Source: Candidatus Zambryskibacteria bacterium RIFCSPLOWO2_12_FULL_39_16 (GTDB taxonomy: Bacteria; Patescibacteriota; Minisyncoccia; Phycocordibacterales; WO2-35-19). From it: 46,730 nt of DNA. The notes under the pieces are model-generated. The model saw nothing but the letters and a program-made list of their open reading frames with translations, was not told where the DNA came from and did not search any database. Positions 1-46,730 of this stretch are shown here, piece by piece. Position numbers and translations under genes: made by a program. Every line of letters starts with the position of its first letter. Position 1 is the stretch's first letter. The stretch is from assembly GCA_001824215.1 (NCBI GenBank), contig MHWS01000022.1:1-46730 (forward strand), given 5' to 3'.

Positions 1-28
1 GGTTTTCTTTCACTATAAATTATTCTTA

Positions 29-37
29 TGATAATAT
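29..37 (+). promoter_or_regulatory. extended -10 box TGATAATAT, 6 nt upstream of ATG 44
   Basis: Read from the sequence. Part of the recurrent TGnTAnnAT-N6-10-start pattern. Confidence 0.35.
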
Positions 38-43
38 ATCCCT

Positions 44-223
44 ATGCACAAGAATAATTTTTGTATTTCATTTGGAGTTTGGATTGCAATTTTGCCATTT
101 CTTGGTATCCCAGGGACGTGGAAAAGCACCCTCATTTTTATTTCAGGTATATTTTTGATATTGATTTCTCTTGGTCCAATTATCCTTAAAAAATTGCAGA
201 CAAAAGCAGAAAAAGAAATATGA
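44..223 (+). CDS. small hydrophobic membrane protein (59 aa, just below the ORF-track size cutoff)
   Basis: ATG at 44. TGA stop at 221-223 overlaps the ATG at 220 of the next gene (ATGA coupling). Translation MHKNNFCISFGVWIAILPFLGIPGTWKSTLIFISGIFLILISLGPIILKKLQTKAEKEI shows two hydrophobic helices. Confidence 0.45.
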   Translation: MHKNNFCISFGVWIAILPFLGIPGTWKSTLIFISGIFLILISLGPIILKKLQTKAEKEI

Positions 224-1446
224 GAAAAATAGGCAGGGTTAGCGGTATTTTTATTGGAAGTACTATTTTAGTTTTTTTTATTTCCTCTTTTGTTTTTTCT
301 TCAGAAATTTCTTATAACAATGATTATTTTCTATCTCAGCCTGAAACCGTAAAGAAAAAAGAAGTAAAGCATTTGAAAACTCCGGAGCCACTAAAAGGAG
401 TTTACATGACTCAATGTGTTGCCGGGACTCCTAGTTTCAGGGATAAGGTGGTAAAGCTTATTGACGAAACAGAAATCAACTCTGTGGTAATTGATGTAAA
501 AGATTATAGCGGCACTGTTTCTTTTGTTACCGGAAACAAAAATATTGATTCTTTGGCAAGTCTGTCAGTTGGCGGAGGATGCAAAGTTTCCGATATGGAG
601 GAATTTGTAGAAAGCTTACACAATAAAAATATTTACGTCATAGGCAGAGTAACAGTCTTTCAGGATCCTGTTTATGTAAAAGCTCATCCAGAATTGGCGG
701 TTAAAAGAAAAAGCGACGGAGGTATTTGGAAAGACAAAAAAGGGATTTCTTACATAGATGTTGGTGGGGAGTCTTTTTGGAATTATATAACCGCTATAGC
801 TACTTCCTCTTACGCCGTGGGCTTTGATGAAATAAATTTTGATTATATCCGCTATCCTTCCGATGGAGATATGGAAGATATTTACTTCTCTCAAACCGGG
901 ACAACCACAAAGAGAGAGATGCTCAAACATTTTTTTGAATATGTTGATAAAAATCTTTCTGATACTGGAATCGTAACATCGGCAGATCTTTTTGGCATGA
1001 CTACTACTAATACCGATGATCTTGGCATAGGTCAAGTCTTGGAATACGCCCTTATGAATTTTGATTATGTTTCCCCGATGGTTTATCCGTCTCATTATCC
1101 GCCTGCTTTCAATGGTTGGCCTGACCCAAACAAAGTGCCGTATGAAATAGTAAAATTTAGCATGGACGCTGCGGTTGCCAGAAATAAGTTTTTATATTCC
1201 GAGATTGCTACGAGTACTATCATAATTGACGAGCAAGTCGTAAGCTCTACCCCAGATATTGGCCTTATGAAGCGTATAAACCCTCTACAATTGCGTCCTT
1301 GGCTTCAGGATAACGATTATCCTGTTCATTACACAGCTGAGATGGTACGCAAGCAGATACAAGCTACTTATGATGCCGGATTATCAAGTTGGATGCTCTG
1401 GGATCCTGGGAATACATATACCAAAGAAGCGTTATTGGTGGAATAA
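220..1446 (+). CDS. membrane-anchored putative glycoside-hydrolase-like TIM-barrel protein (COG1306 / DUF4015-like)
   Basis: N-terminal hydrophobic anchor. Motifs GVYMT, INFDYIRYPSDGD and PWLQD recalled from the GHL/DUF4015 family. Assignment from memory of the family, not a search. Confidence 0.65.
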   Translation: MRKIGRVSGIFIGSTILVFFISSFVFSSEISYNNDYFLSQPETVKKKEVKHLKTPEPLKGVYMTQCVAGTPSFRDKVVKLIDETEINSVVIDVKDYSGTVSFVTGNKNIDSLASLSVGGGCKVSDMEEFVESLHNKNIYVIGRVTVFQDPVYVKAHPELAVKRKSDGGIWKDKKGISYIDVGGESFWNYITAIATSSYAVGFDEINFDYIRYPSDGDMEDIYFSQTGTTTKREMLKHFFEYVDKNLSDTGIVTSADLFGMTTTNTDDLGIGQVLEYALMNFDYVSPMVYPSHYPPAFNGWPDPNKVPYEIVKFSMDAAVARNKFLYSEIATSTIIIDEQVVSSTPDIGLMKRINPLQLRPWLQDNDYPVHYTAEMVRKQIQATYDAGLSSWMLWDPGNTYTKEALLVE

Positions 1447-1448
1447 AG

Positions 1449-1457
1449 TGTTATAAT
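1449..1457 (+). promoter_or_regulatory. extended -10 box TGTTATAAT, 7 nt upstream of ATG 1465
   Basis: Read from the sequence. No Shine-Dalgarno sequence lies between the box and the ATG. Confidence 0.45.
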
Positions 1458-1464
1458 TCATACA

Positions 1465-3279
1465 ATGAGTAATGAAGAAAAAATAACCTATTTTGCTGAA
1501 ACTGATGCGCGCAGTAAGCGAGTGAAGTTTGGTATTAAGGCGGAAGATAGGTTGAGACACATTTATTCTATCGGGAAAACAGGTATGGGTAAATCAACTA
1601 TGCTTGAAAATATGGCCATTCAAGACATTCAAAATGGGGAAGGTCTAGCTTTTCTAGATCCCCACGGTAAGACAGCCGACCTTTTGCTTGATTATGTTCC
1701 AGAGCATCGCATAAAAGATGTCATATATTTCGCCCCTTTTGATACCGAATTTCCTATTTCTTTTAATGTAATGGAAGATGTCGGTCCCAACAGAAGACAT
1801 CTGGTGGTTTCGGGGTTGATGAGCGCTTTTGAAAAAATCTGGGAAGATCAATGGTCATCCAGAATGGCTTATATTCTACAAAATACCCTAGCTGCTCTTT
1901 TAGAATATCCAGGAGCGACAATGCTCGGCATAAACAGAATGCTTACGGATAAAATTTATCGGAGCAAAGTGGTTAATAATGTAAAGGACCCAACCACCAA
2001 AGCATTTTGGACCGAAGAATTTGCCAAATATACAGAAAGATTTGCCGCTGAAGCTACCCCAGCCATCCAGAACAAAGTTGGCCAATTTGTTTCCAATCCG
2101 CTCATTAGAAATATTATCGGTCAGCCCAGATCTTCTTTTGATGTAAGGAAGATAATGGATGAGAAGAAAATTTTGATAGTGAATCTATCAAAAGGATTGG
2201 TGGGCGAAGGCAACGCCAATCTTTTAGGGGCGATGCTGGTCACTAAAATATATTTGGCAGCTATGTCTCGAGCCGATGTCTCTCCACAAGAACTTATAAA
2301 ACTACCTAATTTTTATCTGTATGTTGATGAATTTCAATCTTTTGCCAACAAAAGTTTTGCCGATATTTTATCCGAGGCCAGAAAATATAAATTAAGCCTA
2401 AATATTACTCATCAATATATCGAACAGATGGCCGAAGAGGTGAGGGCGGCAGTTTTTGGCAACGTGGGAACCATGATAACTTTTCGGGTTGGTTCTTATG
2501 ATGCGGAAATTTTAGAAAAAGAATTCGCCCCGGTCTTTACCATGGAAGACATTGTTAATCTGGGTTTGTATCAGGTTTATTTAAAATTGATGATAGATGG
2601 TGTGGCTTCTCAGCCTTTCTCGGCGGTAGGATTGTCGCCGTTTCCAAAACCCGAGGTCTCCTTCAGAGACAAAGTAATGGAAATGTCCAGGAAAAATTAT
2701 GCTAATCCAAAAATTGAGGTGGAAAAAGTTATAAGTGAATGGCACTTGCAGGAACAAAAGAGTGAATCTGGTGGTATGAATCATGAACCAAGGAAAAAGA
2801 AGGTAGAACATAAAAAAGAAGTTGAACCAGAACAAAAAATAGAACCAAAATTTGAACGAACCAAATTATCGGAAAAAAATGTACCATTACGCTTTGAATC
2901 GCGAAGCCAGTCGGGTGAGGGGCACAAAGAAGTTCATAAAGAATTTCAAAATCAGACATCCAAAAATATTTTGGCAAAAGCTATAGAAGAAGCTGTCAAA
3001 GCAAAAGAGACAAAAAATGAAATCAAGATAGAAGAAAAAAAACCCGTCCGGCTGAACGATGTTAGTCGTTCGGGCGGGGAAACTGTATCATTACAAGAGT
3101 TAAGACATGGGGAGAAAAATAAAAATAAAGAACCGTCGCCTGAACATATAAATGCTCTAAAAGAAGCACTTGAAAAAGCAAAGAATTTAGAGATCAAAAG
3201 TGAAGTCAAAGAGAAAAAGGATGAAAAAAAGAAAGAAGTACCCGAAGAAGTTCTTAGGAAAATCCTAAAGGGAGAGTAA
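1465..3279 (+). CDS. TraD/VirD4 (type IV coupling protein)-like P-loop ATPase with a long K/E-rich C-terminal tail and no TM segment
   Basis: Walker A GKTGMGKST, Walker B YLYVDEFQSF and T4CP-like ITHQYIEQM. The last ~200 aa are lysine/glutamate low complexity. Confidence 0.7.
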   Translation: MSNEEKITYFAETDARSKRVKFGIKAEDRLRHIYSIGKTGMGKSTMLENMAIQDIQNGEGLAFLDPHGKTADLLLDYVPEHRIKDVIYFAPFDTEFPISFNVMEDVGPNRRHLVVSGLMSAFEKIWEDQWSSRMAYILQNTLAALLEYPGATMLGINRMLTDKIYRSKVVNNVKDPTTKAFWTEEFAKYTERFAAEATPAIQNKVGQFVSNPLIRNIIGQPRSSFDVRKIMDEKKILIVNLSKGLVGEGNANLLGAMLVTKIYLAAMSRADVSPQELIKLPNFYLYVDEFQSFANKSFADILSEARKYKLSLNITHQYIEQMAEEVRAAVFGNVGTMITFRVGSYDAEILEKEFAPVFTMEDIVNLGLYQVYLKLMIDGVASQPFSAVGLSPFPKPEVSFRDKVMEMSRKNYANPKIEVEKVISEWHLQEQKSESGGMNHEPRKKKVEHKKEVEPEQKIEPKFERTKLSEKNVPLRFESRSQSGEGHKEVHKEFQNQTSKNILAKAIEEAVKAKETKNEIKIEEKKPVRLNDVSRSGGETVSLQELRHGEKNKNKEPSPEHINALKEALEKAKNLEIKSEVKEKKDEKKKEVPEEVLRKILKGE

Positions 3280-3319
3280 CATACCTATTGGCGGGTATGT
3301 GGCTCAAATATTGGATTTT

Positions 3320-3328
3320 TGATACCAT
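3320..3328 (+). promoter_or_regulatory. extended -10 box TGATACCAT, 6 nt upstream of GTG 3335
   Basis: Read from the sequence. The intervening AGGAGA abuts the start codon and so is badly spaced for a Shine-Dalgarno sequence. Confidence 0.35.
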
Positions 3329-3334
3329 AGGAGA

Positions 3335-4525
3335 GTGGAAAAATCAAGAAAAATACTCATATTTTCAACCGCATACTATCCATTTGTTGGGGGGGCAGAG
3401 GTGGCTGTCAAAGAAATTACAGACAGGGTTTCTAGTGTAGAATTTGACTTAATTACGGCAAGATTCAAAAGAGATTTACCAAAATTTCAAAGAATAGGAA
3501 ATATAAATGTTTACCGAATTGGTCTAAGTGTTTCAATTTTGGATAAATTACTGTTACCTTTTTGGGGAGCGATATTAGCTCTAAATTTGAATAGAAAAAC
3601 CCACTACGATTTTTTTTGGTGCATCATGGCAACTTTTGGGAGTGGGGCAGCCTATATTGTAAATCTGATACATTTTTGGGAACAGACATCTATAATACTG
3701 ACTTTGCAGGAGGGTGACTCGGAAGAGCATTTTAAAACTCGTTGGTTTGGACTCATAAATTTATCTTGGCGTTTGGCTTTAAAAAATACAAATATTTTGA
3801 CTACAATAAGTTCATATTTGGGGAATAGAGCTAAAAGATTGGGATATAAAGGAGAGATAAAAATAATTCCAAACGGTGTTGATGTTAAAAGATTTGATAT
3901 TAATCAGTCTCAAGATGAAAGATTAAAAATAAGAAAAGGGTTGGGTTTGGAAGAAAAAGACATAGCTCTCATTACCACTTCACGTTTAACTCTAAAAAAT
4001 GGAGTAGGGGATGTTATAAAAGCCTTACCAAATTTACCGGGAAATACTAAATTTATTATTTTTGGTGAAGGACATCTTGATAAAGGATTGAGGAAACTTG
4101 CTAAAGATTTGAAAGTTTCAGAGAGGGTAATTTTTAGAGGACATGTTTCCCATTCAGAGATGCCAAAATATCTAAAAGCTTGTGATATTTTTATTCGCCC
4201 TTCTTTGTCCGAAGGTATGGGTAATTCTTTTATAGAAGCAATGGCTGCTAAATTGCCAGTCGTCGCTACGCCTGTTGGTGGTATCACTGACTTTGTTTTT
4301 GAAGCTAGCCCGAATAGCGAAGTCGGGCGGGGTCAAACAGGTTATTTTTGTAAGCCTGAGAATCCTAAAAGTGTTGTTGAAACAGTAAAGAGGGTTATAT
4401 CTGATAATCAAAAAAATGAGATAATAGAAAATGCTTACAAAATGGTAAAAGAAAAATATGACTGGGATATTGTCGCCTCGCAGATGAAAGAGGTTTTTGA
4501 TAAAATAAAAAAAATATCTATATGA
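3335..4525 (+). CDS. glycosyltransferase family 4 (GT-B)
   Basis: GTG start. N-terminal KILIFSTAYYPFVGGAEV and C-terminal EGMGNSFIEAMAAKLPVVATPVGG (the E-x7-E region typical of GT4). Confidence 0.85.
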   Translation: MEKSRKILIFSTAYYPFVGGAEVAVKEITDRVSSVEFDLITARFKRDLPKFQRIGNINVYRIGLSVSILDKLLLPFWGAILALNLNRKTHYDFFWCIMATFGSGAAYIVNLIHFWEQTSIILTLQEGDSEEHFKTRWFGLINLSWRLALKNTNILTTISSYLGNRAKRLGYKGEIKIIPNGVDVKRFDINQSQDERLKIRKGLGLEEKDIALITTSRLTLKNGVGDVIKALPNLPGNTKFIIFGEGHLDKGLRKLAKDLKVSERVIFRGHVSHSEMPKYLKACDIFIRPSLSEGMGNSFIEAMAAKLPVVATPVGGITDFVFEASPNSEVGRGQTGYFCKPENPKSVVETVKRVISDNQKNEIIENAYKMVKEKYDWDIVASQMKEVFDKIKKISI

Positions 4526-5160
4526 AGCAAGTTCCATCAAGCTACCATTTCAGTAAAAAATATGCATCAATAGAGAGATTCATTTCTTATTTCTATCAAG
4601 TTCATTCTGTATATAATCTTAATCCCAAAAAGATTTTATTTATTGGTGTGGGTGATGGAGTAGTGCCGCATCTTTTAAAACGGGGTGGAGAATATGAAGT
4701 GACAACTTTGGATTTTGATCCTGGCCTTAATCCGGATGTTGTCGCTGATATAAGATCTTTGCCTTTCGGCGATAAATCGTTTGATTTAGTATGTGTCTTT
4801 GAAGTTTTGGAACATATACCTTATGAAGATGTTAATCCCGCTTTGAGAGAAATTATTCGGGTTTCCAAAAAAAATGTTGTTATATCGTTGCCGCATCGTC
4901 GAACGGGTTTTGAAATAGTATTTAAGTTTCCTTTTATTCGGTCTCTATTGAAAAAAGATTTTTTGATATTTAGTATCCGTTTTCCCATACGTTTTTTCGG
5001 TTTTGCTGTCTCGAAGCAGCATTATTGGGAGATTGATAATGGTCACACTATAAGTTTAGGTAAGTTTAGGTCAGATCTTCTCAAAAATTTCAAAATAATT
5101 AAAGAGTCAACTCCGGTGTTAGACTTTTATAGAAGATTTTTCTTTCTTGAAATCATCTAA
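4522..5160 (+). CDS. class I SAM-dependent methyltransferase
   Basis: Motif I ILFIGVGDGVV, followed by FDLVCVFEVLEHI. ATGA overlap with the upstream GT. Confidence 0.75.
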   Translation: MKQVPSSYHFSKKYASIERFISYFYQVHSVYNLNPKKILFIGVGDGVVPHLLKRGGEYEVTTLDFDPGLNPDVVADIRSLPFGDKSFDLVCVFEVLEHIPYEDVNPALREIIRVSKKNVVISLPHRRTGFEIVFKFPFIRSLLKKDFLIFSIRFPIRFFGFAVSKQHYWEIDNGHTISLGKFRSDLLKNFKIIKESTPVLDFYRRFFFLEII

Positions 5161-5166
5161 AAAAAG

Positions 5167-5194
5167 TTGCCAAAAACGATAAAAATCATATAAT
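5167..5194 (+). promoter_or_regulatory. sigma70-like promoter TTGCCA-16 nt-TATAAT, with the -10 box 7 nt upstream of ATG 5202
   Basis: Both hexamers and the spacing were read from the sequence. Confidence 0.5.
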
Positions 5195-5201
5195 TAAGGG
5201 C

Positions 5202-6125
5202 ATGAAAATCGTTATTATAGGCTATGGTTGGGTGGGCCAAGCAAACGCTCTCGCTTTGACCTTAATGGGAGAAAAGGTCTATTATTATGATATACAGGCC
5301 TATAAACCCCATTATTCAAGCAGATACTCGGCTGTATATGGCAGAGTCACCTCGTTATCTTCTCCACTAGGACAAGACTCGGAAAATACTTGTTATCTTG
5401 TATGTGTAGGAGATAGGACATTGCCAAGCGGCCAGCAGGATATATCCGCCATAAAATCCGCTCTTACTTCTCTTTCTGAAACAAAAGGTACTGTAATATT
5501 GCGCTCAACCGTTTTACCAGAAAGTCTAAAATCTTTGAAATTTGATTTTTATATTCCAGAATTTTTGCATGAAAAAAAAGCAGTGGAAGAATGTATAGAA
5601 CCTCATTTTTTTGTTATTGGCGAAAGAATAAAGGATTCTAAACAGCCCCCATTTTTTAAAAAATGGAGCAGATCTGCTCACAAGGTATTTAGAGGTACTC
5701 CAGAAGAAGCCTCATATATTAAATATCTTTCCAATATATGGAATGCTACTCAAATAGCTTTTGTAAACGAATTTGGAGACTCAATAAAAAAACCAGCAAC
5801 ACGGGAAGATGTTGATGCCAGTAAAAAAATTATAGATTTTGTCTTAGGCGGAGGGTCATATGTGCGTTACGGCAAATCTTTCGGGGGGCATTGTCTGCCC
5901 AAAGATATTTCAGCTTTTATCTATAAACAGAAACAAAAAGGATTTGAGGCATCTATTATATCTGGTATTAAGGAATCTAATGGTCTTCATGAACAATTAC
6001 AGAAAACGCACAATGTTTTACCGGAATGGTATTCGGAGTGGCAACTTCCGGAGATTTCTTTGGTAACCAGTCTAAAAATCATAGCAAGGATTTTATATCG
6101 CAAGATTTTCTATTTGTTTAAGTAA
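5202..6125 (+). CDS. UDP-glucose/GDP-mannose dehydrogenase family protein that appears to lack the C-terminal nucleotide-sugar-binding domain
   Basis: Rossmann motif KIVIIGYGWVGQANA. Central-domain YIKYLSNIWNATQIAFVNEF. Catalytic-Cys motif FGGHCLPKD about 75 aa from the C-terminus. Total length is only 307 aa. Confidence 0.6.
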   Translation: MKIVIIGYGWVGQANALALTLMGEKVYYYDIQAYKPHYSSRYSAVYGRVTSLSSPLGQDSENTCYLVCVGDRTLPSGQQDISAIKSALTSLSETKGTVILRSTVLPESLKSLKFDFYIPEFLHEKKAVEECIEPHFFVIGERIKDSKQPPFFKKWSRSAHKVFRGTPEEASYIKYLSNIWNATQIAFVNEFGDSIKKPATREDVDASKKIIDFVLGGGSYVRYGKSFGGHCLPKDISAFIYKQKQKGFEASIISGIKESNGLHEQLQKTHNVLPEWYSEWQLPEISLVTSLKIIARILYRKIFYLFK

Positions 6126-6142
6126 TCTATAAAGATGTTTTT

Positions 6143-7303
6143 ATGAAAATATGCATGTATTGTCCTATATTTCCTCCGGCTATTGGAGGGCCATCCACTC
6201 AAGCTTTCAATTTGTGCAAAGCTCTTGTCGCTAAGGGAAAGACTCCGTTTGTTATTACCTATGGCAAAAATTTCAGCATGAAGGAGGATGATGGTTTTAA
6301 AGTTTATACATTTAGGCTTCAGTATACCTACACTCCGATTGATAAAGTATTAAGGTGGTTTATCTTCCCTTTCTATATTGTATATATGTTGAAGAAGGAA
6401 AGATCTGAAATACTGCATTGTCATAGCGTAAGCGTCCTCACTTTTATCTCTGCTTTTGTAGCAAAAATAATGGGTATTCCTAGAGTATTGAAATTTGCCG
6501 GAGATTGGGTCTGGGAGACTCTTTCTACCAATAAACTACAAGCTAAAAATTTTGAAGAAATATACAAAAAATCATTAACTGCCCGTTTTATGACATGGAT
6601 AGAAAAAATGGGACTAAATCTCTTTGATAAAATATGGGTTGTCTCTGAATTTAGAAGAGGGAATATAAAGTCGCTCCTCGGTAGTGATGATAAGGTTATA
6701 ATTATCAATAATTGCCTTCTGCTTAAGGGTGGAGGCGCTCGGACTTGGAAAAAAGATGATCCTGTTATTGTTGTATCCGCAAACAGATTTATACCTCACA
6801 AGAGGCTTGCATTTATGGTGCAATTGTTTGCTGAGATGAATATATCAAATAGCCACCTCACCTTAATTGGTGGTGGAGATCCAAAAGAAATAGAGATTGT
6901 TAAGGAGGCTATAAAAAAGTTTAAAGTTGAAGATAAGATTGAAATTCTTGGGATATTACCAATAGAAGAGGTTTATGAACGTTTTTCAAAAGCTTCTTTT
7001 TATATATCTACCTCCATTGAGGAGGGATTTCCAAATGTTTTTATCGAGGCGATGCATTATGGCTTGCCAGTCATCGCTACTGATGAAGGCGGGTCAAAAG
7101 AGCTGGTCCTTGATAAGGAAACTGGCTATATGTTTGTGCCGGCCAATCACCAGAGGGTACTCGAAGCTATGCGTCGTTTGGCTACTGATATTCCGCTTCG
7201 TACCCAAATGTCCACAAAAGCATTTGAACGTTCCAAACTTTTTAATCTTGAATACAAAGTAGGAGAGTTTATTACTATGTACAATAATTTATTATCAGAA
7301 TGA
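6143..7303 (+). CDS. glycosyltransferase family 4
   Basis: EEGFPNVFIEAMHYGLPVIATDEGGSKELV motif. N-terminal GGPSTQ sugar-donor loop. Confidence 0.85.
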   Translation: MKICMYCPIFPPAIGGPSTQAFNLCKALVAKGKTPFVITYGKNFSMKEDDGFKVYTFRLQYTYTPIDKVLRWFIFPFYIVYMLKKERSEILHCHSVSVLTFISAFVAKIMGIPRVLKFAGDWVWETLSTNKLQAKNFEEIYKKSLTARFMTWIEKMGLNLFDKIWVVSEFRRGNIKSLLGSDDKVIIINNCLLLKGGGARTWKKDDPVIVVSANRFIPHKRLAFMVQLFAEMNISNSHLTLIGGGDPKEIEIVKEAIKKFKVEDKIEILGILPIEEVYERFSKASFYISTSIEEGFPNVFIEAMHYGLPVIATDEGGSKELVLDKETGYMFVPANHQRVLEAMRRLATDIPLRTQMSTKAFERSKLFNLEYKVGEFITMYNNLLSE

Positions 7304-8430
7304 ATCTTTTATCAATAACTACAGATAGAAGATTGTTTGAAGAAGACTCTAATGTGAGGCGGAGAGTTCTCGGATATAGTAAATATTTTGATAGGATGGA
7401 CATCATTGTTTTTACAAGGAAAAACTTAAAGTTAGGGTCTGACAACTTGAAACTTGCAGAAAATATTTTTATTTATCCTACAAATTCTTCTTTAAAATTA
7501 TTTTATATATATGATGCTTTTAGGATTATAAAAAAGGTTATTCATAATTCTAATTTAGTGGCTAGTAACTCTATTATTACTGCTCAAGATCCTTTTGAGA
7601 CGGGACTTGTCGGGGTATTAATCAAGTTTTTTTATAGATTTCCTCTACATGTCCAAGTTCATACCGATTTGATGCATAGATATTTTAGACAATCGTCTCT
7701 ATTAAACAGGCTCCGTTTTTTTATGGCCAAATTTATATTGAGATATGCAGATAGGGTAAGAGCAGTCTCCGAAAGAATCAAAAAATCAATTGGTCGATTT
7801 TCCAAAAATATTGATGTTTTACCCATAAAGACAGAAATTTTTGATAATCTTGGAGAGGGGGCACAAAAACCATTCCCATTTACTTTGCTTGCGGTCTGTC
7901 GTTTAGAGAAAGAAAAAAACATAGGAGCTGTTTTCAAGGTTATCAAAAATCTGAAAGAAAAAAATATAGGCCTTTGTCTGGTTGGAGACGGTTCGCAGAA
8001 ATCTAATCTTGAAAAAATGGCTAAAAATATGGGTATTTCAGACAAAGTAATTTTTACAGGATGGAAAAATAATCTGGCACCATATTATAAGATGGCAGAT
8101 GTTTTTATCTCAGCTTCTTTGTATGAAGGATATGGTATTTCGACTGTGGAAGCAGCTTATTCTGGAAAACCTTTGATTCTTTCGGAGACTGGAACAGCGC
8201 GAGAAATTTTTAGAGAAAACGAATCTGCTTTTATATGTGATGCCAAAGATTTGACCTGTTTTACTCAAGGTATTTTGAAAATTTATAGAGACAAAAATTT
8301 AGCTGAAAACATGGGCCAATCTGCCAAAATAATTGCCCATAGACACTTAAGTTCCAAAGATAATTATTTTAGAGATTATGCGGATTCTATTATAAGGACT
8401 GCAAATAATTTGGAATTGCCAAAAAAATGA
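7300..8430 (+). CDS. glycosyltransferase family 4
   Basis: YEGYGISTVEAAYSGKPLILSETGTAREI motif. ATGA overlap with the upstream gene. Confidence 0.8.
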   Translation: MNLLSITTDRRLFEEDSNVRRRVLGYSKYFDRMDIIVFTRKNLKLGSDNLKLAENIFIYPTNSSLKLFYIYDAFRIIKKVIHNSNLVASNSIITAQDPFETGLVGVLIKFFYRFPLHVQVHTDLMHRYFRQSSLLNRLRFFMAKFILRYADRVRAVSERIKKSIGRFSKNIDVLPIKTEIFDNLGEGAQKPFPFTLLAVCRLEKEKNIGAVFKVIKNLKEKNIGLCLVGDGSQKSNLEKMAKNMGISDKVIFTGWKNNLAPYYKMADVFISASLYEGYGISTVEAAYSGKPLILSETGTAREIFRENESAFICDAKDLTCFTQGILKIYRDKNLAENMGQSAKIIAHRHLSSKDNYFRDYADSIIRTANNLELPKK

Positions 8431-9464
8431 CAAAACTTCTGATTATTACGCAAAAGGTAGATACAGAAGACCCAATTTTAGGATTTTTTCATAATTGGAT
8501 CTTGGAACTTTCAAAAAAATTTGAAAAAATTTCTGTCATTTGTCTTGAAAAGGGGAGTTTCGATTTACCCATAAATGTTAAGGTATTTTCTTTGGGCAAA
8601 GAGTCTGACGGAAGTAAAATGAAATATTTAAAAAACTTTATGAATCTCATACTGGGACTTAATAGAGAGTACGACTCTGTCTTTGTTCACATGAACCAAG
8701 AGTATGTGCTTCTAGGCGGTATTTTTTGGAAAATCATTGGTAAAAAAGTATTTATGTGGAGAAATCACTCCTACGGTAATTTATTTACTCGGATTTCTGT
8801 ATTGCTCTCCAATAAAGTCTTTTGTACTTCTAAATTTGCATTTATCGCTAAATATAAAAAAACGATTTTGATGCCGGTAGGAATAGATATAGATAAGTTT
8901 AAAAATTCAAAAGTTCATAAAGTAAAAAATTCAATACTGTTTTTGGGGAGAATGAGTCCGATAAAAAAACCTGATTTGCTTATTGAAGCGCTTTTGATTT
9001 TAGATAAAAAGAGTGTATCTTTCCAGGCGGATTTTTATGGAGACCCATTGCCTAAAGACCAAAATTATTATAATTCTCTCAAGGCCAATGTTAAAGAATT
9101 AATGTTAGAAAATAAAATAAATTTTTATAATGGAGTACCAAATTATGAGACACCAAAAATATACAATGAGCATAGTATTTTTGTAAACCTGACTCCTTCT
9201 GGAAGTTTTGATAAAACTATTTTGGAAGCAGCTGCTTGTGGTTGTTTGTTGGTAATAACGAACAAATCACTTTCCGGAGAGATTGATGAAAGAATGATAA
9301 TAAAAAATGACACTCCAGATAATGTCGCTGAAAGTATAAATTTTTGGATAAATATAAATGATGAAGAGAGAAAAGAAACTTTGGATAAACTCCAAAAATA
9401 TGTGTTAGAAAACCACAGTTTAAATGCTTTAATAGAGAAGTTATACAAAGAGATAATACAATGA
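8427..9464 (+). CDS. glycosyltransferase (GT-B, group 1-like)
   Basis: N-terminal LLIITQKVDTEDPILGFFHNW and C-terminal SGSFDKTILEAAACGCLLV. 4-nt overlap with both neighbours. Confidence 0.7.
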   Translation: MTKLLIITQKVDTEDPILGFFHNWILELSKKFEKISVICLEKGSFDLPINVKVFSLGKESDGSKMKYLKNFMNLILGLNREYDSVFVHMNQEYVLLGGIFWKIIGKKVFMWRNHSYGNLFTRISVLLSNKVFCTSKFAFIAKYKKTILMPVGIDIDKFKNSKVHKVKNSILFLGRMSPIKKPDLLIEALLILDKKSVSFQADFYGDPLPKDQNYYNSLKANVKELMLENKINFYNGVPNYETPKIYNEHSIFVNLTPSGSFDKTILEAAACGCLLVITNKSLSGEIDERMIIKNDTPDNVAESINFWININDEERKETLDKLQKYVLENHSLNALIEKLYKEIIQ

Positions 9465-10546
9465 AAATATGCTACTTCGGAATTTATGACCCAGACTTAG
9501 GAAGAAATAAGATTTATATAAAAGGCCTTAAAGAAAATGGGGTGGAAATAATTGAATGCCGAGACACTTCTTGGGGACCTCTTAAATTTATAAAGTTATT
9601 TATTAAACACTGGAAAGTAAGAAATAGTTATGATTACTTGATAGTGGGCTATCCGGGCCATATCCTAGTTTGGCTTGCAAGACTTATTTCCAAGAAGCCT
9701 ATCGTTTTTGACGCATTGTGCACTATGTATGAAGGGGTCATAATTTCTAGACATCAATTTGGGATGTTGAGAATCAAAAGTCTATATATAAAATTTATCG
9801 ATTGGTTTGCGGTAAAATGTGCCGACATTATTTTGGTGGAAAGTGAAAGTCAAAAAAAATATTTTGAAAAAAGATTTGGTAAAAGTCCAAAATACAAAGT
9901 TATTTATATTGGTGCGGATAATGATATTTTTTATAAAGATGACAATATAATAAAAAAAGATAAATTCACAGTAATTTTTAGGGGTAAATTTTTACCGGAA
10001 GCTGGAGTAAAATATATTATTAAGGTAGCCAAGATTTTAGAAAACAAAGAAGTAAATTTTTTAGTTATGGGCAATGGTTTTTTGGAAAAAGAGGTGAAGT
10101 TATTAATAAACGAAATGAGACCAGATAACCTCACTCTCATATCAGAGTACTTAAGTTTTAAAGAAATGAGAGAAAAAATGCTCTCTTCTCATGTTTCTTT
10201 GGGACAATTTGAAGACCACGAGAGGCTCCAGAGAACTATTCCGCATAAATGTTTTGAAACTATGGCTATGGGTTTGCCCTATGTTACAGCTCGTACACCA
10301 GCAATTTCTGAAATACTGAAAGACAGCATAAGCTCTCTTTTTGTAAATGCTGCTGACCCAAAAGATTTAGCTGAAAAAATACTAATATTAAAAAATGATC
10401 CTGGTTTAATGGGTAGGATAGCAGAAAATGGCTATAAACTTTATAAAGAGAGATTTACTCCAAAGAAATTGGCTAAAGATATAATTGATTTGATAAAAAA
10501 TGATGAAAGCGGTATTGTTGCAAAAGTAGATAATAGTAAGATTTAG
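9461..10546 (+). CDS. glycosyltransferase (GT-B, group 1-like)
   Basis: C-terminal HKCFETMAMGLPYVTARTPAISEIL region and a two-Rossmann-domain length. Operon context. Confidence 0.65.
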   Translation: MKICYFGIYDPDLGRNKIYIKGLKENGVEIIECRDTSWGPLKFIKLFIKHWKVRNSYDYLIVGYPGHILVWLARLISKKPIVFDALCTMYEGVIISRHQFGMLRIKSLYIKFIDWFAVKCADIILVESESQKKYFEKRFGKSPKYKVIYIGADNDIFYKDDNIIKKDKFTVIFRGKFLPEAGVKYIIKVAKILENKEVNFLVMGNGFLEKEVKLLINEMRPDNLTLISEYLSFKEMREKMLSSHVSLGQFEDHERLQRTIPHKCFETMAMGLPYVTARTPAISEILKDSISSLFVNAADPKDLAEKILILKNDPGLMGRIAENGYKLYKERFTPKKLAKDIIDLIKNDESGIVAKVDNSKI

Positions 10547-10578
10547 ATTTATAAAAAATATTTTTTAATTTATATCAA

Positions 10579-11628
10579 ATGAAAGTCTTGTTTTTCTATA
10601 ACGGTATTCGTTCGCAGACTATGAAAGATTTTCAAGAAGGCAAAGGTCATGGCGACCATATGGATGGCATGCCTCAACTTAGAAAACTTGGCATTGATAG
10701 TGATTTTCAAGAATTAGAAAAAGTTTATCCTGAATGGATATGTAAAATAATAAGGAAATACGTTCCTATTTATTTTGTGCAAGTTCCCATATTTTGGAAA
10801 ATATTTGGTTACGACATCATAGTTTCATCTAGTGCTTTTGGTATTCAAACGTTATATTCTATATTTAAATTATTTGGTTTAAGAAGACCAAAATGGGTCA
10901 TGTTAGACTGGTCACTGACCGGTCTTTTAAATAAAGGTGGCTTATCAAGCAGAATTTTAAAATGGACAACAAATCATGCTGGAGGCATAGTTACTATAGG
11001 CAAAAAAGAAGAAGATATACTAAAAAAACTTTTCCCTGGAAAACCTATTAAATTTATACCGCTAGGCACTAATACTAATTTTTCGAAACCACAAAATGTT
11101 TCTGAAGAAAACCAAATAATTACAGTTGGCAAAGATCCGGCCAGAGATTATGCCACTCTTTTTGCTGCATGTGATGGTTTAGGTGTTAAATTAATTGCGA
11201 CATCTTCTAGAAAATTGTCGATGATGTCAAAAGTCCCTGATTTTGTTAGTTCTAAATATTATACAGATAGTGAACTTTTGACTGAATATTCTAAATCAAA
11301 AATAGTTGTTTTGCCTCTAGATATTAAAGACGGCTTAAACGAAACTGCCGGTATTTCTACTTTAGTCCAAGCTATGGCTATGGGTAAAGCCATAATCATA
11401 ACTCGTACTGACACTACAGAGTCATATATAACTCACGGAGAAAACGGTTTTCTTGTGAAAACAGGGGATGTAGAAGAGATGAGATTTCTTATAGTTAGGC
11501 TTCTTAAGAATGATAAAGAAAGAATAGAAATTGGTAGAAAAGCACGGGGGTTTATTTTAAAAGAATGTACATCAGAAATTTTTGTAGAAAGACTAGCTAA
11601 ATTCTTTACTAAAGTCAATAAAAGTTAG
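10579..11628 (+). CDS. glycosyltransferase (GT-B, group 1-like)
   Basis: GISTLVQAMAMGKAIIITRTDTTESYITHGENGFLV motif. Last gene of the + arm. Confidence 0.7.
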   Translation: MKVLFFYNGIRSQTMKDFQEGKGHGDHMDGMPQLRKLGIDSDFQELEKVYPEWICKIIRKYVPIYFVQVPIFWKIFGYDIIVSSSAFGIQTLYSIFKLFGLRRPKWVMLDWSLTGLLNKGGLSSRILKWTTNHAGGIVTIGKKEEDILKKLFPGKPIKFIPLGTNTNFSKPQNVSEENQIITVGKDPARDYATLFAACDGLGVKLIATSSRKLSMMSKVPDFVSSKYYTDSELLTEYSKSKIVVLPLDIKDGLNETAGISTLVQAMAMGKAIIITRTDTTESYITHGENGFLVKTGDVEEMRFLIVRLLKNDKERIEIGRKARGFILKECTSEIFVERLAKFFTKVNKS

Positions 11629-12329
11629 GAAGACTTAATAAATAAAGAATCTTCCGAGATTACTTGCCCTGTTTTTTTGTTTAACTTTTCTTGTAGATTT
11701 CCTTTATATACAAAACCCAAAGATTTTATCTTCTCGTAAATATCATCAAAAAAAGGCTGGCCTTCGTATAGTTCTATGAAGGAGTTTTCAATTAAAACTA
11801 TCTTAGCTTTTTTAAATGTTTCTATGCCTCCAGCGATGACTTTGTCTTCAAATCCCTGGACATCAACCTTTATTAAGGTTTCTTTTTCTAAAGATATGGA
11901 ATTGATGATATCATCAAGCTTTCTTATTTCTATCTGCTCTGGTTTGCTTTCTTTTGTGTGAGGGAAGAGTTTCTTATGTGCGTCTGCCATCTCTAAAATT
12001 GAAGAGCTCGGAGTATAGGAGCTTCTGTTCATTTTTATGGTTTCATTTTTATCTCCCAAAGCAAAATTAAAAGCCTCAAAATTTTTGTCTGTTTTCATAT
12101 TTTCATTCAATTGTTCAAAGCATTCCTTTATTGGTTCAAAAGAATAAATTTTAACTTCAGGTAATACTTGTCTTATTTCCTTGGCAAACTGTCCAACATT
12201 GGCGCCTATGTCTAACACCGTTTTAATACCAAAAGTTTGTAAATAATAAAATTTATCCGGCCTGGGGCTATATTTATGAATATCCAAGCCGAATTTTTGT
12301 ATAAATCTCCGAAAATACTTATGTATCAT
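11625..12329 (-). CDS. FkbM-family methyltransferase
   Basis: VLDIGANVGQF, IYSFEPIKECF and LIKVDVQGFEDKVI (Methyltransf_21 pattern). Confidence 0.8.
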   Translation of the reverse strand: MIHKYFRRFIQKFGLDIHKYSPRPDKFYYLQTFGIKTVLDIGANVGQFAKEIRQVLPEVKIYSFEPIKECFEQLNENMKTDKNFEAFNFALGDKNETIKMNRSSYTPSSSILEMADAHKKLFPHTKESKPEQIEIRKLDDIINSISLEKETLIKVDVQGFEDKVIAGGIETFKKAKIVLIENSFIELYEGQPFFDDIYEKIKSLGFVYKGNLQEKLNKKTGQVISEDSLFIKSS

Positions 12330-12335
12330 AGAACA

Positions 12336-12344
12336 AGTATATCA
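12336..12344 (-). promoter_or_regulatory. extended -10 box TGATATACT (minus strand), 6 nt upstream of the ATG at 12329
   Basis: Reverse complement of 12336-12344. Confidence 0.45.
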
Positions 12345-12364
12345 AACTTTGTATGATTAAAATG

Positions 12365-13279
12365 TTATTTGTCACTTTTTATTATAGAGATAAGTTCTGA
12401 TATGGTGCACAAAGGAACGTCTTCTATATAATCTTCGTGAGATTTTTCTCCAGATGTAGCTCCTGTTATCTCTATTTTTGAATTTTTGTTACCTTTGATC
12501 TTCAAAAATGCAGTAGCTAGGTCTTCTAGTTTATATTTTTTTGTATAGTTAAGCGGGTAGTGTTTTTTATCTGTTGTTATGTTACCAGAAAGCCCTACAT
12601 TTACTACAAAATTTGCCGCATCTTTCAATGTCACAAAGTATCTAGTCATTTCTGGATCCGTAACCATTATTTTATTGAATTTTTTTAGTTGTTGTGCCCA
12701 TATGTCAGTAACAGAACCACGAGAATCTAAGAGATTTGGGCATCTGGTGACGAAATAAGTATTTTTATTGTAAAGATTATTACTTTCATCAACCAAGTAT
12801 TCTCCAAGAAGTTTTGTCGCTCCATAACAGTTCATGACTCCAATTGCTTTATCCGATGAAATGTGGATAAATCTTTTGACAGAGGAACTTGAATCAAGTA
12901 GGTTTATAAGCCCAAGAACGTTTACTCGGTAGGCTTCTCGGGGGTTTTGTTCAGCTAGAGATACGTGTTTAATTGCTGCAGCGTGGAAAATAACATCTAC
13001 TCCTTTCATAAGGTTCTCGACGGTTTCTTTGTGAGTTATATCTCCTAATTTGAATTTAACAAATGGGGAATCTATATCTATTCTGGCTTGTGTTATAAGA
13101 GCCTCATCTCTACTTACGGAGATTATGTTTGTGGCTCCATCGGAGAGTAGTTTTTTAATGATATTTCTACCAAGAGAGCCACTACCGCCAGTTATAAGAA
13201 ATTTTGTATTTATAACGTCGATTCTTCTAGTGTCCCTTTTTATATCTGAATTATCTATTTTCTTCTTATTTATGGGCAT
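12365..13279 (-). CDS. NAD-dependent nucleotide-sugar 4,6-dehydratase/epimerase, CapD/PseB (Polysacc_synt_2)-like
   Basis: FLITGGSGSLG Rossmann motif, HAAAIKHV and YGATKLLGE (Y-x3-K). Confidence 0.8.
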   Translation of the reverse strand: MPINKKKIDNSDIKRDTRRIDVINTKFLITGGSGSLGRNIIKKLLSDGATNIISVSRDEALITQARIDIDSPFVKFKLGDITHKETVENLMKGVDVIFHAAAIKHVSLAEQNPREAYRVNVLGLINLLDSSSSVKRFIHISSDKAIGVMNCYGATKLLGEYLVDESNNLYNKNTYFVTRCPNLLDSRGSVTDIWAQQLKKFNKIMVTDPEMTRYFVTLKDAANFVVNVGLSGNITTDKKHYPLNYTKKYKLEDLATAFLKIKGNKNSKIEITGATSGEKSHEDYIEDVPLCTISELISIIKSDK

Positions 13280-13289
13280 AATTTATTGA

Positions 13290-13318
13290 ATACTAATATA
13301 AATAAAAAGATATTGCAA
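13290..13318 (-). promoter_or_regulatory. sigma70-like promoter TTGCAA-17 nt-TAGTAT (minus strand), with the -10 box 10 nt upstream of the ATG at 13279
   Basis: Reverse complement of 13290-13318. Confidence 0.45.
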
Positions 13319-13349
13319 ATGAGATGGAGATGTATATCGGACCCACTTT

Positions 13350-14537
13350 TTATGTGGAATTCTCATCATTTATCACTTTCGAATAGAGAATCTCATGTTC
13401 GTCTACCATCTTTTGTAATGAATGATGTTTGACAATGTTATCTCGACATCTTTGGCCTAAAATCTTTTTTTGATCAGTACTCAAAGAAAGCATATAGTCT
13501 ACTCCTTTGCGTAAATCTACTATGTTTTCATATTCTGCCACATATCCTAAATCTTTAATAGCCTCTGGAATGCCACATGTATTAAAAGAGACTATGGGTA
13601 AGCCACATGACATCGCTTCCAATACTGCTAGCGCGAGATTGTCTCCAAGCGATGGATATAGTAGAAAATTAGATGCTGAGTAGTATTTAGCAAGCAAATT
13701 CTCATCTTCAATATATCCAGTTTCGTGGACATTAGGATTGCTCTTTATTTTTTCCTCATCTTTCTTGCCACCGATTGCTACAAATAATATATCTTTGTTT
13801 TCGGAGTAGTCTAATATCATTTTTTTTACATAATCCGATCCTTTCAGTTGGTGGCTGAGTCCGTGACCAGCTATGAAAAGTATTATTTTTTTATCTTTCG
13901 GTAAGCCGAGTTCTTCTCTTGATTGGTTCATTTCAAAATCTCTGAATTTATTAGTATCTATACTGCAATTTATCAAATGCATTTTTTGGTTATTTATAAT
14001 ACTTTTCTTTAATTGGTTCATGATCCATTCTGATTGGACTACTATATCAAAAGTAGAAGTTTCGTACACTTTTTTCTTTTCATTCAGCAGATGATTTCGG
14101 TTATCCCAAAGGAATCCCAAAACTCTTCGTGGCTTATCTTGTCTGCAACCATAAATATTAGTACAACCTGAAGTAATCGGCCACAAATCATGGATAGTCC
14201 ATATCACTTTTTTTTCTCGAGTCATTCTTTTAAAATCAGCCCAATTAAAAAAACCACTATGTATATTGTGACAATTGATTATATCAGCGTCCTGATACTC
14301 CTTTGTCTTAAAAATCATTCCACTTTTTGCAAATCTCAGATCATTTGCGAATATTTTTGACAAGCGATAATAAAGACGATTGAGAGGTATTTTATGCACG
14401 TCAGGATCATTAGAATATTTATATCCTACAAACATTGAAACTGTGTGACCTTTTTTTCTAATACCATCCATAATATTATATGGTATTTTCGACCCACCAC
14501 CCCTAGTATCTATTGTACTTATTGTGAGTATATTCAT
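13350..14537 (-). CDS. glycosyltransferase family 4
   Basis: N-terminal ILTISTIDTRGGGSKIPYN and C-terminal LGDNLALAVLEAMSCGLPIVSFNTCGIPE. Confidence 0.8.
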   Translation of the reverse strand: MNILTISTIDTRGGGSKIPYNIMDGIRKKGHTVSMFVGYKYSNDPDVHKIPLNRLYYRLSKIFANDLRFAKSGMIFKTKEYQDADIINCHNIHSGFFNWADFKRMTREKKVIWTIHDLWPITSGCTNIYGCRQDKPRRVLGFLWDNRNHLLNEKKKVYETSTFDIVVQSEWIMNQLKKSIINNQKMHLINCSIDTNKFRDFEMNQSREELGLPKDKKIILFIAGHGLSHQLKGSDYVKKMILDYSENKDILFVAIGGKKDEEKIKSNPNVHETGYIEDENLLAKYYSASNFLLYPSLGDNLALAVLEAMSCGLPIVSFNTCGIPEAIKDLGYVAEYENIVDLRKGVDYMLSLSTDQKKILGQRCRDNIVKHHSLQKMVDEHEILYSKVINDENST

Positions 14538-15343
14538 GCTGTCTCTATTATTTTTTTAAATTCTTCAAGATCGCAATTTCTGATGTTTATCCTCGGCACA
14601 GCAAACAATTTTGAAAAATTAAACACTTTTTCTTTTTTAGAAGATACCGCTGATATAAAATCGGCATTTTTTACCAACCTGGTGGTTTCTGAAGTAAAAG
14701 AATCTTTTGAACCAAATGGATAAGCAAATAGAGAAATATTTTTATTCACAATTTCTTCCAATCTTTTTTTGCTCAACATTATTTCTTCTTCTTGCTTCTT
14801 TTTATCCAATTTAGCCATATTGGGATGGGTCATTGTGTGGGCTCCTATATCTATGAGAGGGTGTTCCGCTAGCTTTATTAATTCTTCTTTGGTAAGACAA
14901 CGGCCTCTGTCTTTGATTTCTGTCCCTTTTTCCCAATAAAATGACTCAGGCAATCCAATACTTCCGACTGTCACAAATATTGTAGCTGGAACGCCAAATT
15001 TTTCGAGGATAGGCAACGCTGCATGAAGTGTATCCGCATAGCCATCATCAAATGTAATTGCGACAGAACCACTTTTTATTTGACCATCTGCAAGATCTTG
15101 AATAACCTCGTAAAGTGGCACTATGTTGAAATTCTCTTTCAAATACTTTATTTGTTCTTTGAAGTTTTTTGGAGAAACACAAAGTTTGTGTGGGTCGCTG
15201 CCAACATCTGCCACTCTGTGGTAAATCAGTACTATGTTGCTATTAAAAATTAGTTTTAAAATTTTTTGCAGGAAATATTTATATCTGTTGTGACAAAATT
15301 TAATAGCGTCATATAAGCCAATCTTTTTTAAAAAACTCTTCAT
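14534..15343 (-). CDS. polysaccharide deacetylase (NodB / CE4 family)
   Basis: NodB motifs ITFDDGYADT, GAHTMTHP and FAYPFG. Confidence 0.85.
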   Translation of the reverse strand: MKSFLKKIGLYDAIKFCHNRYKYFLQKILKLIFNSNIVLIYHRVADVGSDPHKLCVSPKNFKEQIKYLKENFNIVPLYEVIQDLADGQIKSGSVAITFDDGYADTLHAALPILEKFGVPATIFVTVGSIGLPESFYWEKGTEIKDRGRCLTKEELIKLAEHPLIDIGAHTMTHPNMAKLDKKKQEEEIMLSKKRLEEIVNKNISLFAYPFGSKDSFTSETTRLVKNADFISAVSSKKEKVFNFSKLFAVPRINIRNCDLEEFKKIIETA

Positions 15344-16452
15344 TTTGAATGTTTCAGTATGATATCTACGATTCTCTGGCTTGCCTTGCCATCATTTAAG
15401 GGGATATCTTTGATTAAATTACGATTTGTGTTTATTGATGTTTTTATTTTTTTCATAAGATTATCTATTTCTCCAATGGGATGAAGCATATTAGCGCCAG
15501 ATTCTATAGTGCTTGGCCTCTCAGTCGATTCTCTCAAAGTTATGGTGGGAACCTTTAGAAAGGCGGCTTCTTCTTGTATGCCGCCAGAATCAGTGAGGAC
15601 GAGAGAGCTGTTTTTTACAAGCTTTACAAAATCTATATAGCCCATGGGTTCCGTTAAGATGTGCCCTTTCAAGGCAAGAACTTCTTCTAAAAAGTTGTGA
15701 TATTTGAAATTATTTCTAGTGCGCGGGTGCATGGGAAATACAATTTTTAATCCAGTTGATTTTATAACTTTTTCGAGTATTTCTTTAATAAGAAGCAATT
15801 TTTCTTTTGTGTCTACATTTATCGGCCTATGCATAGTTACTACTATGTATGATTTATCTGTGAGACCAGTTTGTTCTACAATTGGCGAAAGGTCTATTTG
15901 AGGCATCATGAATATCAAATTATCTATCATTACATTGCCGGTAAAAAATATTTTTGATTCATCGATTCCTTCTTTTTTCAAATTATTTATACCAGATTGT
16001 TCGGTTACAAAAAGTATGTCTGATATCTGATCTATAACTATTCTATTTATTTCTTCTGGCATACTCTTATCTCGGCTACGAAGCCCCGCTTCTACATGAG
16101 CCACTCTGATATTTGCTTTGTGGGCCGCCAAGGCGGCTGCCAAACTTGAGTTAACATCACCGACCACAACAACCAGATCTGGTTTTTCTTTTAAAAATAC
16201 CTTTTCTAAGCCGGATATTATACTTGATATGGAAGAAATGGGAGTCTTTTTATCTAAATTCAATACATAGTTTGGGTTGGGTACATTAAGAGAGCGCAAA
16301 AACATTCCTGACATATTGTCATCTGAATGTTGGCCGGTGTGCACAAGTACTGAGTCTATTTGTGGGTATTTTTTGTAGATACGAAAAAGAGGGGCTATTT
16401 TCATGAAATTCGGCCGGGCTCCGACAATATTGAGTATTTTTATTTTTTTCAT
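15340..16452 (-). CDS. wecB: UDP-N-acetylglucosamine 2-epimerase (non-hydrolysing)
   Basis: VGARPNFMKIAPL, VHTGQH, VVGDVNSSLAAALAA, AHVEAGLRS, TDSGGIQEEA and TERP motifs. Confidence 0.9.
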   Translation of the reverse strand: MKKIKILNIVGARPNFMKIAPLFRIYKKYPQIDSVLVHTGQHSDDNMSGMFLRSLNVPNPNYVLNLDKKTPISSISSIISGLEKVFLKEKPDLVVVVGDVNSSLAAALAAHKANIRVAHVEAGLRSRDKSMPEEINRIVIDQISDILFVTEQSGINNLKKEGIDESKIFFTGNVMIDNLIFMMPQIDLSPIVEQTGLTDKSYIVVTMHRPINVDTKEKLLLIKEILEKVIKSTGLKIVFPMHPRTRNNFKYHNFLEEVLALKGHILTEPMGYIDFVKLVKNSSLVLTDSGGIQEEAAFLKVPTITLRESTERPSTIESGANMLHPIGEIDNLMKKIKTSINTNRNLIKDIPLNDGKASQRIVDIILKHSK

Positions 16453-17573
16453 ATTAAAGTTCGTATGGTCTGCATATAACTCTTGACCATATTGTCCAAA
16501 TTGTAAGTGTTTGTAATCAGATTCTTTGATTTTTGACCCATAGATGGTAATTTCTCCACATCAGAGAAAGCTATTTCCACTTTGTTTTTTAAATCCTCTA
16601 CAGTACCATTAAAATACCACCCGTTGATACCATTCTCCAATATATCTTCCTCGGTTCCATCTGCGTGAGTATAAATGATTGGCAACCCGACTGCCATAGC
16701 AGTATTGAATCCAAGACCTCCCAAGCCGGGCATCACAAAGATGGAAGCATCAAATAAAGCCTTTGCCATATCTTCATCTTTATAGATCGGTCCCAGAAAC
16801 TTAATTCTGTTTTCTATATTGAGTTCAGTAACAAGTTTTTTTAGTTTCTCTTCTTGTGAACCCTCGCCGATTATTAAGAGATTAATATCTGCCGGAATTT
16901 TTGCTTCTGCAAAAGCTTTTATAAGAATATCCACTCTCTTGCGTTCGGATAGCCGGCCAGCAAAAGCAATATTATTGCCGCGGGTATTTCCGGCTTTTGT
17001 AAATTCTTTATAAGCGTCGGATAAAATTTTAGTGTCTATGGCATTTTGAGCCACGAATATTTTTTTAAGCGGGACGCATTTTGTTATGTGGAGATATCTT
17101 CGGGTGTGATTTGAGTAGGTGATAAAGCCGTCAACTTTTCTGTGAGCAATTATATCTTTGATTTCTCTACAGATTCTCCACGGTAAAAGATTTTTTATTA
17201 TTTCAACATACATATTTCGCACCATATAACCATCACAGCCCATCCACAAAGTCCTTAAGCCCATCTCTTTGAATGCGGAGTACGTATTTTTGTCGAGTGT
17301 ATATGTTCTAAGAGCGGTGCCAAAAGATATCAGGACGTCAGGTTTGTACTCTCTGATTGTATTTATAAGTTCCGGATGAAAAGGTCCTTTTTTTTCCTCA
17401 ATGAGCCGTACCGATGCAAAAGGCAGGTTTTCTTTGACATCATGCAGCCCGTCAACTTTTTTGTCTTTGCTTAAAACAACTAACAACTCAACTTCTTTTG
17501 ACAATCTCTCAAAGAAGGGGACTCTGTAGTGGGGCATAACATATTCTTCAAATATAACTCGGGGTTTCTTCAT
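16449..17573 (-). CDS. glycosyltransferase family 4
   Basis: PGLGGLGFNTAMAVGLPIIYTHADGTEEDIL motif. 4-nt overlap with wecB. Confidence 0.8.
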   Translation of the reverse strand: MKKPRVIFEEYVMPHYRVPFFERLSKEVELLVVLSKDKKVDGLHDVKENLPFASVRLIEEKKGPFHPELINTIREYKPDVLISFGTALRTYTLDKNTYSAFKEMGLRTLWMGCDGYMVRNMYVEIIKNLLPWRICREIKDIIAHRKVDGFITYSNHTRRYLHITKCVPLKKIFVAQNAIDTKILSDAYKEFTKAGNTRGNNIAFAGRLSERKRVDILIKAFAEAKIPADINLLIIGEGSQEEKLKKLVTELNIENRIKFLGPIYKDEDMAKALFDASIFVMPGLGGLGFNTAMAVGLPIIYTHADGTEEDILENGINGWYFNGTVEDLKNKVEIAFSDVEKLPSMGQKSKNLITNTYNLDNMVKSYMQTIRTLI

Positions 17574-17584
17574 AATGGCAGACC

Positions 17585-18295
17585 TTAATTTTTATAAAAA
17601 AGAACATTACGGTTATCTACAGCATACTGGCGAAACCCAAAAGAAATCATTTTTTGAATGCATCGGTCGGCATCAGCTCTGGAATAATTGGTGCAATGAT
17701 GATGGAATTCAACAAAAATCTGGCCATATTTTGAAACATTTTCCTTTTTTAGATTTTGTATAAGCTCGAATTCTGCTCCTTCCAAATCTAGTTTTATATA
17801 TTCAATACGCCTCATGTGCAAAAAATTCGGTAATTGTGCCATGCTTACAGATTTTACTTCATATCTTTCAGTCGGGTCGTTCATTATATTTCTATGATTG
17901 TCCAAAAGCGAACCGCTTACATTACTTTTACTTTCATTAAAATATATATTGCCATCAATTGAGCTTATGGCAATTGATTGATGAGTAAATCGCCCGTTTG
18001 TATTTCTCGATATTTTTTTGAGGCTTTCTTCGTGTTTTTTTGTTGGGTCAATACCAATTGACTTAAGTCCATATTTTTTAATCATATATACCGAGAAGTC
18101 TGCATCAAAACCGCATCCGACATCCACAATAATACTTTCTTTATCAAAAACTCCACGATAGAGGCAGTTTGGTGCAACAAAATGAATGTCTTGCATTTTG
18201 CCCATATTTTTTTTATACTCTGTTTTTAATTGCCTAAGAATGTCAAAAATAGACGAAAAAATACTGGCGTATTCTTTTTTTATTTTTTGTACCAT
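17585..18295 (-). CDS. FkbM-family methyltransferase
   Basis: IVDVGCGFDADFS and YIKLDLEGAEFELI motifs. Confidence 0.75.
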   Translation of the reverse strand: MVQKIKKEYASIFSSIFDILRQLKTEYKKNMGKMQDIHFVAPNCLYRGVFDKESIIVDVGCGFDADFSVYMIKKYGLKSIGIDPTKKHEESLKKISRNTNGRFTHQSIAISSIDGNIYFNESKSNVSGSLLDNHRNIMNDPTERYEVKSVSMAQLPNFLHMRRIEYIKLDLEGAEFELIQNLKKENVSKYGQIFVEFHHHCTNYSRADADRCIQKMISFGFRQYAVDNRNVLFYKN

Positions 18296-18296
18296 A

Positions 18297-19484
18297 TTAT
18301 CCTAAAAGAGAAAATTCCGGATTGTTTTTCAACAGCAAAGCATCTATAAAAAATTTTGTGGCCCAATTTAACATAGTAAAACTAGCATATTCTCCGCCAA
18401 AAGGATAGGAACCGGCTATACCACCAGTGATTTCTGGATGGGAAGAATTAATAATTTGAGTTTCTTTTATCTGGTCTATAATGCACAAGGCTCTAGACCT
18501 AAAATGTTCCTCGTTTGTTATGTTCCAAATTTTTAGCCACGTAATAGCAATTTGTGCGTCTCCAGTTAAACAGGTGTAATCATCTTTTGATTGCCATTTT
18601 TTATCAAAGGTGCCTGGCAAATAATCAAAATTGTTATTTTTTTCATTTTCATAATATCGAAGTATCTTAAGAGAAGTTTTGTAGGCAGATTGAAATATCT
18701 TGTCTGATTCTAGAAGTGACGCACTCTCAATCAGTCCTTGTATAGTATAGGCAATCAAATGGGTCCATGGTTTGGATGGATTAGAAAGACTTGTATTTTC
18801 AAACCAACCATTTTCATTTTGCTGTGCTAAAACCCATTCAATATTTTTTTCTGCCGCTTCTTTGTATTTTTTGTTGCCAGTCCTTTTATAAACTTCTAAA
18901 AGAGACCACGCCACCCTGGAATGGTAAGTGCGGGCTCCTGCTGTAGTGAATTGTTGCCATGAACCATTATTTTCCTGTATTGACAAGAGCCATTCTGCTG
19001 ATTTGATTACCGCTTTCAGATATTTTTCTTCTCCTGTATGGTCATATAGCGAGCAAAGACCAAGCATAACTTGTCCAGTATTAAAAACTTTTTTTCTTAT
19101 TTGGCCAGAAATGGTTTCCTCTCCGTATGAACCATCATTAAGTTGCTCTTTCAGCTCCCATTCTCCCATTCGCAAAGCCCTCTCTTCAAATTCTTTTATG
19201 CCGCTTTTTTTTGAATAATTTATAAAGGTGGGGATAATATATCCGGTAGTCTCTCTGTATGGCTTGCCCCATGATTTTTTATCAAGATTATATAAGGAAA
19301 GAATTCCGTCGCATTTTGATTCGTCTTGGGCCAAACATAGCCACGCCATAGCCGCTTTTAGGTGAATTTCTTCGTTTGAAGCTTTTCGAGTAGACCTAAG
19401 TTCTGGAAAATTTAAATAAACCAACAGGCTACTTTTAACCTGGTGCATTTTTGATGCTATTTTTCTCAAAAAAACCGATTTCAT
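18297..19484 (-). CDS. QW-repeat (prenyltransferase / terpene-cyclase-like alpha/alpha toroid) protein of unknown function
   Basis: Start re-called at the ATG at 19484 (MKSVFLRK), which forms an ATGA overlap with the stop of the upstream gene. QW-like repeats are SAEWLLSIQENNGSW, IEWVLAQQNENGWF and GEWELKEQLNDGSYG. Confidence 0.55.
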   Translation of the reverse strand: MKSVFLRKIASKMHQVKSSLLVYLNFPELRSTRKASNEEIHLKAAMAWLCLAQDESKCDGILSLYNLDKKSWGKPYRETTGYIIPTFINYSKKSGIKEFEERALRMGEWELKEQLNDGSYGEETISGQIRKKVFNTGQVMLGLCSLYDHTGEEKYLKAVIKSAEWLLSIQENNGSWQQFTTAGARTYHSRVAWSLLEVYKRTGNKKYKEAAEKNIEWVLAQQNENGWFENTSLSNPSKPWTHLIAYTIQGLIESASLLESDKIFQSAYKTSLKILRYYENEKNNNFDYLPGTFDKKWQSKDDYTCLTGDAQIAITWLKIWNITNEEHFRSRALCIIDQIKETQIINSSHPEITGGIAGSYPFGGEYASFTMLNWATKFFIDALLLKNNPEFSLLG

Positions 19485-20167
19485 CTTTTTTGGAATAATA
19501 TACAGGAAATCTGGTGCTTGTCTTCTCGTTCCACTTTTTGGGGAGGTAAGATTATTTTTCCTTCCGTCCAATAATCTCCAGTGAAAAATTGCCAATATTC
19601 TTGCTTTATTAAATAGGCATTATTTTGTTTTTGCCACCTATCCAGATCTTCTCGACAATAAGCTCTTGTTTTATATTTAGGTAGATTTTTTGCAGTTGAA
19701 TCGGGAAGAGAATAAACGTTTGAAACCCCCCTTTTTTCATTATAAGGAAAAGTAAGCACTAAAATTCCTCCATTTTTTAGAAGGGAAAACATTGATTTAA
19801 CTGCCTGGTCGCATTTCTCAATATGCTCCAAAGTACTGACGCACGTGATCATGTCAAAAGTATCTTTTAATTTTGAGTTGGTAATGTCGTCGTTTATGAT
19901 GTGATAATGTCGATTAAACATGCCATCGGTCCAATAGTCTTTAATGTTATCTATTGCGGTCACTTTGCAACCACAATTAGCCATAAGATGTGGTAAAGCT
20001 GTGATTCCTGTGCCAACGTCAAGTATATGTTTAGGATAGTATGTACTAATTTGCTCAAAAATAAACCTATATTCAAGAGGACGTTCATTTGGTTCACCAA
20101 AAAGAGGTTTTTTGTATTCTTTATAATTCAGTCTATTTATAAAAAAATATAAAATTTTTTTTATCAT
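19481..20167 (-). CDS. class I SAM-dependent methyltransferase
   Basis: ILDVGTGITALP motif I, FDMITCVSTLEHI and LKNGGILVLTFPY. Confidence 0.8.
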   Translation of the reverse strand: MIKKILYFFINRLNYKEYKKPLFGEPNERPLEYRFIFEQISTYYPKHILDVGTGITALPHLMANCGCKVTAIDNIKDYWTDGMFNRHYHIINDDITNSKLKDTFDMITCVSTLEHIEKCDQAVKSMFSLLKNGGILVLTFPYNEKRGVSNVYSLPDSTAKNLPKYKTRAYCREDLDRWQKQNNAYLIKQEYWQFFTGDYWTEGKIILPPQKVEREDKHQISCILFQKR

Positions 20168-20176
20168 TTCACTTTG

Positions 20177-20794
20177 TTATTTAATTGCTTCAAGAAAAAA
20201 CATTTGATCAGGACGATTATCTATTGTGTCTATATGTGGGAGTCTACTCTGCAGGTATCCCTTTTTCTCGACGGTAGTAAAGCCAGCTTCTTTGAAAAGT
20301 AAAGCCAAAGTCTCAAAATCATAAAAGTATTTGCAGACTTTATTTCCCGTCGTCTTATATCCATAAAACCAAGAGTTTATTTTATCAGCCATTGTTATGC
20401 CATAAAAACGCTCTCGGTTGCCAGCAAGCTTTTGAAAGAAAAAATCTTTATCCATATTGACATATTTCTTTGAAATTTCAAACAAATCTTGGGTTGCAAA
20501 TCTAGCGATACCTCCACTTTTTAAAACCCTATATACGTCTTTCACTATTATCTCGCCCCTTTCTCGTGAGAAATAGTTTATAGCCGATATACAAATGATG
20601 TTGTCAATTGAGTTAGATGCGAATGGTAATAATTTTTTTTCCAAATCTACATGTATGTCTGCATCTGGATATATATCTACATCTGCAAATGTCTCTACTC
20701 GCACTCCACCGCCACAGAGATTGATGTTTTTCCATTTTTCTCCGAATCCAAAAAGTCTCCATTTGACTAGATAGTAATTCAATTTTCCGCGCAT
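20177..20794 (-). CDS. SAM-dependent methyltransferase (Methyltransf_11-like)
   Basis: IDNIICISAINYF and VYRVLKSGGIARFATQD. Divergent motif I NLCGGG. Confidence 0.65.
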   Translation of the reverse strand: MRGKLNYYLVKWRLFGFGEKWKNINLCGGGVRVETFADVDIYPDADIHVDLEKKLLPFASNSIDNIICISAINYFSRERGEIIVKDVYRVLKSGGIARFATQDLFEISKKYVNMDKDFFFQKLAGNRERFYGITMADKINSWFYGYKTTGNKVCKYFYDFETLALLFKEAGFTTVEKKGYLQSRLPHIDTIDNRPDQMFFLEAIK

Positions 20795-20824
20795 TTTTTT
20801 ATGAAGTTTGTAGCTCTTTTCATT

Positions 20825-22246
20825 TTATTTTACAAGATCTTTCAGAATAGTTTTCATTTTTACTCTATCAGTTTCAATGTATGGAATTTCTTCTTTAAAA
20901 TTAAATTCTGATTTGTCTTTTCTTAATATTTCTAAAATTTTTTCGCTTGTATTAGCGAAACTAAAGAGGTCATTTTTTGCATAGGCTCCAAAAACATCCA
21001 TACTTTCTGCATCTGTAATTATGGGATGCACTTCAAAGACTAGTGCTTCATAAGCCACCGTAGACCAGGGCGTTATAAGAAAGTCCGTATTAAGTAAAAT
21101 ATCAAACAGGGGCATGCTAGAAGATTTCTCTACTTCTATATTAGAGTTACCGGTCCACGCAAATTCTTTGAGAGTTTTTTCTTTAATAATGGGATCTTTT
21201 ATTCTCATGGGATGAAGTCTGACTTGCCAGTGCCAATTTGCGGGAGACCCTCTTACAGCCTCTAAAATATATTGGATTGGGAAGTCTTTATTCGGTAAGG
21301 CAATCAAAATATTTTTGGAACTCCGTTTTTTATCTCCTGTATCCTTATTCGTATTTGATACAAATCGTGATATCCATGGATTGCCTCCAACAAATGCTTG
21401 GTGTTCCGGGTAGACAGCTTCTGACCATTTGTTTATCTCCCGAGCAGATTCCTCTCCCCAACACCACCATAGATGGGGCATGATATCATAACCTCCGGCA
21501 GGTATATTATTCCAAGCTCTATAGAGTCCATGTTGTTCTCCATGTTGGACCTCAACTGTCTTGATGTTAAGTTTTCTGCATGCTCTTATGTAACCCCAGC
21601 CTGTAGGGTGGTAATAGCATTCTAAGAAACAGACTTTCGGGTTAATCTTTTTTAAGATTCTCTCAAATATTTTCTCGTATTCTAAGGTAGCTTCGATATT
21701 ATTTATTATAAAATCTTTGTTTAATTTTATATTTGGGAAGTTGTTTTCCAGATATTTTTCTAGTTTCTCCCAATTTTGTATTTCCACTTTTTGCTTCAAG
21801 CTAAAAATCTTTTCTCTATCTATGAAATAAGTATTACCCCAGACTGGCTTTTTCTTGCTGGAAAGGTCTAGCGTGACTGAATCAACCCCGACCTCTTTCA
21901 AAATTTCTTGCAAGCTATTAGAAAAACGGCTAAAATATTTGTTCTCCACCTGGATTGTTCTCTCCAACCTAGCAATAAGAAAAACCACATCAGTTTCTTT
22001 GTATTTATTTGGGTTTAATTTATATAAAATAAACCCCACATAGATATTCACTTTCTCTACAATTTTTTCAATCAAATTTTTCTTTTTTGCAGGTTCCTCC
22101 CCGGAATTTTTAAATCTGGAATAAAGAATTTTCCACATCTCAAGTCGGATAATAGGCCAGATTTTTAGGTTCTTGTACTCTATCTTAGATATAGGAACGT
22201 TATCCTCAATGTTATTTAATATCCTTATTATTTCTTTATACTGCAT
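20825..22246 (-). CDS. uncharacterised 473-aa protein; candidate CMP-sugar-dependent GT-B transferase (KpsS/KpsC- or sialyltransferase-like HP motif)
   Basis: The ORF is clear but the function is weak. VRLHPMR (an HP motif) and ITPWSTVAYEALVFEVHPI resemble the CMP-binding half of capsule beta-Kdo and sialyl transferases. Based on remembered motifs only. Confidence 0.4.
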   Translation of the reverse strand: MQYKEIIRILNNIEDNVPISKIEYKNLKIWPIIRLEMWKILYSRFKNSGEEPAKKKNLIEKIVEKVNIYVGFILYKLNPNKYKETDVVFLIARLERTIQVENKYFSRFSNSLQEILKEVGVDSVTLDLSSKKKPVWGNTYFIDREKIFSLKQKVEIQNWEKLEKYLENNFPNIKLNKDFIINNIEATLEYEKIFERILKKINPKVCFLECYYHPTGWGYIRACRKLNIKTVEVQHGEQHGLYRAWNNIPAGGYDIMPHLWWCWGEESAREINKWSEAVYPEHQAFVGGNPWISRFVSNTNKDTGDKKRSSKNILIALPNKDFPIQYILEAVRGSPANWHWQVRLHPMRIKDPIIKEKTLKEFAWTGNSNIEVEKSSSMPLFDILLNTDFLITPWSTVAYEALVFEVHPIITDAESMDVFGAYAKNDLFSFANTSEKILEILRKDKSEFNFKEEIPYIETDRVKMKTILKDLVK

Positions 22247-22292
22247 TTTATAAGTAGTGTTTCTTTATTCGTAAATAATGTGTCGTAGATGT

Positions 22293-23105
22293 TCATTTTA
22301 ACAGTTTTGTTTTAATAAACCACAAATATTTCCAAAATCTCTCTTTAAATCTTCTTTTTCTTGCTTTTTTGATAAATCCATTAATATAGTCTGATGTTTT
22401 AGCATCTGCCAGTTGTTTTGCGTAGTCAAAATATCCATAGGCCAGATATATTTTTATGGCGTTCAGAACTTTATCTTCTCCCATGCCCTTTACATATTCT
22501 GGTTTTCTAAAATATAGAGCATCGGTCCAGATAAGTTGTTGACCCCAATATTGCAGTTTCCTAAAAGTTATTAAACTAAATCCTTGATTAGTTATAAAGC
22601 TATCCACATCCTTGAATAGAGGTTGGTTCTTGTAAATAGGTATAAACTCTACTTCGGTTTCAATAGCGATTACATTCTTGAGAGTTTTGATTGAGCCTTT
22701 TAGTACGGGCAGTTCATATCCCTGAATATCTATTTTTAGAACATCTACATCTTTTCCTTCCAAAACATTATCTAGAGTGTCAGTTTCAATCTCTATTTTT
22801 TTAAGTACATCAAACCTGCTTGCTTCATATTCTTCCGGTTCTGGAAATTGTTTTATTAACTCCATATTTGGTTCATAAAAAGACGATACAGTCTGCTTGC
22901 GACAGAGGTTAAATTTTTTCTTGCCTTTGATATCTGAAAGGGCTATTTTAAAAACTTCTAAATCTGGTAAGAAAACCGCTCTGTCGTCTGGTTCAAATGA
23001 AAATATTTTAATATTAAAATCATTCCAGCGTTTGTCTAGCCCTCCACTCGCGCCCACATCCGCTATTGCAAGAGGATCATGTAGAATTAGCTTATTTTCT
23101 TGCAT
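22293..23105 (-). CDS. FkbM-family methyltransferase
   Basis: IADVGASGGL, IFSFEPDD and VLKIDIQGYELPVLKG motifs. Confidence 0.75.
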   Translation of the reverse strand: MQENKLILHDPLAIADVGASGGLDKRWNDFNIKIFSFEPDDRAVFLPDLEVFKIALSDIKGKKKFNLCRKQTVSSFYEPNMELIKQFPEPEEYEASRFDVLKKIEIETDTLDNVLEGKDVDVLKIDIQGYELPVLKGSIKTLKNVIAIETEVEFIPIYKNQPLFKDVDSFITNQGFSLITFRKLQYWGQQLIWTDALYFRKPEYVKGMGEDKVLNAIKIYLAYGYFDYAKQLADAKTSDYINGFIKKARKRRFKERFWKYLWFIKTKLLK

Positions 23106-23926
23106 ATTATTTTTCGCACCTCTTCTAGATCTGAAGGAGTGTCGACTGCTATATTTTCACTTACCACCTCAATCATTTTTATAGGTATTTTATTTTCAAT
23201 AAACCGTAGAGATTCTATTTCTTCGCTATGTTCTAGCAGACCTTTTGGAAGAGAAGCGTATCTTTTCAAAGCTTCAGGCCGAAAACCATATACAGCCACT
23301 ATTTTGAAATATTTAGAAACAAGATTTCTTGGATAAGGAATAGGAAATCTAGAAAAAAACATTGCTTCATTATTATGATTAACCACTACGTTTGGAACGG
23401 TAGTACTGACTAACTCGTGCATTCTTGTGATTTCTGACATTAAATGAACAACCTGAATTGATGGGTCGTCAATCATTGGCTTTATCGCCGCATCTATGAC
23501 TTTAGGATCTATTAAAGGTTCGTCTCCTTGGATATTAATGTAAATATCAGCAGGAATTTTTTTGGCCACTTCTGCTACTCGGTCGGTGCCTGTCGCATGT
23601 CTGGTATTTGTCATTATGTATGGAATTTTTAACTTCTTGCACACTTTAGCTATTCTTTCATCGTCAGTGGCGATGACTGATTCTGTTAATAATTTAGATT
23701 TACAGGCTTGATTATACACCCACCAAATCATCGGCTTGCCACAAATATCAGCCAACGGTTTGCCTGGTAGACGGGTTGAAGTAAATCGAGCCGGAATAAC
23801 ACCGATTATCTTTAGGTTTTTAGCTTTATTTTTCAACGTTTTTAGTTGTTTAACAAAAGCCAATGTAACACATTCTACATTAATTGCAACTAAAAAATTA
23901 CCACGCACTCCAACCGCCATCAACAT
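23087..23926 (-). CDS. KdsB-type cytidylyltransferase (CMP-3-deoxy-manno-octulosonate synthase family, CTP_transf_3)
   Basis: VIPARFTSTRLPGKPLADICGKPMIWWV and NIQGDEPLI motifs. The true start is uncertain: the ORF-track ATG overlaps the SDR stop by 29 nt, and internal GTG (23908) and TTG (23863) are alternatives. Confidence 0.8.
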   Translation of the reverse strand: MLMAVGVRGNFLVAINVECVTLAFVKQLKTLKNKAKNLKIIGVIPARFTSTRLPGKPLADICGKPMIWWVYNQACKSKLLTESVIATDDERIAKVCKKLKIPYIMTNTRHATGTDRVAEVAKKIPADIYINIQGDEPLIDPKVIDAAIKPMIDDPSIQVVHLMSEITRMHELVSTTVPNVVVNHNNEAMFFSRFPIPYPRNLVSKYFKIVAVYGFRPEALKRYASLPKGLLEHSEEIESLRFIENKIPIKMIEVVSENIAVDTPSDLEEVRKIICKKIS

Positions 23927-24662
23927 TCAAAGTTTCCCCTGTTATATATTTTGAGGCATCAGATGAAAGGAAAAGACACGCATTGGCCACGTCGAGCGAA
24001 GACCCCCACTTTCCCTGAGGAGTTCTATCAAGAGTAAATTTATATAAGTCAGTTTTCTTCTTAAAGTTCTCAGCATATGATGTTTCGCAAAAACCGGGGG
24101 CGATAGCATTGACGTTTATATTGTACTCTGACCACTCTGTAGCTAGACATTTAGTTAGGGTAATCATACCCCCTTTAGATGTACCGTAAGCAGCTAATTC
24201 AGGCAGGCCCAACGTCCCTATAATTGATGCGATATTAACAATTTTACCTCTTTTTACAGAAACCATATACCTACCCACTTCTCTACAAAAATAATATACG
24301 CTATTTAGATTAGTATTAATTATCTTATTCCAATCTTCCGTCGTAGTATCAAGAAATCTTTTCCTGAATCGCATACCGGCGTTATTTATAAGCACATCTA
24401 TTTTTTTGAATCTATCTATCGTTTGTTTTACAAACTCAACAACCTCTTGCTCATTGGAGACATCGCCGCAGAAATATAACATACGGCCATCTTCAAACCC
24501 AGCCTCTTTCTTGAGTGTCAGCAAGTCGTCATCATTTCTCGTCATCAAAGCAAGTTTTGCTCCAGATGCGCAAAACAATTTCGCTGTTTCTCGGCCAATA
24601 CCCTTTCCGCTCCCTGTTATGATGCAGACTTTGTTTTTTAATGAGAATTGCTCTTGTAGCAT
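23898..24662 (-). CDS. short-chain dehydrogenase/reductase (FabG-like SDR)
   Basis: ITGSGKGIGRETA, NNAG and YGTSKGG (Y-x3-K) motifs. Confidence 0.85.
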   Translation of the reverse strand: MLQEQFSLKNKVCIITGSGKGIGRETAKLFCASGAKLALMTRNDDDLLTLKKEAGFEDGRMLYFCGDVSNEQEVVEFVKQTIDRFKKIDVLINNAGMRFRKRFLDTTTEDWNKIINTNLNSVYYFCREVGRYMVSVKRGKIVNIASIIGTLGLPELAAYGTSKGGMITLTKCLATEWSEYNINVNAIAPGFCETSYAENFKKKTDLYKFTLDRTPQGKWGSSLDVANACLFLSSDASKYITGETLNVDGGWSAW

Positions 24663-24667
24663 AGAAC

Positions 24668-25804
24668 TTATGTGATTAGATAATTAAAAGCTTCTATTAT
24701 ATAGCTATCCGGCATGTTGCTGTAAACTCCACTCAGTCCAATTTTTTCAGCCAGCACAAATCTCAATCGGTTGTCTTTCCTCTTTTTATCTTTGAGGATA
24801 TTTTCTAGACATTCTTTAATAAGGCGGTCGCGCTTAAATCCAATCTTTTTAGAGTCAACTTTTATCGGTAAACCATATTTTGCCAAGATTGCCTCATGTT
24901 TTTTCAAGACATTATTTTTTTTAGGAAAATATCTTTCTGCCAGAAATGCCGCTCCCACCATGCCAAGTGATACTCCTTCTCCGTGCCTGTATACTTCTTT
25001 AGAAACATCGGTAGATATTTCTATTGAGTGTCCCATAGTGTGCCCATAGTTTAATTTTAGACGTTTATCTTGTTCTCGAGTATCTCCGGAAACATGTTCT
25101 AGTTTTATCTCGACAGTTCGACACATAATATGGAGTAGCTCATCCTGCTTTCTGTTGCATATTGCTTGAGAATTGGAATCAAGATATTCAAACAGTTCTC
25201 TGTCTGAAATAATCGCACACTTTATAATTTCTGCCAATCCGGATATGTAGTTTCTCTCTGACAGAGATTCCAGTAATTCAAGGTCAATTATATTTAATAT
25301 GGGGTGGTAATAATTACCTATTGCGTTAATAGTTTTACCGAAATTTACAGCAACTTTTCCTCCAATACTACTGTCAATCATTCCCATGATAGTTGTTGGG
25401 ACTTGTATGAAGTTGATGCCACGAAGATATGTACTAGCTACAAAACCAGTCAGATCGCCAATGACTCCTCCTCCAATAGCTACGATAGTTGAATCCCGTG
25501 ACAAGTTCTTTTTTTCGAGAAGTGTATAGATATCAACGACTTTGTTTATAGTTTTGTTGTGTTTACCAGATTTCAGCGCATACGTATATACTTCGTATCC
25601 AGAATCTTTTAAGGTAGGGCATATTTTGCCGTAGACCTTGTCTTTAAAAAATGGATCAAAAATTAGCACAACTTTCTTGTTTTTAGTCTTATTGTTCAAA
25701 TTTTCCACCAAACTTTCTGACAATAAATTTCTTCCGACTAATATATTATAACGGCTATCATCCAGTTCTACTTTATAAGTTTTATATATTGTGCCGTTCT
25801 TCAT
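24668..25804 (-). CDS. 3-dehydroquinate synthase family sugar-phosphate cyclase (AroB-like)
   Basis: GGGVIGDLTGFVASTYLRGINFIQVPTT, DSSIGGKVAVN, GLAEIIKCA, RLKLNYGHTMGHSIE and HGEGVSLGM all align with DHQS motifs. The substrate cannot be assigned from sequence alone. Confidence 0.85.
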   Translation of the reverse strand: MKNGTIYKTYKVELDDSRYNILVGRNLLSESLVENLNNKTKNKKVVLIFDPFFKDKVYGKICPTLKDSGYEVYTYALKSGKHNKTINKVVDIYTLLEKKNLSRDSTIVAIGGGVIGDLTGFVASTYLRGINFIQVPTTIMGMIDSSIGGKVAVNFGKTINAIGNYYHPILNIIDLELLESLSERNYISGLAEIIKCAIISDRELFEYLDSNSQAICNRKQDELLHIMCRTVEIKLEHVSGDTREQDKRLKLNYGHTMGHSIEISTDVSKEVYRHGEGVSLGMVGAAFLAERYFPKKNNVLKKHEAILAKYGLPIKVDSKKIGFKRDRLIKECLENILKDKKRKDNRLRFVLAEKIGLSGVYSNMPDSYIIEAFNYLIT

Positions 25805-25812
25805 TTGAGCAA

Positions 25813-25818
25813 TTGTAT
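25813..25818 (-). promoter_or_regulatory. -10-like TACAAT (minus strand), 8 nt upstream of the ATG at 25804; a second TACAAT lies 5 nt further upstream
   Basis: Reverse complement of 25813-25823 reads TACAATACAAT. Confidence 0.3.
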
Positions 25819-25897
25819 TAGTATAACATTAAGTTCAGAGAGACTTCTAAAATCTTGACTAGAGCAATCTAACACAATGTATGATTTTTACAAAATT

Positions 25898-27169
25898 TTA
25901 TTTAATTCTCTCTATACTCCATTTTAAAGGTATGATAGTCAGCGAATTTTCTCTAGTAGTTTCAACAACCGGGAAAGCAAACTTCCCACTGTTGTATATA
26001 GATATGATATTGTGTTCTATAACACGATCCAAATAATTTGTTGCATTTGTTGCAATACCAGCCAGGACTGAATAAGAACCTGAATTTAAGAGTGGGTCAA
26101 GCTTTGCTACTGCTTTATATAAACCTGGTTCTTTTAGCGATTTTTGGTTGTTATCATTGCTCAAACTGAAAAGTATAAATGTGCTTGGGTCAGACGATTT
26201 GAATATTTTTAATACTACGAAAGATTGAAGCTCAACTTTTAGCTGGTACTCGATTTCAATAAAAAATGGTTTTGACATATCCAATTTTGAATTGATGTTT
26301 CCTTCATCATCTCTTATCGTCATTTTTAATATTTCTACTTCATTCTTTTTTCTTTTGGAATCAAAATATTTAGTCTGACCTGTCTGATTTTTTCCTAAAT
26401 ATTTTGCTACGACTTCTTTAGTGTCTCCAATATTTTTTATTCGCCCTTCACTTATATGCATGCATTTTGGACAGAGTTGTTTTACGGCTTCCATATTATG
26501 GCTAACAAAAAGAATAGTGCGACCTTCTTTTTTGGTGATATCTTCCATTTTACCGAGACACTTTTTCTGGAACTCCGCATCTCCTACAGCGAGGACTTCA
26601 TCAACCATTAAAATATCTGGCTCCATATGGGCAGCTACAGAAAAAGCTAGGCGGACATACATGCCACTTGAATAATATTTGACTGGAGTATCTAAGAATT
26701 TGCCTATACCGGCAAACTCAACTATTTCATCAAATTTTTTAGCTATCTCTTTTTTCTTCATACCCAAGATTGCACCATTGAGAAAAATGTTTTCTCGGCC
26801 CGTAAGTTCCGGGTGGAATCCAGTGCCGACTTCGAGGAGAGAGCCCACTTTACCCCGCAAAACAATCTCGCCCTCTGTTGGGGGAGTGATTTGGGAAAGA
26901 ATTTTAAGCAAAGTTGATTTACCGGCGCCGTTGCCGCCGATAATACCGATAACTTCGCCTTTTTGGACAGTAAAATTTACGTTCTTTAATGCCCAGAATT
27001 CTTCTTTTTTTTCAAAGCCGGATACTTGCTTGGCTTTTGTTTTTAGAAAAGAGAAAGGGGACTTAAACACATTCATCAAGACATCACGCAAGGCCACATA
27101 GCCACCCCGTTGATGGGTAATGTTGTATTTCTTCCCAATATTTTTTATTTCTATAATAGGTTTATCCAT
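25898..27169 (-). CDS. polysaccharide ABC exporter ATP-binding protein (Wzt/TagH type) with a ~160-aa C-terminal extension
   Basis: Walker A GGNGAGKST, signature YSSGM, Walker B ILMVDEVLAVGD and H-loop SHN. The C-terminal beta-rich region is consistent with a Wzt_C-type glycan-binding domain. Confidence 0.9.
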   Translation of the reverse strand: MDKPIIEIKNIGKKYNITHQRGGYVALRDVLMNVFKSPFSFLKTKAKQVSGFEKKEEFWALKNVNFTVQKGEVIGIIGGNGAGKSTLLKILSQITPPTEGEIVLRGKVGSLLEVGTGFHPELTGRENIFLNGAILGMKKKEIAKKFDEIVEFAGIGKFLDTPVKYYSSGMYVRLAFSVAAHMEPDILMVDEVLAVGDAEFQKKCLGKMEDITKKEGRTILFVSHNMEAVKQLCPKCMHISEGRIKNIGDTKEVVAKYLGKNQTGQTKYFDSKRKKNEVEILKMTIRDDEGNINSKLDMSKPFFIEIEYQLKVELQSFVVLKIFKSSDPSTFILFSLSNDNNQKSLKEPGLYKAVAKLDPLLNSGSYSVLAGIATNATNYLDRVIEHNIISIYNSGKFAFPVVETTRENSLTIIPLKWSIERIK

Positions 27170-27171
27170 AT

Positions 27172-27990
27172 CTATATAATATCTGCGAAATATCTTTCGG
27201 TTTTCTTAAAAACATATGTCCCAAATATCATAAGTACTAATGTGCCCCAGAGAGAGATGTTTATGAGTAGCCAATTGATGGGGGCAGTGCCAAGTAAGGC
27301 CGCTCTGGCGCTTTGGATGACGCCCATCATAGGATTTAATGCCAATATAAATGAATACTTTCCAGCAATTGATGCGGGATAAATAACCGGTGTGAGAAAC
27401 AGAAGTATTTGTATAAAAAATGGTAAAGCATACCTCACATCCCTGTATTTAACATTTATGGACGCCAGGAAAAGCCCCAGTCCTATGGAAGCCATAAAAG
27501 TAATAAGGAGAAGCAAGGGTAAAATAAGAAGACCGGAGAGATGTGGCATATATCCGTAATAAAACATAAGGCTTATTAGTATCAAAGTGGCTATAAAAAA
27601 ATCTACCAATTTGGTTATAACGCTTGAAACAGGCAAAATAAGTCTAGGGAAATAAACTTTGGTGATTATGGATTGATTGCTGATAAGAGTCATGCTGGTA
27701 TCTGAAAGAGCGCTGGAGAAAAACTGCCAAAATAAAAGGCCGACGTAAACAAAGATTGGGTAAGGCACTCCATCGGATGGTATTTTGGCCAGTCCGCCGA
27801 AGAATATGGAAAAGACCACCATAGTAATAAAGGGTTGAAATATGGCCCATGCCACTCCTATAAATGTCTGCTTATAGCGCACTTTCAAGTCTCGCCATGT
27901 GAAAAAATATAAAAGCTCTCTATATTGCCAGAGTTCTTTAATATCTTTCAAACTAAAAGTCTTGCGAGGTCTTATAACCGTTGTCTCCAT
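27172..27990 (-). CDS. ABC-2 type polysaccharide exporter permease (Wzm/TagG type)
   Basis: N-terminal LWQYRELLYFFTWRDLKVRYKQTFIGVAWA signature, followed by six hydrophobic segments. Adjacent to the ATPase. Confidence 0.9.
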   Translation of the reverse strand: METTVIRPRKTFSLKDIKELWQYRELLYFFTWRDLKVRYKQTFIGVAWAIFQPFITMVVFSIFFGGLAKIPSDGVPYPIFVYVGLLFWQFFSSALSDTSMTLISNQSIITKVYFPRLILPVSSVITKLVDFFIATLILISLMFYYGYMPHLSGLLILPLLLLITFMASIGLGLFLASINVKYRDVRYALPFFIQILLFLTPVIYPASIAGKYSFILALNPMMGVIQSARAALLGTAPINWLLINISLWGTLVLMIFGTYVFKKTERYFADII

Positions 27991-28000
27991 AATTTAAAGC

Positions 28001-28009
28001 ATAATAACA
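28001..28009 (-). promoter_or_regulatory. extended -10 box TGTTATTAT (minus strand), 10 nt upstream of the ATG at 27990
   Basis: Reverse complement of 28001-28009. Confidence 0.35.
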
Positions 28010-28026
28010 TAAATAACAGATTTTTT

Positions 28027-29944
<1,918 letters not shown>

Positions 29945-29973
29945 GAGACAACCTTAGCATATTTGTCTCTTTG

Positions 29974-29982
29974 TGTTAATAT
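29974..29982 (+). promoter_or_regulatory. extended -10 box TGTTAATAT, 7 nt upstream of ATG 29990
   Basis: Lies in the 45-nt divergent gap between gmd and the Wzy_C/TPR gene. Confidence 0.4.
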
Positions 29983-29989
29983 AGGATTT

Positions 29990-32188
29990 ATGTCCAACAA
30001 TCACCTACGTTATATTATTTTAACTGGTTTATTTGTCATACCGTTTGTTCCATTTGTTGTCGCCTCTTCGCTTTTTTTCCCCTTTATTACCGGCAAAGCT
30101 TTTGTTTTCAGACTCATAGTTGAAATAATTTTTGCTACTTGGTTGGTTCTTGCCATAAGAGATGAATCATACCGCCCAAAATTTTCTTGGATATTAGGGG
30201 CTTTAGTTACATTTCTTGTGGTTATGGGTGTGGCTGATTTTTTTGGTGTAAATTCTTTCAAAGCTTTCTGGAGCAATTACGAAAGAATGGAAGGGTATAT
30301 AACTCTTTTGCACCTCGGAGCTCTTTTCTTTGTGATGGGGTCAATGCTGAAAACTCAAGAGGTATGGAACAAACTTTTGGCTACCAGTCTTGGCGCCTCG
30401 GTCATAATGGCGATTTATTCTTTTCTTCAAATTGCCGGCAAGGTCACCATCAATCAAGGCGGAGTGAGAGTAGATGGCACCTTAGGCAATGCCTCTTATC
30501 TTGGCATTTATATGGTTTTCCATATCTTTTTCGCTTTGCTTCTTTTCGTCAGATTTAATAAAGACAAATGGAAAAAGATTTTACTTGCAGTCGTTGCTTT
30601 AATGAATCTAGTCGTCTTATATTTTACAGCAACCAGAGGAGCTATACTGGGTCTTATCGGAGGAATTTTAGTAACTTTTATATATCTTTTATTTAAATCA
30701 GAAAAAGGAGATAAGATAAGAAAAGTTGCCTTGATTGGGATTGTCGGCCTTATCATCTTTATAGGTTTATTTATTGCACTTAAAAATACTTCTTTTGTTC
30801 AAAGGAGCCCGGTACTTAGCAGGTTTGCTTCTCTTTCCTTTTCCGAGCTTGAAACTCAGGGTAGATATTTCGTCTGGCCGATGGCTTGGAAAGGATTTAT
30901 AGAAAAACCTGTGTTGGGCTGGGGACAAGAAGGATTCAATTTTGTATTCAATAAGTATTATGACCCACGAATGTATAATCAAGAACCTTGGTTTGACCGT
31001 GCTCATAGCACTCCTCTTGATTGGCTTATTGCCGGCGGAGCGTTAGGTTTGCTTGCTTACGCTTCTATCTTTTTAGCTTTGCTTTTTTATATTTTTAGAT
31101 CCAAAGGTGAAAATTTGTCTAAAAATGAAAAAGCCATAATGCTCGGGTTAATCTCCGCTTACGTTTTTAATAATCTTTTTGTCTTTGACCAGATAAGTAG
31201 CTACATATTATTTTTCACTGTTATTGCCTATATTCATTCCCATTCTCCAGAAACAAATCTATCCTTGTGGGATAAAATTTCCATAAGAATTAGGAAAATA
31301 TTTGAGAATGATGCAATGAAGCCCGTCATAGAAGCATCAACACTTATTTTGACGGCAGCTGTTATATATTTTGTTATTTATTTGCCGTGGCAACAAAACA
31401 AAAACCTTCTTGCTGTCTTAAAATTAGATAGTGCAGGGACTTTGGAGGCTATAGAAGTTTATACTAAACCACTTGCTGGTTATGGTATGGGCTTTTCAGA
31501 GAGTTTAGAGCACATATCGCAAACGGCTATGGGTATTGCTGCAAATTCAAATGCAAGCACCGAATTAAAACAGCAAGTCTTTAATCTTATAGATAAATCT
31601 TTCGTAAAACAATTGCAAGTTGACCCAGACGATGCTCGCTACAAACTTTTCTATGGAATTTTTCTTTCAAGATTTGGCTGGTATGGTAGAGCTGTGGAGC
31701 AACTTACCGATGCCCAGAAACTTTCTCCTAAGAAACAACAGATATATTTTGAACTTGTTAACAATCTTTTATTCGATGGTAAGACCGATGCAGCTCTGCA
31801 GGATGCCAAGATAGCCTACGAACTTGATCTGTCATATAATCAAACCAAACTTCTGTACGGTCTGGTCCTCCTTGCTTCTGGTGAGAAAACTCTCTCAGAC
31901 CAAATTTTAGAAGGAGTATTAGAATCCGATATCATCTTCAATGATGGATACTTGAATATACTCTTGGCTCTTAAAAAATATGACCAGATAATTGCAGTGG
32001 CAAAAAGACGGATTGAACTTGACCCGGAGAATTTCCAACACAGTATTACTCTCACCGCGGCCTATCTTCAGGTGGGAAATAGGGCAGATGCCATACAGAC
32101 ATTGGAAAATATGATAAAATTGGAGCCTTCATTTAAAGATCAAGGAGAGTACTACATAAATCAAATAAAAGCGGGCAAAAATCCATAA
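29990..32188 (+). CDS. Wzy_C / O-antigen-ligase-family polytopic membrane protein with a C-terminal TPR domain
   Basis: Start re-called at ATG 29990 (MSNNHLRY), which avoids overlap with gmd. Multiple TM helices, YFTATRGAILGL (Wzy_C-type loop) and C-terminal TPR-like repeats (ELDPENFQHSITLTAAYLQVGNRADAIQTLENMIKLEP). Confidence 0.8.
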   Translation: MSNNHLRYIILTGLFVIPFVPFVVASSLFFPFITGKAFVFRLIVEIIFATWLVLAIRDESYRPKFSWILGALVTFLVVMGVADFFGVNSFKAFWSNYERMEGYITLLHLGALFFVMGSMLKTQEVWNKLLATSLGASVIMAIYSFLQIAGKVTINQGGVRVDGTLGNASYLGIYMVFHIFFALLLFVRFNKDKWKKILLAVVALMNLVVLYFTATRGAILGLIGGILVTFIYLLFKSEKGDKIRKVALIGIVGLIIFIGLFIALKNTSFVQRSPVLSRFASLSFSELETQGRYFVWPMAWKGFIEKPVLGWGQEGFNFVFNKYYDPRMYNQEPWFDRAHSTPLDWLIAGGALGLLAYASIFLALLFYIFRSKGENLSKNEKAIMLGLISAYVFNNLFVFDQISSYILFFTVIAYIHSHSPETNLSLWDKISIRIRKIFENDAMKPVIEASTLILTAAVIYFVIYLPWQQNKNLLAVLKLDSAGTLEAIEVYTKPLAGYGMGFSESLEHISQTAMGIAANSNASTELKQQVFNLIDKSFVKQLQVDPDDARYKLFYGIFLSRFGWYGRAVEQLTDAQKLSPKKQQIYFELVNNLLFDGKTDAALQDAKIAYELDLSYNQTKLLYGLVLLASGEKTLSDQILEGVLESDIIFNDGYLNILLALKKYDQIIAVAKRRIELDPENFQHSITLTAAYLQVGNRADAIQTLENMIKLEPSFKDQGEYYINQIKAGKNP

Positions 32189-32220
32189 CTTTATTTATAC
32201 ACAGTTTGCCAGTTTAAAAT

Positions 32221-32249
32221 TTGCAATTAGTCTTGGTTTGTGATATACT
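32221..32249 (+). promoter_or_regulatory. near-consensus promoter TTGCAA-17 nt-(TGa)TATACT with no ORF downstream
   Basis: Hexamers, 17-nt spacer and TG at -15/-14 were read from the sequence. Confidence 0.45.
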
Positions 32250-32255
32250 TGCAAG

Positions 32256-32335
32256 GTGAGTGCGGGAAAGCAATTTTCAGCACAAATATGTCTACGAAAG
32301 TGCCACCGAAGGGTGGTATTTTCGTTTTTATTTTG
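32256..32335 (+). ncRNA. candidate ~75-nt small RNA or 5' leader, bounded by a consensus-like promoter and an intrinsic-terminator-like hairpin
   Basis: TTGCAA-17 nt-TATACT (with TG at -14/-15) at 32221-32249. No start codon at the predicted TSS. Hairpin 32301-32318 is followed by a T-rich tract. Confidence 0.3.
32301..32335 (+). terminator. intrinsic-terminator-like hairpin plus T-tract
   Basis: TGCCACC-GAAG-GGTGGTA (7 bp including one G-T pair), followed by TTTTCGTTTTTATTTT. Confidence 0.4.
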
Positions 32336-32337
32336 TT

Positions 32338-32346
32338 TGATATAAT
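32338..32346 (+). promoter_or_regulatory. extended -10 box TGATATAAT immediately upstream of the GC-rich hairpin
   Basis: Read from the sequence. The -35 region (ATTTTC) is poor. Confidence 0.35.
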
Positions 32347-32350
32347 GGGT

Positions 32351-32433
32351 GTGTGTTGTGGCGCGGGCGGCGGTTCGCACTCACATAGACATTTGTTTTG
32401 GAGATAGCTCCCGCCGTCCACGCCACAACATAC
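32351..32433. ncRNA. long GC-rich imperfect hairpin (23-bp stem, 36-nt loop) of unknown family
   Basis: 32351-32373 pairs with 32410-32433 (9 bp, a C/A mismatch, then 9 bp including one G-T, plus a 4-bp extension). The local GC content is far above the surroundings. There is no T-tract on either strand. Confidence 0.4.
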
Positions 32434-32470
32434 TCTTATAAATATAAAGGAAAAATCCCTTAAGTAGTTA

Positions 32471-32479
32471 TGGTATTAT
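32471..32479 (+). promoter_or_regulatory. extended -10 box TGGTATTAT, 10 nt upstream of the secA ATG at 32490
   Basis: Read from the sequence. Confidence 0.35.
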
Positions 32480-32489
32480 AGGGTCTATT

Positions 32490-34964
32490 ATGTCGTTTTT
32501 GAACAAAATATTCGGAGACCAAAGCAGACGTTATATAAAGGAAATATCACCTTTAGTTCCAAAAATAAATGGTTTTGAAGAAATTATTTCTAAATTATCC
32601 AATGAAGAGCTGAAAGGGAAAGCAGTTGAATTCAAAGAAAGACTCTCAAGAGGGGGAACATTGGAAGATATTTTGCCGGAAGCTTTTGCTTGCGTACGCG
32701 AAGCATCTAAAAGAACATCGGGGGAAAGACATTTTGATGTTCAACTTTTGGGAGGCATAATTATGCACAGAGGAGGTATCGCTGAAATGCGTACGGGAGA
32801 AGGTAAAACTTTGGTGGCAACACTCCCAGCTTATCTCAATGCTTTGGAGGGCAAAGGGGTACATGTGGTTACAGTCAATGATTATCTCTCTCGCCGCGAT
32901 ACTGCTTGGATGGGGCAGATTTATGATGCTCTTGGATTAAAAGTGGGCGTCATTGCTCATGAGTCTTCTTTTATTTATGACTCGGAGCATACCGACAAAG
33001 ACAAAGAAAGAGACGAGAAGGGTTCTTTCCATATCGTTCATGAATTTTTAAAACCTTGCAGTCGAGTACAGGCATATGAAGCCGATATTACTTATGGCAC
33101 CAATAGCGAATTTGGCTTTGATTACCTACGTGACAACCTTGAATATAAATACGAAAGTGTCAGGCAAAAAAGACACCATTTTGCCATTGTAGACGAAATA
33201 GATTCTATATTAATAGACGAAGCCAGGACTCCGCTTATTATTTCCGCACCTACTACAGATTCTGATTCTTACTATAAGAAGTTTTCCGCGGTAGCTGACA
33301 AATTAACAGAAAACGATCATTATACCGTTGATGAAAAAATGCATGCTGTGCTTTTGACTGATGAAGGTATTAGCAAAGCGGAAGAAATATTGGGTCTGCA
33401 AAATATTTATGCGGAAGGGGGTATAAAACTTGTCCATCACCTGGAAACCGCGGTCAAAGCCAAAACTTTATATCACAAAGATAAAGATTATGTAGTTAAG
33501 GAAGACGAAATAGTCATCGTTGATTCTTATACTGGCAGACTCCAGCCCGGTAGGCGTTGGTCTGAAGGTTTGCACCAAGCTATTGAAGCCAAAGAAAATG
33601 TAAGCATTCAAAAAGAAAGCCGCACTTTTGCTTCAATTACATACCAAAATTATTTTAGAATGTATGAAAAACTCTCCGGTATGACCGGTACGGCCATTAC
33701 TTCTTCCGAGGAATTCTACAAGGTTTATGGACTTAACACTGTCGCCATCCCTACTAATAAACCTTCCGGAAGGACCGATAAAAATGATTTAATTTTCCAG
33801 ACGGAAAACGGCAAACTTTTAGCTATCGCTCGAAAAATAAAAGAGCTTCAAAAAAACGGTCAGCCAGTGCTTATTGGTACTATTTCAATTGAAAAAAATG
33901 AATTACTGGGGGAATACTTAAAGAGAGAAGGGGTAAGTTTTGAAATGCTAAATGCTAAAAATCATGAGAGAGAAGGGGAGATTATCGCTCAGGCCGGTAG
34001 AATGGGCGTAGTGACAGTAGCGACCAACATGGCAGGCCGTGGAGTGGACATAAAACTGGGGGGAGCAACTTTCCAAAAAGAAGCTTATGATAAAGTTAAA
34101 AGTTTAGGAGGTCTTTTTGTTTTGGGAACAGAAAGGCATGATGCTAGGCGCATAGACGATCAACTTCGCGGGAGATCAGGCCGCCAAGGCGATCCGGGGG
34201 AAACACAATTTTTTGTTTCAATGGAGGATCATATTATGAGAGTTTTTGCTTCAGATATGGTAAAAAATATGATGGGTCGGATGGGTATCCCAGAGGATGA
34301 ACCGATCGAAAATAGGCTTATTACCAAATCTTTGGAAAGCGCTCAGGAAAAGATAGAAGGTCTTAACTTTGATGCTCGTAAACATATCTTGGAGTATGAT
34401 GATGTTTTGAATTTCCAGAGGAAGACTTTTTATGAAAGAAGAAGGAATATTTTAGAGGGTGATCAAAAAATCATTTTAGATTATCTTGAAAAAATATCTG
34501 AAGATGCTACTTCTGAAATTAAAGAAGCGATTTCTAATAAGAGATTAGCACTTGGAGAGGAAAATTTTATAAAAACTTTAAAAGAACTTAGTCTCCAGAC
34601 TTTTGATATGTTTTGGGTAGAACATTTGGAAGTGATGGATTATCTGCGAGGTAGTGTCAATCTTCGTGCTTACGGCCAGAGAGATCCGCTGGTTGAATAT
34701 AAAAAAGAAGGTCTAAAACTTTTTAAAGAAATGGAAGAATCAATCGAGAATGCTATTTTGGGAAATATTGCTCGTGTAAATGAAGCGGTAGCTGACCTTT
34801 CAGCCCAAAGGGATATAGAAAACCAAGCTCTTAAGATAACCGGTGTTACAAACTCCCAAAACATTGGAAGCACTCCAAACCAAAATAAAGACATCGGTCG
34901 CAACGACCCTTGTTGGTGTGGTTCAGGTAAAAAGTTTAAGAAGTGCCATGGCAAAAATGTTTAA
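32490..34964 (+). CDS. secA: preprotein translocase ATPase SecA
   Basis: MRTGEGKTLVATLPAYLNAL, DEIDSILIDEARTPLIIS, TGTA, TNMAGRGVDIKLGG and RGRSGRQGDPG motifs. C-terminal zinc motif CWCGSGKKFKKCHG. Confidence 0.97.
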   Translation: MSFLNKIFGDQSRRYIKEISPLVPKINGFEEIISKLSNEELKGKAVEFKERLSRGGTLEDILPEAFACVREASKRTSGERHFDVQLLGGIIMHRGGIAEMRTGEGKTLVATLPAYLNALEGKGVHVVTVNDYLSRRDTAWMGQIYDALGLKVGVIAHESSFIYDSEHTDKDKERDEKGSFHIVHEFLKPCSRVQAYEADITYGTNSEFGFDYLRDNLEYKYESVRQKRHHFAIVDEIDSILIDEARTPLIISAPTTDSDSYYKKFSAVADKLTENDHYTVDEKMHAVLLTDEGISKAEEILGLQNIYAEGGIKLVHHLETAVKAKTLYHKDKDYVVKEDEIVIVDSYTGRLQPGRRWSEGLHQAIEAKENVSIQKESRTFASITYQNYFRMYEKLSGMTGTAITSSEEFYKVYGLNTVAIPTNKPSGRTDKNDLIFQTENGKLLAIARKIKELQKNGQPVLIGTISIEKNELLGEYLKREGVSFEMLNAKNHEREGEIIAQAGRMGVVTVATNMAGRGVDIKLGGATFQKEAYDKVKSLGGLFVLGTERHDARRIDDQLRGRSGRQGDPGETQFFVSMEDHIMRVFASDMVKNMMGRMGIPEDEPIENRLITKSLESAQEKIEGLNFDARKHILEYDDVLNFQRKTFYERRRNILEGDQKIILDYLEKISEDATSEIKEAISNKRLALGEENFIKTLKELSLQTFDMFWVEHLEVMDYLRGSVNLRAYGQRDPLVEYKKEGLKLFKEMEESIENAILGNIARVNEAVADLSAQRDIENQALKITGVTNSQNIGSTPNQNKDIGRNDPCWCGSGKKFKKCHGKNV

Positions 34965-34985
34965 TTTCTATTAAACTGAAAGTGT

Positions 34986-35330
34986 ATGGATATAAGGATT
35001 ATCAGAGAAAAGATAACAAAATCAGAATTGGAAGAATTAGCCAAAGAGTTTTATGTTGAAATGATCAAAGGGGTGGCCGATATTGAAAGGGGTACCATTG
35101 CTTTGGGTGGAGAATGGCACATGGACGCAAACCAGGTCTTAATAGAAGACGGGTCAAATCAAGAAAACTTGTGGGGGTTTAACATTTATCTAAATAAATC
35201 AAGAAAAGAAATGCTAGAATATAATTCCCTTATAAACATCAAGCCTAGACAAGGAAATAGAAATATGGAGATTGAAAATGAAGAAATAAAGAAAAAAATT
35301 CTTGAAATAGTAAATAATTTAGTTGAATAA
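34986..35330 (+). CDS. hypothetical protein (114 aa)
   Basis: The ORF follows secA after a 21-nt gap on the same strand. No motif I can name with confidence. Confidence 0.55.
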   Translation: MDIRIIREKITKSELEELAKEFYVEMIKGVADIERGTIALGGEWHMDANQVLIEDGSNQENLWGFNIYLNKSRKEMLEYNSLINIKPRQGNRNMEIENEEIKKKILEIVNNLVE

Positions 35331-35331
35331 T

Positions 35332-35637
35332 ATGCAAAAAAATACCCAAGAAAAACCTATATATTTTTATGTTGCTAATTTGGGAAGTGAAGTTCAGAGA
35401 ATGTTTGTTTGGAAGGAAAAAGGAGACAAAGAAGCAACGCAAAATGCTTATAAAAGAGCAATTTCTATAATTGAAAGAATAAAAAGTTTTGGTAATAAAA
35501 GTGCAAATACTGAAATGGATATTTTACAAAGATCTCTTGTAGAATTGATTTCGGGTGGCAAGGAATCTATTTTAGATCGTAATCAAATATCTTTGTATTT
35601 TAACCCTTTTGCTTTAAGGGTTATGAATAATTTGTAG
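35332..35637 (+). CDS. hypothetical protein (101 aa from ATG 35332)
   Basis: The ORF-track start at 35323 is TTG and overlaps the upstream stop. The ATG at 35332 lies directly after that stop. Confidence 0.5.
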   Translation: MQKNTQEKPIYFYVANLGSEVQRMFVWKEKGDKEATQNAYKRAISIIERIKSFGNKSANTEMDILQRSLVELISGGKESILDRNQISLYFNPFALRVMNNL

Positions 35638-35641
35638 TGTC

Positions 35642-35875
35642 ATGAAAGATAATATGATTAAATTAGGAAGATATAAACATTTTAAGGGAGATGTGATGAA
35701 AGTGATTGGAACAGGATTGCATAGCGAAAACCTAGAAGAATTTGTTGTTTATAAGCATGTTACCGGTAAACGGAAAGGGGAGAAACATTTTTGGGTACGA
35801 CCTATTAAAATGTTCTTAGAAAAAGTTGAAAAAGACGGAAAGAAAATCCCAAGATTTGAATATATCGGTAAATAA
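35642..35875 (+). CDS. DUF1653-like small protein
   Basis: GRYKHFKG..V.G...HSE..EEFVVYK......HFWVRP..MF pattern recalled from DUF1653. Confidence 0.65.
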   Translation: MKDNMIKLGRYKHFKGDVMKVIGTGLHSENLEEFVVYKHVTGKRKGEKHFWVRPIKMFLEKVEKDGKKIPRFEYIGK

Positions 35876-35889
35876 TACGTTAAGCACTG

Positions 35890-35898
35890 TGATATAAT
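35890..35898 (+). promoter_or_regulatory. extended -10 box TGATATAAT, 8 nt upstream of ATG 35907 (DedA)
   Basis: Read from the sequence. Confidence 0.45.
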
Positions 35899-35906
35899 TT
35901 AGGTTT

Positions 35907-36500
35907 ATGGGTATTTTAAATTTAGATATTGTTGCACTTGTTAAAGTTATTGGTTATCTGGGAATTTTTGGCATTATTTTTGCCGAATCTGGAGTCCTTT
36001 TTGGTTTATTTTTACCGGGAGACAGCCTCCTTTTAACCTCGGGTCTTTTGGCTTCCCAGGGTTTATTTAATATATACTGGCTGGTTTTTGTGGTTGCTTC
36101 GGCTGCCATACTTGGAGACAACACTGGCTATTGGTTTGGCTCAAAAATTGGCCATAAAATATTTACCAAAGAAAATTCATTATTTTTTAACAAAAAATAT
36201 TTGGAAAGAACCAAAGAATATTATGAAAAATATGGGCCAATGACCGTGGTTATCGGGCGTTTTATACCGATTGTCAGGACTTTCGCCCCCATTCTAGCTG
36301 GAGTGGGGGAAATGAATTATAGGACATTTTTGTCTTATAACGTAATAGGAGCTTTCCTTTGGGCAGTTGGCCTCTCTCTCTTGGGTTTTTTCTTAGGCTC
36401 AGTTATTCCTGGAATTGAAAAATACATTTTACCGATAATCATCTTTATTATTTTCCTATCAATTCTACCTGTACTTTTCAACTTAAAATCTAAAAAATAA
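35907..36500 (+). CDS. DedA family membrane protein
   Basis: FAESGVLFGLFLPGDSLLL and GRFIPIVRTFAPILAG motifs, with 4-5 TM helices. Confidence 0.85.
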   Translation: MGILNLDIVALVKVIGYLGIFGIIFAESGVLFGLFLPGDSLLLTSGLLASQGLFNIYWLVFVVASAAILGDNTGYWFGSKIGHKIFTKENSLFFNKKYLERTKEYYEKYGPMTVVIGRFIPIVRTFAPILAGVGEMNYRTFLSYNVIGAFLWAVGLSLLGFFLGSVIPGIEKYILPIIIFIIFLSILPVLFNLKSKK

Positions 36501-36604
36501 CCTAGTTTTCCACTCATTTTGACTCGGATGGTTTTTATTGTGTTAAAATGTGATAGCAGACTAGAGGGATAAAATAAAAATTTATCCTATTGTTTCTGCG
36601 TATA

Positions 36605-37654
36605 ATGTCCAAAAAAACAATACAAATTTCATTTTTTGCCGTAATTACGGCTGGTCTTTTTGTACTTTTATTTTTTATACTCAAATCTTATCTTGGTGTA
36701 ATATTTATTTCCGGAATATTTGCGGTCGTTTTTTATCCTGTATACGAAAAATTAGTAAATGAATTTAACGGAAGAAAGAATTTAGCCGCTTTTGCCACGA
36801 CCTTCCTCATCCTTATATTTGTTATTATTCCTGTTATTATAATGTCTGCTTTTCTATTAAGGGAAGCTGTCGGCTTATATAATTCAATAGCTCTTGGTGG
36901 AGGATCTCAAAATTTTATATCTCAAGTTGATGCACTTGTTCAAAAAATAGGTTCCTTGTTTCCATCCGGGGTAATAGACTCCCAAATCAACTTAGAATTG
37001 TATGTTCAAGGGGCTTTAGATTGGATAATAGGGCACTTTGGTTCTATTTTCATCACTGTTTTTGGAGGTATTTTCAATTTTATACTGATGCTTATTTCCA
37101 CTCACTATCTTTTTATTTTTGGAGATAAGATTAAAGAAGGCCTCATCGCTTGGAGCCCTTTACCTGATAAATACGATGAAGAATTTATACAAACTTTAAA
37201 ATCTTCAATCAATGCCGTACTACATGGGCGTATTTTAGTTTCTATTACTCAAGGCGTCTTTCTTGGGATTGGTCTTGCTATCTTTGGGGTTGGTTCTCCT
37301 GTGCTTTGGGGCTTTATGGGCGGTATAGCATCCCTTGTGCCTATATTAGGAGCCTCAATAATAACCATACCGGCCGTTATCTTCCTACTTCTTTCCCATA
37401 ATGTTGGTGCAGGTATAGGGCTTCTTTTGTGGGGAGCCATTGTCGTTGGTCTGATTGATAATGTTATCTCAGTGATTTTCCTGAAAAATAAAATAATGGT
37501 CCATCCACTTATTATACTTTTTTCAATTTTTGGCGGGGTTGAGATGTTTGGTGTAATTGGGTTTTTGATTGGTCCTGTGGTTGTGAGTGCATTCATTGCT
37601 CTCATGAAAATTTATCCTTTTATCATGTCTTATAAAAATGAATCTGTTATCTGA
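36605..37654 (+). CDS. AI-2E family transporter (PerM / UPF0118)
   Basis: Polytopic membrane protein. The C-terminal LVPILGASIITIPAV ... GLIDNVISVIFLKNKIMVHPLIILFSIFGG pattern is typical of AI-2E. ATG 36605 is preferred over TTG 36590. Confidence 0.8.
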   Translation: MSKKTIQISFFAVITAGLFVLLFFILKSYLGVIFISGIFAVVFYPVYEKLVNEFNGRKNLAAFATTFLILIFVIIPVIIMSAFLLREAVGLYNSIALGGGSQNFISQVDALVQKIGSLFPSGVIDSQINLELYVQGALDWIIGHFGSIFITVFGGIFNFILMLISTHYLFIFGDKIKEGLIAWSPLPDKYDEEFIQTLKSSINAVLHGRILVSITQGVFLGIGLAIFGVGSPVLWGFMGGIASLVPILGASIITIPAVIFLLLSHNVGAGIGLLLWGAIVVGLIDNVISVIFLKNKIMVHPLIILFSIFGGVEMFGVIGFLIGPVVVSAFIALMKIYPFIMSYKNESVI

Positions 37655-37672
37655 CAAATAAATTAAAATAAA

Positions 37673-38962
37673 GTGGCTAGTTTTAAATTACCAAGTGTCC
37701 TGATGTTTGGGTGGGAATTTCCGCCATTCAATAGCGGAGGTCTTGGTGTTGCTTGCGAAGGCCTCTCCAAAGCTCTCTCTTCAAGTGGAATTCCATTGAC
37801 TTTTGTTTTGCCTTTTAAAATTCCTATTTCTGTTCCTTGGTGTAAATTTGTGTTTGCCGATGAATCATCCGATTTAATGAATGATATCCAAATAAGAAGC
37901 TTATTTTCCGGCTATCTTAGCCACTCTGATTCTTTTCCATCCCAAAAGTACGGTTTACCAGCTTTTGTGTCCGGAGAAATAATAGAAAGAGTGAGGTCTT
38001 ATGCTTTAAAGGCAGGTGGTATTGCCAAGAAAAATAGACACTCTGTCATTCATGTTCATGACTGGCTTACATATCCGGCTGGTATTGCTGCTAAAGAGGT
38101 TTCCGGTAGGCCTCTTGTCGCTCATATTCACGCCACCGAATTTGATAGAAGCGGCGGTGATAATGTGAATAGTGATATCTACAATATTGAGCTTGAAGGT
38201 TTCCGACAAGCTGATGCTATAGTTGCAGTTTCTGAGCGCACCAAAAAGAAAGTGGTTAGCAAATATGGTATTCCAGCTGAAAAAGTAAAAGTGGTTTATA
38301 ACGGGATTGAATTTAAAAACAATTCGGCAATAATTGAGCGTAATCTGGATTGTCTAAAACAAAATGGAAACAAAATAGTACTCTTTGTTGGTCGTATAAC
38401 TTTACAAAAAGGCCCGGATTATTTTGTATCTATGGCTGAAAAGGTTCTTTCACACGAACCGAACACTTTTTTTGTAGTATCTGGTAGTGGCGACACTGAA
38501 GGACAAATGATAAGGATGGTAGCAAATAAGGGACTATCTTCAAAATTTATTTTCTGCGGATTTTTAAGGGATCAGGAATTGGACAGGGTTTATAAGGCTG
38601 CTGATATCTTTGTGATGCCGTCAGTCTCCGAACCTTTCGGTCTAGTGCCTCTTGAAGCTATGATTTCGGGAGTGCCAGTGCTTGTTTCTAAAGAATCTGG
38701 AGTAAGTGAAATATTGTCTTCTGCTCTAAAGTCTCATTTTTGGGACACAGACGATATGGCGGACAAAGTGATAAGCGTTTTACGCCATAGTAAACTGCAA
38801 AATAATCTTTCTGCTCACGGCAACCAAGAAGTAAAAGCAATCCACTGGAAAAAGGCGGCGGATTCTTTGATTTCATTATATAATTCCTTAGACAATGCCT
38901 TCAGTATGTTTTTACTTCCAGGTTCATCAGCCACTGCGAGTGCGCAAGTACCGTATCTTTGA
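37673..38962 (+). CDS. glycogen/alpha-glucan synthase-like glycosyltransferase (GT4/GT5)
   Basis: EFPPFNSGGLGVACEGLSKAL, HVHDW, HIHATEFDRSGG and PSVSEPFGLVPLEAMISGVPVLVSKESG motifs. GTG start (an ATG 30 nt downstream is possible). The 3' end overlaps the next gene by 68 nt. Confidence 0.75.
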   Translation: MASFKLPSVLMFGWEFPPFNSGGLGVACEGLSKALSSSGIPLTFVLPFKIPISVPWCKFVFADESSDLMNDIQIRSLFSGYLSHSDSFPSQKYGLPAFVSGEIIERVRSYALKAGGIAKKNRHSVIHVHDWLTYPAGIAAKEVSGRPLVAHIHATEFDRSGGDNVNSDIYNIELEGFRQADAIVAVSERTKKKVVSKYGIPAEKVKVVYNGIEFKNNSAIIERNLDCLKQNGNKIVLFVGRITLQKGPDYFVSMAEKVLSHEPNTFFVVSGSGDTEGQMIRMVANKGLSSKFIFCGFLRDQELDRVYKAADIFVMPSVSEPFGLVPLEAMISGVPVLVSKESGVSEILSSALKSHFWDTDDMADKVISVLRHSKLQNNLSAHGNQEVKAIHWKKAADSLISLYNSLDNAFSMFLLPGSSATASAQVPYL

Positions 38963-40154
38963 TGTTGGCCAAAACAGCTCCTATTTTAACGATGAAAGCG
39001 GTACCAGTTTGGACAATAGGGCTATAATAAAAAAAGTAGCAGGCAAATGTTATCTTCCGGCTAATGCAGTCCTCCTTCAAAATATAAAAAACAATCCGGA
39101 ATTTAAAGCGAGCTTTTCTATTTCCGGCTTGGCATTGGAGCAGTTTGAAAAACATGCTCCGGAAGTGATTGATTCTTTTAAGGTACTGGTTGATACCGGC
39201 AATGTTGAGCTTCTGTCAGAAACTTATTATCACTCTCTGGCCTCTATTTATTCCGAAGAAGAATTTATAAATCAAGTTCTGCTTCATCGCAAAAAGGTTC
39301 AAGATCTTTTTGGAGTTATCCCTTCGGTTTTTCGTAATACCGAGCTTATCTATTCAAACCAGATAGCCAAAATGGCGGAGAAAATGGGCTACCGTGGTAT
39401 TTTAGCCGAAGGAGCCGACCATATTTTAGGTTGGCGAAGCCCCACTTTTGTTTATAAGCCGATAGGTACTGAAAAAATAAAACTTTTGCTCAAGCATTAT
39501 CGCCTTTCCGATGATATTGCTTTTCGTTTCAGCCAAAGAAGTTGGGAAGGGTGGCCGCTCACTGCTCCAAAATTCGCTGATTGGGTTTCGTCACATAATG
39601 GCAATGCCAATACCATAAATTTATTTATGGATTACGAAACATTCGGCGAACATCAATGGGAAGATACCGGTATATTTGAATTCTTAAAATACTTGCCGGC
39701 TGAAATTTTAAAAAATCCGGACAACAATTTTATCACTCCATCAGAAGCGATTGACCGTTATGAAGCGAAAGGGGAACTCGATGTCCCTCATCATGTTTCT
39801 TGGGCTGATACCGAACGGGACTTGTCAGCTTGGATATCAAACGATTTGCAGAGAGAAGCTCTGGATACTCTTTATGCCTTGGGCAAGGAAATAATACATG
39901 TTGATGACCCTATTCTCATTGAAGATTGGCGAAAACTGCAGACTTCAGACCACTTCTATTATATGTGCACCAAATGGTGGAATGACGGCGATGTCCATAA
40001 ATATTTCTCGCCTTACGAATCTCCTTATGAAGCTTTCATAGCTTATATGAACGTCATGCAGGATATGCGTTTGCGTCTCTCCGATGCCAAGAAAAGACAG
40101 GAACACGAAGTTTTTCTACATAAAGTAAAACCCCTAAGATTTAGTGAAGTGTAA
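38895..40154 (+). CDS. glycoside hydrolase family 57 (alpha-amylase / branching-enzyme-like catalytic domain)
   Basis: N-terminal CFYFQVHQPLRVRKY, then later ELLSETYYH and DYETFGEH, typical of GH57. Confidence 0.85.
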   Translation: MPSVCFYFQVHQPLRVRKYRIFDVGQNSSYFNDESGTSLDNRAIIKKVAGKCYLPANAVLLQNIKNNPEFKASFSISGLALEQFEKHAPEVIDSFKVLVDTGNVELLSETYYHSLASIYSEEEFINQVLLHRKKVQDLFGVIPSVFRNTELIYSNQIAKMAEKMGYRGILAEGADHILGWRSPTFVYKPIGTEKIKLLLKHYRLSDDIAFRFSQRSWEGWPLTAPKFADWVSSHNGNANTINLFMDYETFGEHQWEDTGIFEFLKYLPAEILKNPDNNFITPSEAIDRYEAKGELDVPHHVSWADTERDLSAWISNDLQREALDTLYALGKEIIHVDDPILIEDWRKLQTSDHFYYMCTKWWNDGDVHKYFSPYESPYEAFIAYMNVMQDMRLRLSDAKKRQEHEVFLHKVKPLRFSEV

Positions 40155-40162
40155 TTAAATTG

Positions 40163-40171
40163 TGATAAAAT
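40163..40171 (+). promoter_or_regulatory. extended -10 box TGATAAAAT, 6 nt upstream of ATG 40178 (GH15)
   Basis: Read from the sequence. Confidence 0.4.
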
Positions 40172-40177
40172 ATTGAT

Positions 40178-42133
40178 ATGGCACGCTCAATGGTTTTGGG
40201 TAATGGCAACATAATGGTCTGTCTTGATAAATTCGGACAGGTCAGGGATTTTTATTTTCCTTATGTGGGGCAGGAAAATCATATAGGACCAAATCAAGTA
40301 CATAAGATTGGTGTTTTTGTTGACGGAATAATGAGTTGGATTGACAATGGAGAATGGAATATAGATCTAAAATATAAGAGGAATTCTATGGTATCAAAAA
40401 TGGAAGCTCTTAATGAAAGAGCTAAAATTTCCATAGAAACAAGTGATATAGTCTACAATGAAAAAAATATTTTCTTGAGAAAGGTTATTCTGACCAATAA
40501 AGACCAAAAGACGCGCAATATAAAAATTTTCTTAAATCAGCAGTTTAAAATAGGGGACACCAATCATGCTGATACCGCTTATTTCTCAAGCACCATTGAG
40601 TCTATCATTCATTATAAAGGCAGGAGAGTGTTTCTTACTGGTGGTTTGTTAGACAACAAGCCTTTTGATGATTACAGTATCGGTTTTTGCGGCATAGAAG
40701 GTAAGGAAGGCACTTGGAAAGATGCCGAAGACGGCAATTTATCAAAAAATTCTATCGAACACGGGGTAGTAGATTCGGTAATAAGTTGGGGCAAAGATAT
40801 TCCTGGAAATAATTCAGTTACTTTATATTATTGGGTGGCGGTAGGCGAAACTTATAAAGAAGTATGTGGGCTTCTTGAGTATATCTTTGGAAAAACTCCG
40901 GAGCATTTGATTGAATCAACCACAAATTTCTGGCAGGCATGGCTCAATCAAGTTCCTATCTCATTTGAGGGATTATCAGAAAAAGCTAAAAATTTGTTTT
41001 ATGATTCGCTTTTGGTAATGAGAGCCCATACAGATGACCGAGGTGGTATTTTGGCTTCGGCTGATTCTGGCAATGTCCAATATGGAGGAGATACTTATGG
41101 GTATATTTGGCCAAGGGATGCCTGCTTTACCGCTTGGAGTTTTGATATGGCTGGTTTTTATGATGACTCAAAAAAGTTTTATATCTTTATCAGTGATGTT
41201 TTAACTGAAGAAGGTTATGTTTTACATAAATATCAACCTGACCACTCTTTGGGGAGCTCATGGCATCCTTGGGTTAAGGACGGCAAACGTCAGCTTGCCA
41301 TCCAAGAGGATGAGACAGCAATCCTTTTGGTTGGCCTTTGGGAGCATTATATAAGGGCCAGAGATTTGGAGTTTATAGAGAGTATTTATAATATCTTTAT
41401 CAAAAAAGCAGCTGATTTTATAATTCGTTACCGGGATATGCATACCGGCCTACCGTTGCTTAGTTATGATTTGTGGGAGGAAAAATATACTGTCTCTCCA
41501 TTTACCGCTTCGGTAGTTTATGGCGGTCTTATGGCAGCTGGGAATTTTGCCAAGACTTTAGGTAAAGAGGATGACTGCGCCAAATTTTATTCGGAAGCGG
41601 AAATTTTGCGTAAATCAATAATGATTTATCTTTGGGATGAAGAAGGGAAATATTTTTTCAAACTGGTTGGCGATAAACTTGAAAAAGATGTAAATCTTGA
41701 TGCTAGCAGTTTTTACGGTCCGTTCCGTTTTGGTGTGGTATCGGCTGATGATCCCAGGATGAAAGAAGGATTTAAGATTTTACAATCTCGATTAGGAAGG
41801 GGTATTAGTATTGGCGGTTTTGCTCGCTATGAAAGTGATACTTATTGCCATGTTCCAGGTGACTCTACCGGCAACCCATGGGTCATTACATCTTTATGGT
41901 TTATTCAATACAAAATAGCGACAGCTGTTTCTATAATAGAACTTAAAAAAATAGCCTCCGACATAGAATGGGTGGTCAAATTCGCAAAATCAGGTATGTT
42001 ATCCGAACAACTTAATCCTTACACAGGCGAGTTTTTGTCCGCCATGCCGCTTGTTTGGAGTCACGCCGAGTTTGTTCATACAGTTATTGAATATAATAAA
42101 AAAATAAAATCTTTCAACAATTCCAAAATCTGA
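40178..42133 (+). CDS. glycoside hydrolase family 15 (glucoamylase / glucodextranase-like)
   Basis: N-terminal VLGNGNIMVCLDKFGQVRDFYFPYVG beta-sandwich start. Catalytic-domain YIWPRDA, LWEE and WSHAEF motifs. Confidence 0.85.
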   Translation: MARSMVLGNGNIMVCLDKFGQVRDFYFPYVGQENHIGPNQVHKIGVFVDGIMSWIDNGEWNIDLKYKRNSMVSKMEALNERAKISIETSDIVYNEKNIFLRKVILTNKDQKTRNIKIFLNQQFKIGDTNHADTAYFSSTIESIIHYKGRRVFLTGGLLDNKPFDDYSIGFCGIEGKEGTWKDAEDGNLSKNSIEHGVVDSVISWGKDIPGNNSVTLYYWVAVGETYKEVCGLLEYIFGKTPEHLIESTTNFWQAWLNQVPISFEGLSEKAKNLFYDSLLVMRAHTDDRGGILASADSGNVQYGGDTYGYIWPRDACFTAWSFDMAGFYDDSKKFYIFISDVLTEEGYVLHKYQPDHSLGSSWHPWVKDGKRQLAIQEDETAILLVGLWEHYIRARDLEFIESIYNIFIKKAADFIIRYRDMHTGLPLLSYDLWEEKYTVSPFTASVVYGGLMAAGNFAKTLGKEDDCAKFYSEAEILRKSIMIYLWDEEGKYFFKLVGDKLEKDVNLDASSFYGPFRFGVVSADDPRMKEGFKILQSRLGRGISIGGFARYESDTYCHVPGDSTGNPWVITSLWFIQYKIATAVSIIELKKIASDIEWVVKFAKSGMLSEQLNPYTGEFLSAMPLVWSHAEFVHTVIEYNKKIKSFNNSKI

Positions 42134-42139
42134 TAGAAT
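42131..42139 (+). promoter_or_regulatory. extended -10 box TGATAGAAT, 6 nt upstream of ATG 42146 (gatB); its TGA is the GH15 stop codon
   Basis: Read from the sequence. Confidence 0.4.
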
Positions 42140-42145
42140 GTTTCC

Positions 42146-43588
42146 ATGGAATATAAACCCACTATAGGGCTTGAAATTCATGCGGAATTAAAGACTAGGA
42201 CAAAAATGTTTTGTTCTTGTAAGAATGATATGGACGAAAAAAGGCCGAATGTGAATATTTGTCCTATTTGTCTGGGGCATCCAGGAACTTTACCCGTTAT
42301 AAATAAAGAGGCGGTAAAACATGTTTTGAAAGTCGGGTTATCGGTAGGAGGGAAAATGGCCGATTTTTCAGAATTTGATCGCAAAAACTATTTTTACCCG
42401 GATATACCAAAAGGTTACCAAATAAGCCAATATAAGCATCCGCTTGTATCAGGGGGGGAACTTTTAGGAGTTAAAATAACAAGGATTCATCTAGAGGAGG
42501 ATACAGCAAAGTCGAGTCATGTCGAAGATCCTGAACTAAGCGAAGGAAGAGACGACAACCATGCCTCGCCCACAGATGGGTATAGTCTTGTTGATTTCAA
42601 CAGAGCTGGGGTGCCGCTTATGGAACTTGTAACCGAGCCAGTCATGCATTCATCTGTCGAAGTTGTTAAATTTGGCGAAGAATTGCGACTTCTTTTGCAG
42701 TATTTAGGGGTGGCGGAAGCCAATATGGAGAAGGGAGAGATGAGACTCGAAGCCAACATTTCCTTAAGTAAAAATGACAAATTTGGTACTAAAGTAGAAG
42801 TGAAAAATCTCAACTCTTTCCGTTCTGCCGAAAGGGCTGTAGAGTATGAAATTAAGAGACAGACTAAGCTTTTGGAAGAAGGAGAAAAAGTAAGTCAGGA
42901 AACGAGAGGTTGGGATGAGAAGAAACAAACCACTTTTTCTCAAAGGTCCAAAGAGGACTCTCATGATTATCGATATTTCCCTGACCCGGACCTGCCAAAA
43001 CTCGTATTGAGTGAAATAAAAGACCTTAGTGGAGAAACTTTAAGCAAGGAAATAAATGAAACTCCGGAGGAAAAAAGAGAAAGATTTAAAAAAGATTACA
43101 ATATAAAAGATAGCGATATTGATTTCTATGTTTCAAATCTGAAACTAGGGGCATTCTTTGAGAAGACCGCTCTCTCTGTGTCGGAGGAAAAAAATTTTCA
43201 ATTGTTATCGAATTATATAGTAAGCGATCTGACCAGTTTAGGAGAGAAGGCTTTTGGTGTAAATCCGGAGTCAATGGCTTCAATAATTAAAATGATAACT
43301 TCTGGCGAGTTGTCATCTTGGGGGGCAAAAAATGTTCTTCAAATCTTAGCCCACGAAGGAGGAGACCCATATATCATTGCCGAGAAAGGGGGTTTTATCC
43401 AAAAAAACGATGAGGCGGAGCTTACTTTAGTAGTGAAGAATGTCGTAACTCAAAATCAGAAAGTAGTTAATGAATACAAGTCTGGTAAATTATCGGCCTT
43501 ACAATTTTTAGTCGGGCAATGCATGAAAGCTACGGGTGGCTCGGCAAATCCAAGTGTTTTAAAAGATCTCATTTTGAAAATCATTTGA
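42146..43588 (+). CDS. gatB: Asp-tRNA(Asn)/Glu-tRNA(Gln) amidotransferase subunit B
   Basis: IGLEIHAEL, MFCSC, CPICLGHPGTLPV, NYFYPDIPKGYQISQ, HLEEDT, VDFNRAGVPLMELVTEP and C-terminal GQCMKATGGSANP motifs. Confidence 0.95.
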   Translation: MEYKPTIGLEIHAELKTRTKMFCSCKNDMDEKRPNVNICPICLGHPGTLPVINKEAVKHVLKVGLSVGGKMADFSEFDRKNYFYPDIPKGYQISQYKHPLVSGGELLGVKITRIHLEEDTAKSSHVEDPELSEGRDDNHASPTDGYSLVDFNRAGVPLMELVTEPVMHSSVEVVKFGEELRLLLQYLGVAEANMEKGEMRLEANISLSKNDKFGTKVEVKNLNSFRSAERAVEYEIKRQTKLLEEGEKVSQETRGWDEKKQTTFSQRSKEDSHDYRYFPDPDLPKLVLSEIKDLSGETLSKEINETPEEKRERFKKDYNIKDSDIDFYVSNLKLGAFFEKTALSVSEEKNFQLLSNYIVSDLTSLGEKAFGVNPESMASIIKMITSGELSSWGAKNVLQILAHEGGDPYIIAEKGGFIQKNDEAELTLVVKNVVTQNQKVVNEYKSGKLSALQFLVGQCMKATGGSANPSVLKDLILKII

Positions 43589-44227
43589 GCTCTCTTTGGC
43601 AGTGCTAGTGGTTACAAAATCCTTATATTTTGCTTGGTCTTTGAACTGTTTTAGGATTATTTTAGTGGAGAGAAAACTACCCCATCTGTTTGAACCTATA
43701 TAATCCTGATAACTTGAGTATGGGTACTTATCATATGTGTTTTCCCAAGCCTTAATTTCTTTTGGATTCTTGTGAATATAAGAGGAAAGATGTAGTAATT
43801 GAATATTATTTTTTATATGTACCGCTTTAAAAGGCCCTTCAAAGATGTGGCCTTTTTTGTGGTATTTAGCGTTAAAATATTTACCATAGGCGGTAAGAAT
43901 TCTGTGCATATAAACAGACAATATACCATCATCCAAATTTTGGACCAGAAGATGAAAGTGATTTGGCATCAGGGCGAAGGTAACAAGTTCAATGTTTCTC
44001 TTTTTGATTATTTCACTAATTTTGTCTTCCTTAGTGCTGAAAGTTCCATTCTTGATGAACCCTCCTGTATACCAAGATACATTGTGCATCCTGATAGGGG
44101 ATTGGAAGTGGGTGATTAAAAATATAAATCTTGCTTTATCATGGTCATCAATAAATATTTTTTCTTTCTTAGAACCTCTGTTGAATATATGATAGTGTTC
44201 ATTTGGTGCAAAATTTTCGTATCTCAT
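43559..44227 (-). CDS. Y1 HUH transposase, IS200/RayT (REP-associated tyrosine transposase)-like
   Basis: HYHIFNRG, HUH motif MPNHFHLLV and Tyr motif SSYIHKNP. The 3' end overlaps the gatB 3' end by 30 nt (convergent). Confidence 0.8.
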   Translation of the reverse strand: MRYENFAPNEHYHIFNRGSKKEKIFIDDHDKARFIFLITHFQSPIRMHNVSWYTGGFIKNGTFSTKEDKISEIIKKRNIELVTFALMPNHFHLLVQNLDDGILSVYMHRILTAYGKYFNAKYHKKGHIFEGPFKAVHIKNNIQLLHLSSYIHKNPKEIKAWENTYDKYPYSSYQDYIGSNRWGSFLSTKIILKQFKDQAKYKDFVTTSTAKESSNDFQNEIF

Positions 44228-44271
44228 GATATTTTAGTGTAGCAAAGATCAAAAATTACACTATTTTTGTT

Positions 44272-44280
44272 TGTGGATAA
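44272..44280 (-). promoter_or_regulatory. perfect DnaA-box 9-mer (TTATCCACA on the minus strand)
   Basis: The plus strand reads TGTGGATAA. Part of an 11-nt direct repeat, TGTGGATAACT, shared with 45040-45050. Confidence 0.4.
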
Positions 44281-44281
44281 C

Positions 44282-44325
44282 TATTAAACGCTCAGCGTTT
44301 AATATTAGATGCTGAGCGTTTAGTA
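44282..44325. repeat. 15-bp inverted repeat (one G-T pair) with a 14-nt spacer, 55 nt upstream of the Y1 transposase start
   Basis: TATTAAACGCTCAGC (44282-44296) against GCTGAGCGTTTAGTA (44311-44325). The left arm is itself near-palindromic (AAACGCTcAGCGTTT). Confidence 0.6.
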
Positions 44326-44370
44326 TAGTATTTAGTAGTGTTATATTGTATAATCAGTGTGTGGTGTATC

Positions 44371-44392
44371 GATGAAATGGTGATGAAATGGT
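44371..44392. repeat. perfect tandem duplication of the 11-mer GATGAAATGGT
   Basis: Read directly: GATGAAATGGT at 44371-44381 and again at 44382-44392. Confidence 0.7.
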
Positions 44393-44713
44393 ACCAAAGC
44401 TATAAAATTTTTGAATGATTTTTTGATAAGTTAGTACAAATTAGAACTAGTGATATGTAATTTATTGGGGAAATATAGATCATAAAAATGAAGTGATATT
44501 AAACAATGTTAGTTGGAATTAAGTCAAAAGTTATGGTGATATTTTCTAAATTGATAACATAAGATAGTAGGGGATAAGTCAATTATTTTTGCACTAAAAA
44601 CATTTTTTCAAGTTGGAAGGTTTAGGTATGTTTTTTGGTATATAAAGATAAAATAGATATAACCTAAAGGCTTGTTCTTTTATAAAATTTTTTAAACATT
44701 ATTAACCTTATTT

Positions 44714-44956
44714 TTAGATTTCTTCTAGATGCTGGACAGCTAGCTTACGAATCTCGTTCTTTTTCTTTTTTACAATGAAAATATTACTCTCAATCATTTC
44801 TAATACTTTGTCAATATCCTCTAATTTATAGACCCTATAGTTATTAAATGGGTGACGGTGAGCTTTGAGCTTCCCGGACTTGTCCCAATTCCTAAGAGTG
44901 ATCTTGGACATACCTAATATATTGGAAGCATCTTTTATAGTTATATACTTGTTCAT
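44714..44956 (-). CDS. small MerR/excisionase-type helix-turn-helix DNA-binding protein (80 aa)
   Basis: ITIKDASNILGMSKITLRNWDKSGKLKAHRHPFNNYRVYKLEDI matches the HTH_17/MerR N-terminal pattern. Confidence 0.75.
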   Translation of the reverse strand: MNKYITIKDASNILGMSKITLRNWDKSGKLKAHRHPFNNYRVYKLEDIDKVLEMIESNIFIVKKKKNEIRKLAVQHLEEI

Positions 44957-45039
44957 GTTATTTATTATTTAAAATTATACATTATAAAACCTATATAAAC
45001 ATTATAGTATAGATATATATAAATAGGAAAGTATAGTAA

Positions 45040-45048
45040 TGTGGATAA
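45040..45048 (-). promoter_or_regulatory. perfect DnaA-box 9-mer (TTATCCACA on the minus strand)
   Basis: The plus strand reads TGTGGATAA, flanked by very AT-rich sequence. Confidence 0.4.
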
Positions 45049-45238
45049 CTTGGGTATTATAATCTAAAATATGATATTATAGATAAATCAGCATAGTATA
45101 GTTTTAAGTAGATAAACGAGATTTTCATTGTAATTAAGGGTAATTTGGGAGATCTATTGAATCGAGTTAGGTGAGTAAAGAGGTGATACTAAAATTTAGA
45201 AAATTTTTGTCTAAAAGTACTAAATTATAAATACTGTT

Positions 45239-45247
45239 TTATCCCCA
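45239..45247 (+). promoter_or_regulatory. DnaA-box-like 9-mer TTATCCCCA (one mismatch)
   Basis: Read from the sequence. Confidence 0.3.
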
Positions 45248-45259
45248 CTTTTTTAATTT

Positions 45260-45277
45260 ATCTCGTCTATCCGAGAT
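45260..45277. promoter_or_regulatory. operator-like inverted repeat ATCTCG-6 nt-CGAGAT over the -35/spacer region of the large HTH-TM ORF promoter
   Basis: A 6-bp perfect inverted repeat read from the sequence. The function is inferred only from its position. Confidence 0.3.
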
Positions 45278-45279
45278 TG

Positions 45280-45285
45280 TATAAT
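45280..45285 (+). promoter_or_regulatory. -10 box TATAAT, 7 nt upstream of ATG 45293
   Basis: Read from the sequence. Preceded by the inverted repeat at 45260-45277. Confidence 0.4.
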
Positions 45286-45292
45286 ACCCTTA

Positions 45293-46729
45293 ATGGATAA
45301 GGCTATTAACCTCCATGGCGAGAAATATATCTCGGCTAGACGAGCATCAGAAATAACTAAATATACAAGTGACTATATTGGTCAGCTTTGCCGTTCAAAA
45401 AAGATTGACGCAAAGTTAATCGGACGAAGTTGGTATGTCTCAAAGAAGGAGATCTTAAAGTATAAGAATTCTCAAAAATCTTCGGATATTGATCTTAGAG
45501 AATCTCCATCTGTTTTTACCAGAGATAATAAGAAAACTAAAAAAGTTATAAGTAAAGTCTTTAAACCTAGTACGTTTAGAGAATCAAGTGTATTTAAACC
45601 TAAATCTGAGGCGATAAAGATTAATTACATTAGGGACAATGAGCCACTTTTCCCAAAGGTAGTTAAAAAATTTGATTACGGAGGTGCAAAATATATTGCT
45701 TTAAAGAGTCTAGAGGAATCTTTGATTAGACCTAAAAAAACTTCGTTTATTGAAAGATTTGCTTTTAGTTCCGCTGTAGTTTCTTTTATTTTACTTTTTA
45801 CCTTTGGTTTTGTTTTTGAAAAAGAAAATATTAGCAAACTCGTTCCTTCCAATTTTGGGAGTCATCTGAAAGAAGAAGTGTCTTTTTTGTATGGACCATA
45901 TGCAAATGAATTTCAAAGTAACTATTTGAAATTTAAGAAGGATATTTTTAGTATAAATCAAGGTGGTAGTCAGCTCGCTTCTTCTTTATTTTCTGCTCAA
46001 GGGTGGCGATCTACTTCTGATTGGCTGAAAAATATTGGTTATAAAATTGTAGAACCTTGGCTACAAAAAAATACACCCGTTTTGGTCAATGAAAATAATA
46101 ATTCATCCCAATCTTCTTCTACAATAGGGGAAGGTATAGCCAGAACGGTTTTCGTTGCTGGTTCTAGCAAAGAATATGTAGATTTAAAAATAGATGAACT
46201 CAAAAAATATTTTCTAGCTTTACCTTTTATTTCGGCATCAGCTCCAAATGTAAATCGCTATTATATTACTAATCAAAATGACAGAATTGTTGATTTGATA
46301 TCCAGAAGTTCAAGTAATTCAACTTCTGGCACCGTCACATCCATAGCCACCAACAATGGATTAACAGGAGGGACCATCACCACTTCAGGAACTATCGGTC
46401 TCAATGTGGCCGGTCTCTCAACCAACGGTCTCATCACATGGGACGGTTCAAACCTTTTCGCAACAGGCACTCCTCAACTGACTGTCGGAAATCTCTTGGC
46501 CACATCAACCACCGCCACTTCCCAAATCTGGGGCAATGTCGGTATATCCACTTCCACTCCATGGGCTCAATTTGCAATCAATCCAATCGCCGGACAAGCT
46601 TCCAATCAATTTGTTGTCGGTTCATCAACCGCCACATCCTTCATCATCAACAATGCGGGTAATGTTGGTATCGGCACCACAACACCGGGAACTTTGCTTT
46701 CTCTCGGCAACAGTGGAACAGATTACGTA
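45293..46729 (+). CDS. 5' part of a large ORF (at least 479 codons, runs off the window): Xis-type HTH, then a TM helix, then a Gly/Thr/Ser-rich tail-fibre-like repeat region
   Basis: Not in the ORF track because it has no stop in the window. I translated the frame by hand from ATG 45293 and found no stop codon. N-terminal YISARRASEITKYTSDYIGQLCRSKKIDAKLIGRSWYVSKKEI (excisionase-like HTH), hydrophobic FAFSSAVVSFILLFTFGFVF, then GNVGIGTTTPGT-type repeats. Confidence 0.7.
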   Translation, partial: MDKAINLHGEKYISARRASEITKYTSDYIGQLCRSKKIDAKLIGRSWYVSKKEILKYKNSQKSSDIDLRESPSVFTRDNKKTKKVISKVFKPSTFRESSVFKPKSEAIKINYIRDNEPLFPKVVKKFDYGGAKYIALKSLEESLIRPKKTSFIERFAFSSAVVSFILLFTFGFVFEKENISKLVPSNFGSHLKEEVSFLYGPYANEFQSNYLKFKKDIFSINQGGSQLASSLFSAQGWRSTSDWLKNIGYKIVEPWLQKNTPVLVNENNNSSQSSSTIGEGIARTVFVAGSSKEYVDLKIDELKKYFLALPFISASAPNVNRYYITNQNDRIVDLISRSSSNSTSGTVTSIATNNGLTGGTITTSGTIGLNVAGLSTNGLITWDGSNLFATGTPQLTVGNLLATSTTATSQIWGNVGISTSTPWAQFAINPIAGQASNQFVVGSSTATSFIINNAGNVGIGTTTPGTLLSLGNSGTDYV

Positions 46730-46730
46730 A

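Follow-up and report, generated by a model that had tools for sequence, protein, structure and literature searches.

What does a gene of the DHQS (AroB) family do in a surface-glycan locus of a Zambryskibacteria bacterium (CPR/Patescibacteria), next to an SDR and a cytidylyltransferase? The source organism is supported by proteins of 99-100% identity that carry the name Candidatus Zambryskibacteria. The shikimate pathway is usually absent from CPR bacteria. In the window, which is the whole stretch of DNA analysed (46,730 nucleotides), the five consecutive minus-strand genes of the original prediction were all recovered where it had placed them, and every motif quoted from them is present in the translations (GGGVIGDLTGF, DSSIGGK, RLKLNYGHTMGHSIE, HGEGVSLGM, IPARFTSTRLPGKPL, VRLHPMR and WSTVAYEAL). 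Profile searches gave the same domain calls as before, namely DHQS family, classical SDR, CTP_transf_3 and FkbM. With moderate confidence, we read the locus as an ABC-transporter-dependent (Wzm/Wzt) surface-glycan operon, in which four core genes and an accessory methyltransferase would make and install a CMP-activated, acidic, non-Kdo C7 residue. The usual partners of a CMP-ulosonate pathway had been reported missing, and the Pfam scan of all 38 credible ORFs of the window indeed found no kdsA, kdsD, kdsC, neuB or neuC; the sole Epimerase_2 gene (15340-16452) is of the non-hydrolysing WecB type, not NeuC. There is no DAHP-synthase-type gene in the window either.

The AroB-like enzyme (24668-25804, minus strand; 378 aa) contains the DHQ_synthase and DHQS_C domains (PF01761 and PF24621) and reaches 321 bits with TIGR01357 (aroB; cutoff 305). 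Its nearest solved structures are DHQS (194 bits), while EEVS, DOIS and DDGS obtain 94-110 bits. Members of its clade share 46-82% identity with each other and 28-43% with 72 canonical AroBs, and the clade splits off as a monophyletic bipartition of the NJ tree in all bootstraps (100 of 100). The catalytic and DAHP-binding positions of DHQS are all conserved in the clade, with phosphate, carboxylate and metal ligands of the DHQS type, and several residues occur only there: K81 (E in 99% of canonical AroBs), N164/Y165/H167, N171 and G277. Judged by these patterns, the protein is not a housekeeping AroB and belongs to a separate DHQS-family clade dedicated to glycan loci. Since the DHQS residues are conserved and DHQS is closer than EEVS, DOIS or DDGS, its predicted substrate is one that carries both a carboxylate and a phosphate. 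Sedoheptulose-7-P, once offered as an alternative, is dropped because the DAHP-type pocket is kept. Kdo8P, the other alternative, does not fit DHQS chemistry, as by chemical reasoning its phosphate is one carbon too distant for this elimination.

The SDR (23898-24662, minus strand; 254 aa) matches adh_short_C2 with 217 bits, and its top five NCBIfam matches include the KduD and gluconate-5-dehydrogenase models, both under cutoff. It is 62-80% identical to the neighbour of every AroB-like clade member, across five phyla. It turned out that the AroB-like gene, this specific SDR and a CTP_transf_3 cytidylyltransferase adjoin in all independent loci of the clade (9 of 9), which cover at least six phyla: the window, a second Zambryskibacteria MAG (L007/L009), an unassigned metagenome contig syntenic with the window (L109), Omnitrophica (L004), Brocadiaceae (L005), Deltaproteobacteria (L006), Saganbacteria (L008), a marine locus (L107) and L108. 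Around the 38 canonical AroB genes used as control, neither a related SDR nor a CTP_transf_3 gene occurs within 1.5 kb (0 of 38), and aroK is present in 18 cases; no shikimate gene appears in the Pfam lists of any clade locus. Thus the neighbourhood of the triad is conserved across phyla and is not a chance placement. The cytidylyltransferase slot is filled by non-orthologous types, a KdsB-like enzyme in CPR loci and a PseF-like one in the others. Only 5 nt separate the AroB-like gene from the SDR gene in the window, and in L005 the two overlap; such tight coupling suggests the capture of an unstable intermediate. The cassette appears to convert a shikimate-type precursor to a new CMP-activated acid and to attach it to a surface polysaccharide; no description of this cassette or route was found in the literature searched.

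The KdsB/KpsU-like CTP:acid cytidylyltransferase (minus strand) occupies 23087-23926 as a mechanical ORF of 279 aa, and its start is probably the TTG at 23836 rather than 23926 (likely gene 23087-23836), since this TTG gives MKNKAKNLKIIGV, in line with MKNKSKKLKILGV of a relative. It matches PF02348 with 166 bits and lies over the cutoff of three NCBIfam KdsB models (NF003952, NF009905 and TIGR00466) and under that of two others; among solved structures, E. coli KpsU matches best (1gq9; 200 bits, 43% identity). The Kdo site of E. coli KdsB includes His181, Gln98 and Tyr185 (PMC12199768). The enzyme of the window retains the CTP and Mg motifs and the equivalents of Gln98 and Tyr185, with His181 replaced by Ile, the Gln of LEQLR by Ser and the Lys of VKV by Asn. 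Six Kdo-context enzymes retain K, H, G and Q at the positions compared, and Q.C…IE(I/L)LR prevails among the nearest 120 homologues. This signature is unlike that of every KdsA-linked or solved KdsB compared, which agrees with the earlier view that this is not an ordinary Kdo enzyme; from its residues, the protein is assigned a non-Kdo sugar pocket and a place in a non-Kdo branch.

The last gene of the five (20825-22246, minus strand) encodes a 473-aa protein with no match in Pfam, NCBIfam or PDB sequences. Its AlphaFold model (pLDDT 88, pTM 0.87) has two Rossmann-like domains, and among the matches listed by Foldseek there are only GT-B proteins (Epimerase_2, TagF, TarL, BshA). The family, for which there is no Pfam model, counts 11,435 representative clusters at E<=1e-3, with Q234-H235, H345-P346, T392, S395 and E400 invariant. 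On this confident model, the protein is taken as a GT-B enzyme that belongs to a large family and has an RxHP…STVxxE nucleotide site. Ulosonic-acid gene neighbourhoods were seen in 12 of 16 genome loci, and relatives of the protein adjoin kdsA/kdsB/HAD, kdsD or neuB-like genes or wzm/wzt. For example, a Saccharibacteria homologue (L001/L010) has kdsA, kdsB and a HAD phosphatase gene as neighbours, and the adjacency to wzm/wzt is seen in the window, L009, L011, L023 and L109. Some members are fused to TPR, methyltransferase, GT2 or radical-SAM modules; P0348 (1583 aa) combines the domain with radical-SAM, TPR, methyltransferase and GH88/GH127-like ones. In other phyla, a distant homologue (hhalign E 2e-5) with shared HG / RVHP / SSTVxxEAL motifs is found upstream of the cassette. 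The original prediction of a CMP-sugar transferase therefore stands in part: the GT-B model with an HP-type nucleotide site and the relatives near CMP-ulosonic-acid synthesis genes speak for it, while membership in GT99/GT107 was rejected, as the QXXXD nucleophile motif is not conserved. WbbB and KpsC are absent among the 50 fold matches listed for the model.

For the chemistry, the precursor would be a DAHP-like 3-deoxy-2-ulosonate 7-phosphate. In L109, a 313-aa protein encoded inside the module carries GPC, KSRT, DPSH and SD..Q motifs and has DAHP synthases as its only family matches, being very divergent; this DAHP-synthase-type enzyme could be the source there. In L108, the 4-hydroxy-2-oxovalerate-aldolase-like (pyruvate-aldolase-like) and KDG/KDGal-kinase-like genes directly upstream of the module could serve instead. 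The AroB-like enzyme would then perform a DHQS-type sequence, namely NAD(P)+-dependent transient oxidation at C5 followed by beta-elimination of the C7 phosphate, and the SDR would act as ketoreductase on the carbonyl at the former C6 of DAHP. The product that we prefer would be 3,7-dideoxy-hept-2-ulosonic acid, a 7-deoxy "mini-Kdo"; a quinate-like carbocycle, its isomer, would arise if the aldol ring closure is completed. The KdsB-like enzyme would attach CMP at the hydroxyl, tertiary or anomeric, next to the carboxylate, and the GT-B enzyme would pass the residue from the CMP donor to the glycan.

The carbocyclic version is that of the original prediction, in which DAHP becomes 3-dehydroquinate, then quinate or epi-quinate by the SDR, then CMP-quinate at the tertiary C1 hydroxyl, to be installed by the 473-aa protein. 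The enol-pyranose intermediate of DHQS cyclises spontaneously, and since all DHQS residues are kept, the default product is dehydroquinate and not an open or pyranose deoxy-ulosonate. Besides, the DAHP-synthase-type and DHQS-type genes of L109 copy the first two shikimate steps in one module, quinate resembles a beta-ulosonate at C1 (axial OH, equatorial COOH), and the loss of His181 and of the LEQLR Gln fits a substrate without the Kdo side chain. However, CMP-quinate is awkward as a transfer donor because its saturated tertiary carbon, next to a carboxylate and without ring oxygen, forms no oxocarbenium-like state and does not support SN2 transfer, and the known pseudo-glycosyltransferases require an allylic donor such as GDP-valienol. 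The Kdo and nonulosonate contexts of the 473-aa relatives, where ordinary ketosidic transfer applies, and the AroB-like/SDR coupling also argue against this version, which we consider unlikely.

It is quite improbable that the 473-aa protein is a TagF/TagB-type phosphotransferase with a CDP-linked donor, or a NeuC/LegG-type NDP-sugar 2-epimerase/hydrolase, and that another enzyme uses the CMP product. UDP-GlcNAc 2-epimerases, TagF and TarL do lead its Foldseek matches, the family gives weak Pfam matches to Glyphos_transf (9 of 24) and Epimerase_2 (8 of 24), one member is named "CDP-glycerol glycerophosphotransferase family" at NCBI, and many relatives adjoin neuB, where a NeuC-like enzyme is also expected. 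Yet the same 38-ORF scan found neither a TagD-, TarI- or TarJ-type gene nor a kinase for a CDP donor in the window, a bona fide WecB is already present, and the pure Kdo pathway around L001 needs no epimerase. The contiguous HP, instead of HxNP, is the sialyl/Kdo/TagF form, and the GT2, TPR and methyltransferase fusions fit an assembly enzyme. In Tannerella, the genetically proven Pse/Leg transferases too are TagB-like GT-B proteins that carry an HP motif (PMC5420450).

There is a slim chance that the AroB-like enzyme and the SDR act on another substrate, such as a 3-deoxy-ulosonate phosphate of other stereochemistry or greater length, or that their product is a non-glycosidic substituent, in non-CPR loci perhaps a side group on a nonulosonic acid. 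In L008, neuB and GNAT acetyltransferases cluster with the cassette, the L005 and L108 clusters hold two cytidylyltransferases, and a substrate other than DAHP could explain both the clade changes near the N162 loop (N164, Y165, H167) and the strong divergence of the DAHP-synthase-like partner; against this, neuB is absent from the window, L007, L109 and L107, where the cassette stands alone, the ligands of the enzyme are those of DHQS, and the misplaced phosphate again disfavours Kdo8P. Least probable of all is an ordinary Kdo cap, with Kdo from kdsA/kdsC/kdsD elsewhere activated by the KdsB-like enzyme and added by the 473-aa protein, and with the AroB-like enzyme and SDR as passengers or housekeeping genes: the scores over three of the five matched KdsB models, the identity to KpsU and the Saccharibacteria neighbourhood favour it, but it is at odds with the linkage in nine of nine clade loci against none of 38 canonical ones, the pocket signature, the adjacency kept with two cytidylyltransferase types and the clade loci free of shikimate genes.

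In the preferred reading, the non-Kdo residue would be exported on its glycan by the adjacent transporter. The gene of the ATPase Wzt (25898-27169, minus strand; ABC_tran 85 bits) immediately precedes the module in the window, L007 and L109, and the C-terminal carbohydrate-binding domain of Wzt scores 33.5 bits with Wzt_C (cutoff 30.4). The ABC-2 permease partner, Wzm (27172-27990, minus strand; ABC2_membrane 61 bits), is syntenic in L007 with 87% identity. The FkbM-family methyltransferase (22293-23105, minus strand; 270 aa; PF05050 66 bits, TIGR01444 50 bits) had been counted as a module member; homologues are present in the module of L109 (38% identity) and L004 (32%), but the gene is missing at that position in L007, which makes it a semi-conserved accessory. 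After the 473-aa gene, a minus-strand block (18297-20794) encodes two class-I methyltransferases (20177-20794 and 19481-20167) and an (alpha/alpha)6-barrel-like protein (18297-19595), and both L007 and L109 keep this order, at 47-71% identity. After transfer, FkbM and the adjacent methyltransferases would modify the residue, with FkbM perhaps O-methylating it or the glycan terminus.

Compared with known systems, the R343-L-H-P and S395-T-V-x-x-E400 motifs of the 473-aa protein show the same spacing as the CMP site S271-S272-V273…E276 of KrkA, a GT140 enzyme (PMC12887879). This nucleotide-site motif is common in outline to TagF-type phosphotransferases and UDP-GlcNAc 2-epimerases. The TPR-methyltransferase and GT2 fusions of the family resemble known terminator-polymerase proteins. 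WbbB of Klebsiella O12 and Raoultella terrigena adds a beta-Kdo cap, which is recognised there by the Wzt carbohydrate-binding domain; by this analogy and the gene order, the residue transferred here would most likely be a chain-terminating, probably non-reducing-end cap, which the Wzt carbohydrate-binding domain would read.

The five genes under study are consecutive open reading frames on the minus strand of the window, and each of the motifs quoted in the original prediction was found in their translations. They encode an AroB-like protein (24668-25804; DHQ_synthase and DHQS_C domains, TIGR01357 aroB), a classical SDR (23898-24662; profile search), a cytidylyltransferase (23087-23926 as ORF, with a probable TTG start at 23836; CTP_transf_3), an FkbM methyltransferase (22293-23105; PF05050 with 66.2 bits against a cutoff of 22.7, TIGR01444 with 50.5 against 37.7) and a 473-aa protein (20825-22246) without match in Pfam, NCBIfam or the PDB sequences. 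For the first four, the families named beforehand were borne out by profile searches against Pfam and NCBIfam. Deposited proteins with 99-100% identity come from Candidatus Zambryskibacteria (CPR/Patescibacteria) and are named “3-dehydroquinate synthase” or “hypothetical protein”.

The genes are part of a densely packed run on the minus strand (about 29.9 to 11.6 kb of the window). It opens with a GDP-mannose 4,6-dehydratase, a GDP-fucose-synthase-like gene and the exporter pair Wzm and Wzt, the latter with a carbohydrate-binding domain at its C-terminus. Then come the five study genes, two methyltransferases and an (alpha/alpha)6-barrel-like protein, and the run closes with a second FkbM gene, GT4 enzymes, WecB and a deacetylase. 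The whole is an ABC-transporter-dependent glycan locus. We scanned all other credible ORFs of the 46.7 kb, and the window indeed contains no kdsA, kdsC, kdsD, neuB or neuC, while its sole Epimerase_2 gene is of the non-hydrolysing WecB type.

Besides, six methyltransferases are encoded in the locus (FkbM type at 11625-12329, 17585-18295 and 22293-23105; class I at 4522-5160, 19481-20167 and 20177-20794), which suggests a heavily O-methylated glycan. The (alpha/alpha)6-barrel-like protein (18297-19595, minus strand; 432 aa) has weak matches to pectate lyase, GH127, GH88, LanC and squalene cyclase; its gene is syntenic in a second Zambryskibacteria genome (L007) and in a metagenome contig (L109), and in the 1583-aa protein P0348 it is fused to a 473-aa-type domain. 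The TTG start of this ORF overlaps the upstream gene by 115 nt and the relatives have about 390 aa, so the true start is probably later. Divergent from the glycan operon, a membrane protein of 798 aa is encoded at 29792-32188 on the plus strand, which is O-antigen-ligase-like (Wzy_C) and ends in TPR repeats; similar proteins next to Wzm/Wzt have 738 aa in L007 and 818 aa in a Paenibacillus locus (L106), and the protein may attach the exported glycan to an anchor in monoderm-like cells. The plus-strand ORF at 5202-6125 encodes a 307-aa nucleotide-sugar-dehydrogenase-like protein; of the UDP-glucose/GDP-mannose dehydrogenase family it matches only the central domain and the later part of the N-terminal one, and it may be truncated or a fragment. 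An IS200/Y1-type transposase-like ORF is found at 43559-44227 (minus strand), and the G+C content falls to 0.29 at 44001-46000, at the end of the window.

The AroB-like protein stands apart from the housekeeping AroBs. It passes the aroB model TIGR01357 by a small margin (321.3 bits; cutoff 305), and its relatives in a large protein database, which are 50-76% identical, come from Omnitrophica, Brocadiaceae, Ignavibacteriae, Deltaproteobacteria and Saganbacteria. Its identity to solved 3-dehydroquinate synthases (DHQS) and to 72 ordinary metagenomic AroBs is 28-43%. The 24 sampled members of its clade form one neighbour-joining bipartition in 100 of 100 bootstraps. We used a custom bipartition test for this purpose, since the canonical AroBs are themselves deeply split and a UPGMA two-cluster test is unsuited. 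The canonical controls came from a metagenome locus scan with the clade alignment, which returned at least 80 loci; the conserved patterns matched ordinary AroBs, and none of the loci listed contained a clade member.

All catalytic, metal, phosphate and carboxylate-binding positions of DHQS are kept, both in the clade and in the 72 canonical AroBs. We take these positions to be R130, D146, K152, N162, E194, K197, K250, R264, N268, H271, H275, H287 and K356 of the Aspergillus nidulans enzyme, and the numbers were assigned to the AroB-like protein by motif. At position 81 the clade has Lys instead of the NAD-ribose Glu found in 99% of AroBs. Asn164, Tyr165 and His167 of the clade lie in the loop after the phosphate-binding Asn (N162) and are almost absent from ordinary AroBs, as are two further clade residues, Asn171 and Gly277.

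When the cyclase was compared with solved structures of DHQS, EEVS, DDGS and DOIS type, DHQS turned out to be nearest by score, with 194 bits against 94-110 bits for the sedoheptulose-7-P and glucose-6-P cyclases. Because the carboxylate-binding positions are kept and the scores to these cyclases are far lower, the substrate should be a 3-deoxy-2-ulosonate phosphate of DAHP type; DAHP itself is made by E. coli. Sedoheptulose-7-P and a Kdo8P-like compound had been offered as alternative substrates, and both were rejected: the former because of the retained carboxylate-binding pair and the scores much nearer to DHQS, the latter on chemical grounds, as its phosphate is gamma and not beta to the oxidised carbon. 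A glycerol-1-phosphate dehydrogenase feeding a CDP-glycerol route was rejected too (33 bits for G1PDH vs 321 for aroB), and a paper on capsules in which DHQS is named had no bearing on the locus.

To read the clade in its genomic setting, we used the window, the second Zambryskibacteria genome (L007/L009), the contigs L109-L111 and loci from Omnitrophica (L004), Brocadiaceae (L005), Deltaproteobacteria (L006), Saganbacteria (L008), a marine source (L107) and one further cassette locus (L108). In every readable clade locus, the gene after the AroB-like one encodes an SDR with 62-80% identity to that of the window, and a CTP_transf_3 gene flanks the pair. Of the ordinary AroB loci, 38 extend 1.5 kb or more to either side; a related SDR or CTP_transf_3 gene is nearby in none of them and aroK in 18, while the Pfam lists of the clade loci include neither aroK nor other shikimate genes. 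The AroB-like/SDR/cytidylyltransferase triad is a conserved neighbourhood, and both this linkage and the separation of the clade argue against an ordinary AroB placed here by chance. The cytidylyltransferase slot is filled by two non-orthologous types, KdsB/KpsU-like in the CPR loci and L107 and PseF-like elsewhere, the latter with 220 aa and far below the PseF cutoff. Such a non-orthologous replacement with adjacency kept argues for functional coupling to CMP activation.

The cytidylyltransferase of the window matches five KdsB models of NCBIfam and passes the cutoff in three of them (for instance, NF003952 with 281 vs 193 and TIGR00466 with 166 vs 155), its best solved structure is the E. 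coli capsule enzyme KpsU (1gq9, 200 bits), and the CTP/Mg motifs (PAR..S.R.PGK, QGDEP, VDT) are intact. We aligned its pocket, together with that of the L007 protein, to four solved KdsB/KpsU enzymes and two KdsB proteins encoded next to kdsA (L001 from Saccharibacteria, and L008). In the window and L007 proteins, His181 is replaced by Ile, Gly183 by Ala, the Gln of LEQLR by Ser and the Lys of VKV by Asn, four residues which are invariant in the solved and KdsA-linked enzymes; the equivalents of Gln98 and Tyr185 are kept. His181, Gln98 and Tyr185 belong to the Kdo site of E. coli KdsB (PMC12199768). The independent AroB-linked KdsB-like protein of L107 reads Q.P…IELLR, and most of the 120 nearest homologues, Firmicutes proteins among them, read Q.C…IE(I/L)LR. 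Given the pocket substitutions and these homologue signatures, the enzyme belongs, judged by its sequence, to a KdsB branch activating something other than Kdo. The KdsB-type identity originally proposed thus holds for the profile scores and the CTP/Mg motifs, but not for the Kdo-site residues, nor for the partner genes, as kdsA, kdsC and kdsD do not accompany the gene in the 46.7-kb window.

The probable TTG start at 23836 reproduces the N-terminus of the closest relative. Both a 279-aa database entry and the mechanical ORF start 90 nt before it (window 23837-23926, minus strand); the 30 extra residues of the entry have no counterpart in relatives, and this region overlaps the end of the SDR gene.

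Firmicutes, which have no LPS, carry KdsB-like genes of the Q.C…IE(I/L)LR type next to a gene for a 4-hydroxy-2-oxovalerate-aldolase-like protein of about 530 aa (L105:9001-12382, Trichococcus shcherbakoviae; L106:7389-9732, Paenibacillus rubinfantis). A KDG-kinase-like gene is also found in the Trichococcus locus and in L108:4621-8181, and the Paenibacillus locus contains Wzm/Wzt and a Wzy_C protein as well. These loci look like another route, so far undescribed, by which a 3-deoxy-2-ulosonic acid is made and activated with CMP.

Two related loci bear on the supply of the precursor. L109 is syntenic with the window from Wzt to the GT4 gene and has an extra 313-aa gene between those of the FkbM enzyme and the cytidylyltransferase. 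The only family matches of its product are class I-beta DAHP synthases, weakly (30 bits, E 2.5e-7), and it contains four motifs known from metal-dependent DAHP synthases, GPC, KSRT, DPSH and SD..Q. The spacing K-x-R-T is that of DAHP synthases, whereas KdsA of L001 has the longer K-x-x-R-T-S, a difference which we take to separate the two families. In L108, genes resembling 4-hydroxy-2-oxovalerate aldolase and 2-keto-3-deoxygluconate kinase directly precede the cassette, and the pair would assemble a 2-keto-3-deoxy acid and phosphorylate it. L109 and L108 alike suggest that a DAHP-like substrate is produced expressly for the pathway. The window has no precursor gene of either kind, DAHP-synthase-like or aldolase plus kinase. 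In the Saganbacteria locus (L008:12778-13800), a 340-aa protein with a transaldolase/fructose-6-phosphate-aldolase domain and a CBS domain is encoded between the AroB-like cassette and a kdsB-kdsA pair, which could be an unconventional sugar-phosphate source for ulosonate synthesis.

For the 473-aa protein, an AlphaFold model built with 24 homologues (pLDDT 88, pTM 0.87) has two Rossmann-like domains. All of the 50 Foldseek matches listed are GT-B proteins (UDP-GlcNAc 2-epimerases, TagF, TarL, BshA), none clearly ahead, and WbbB and KpsC are not among them; the search confirms the GT-B fold and does not separate GT-B subfamilies. Searches of the protein and its profile against PDB chains gave nothing meaningful, and the Pfam matches of the family are weak (Glyphos_transf, Epimerase_2, Capsule_synth). 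UDP-GlcNAc 2-epimerases are the top Foldseek matches (E 5e-10, TM 0.4-0.5) and PF02350 is matched weakly in 8 of 24 members; a separate WecB is encoded in the window, and the family also occurs in pure Kdo contexts. TagF and TarL follow with Foldseek E values of about 4e-8, and PF04464 is matched weakly in 9 of 24 members (best E 5.5e-5), not including the window protein; TagD and TarI/TarJ genes are absent from the window. PF05159 is matched weakly in 3 of 24 members.

Invariant in the family are Q234-H235, H345-P346, T392, S395 and E400. The segments R343-L-H345-P346 and S395-T396-V397-x-x-E400 have the spacing of S271-S272-V273…E276 in KrkA, a Kdo transferase in which CMP is contacted by the (K/R)xHP motif, S271/S272, V273 and E276 (PMC12887879), though this HP…S-V-E outline is not unique to CMP binders. 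QXXXD, which in retaining beta-Kdo transferases provides the nucleophilic Asp and the carboxylate-binding Gln (PMC12887879), is not conserved after the first strand of the C-terminal domain, where the column reads PNKDF, TSMPY or QPIEP. The resemblance to CMP-sugar transferases first noticed in the HP and Ser motifs therefore extends to a GT-B protein with a (K/R)xHP…S-V-E site, but not to QXXXD or to WbbB and KpsC among the 50 matches.

The family is large, with 11,435 representative clusters in the profile search at E<=1e-3 and 2,720 at E<=1e-30. A genome locus scan with a 15-sequence alignment gave 16 loci from species-representative genomes, which include kdsA, kdsB and a HAD phosphatase gene in Saccharibacteria, and neuB-like genes, with or without a cytidylyltransferase, in 9. 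The gene of the relative comes immediately after wzm/wzt in L009 and in L023, and in L011 it follows wzt at a short distance. In other phyla, proteins of about 640 aa whose genes immediately precede the PseF-like/AroB-like/SDR genes are distantly homologous (hhalign E 2e-5) and share the HG, RVHP and SSTVxxEAL motifs. In longer family members, 473-aa-type domains are fused to TPR and methyltransferase, to TPR and GT2, or to radical-SAM, TPR, methyltransferase and GH88/GH127-like domains, the last of which mirrors the separate genes following the 473-aa gene in the window. Taken together, the genomic context points to ulosonic-acid transfer. In Tannerella, the transfer of Pse/Leg is genetically proven for TagB-like GT-B proteins which have about 445 aa and an HP motif (PMC5420450). 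We conclude that the 473-aa protein probably acts like a CMP-ulosonate transferase outside GT99, GT107 and GT140.

In the Saccharibacteria loci, a homologue is accompanied by a radical-SAM enzyme, an SDR and kdsA, kdsB and HAD phosphatase genes (L001:5837-11416, the same as L010); the metagenome contig L003 has the same radical-SAM/SDR/homologue setting at 5788-11392, where a kdsD-type SIS isomerase is found nearby instead. A modified Kdo may therefore be present on cells which have no outer membrane.

Related modules thus bring a dedicated supply of a DAHP-type precursor; to this come a DHQS-type enzyme, its obligate SDR partner and, in the window, a cytidylyltransferase with an altered pocket. 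In the proposed pathway, the AroB-like enzyme would oxidise C5 and then eliminate the C7 phosphate, and the SDR would reduce the carbonyl formed at the old C6. If the intermediate were caught before ring closure, the product would be a 3,7-dideoxy-hept-2-ulosonic acid; if the aldol closure were completed, it would be a quinate-like carbocycle, both C7H12O6. The gene of the GT-B transferase lies beside Wzt with its carbohydrate-binding domain, and we propose, from gene order and the analogy with the WbbB beta-Kdo cap read by Wzt, that the 473-aa enzyme would cap the glycan and the Wzt domain would read the cap.

We tentatively prefer the deoxy-ulosonate, at clearly less than even chances. Elsewhere the transferase family occurs in settings of Kdo or nonulosonate synthesis, the AroB-like gene is closely linked to that of the SDR, and in L108 a kinase phosphorylation followed by elimination reads naturally as terminal deoxygenation. 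The carbocycle is rather unlikely: the unaltered catalytic set and the spontaneous cyclisation known for the DHQS intermediate speak for it, but its saturated tertiary carbon without ring oxygen would be a very poor transfer donor, which also favours the deoxy-ulosonate. Slightly more doubtful still is the full claim that bacteria of many phyla convert DAHP to CMP-quinate or an epimer, which a novel GT-B family then incorporates in surface glycans; if true, this would be the first nucleotide-activated saturated carbasugar in glycan assembly and would need new transfer chemistry. Other outcomes take up the rest of the probability.

A CMP-activated acid sugar with an HP-type GT-B transferase is known in kind, and the system would be categorically new only if the carbocycle were confirmed. 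CMP-activated sugars comprise Kdo, sialic, pseudaminic and legionaminic acids and Kdn; if the pathway is right they would gain a C7 member through an undescribed route, with DAHP-synthase-like and DHQS-like enzymes recruited to glycan synthesis. In the literature searched, outside which most subscription journals lie, we found neither a link of the DHQS family to cytidylyltransferases, to the synthesis of ulosonic acids such as nonulosonates or heptulosonates, or to glycan loci nor one between pyruvate aldolases and cytidylyltransferases. Public annotations call the cassette genes “3-dehydroquinate synthase” and “CMP-Kdo synthetase”. If the pathway is true, thousands of such genes in uncultured lineages (CPR, Omnitrophota, Brocadiaceae, Saganbacteria and others) would be mis-annotated, and metabolic reconstructions that count them among shikimate or LPS genes would be in error. 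Very little is known of CPR envelopes, and the pathway would be a first concrete hypothesis on their surface chemistry. The 473-aa family (about 11,000 representative clusters, no Pfam match) would gain a functional handle as a candidate new glycosyltransferase family.

Compared with known systems, the AroB-like enzyme shares the catalytic, metal, phosphate and carboxylate residues of AroB (EC 4.2.3.4), and in L109 a partner of class I-beta DAHP-synthase type. It differs by its separate clade with 28-43% identity, the change of Glu81 to Lys and the altered N162 loop, and its gene is never next to aroK but always beside an SDR and a cytidylyltransferase in glycan loci; CPR bacteria generally lack aromatic amino-acid synthesis. 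The carbasugar cyclases EEVS, DDGS, EVS and DOIS (GDP-valienol, with the pseudo-glycosyltransferase VldE) likewise place a DHQS-family enzyme before a nucleotidyltransferase and a GT-B protein. However, they use sedoheptulose-7-P or glucose-6-P and have no carboxylate-binding pair, which the AroB-like protein keeps, and carbasugars are activated as a 1-phosphate with an NDP group, whereas the KdsB-type enzyme here would form a CMP monoester. Under the preferred deoxy-ulosonate reading, there would also be an analogy with NDP-hexose 4,6-dehydratase plus 4-ketoreductase, in which transient NAD oxidation, beta-elimination at the terminal carbon and ketoreduction by an SDR give a terminal methyl; in the window, phosphate and not water would leave, the fold is DHQS-like and not SDR, and the substrate would be a free ulosonate phosphate and not a nucleotide sugar.

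In Raoultella terrigena and Klebsiella pneumoniae O12, a beta-Kdo cap added by WbbB (GT99) is read by the carbohydrate-binding domain of Wzt. With this CMP-Kdo terminator system (KdsA/KdsC/KdsB, WbbB) the window shares the ABC-dependent locus, a KdsB-family enzyme, a GT-B protein with a (K/R)xHP…SS..E site and Wzt with its C-terminal domain. It differs in having the AroB-like enzyme and SDR instead of kdsA/kdsC/kdsD, in the loss of His181 and the LEQLR Gln, and in a transferase without conserved QXXXD whose 50 listed fold matches do not include WbbB or KpsC. Like the HP-motif CMP-ulosonate transferases of GT38/52/80/99/107/118/140 (PMC12887879), the 473-aa family has its genes beside those of CMP-ulosonic-acid synthesis. 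It shares with the Tannerella forsythia Pse/Leg transferases (Tanf_01245, TFUB4_00887; PMC5420450) a GT-B protein of about 445-475 aa, a weak likeness to TagB/TagF and the HP motif, a likeness drawn from description; Q234-H235 of the N-terminal domain has no described counterpart there, and the donor here would be a new C7 acid.
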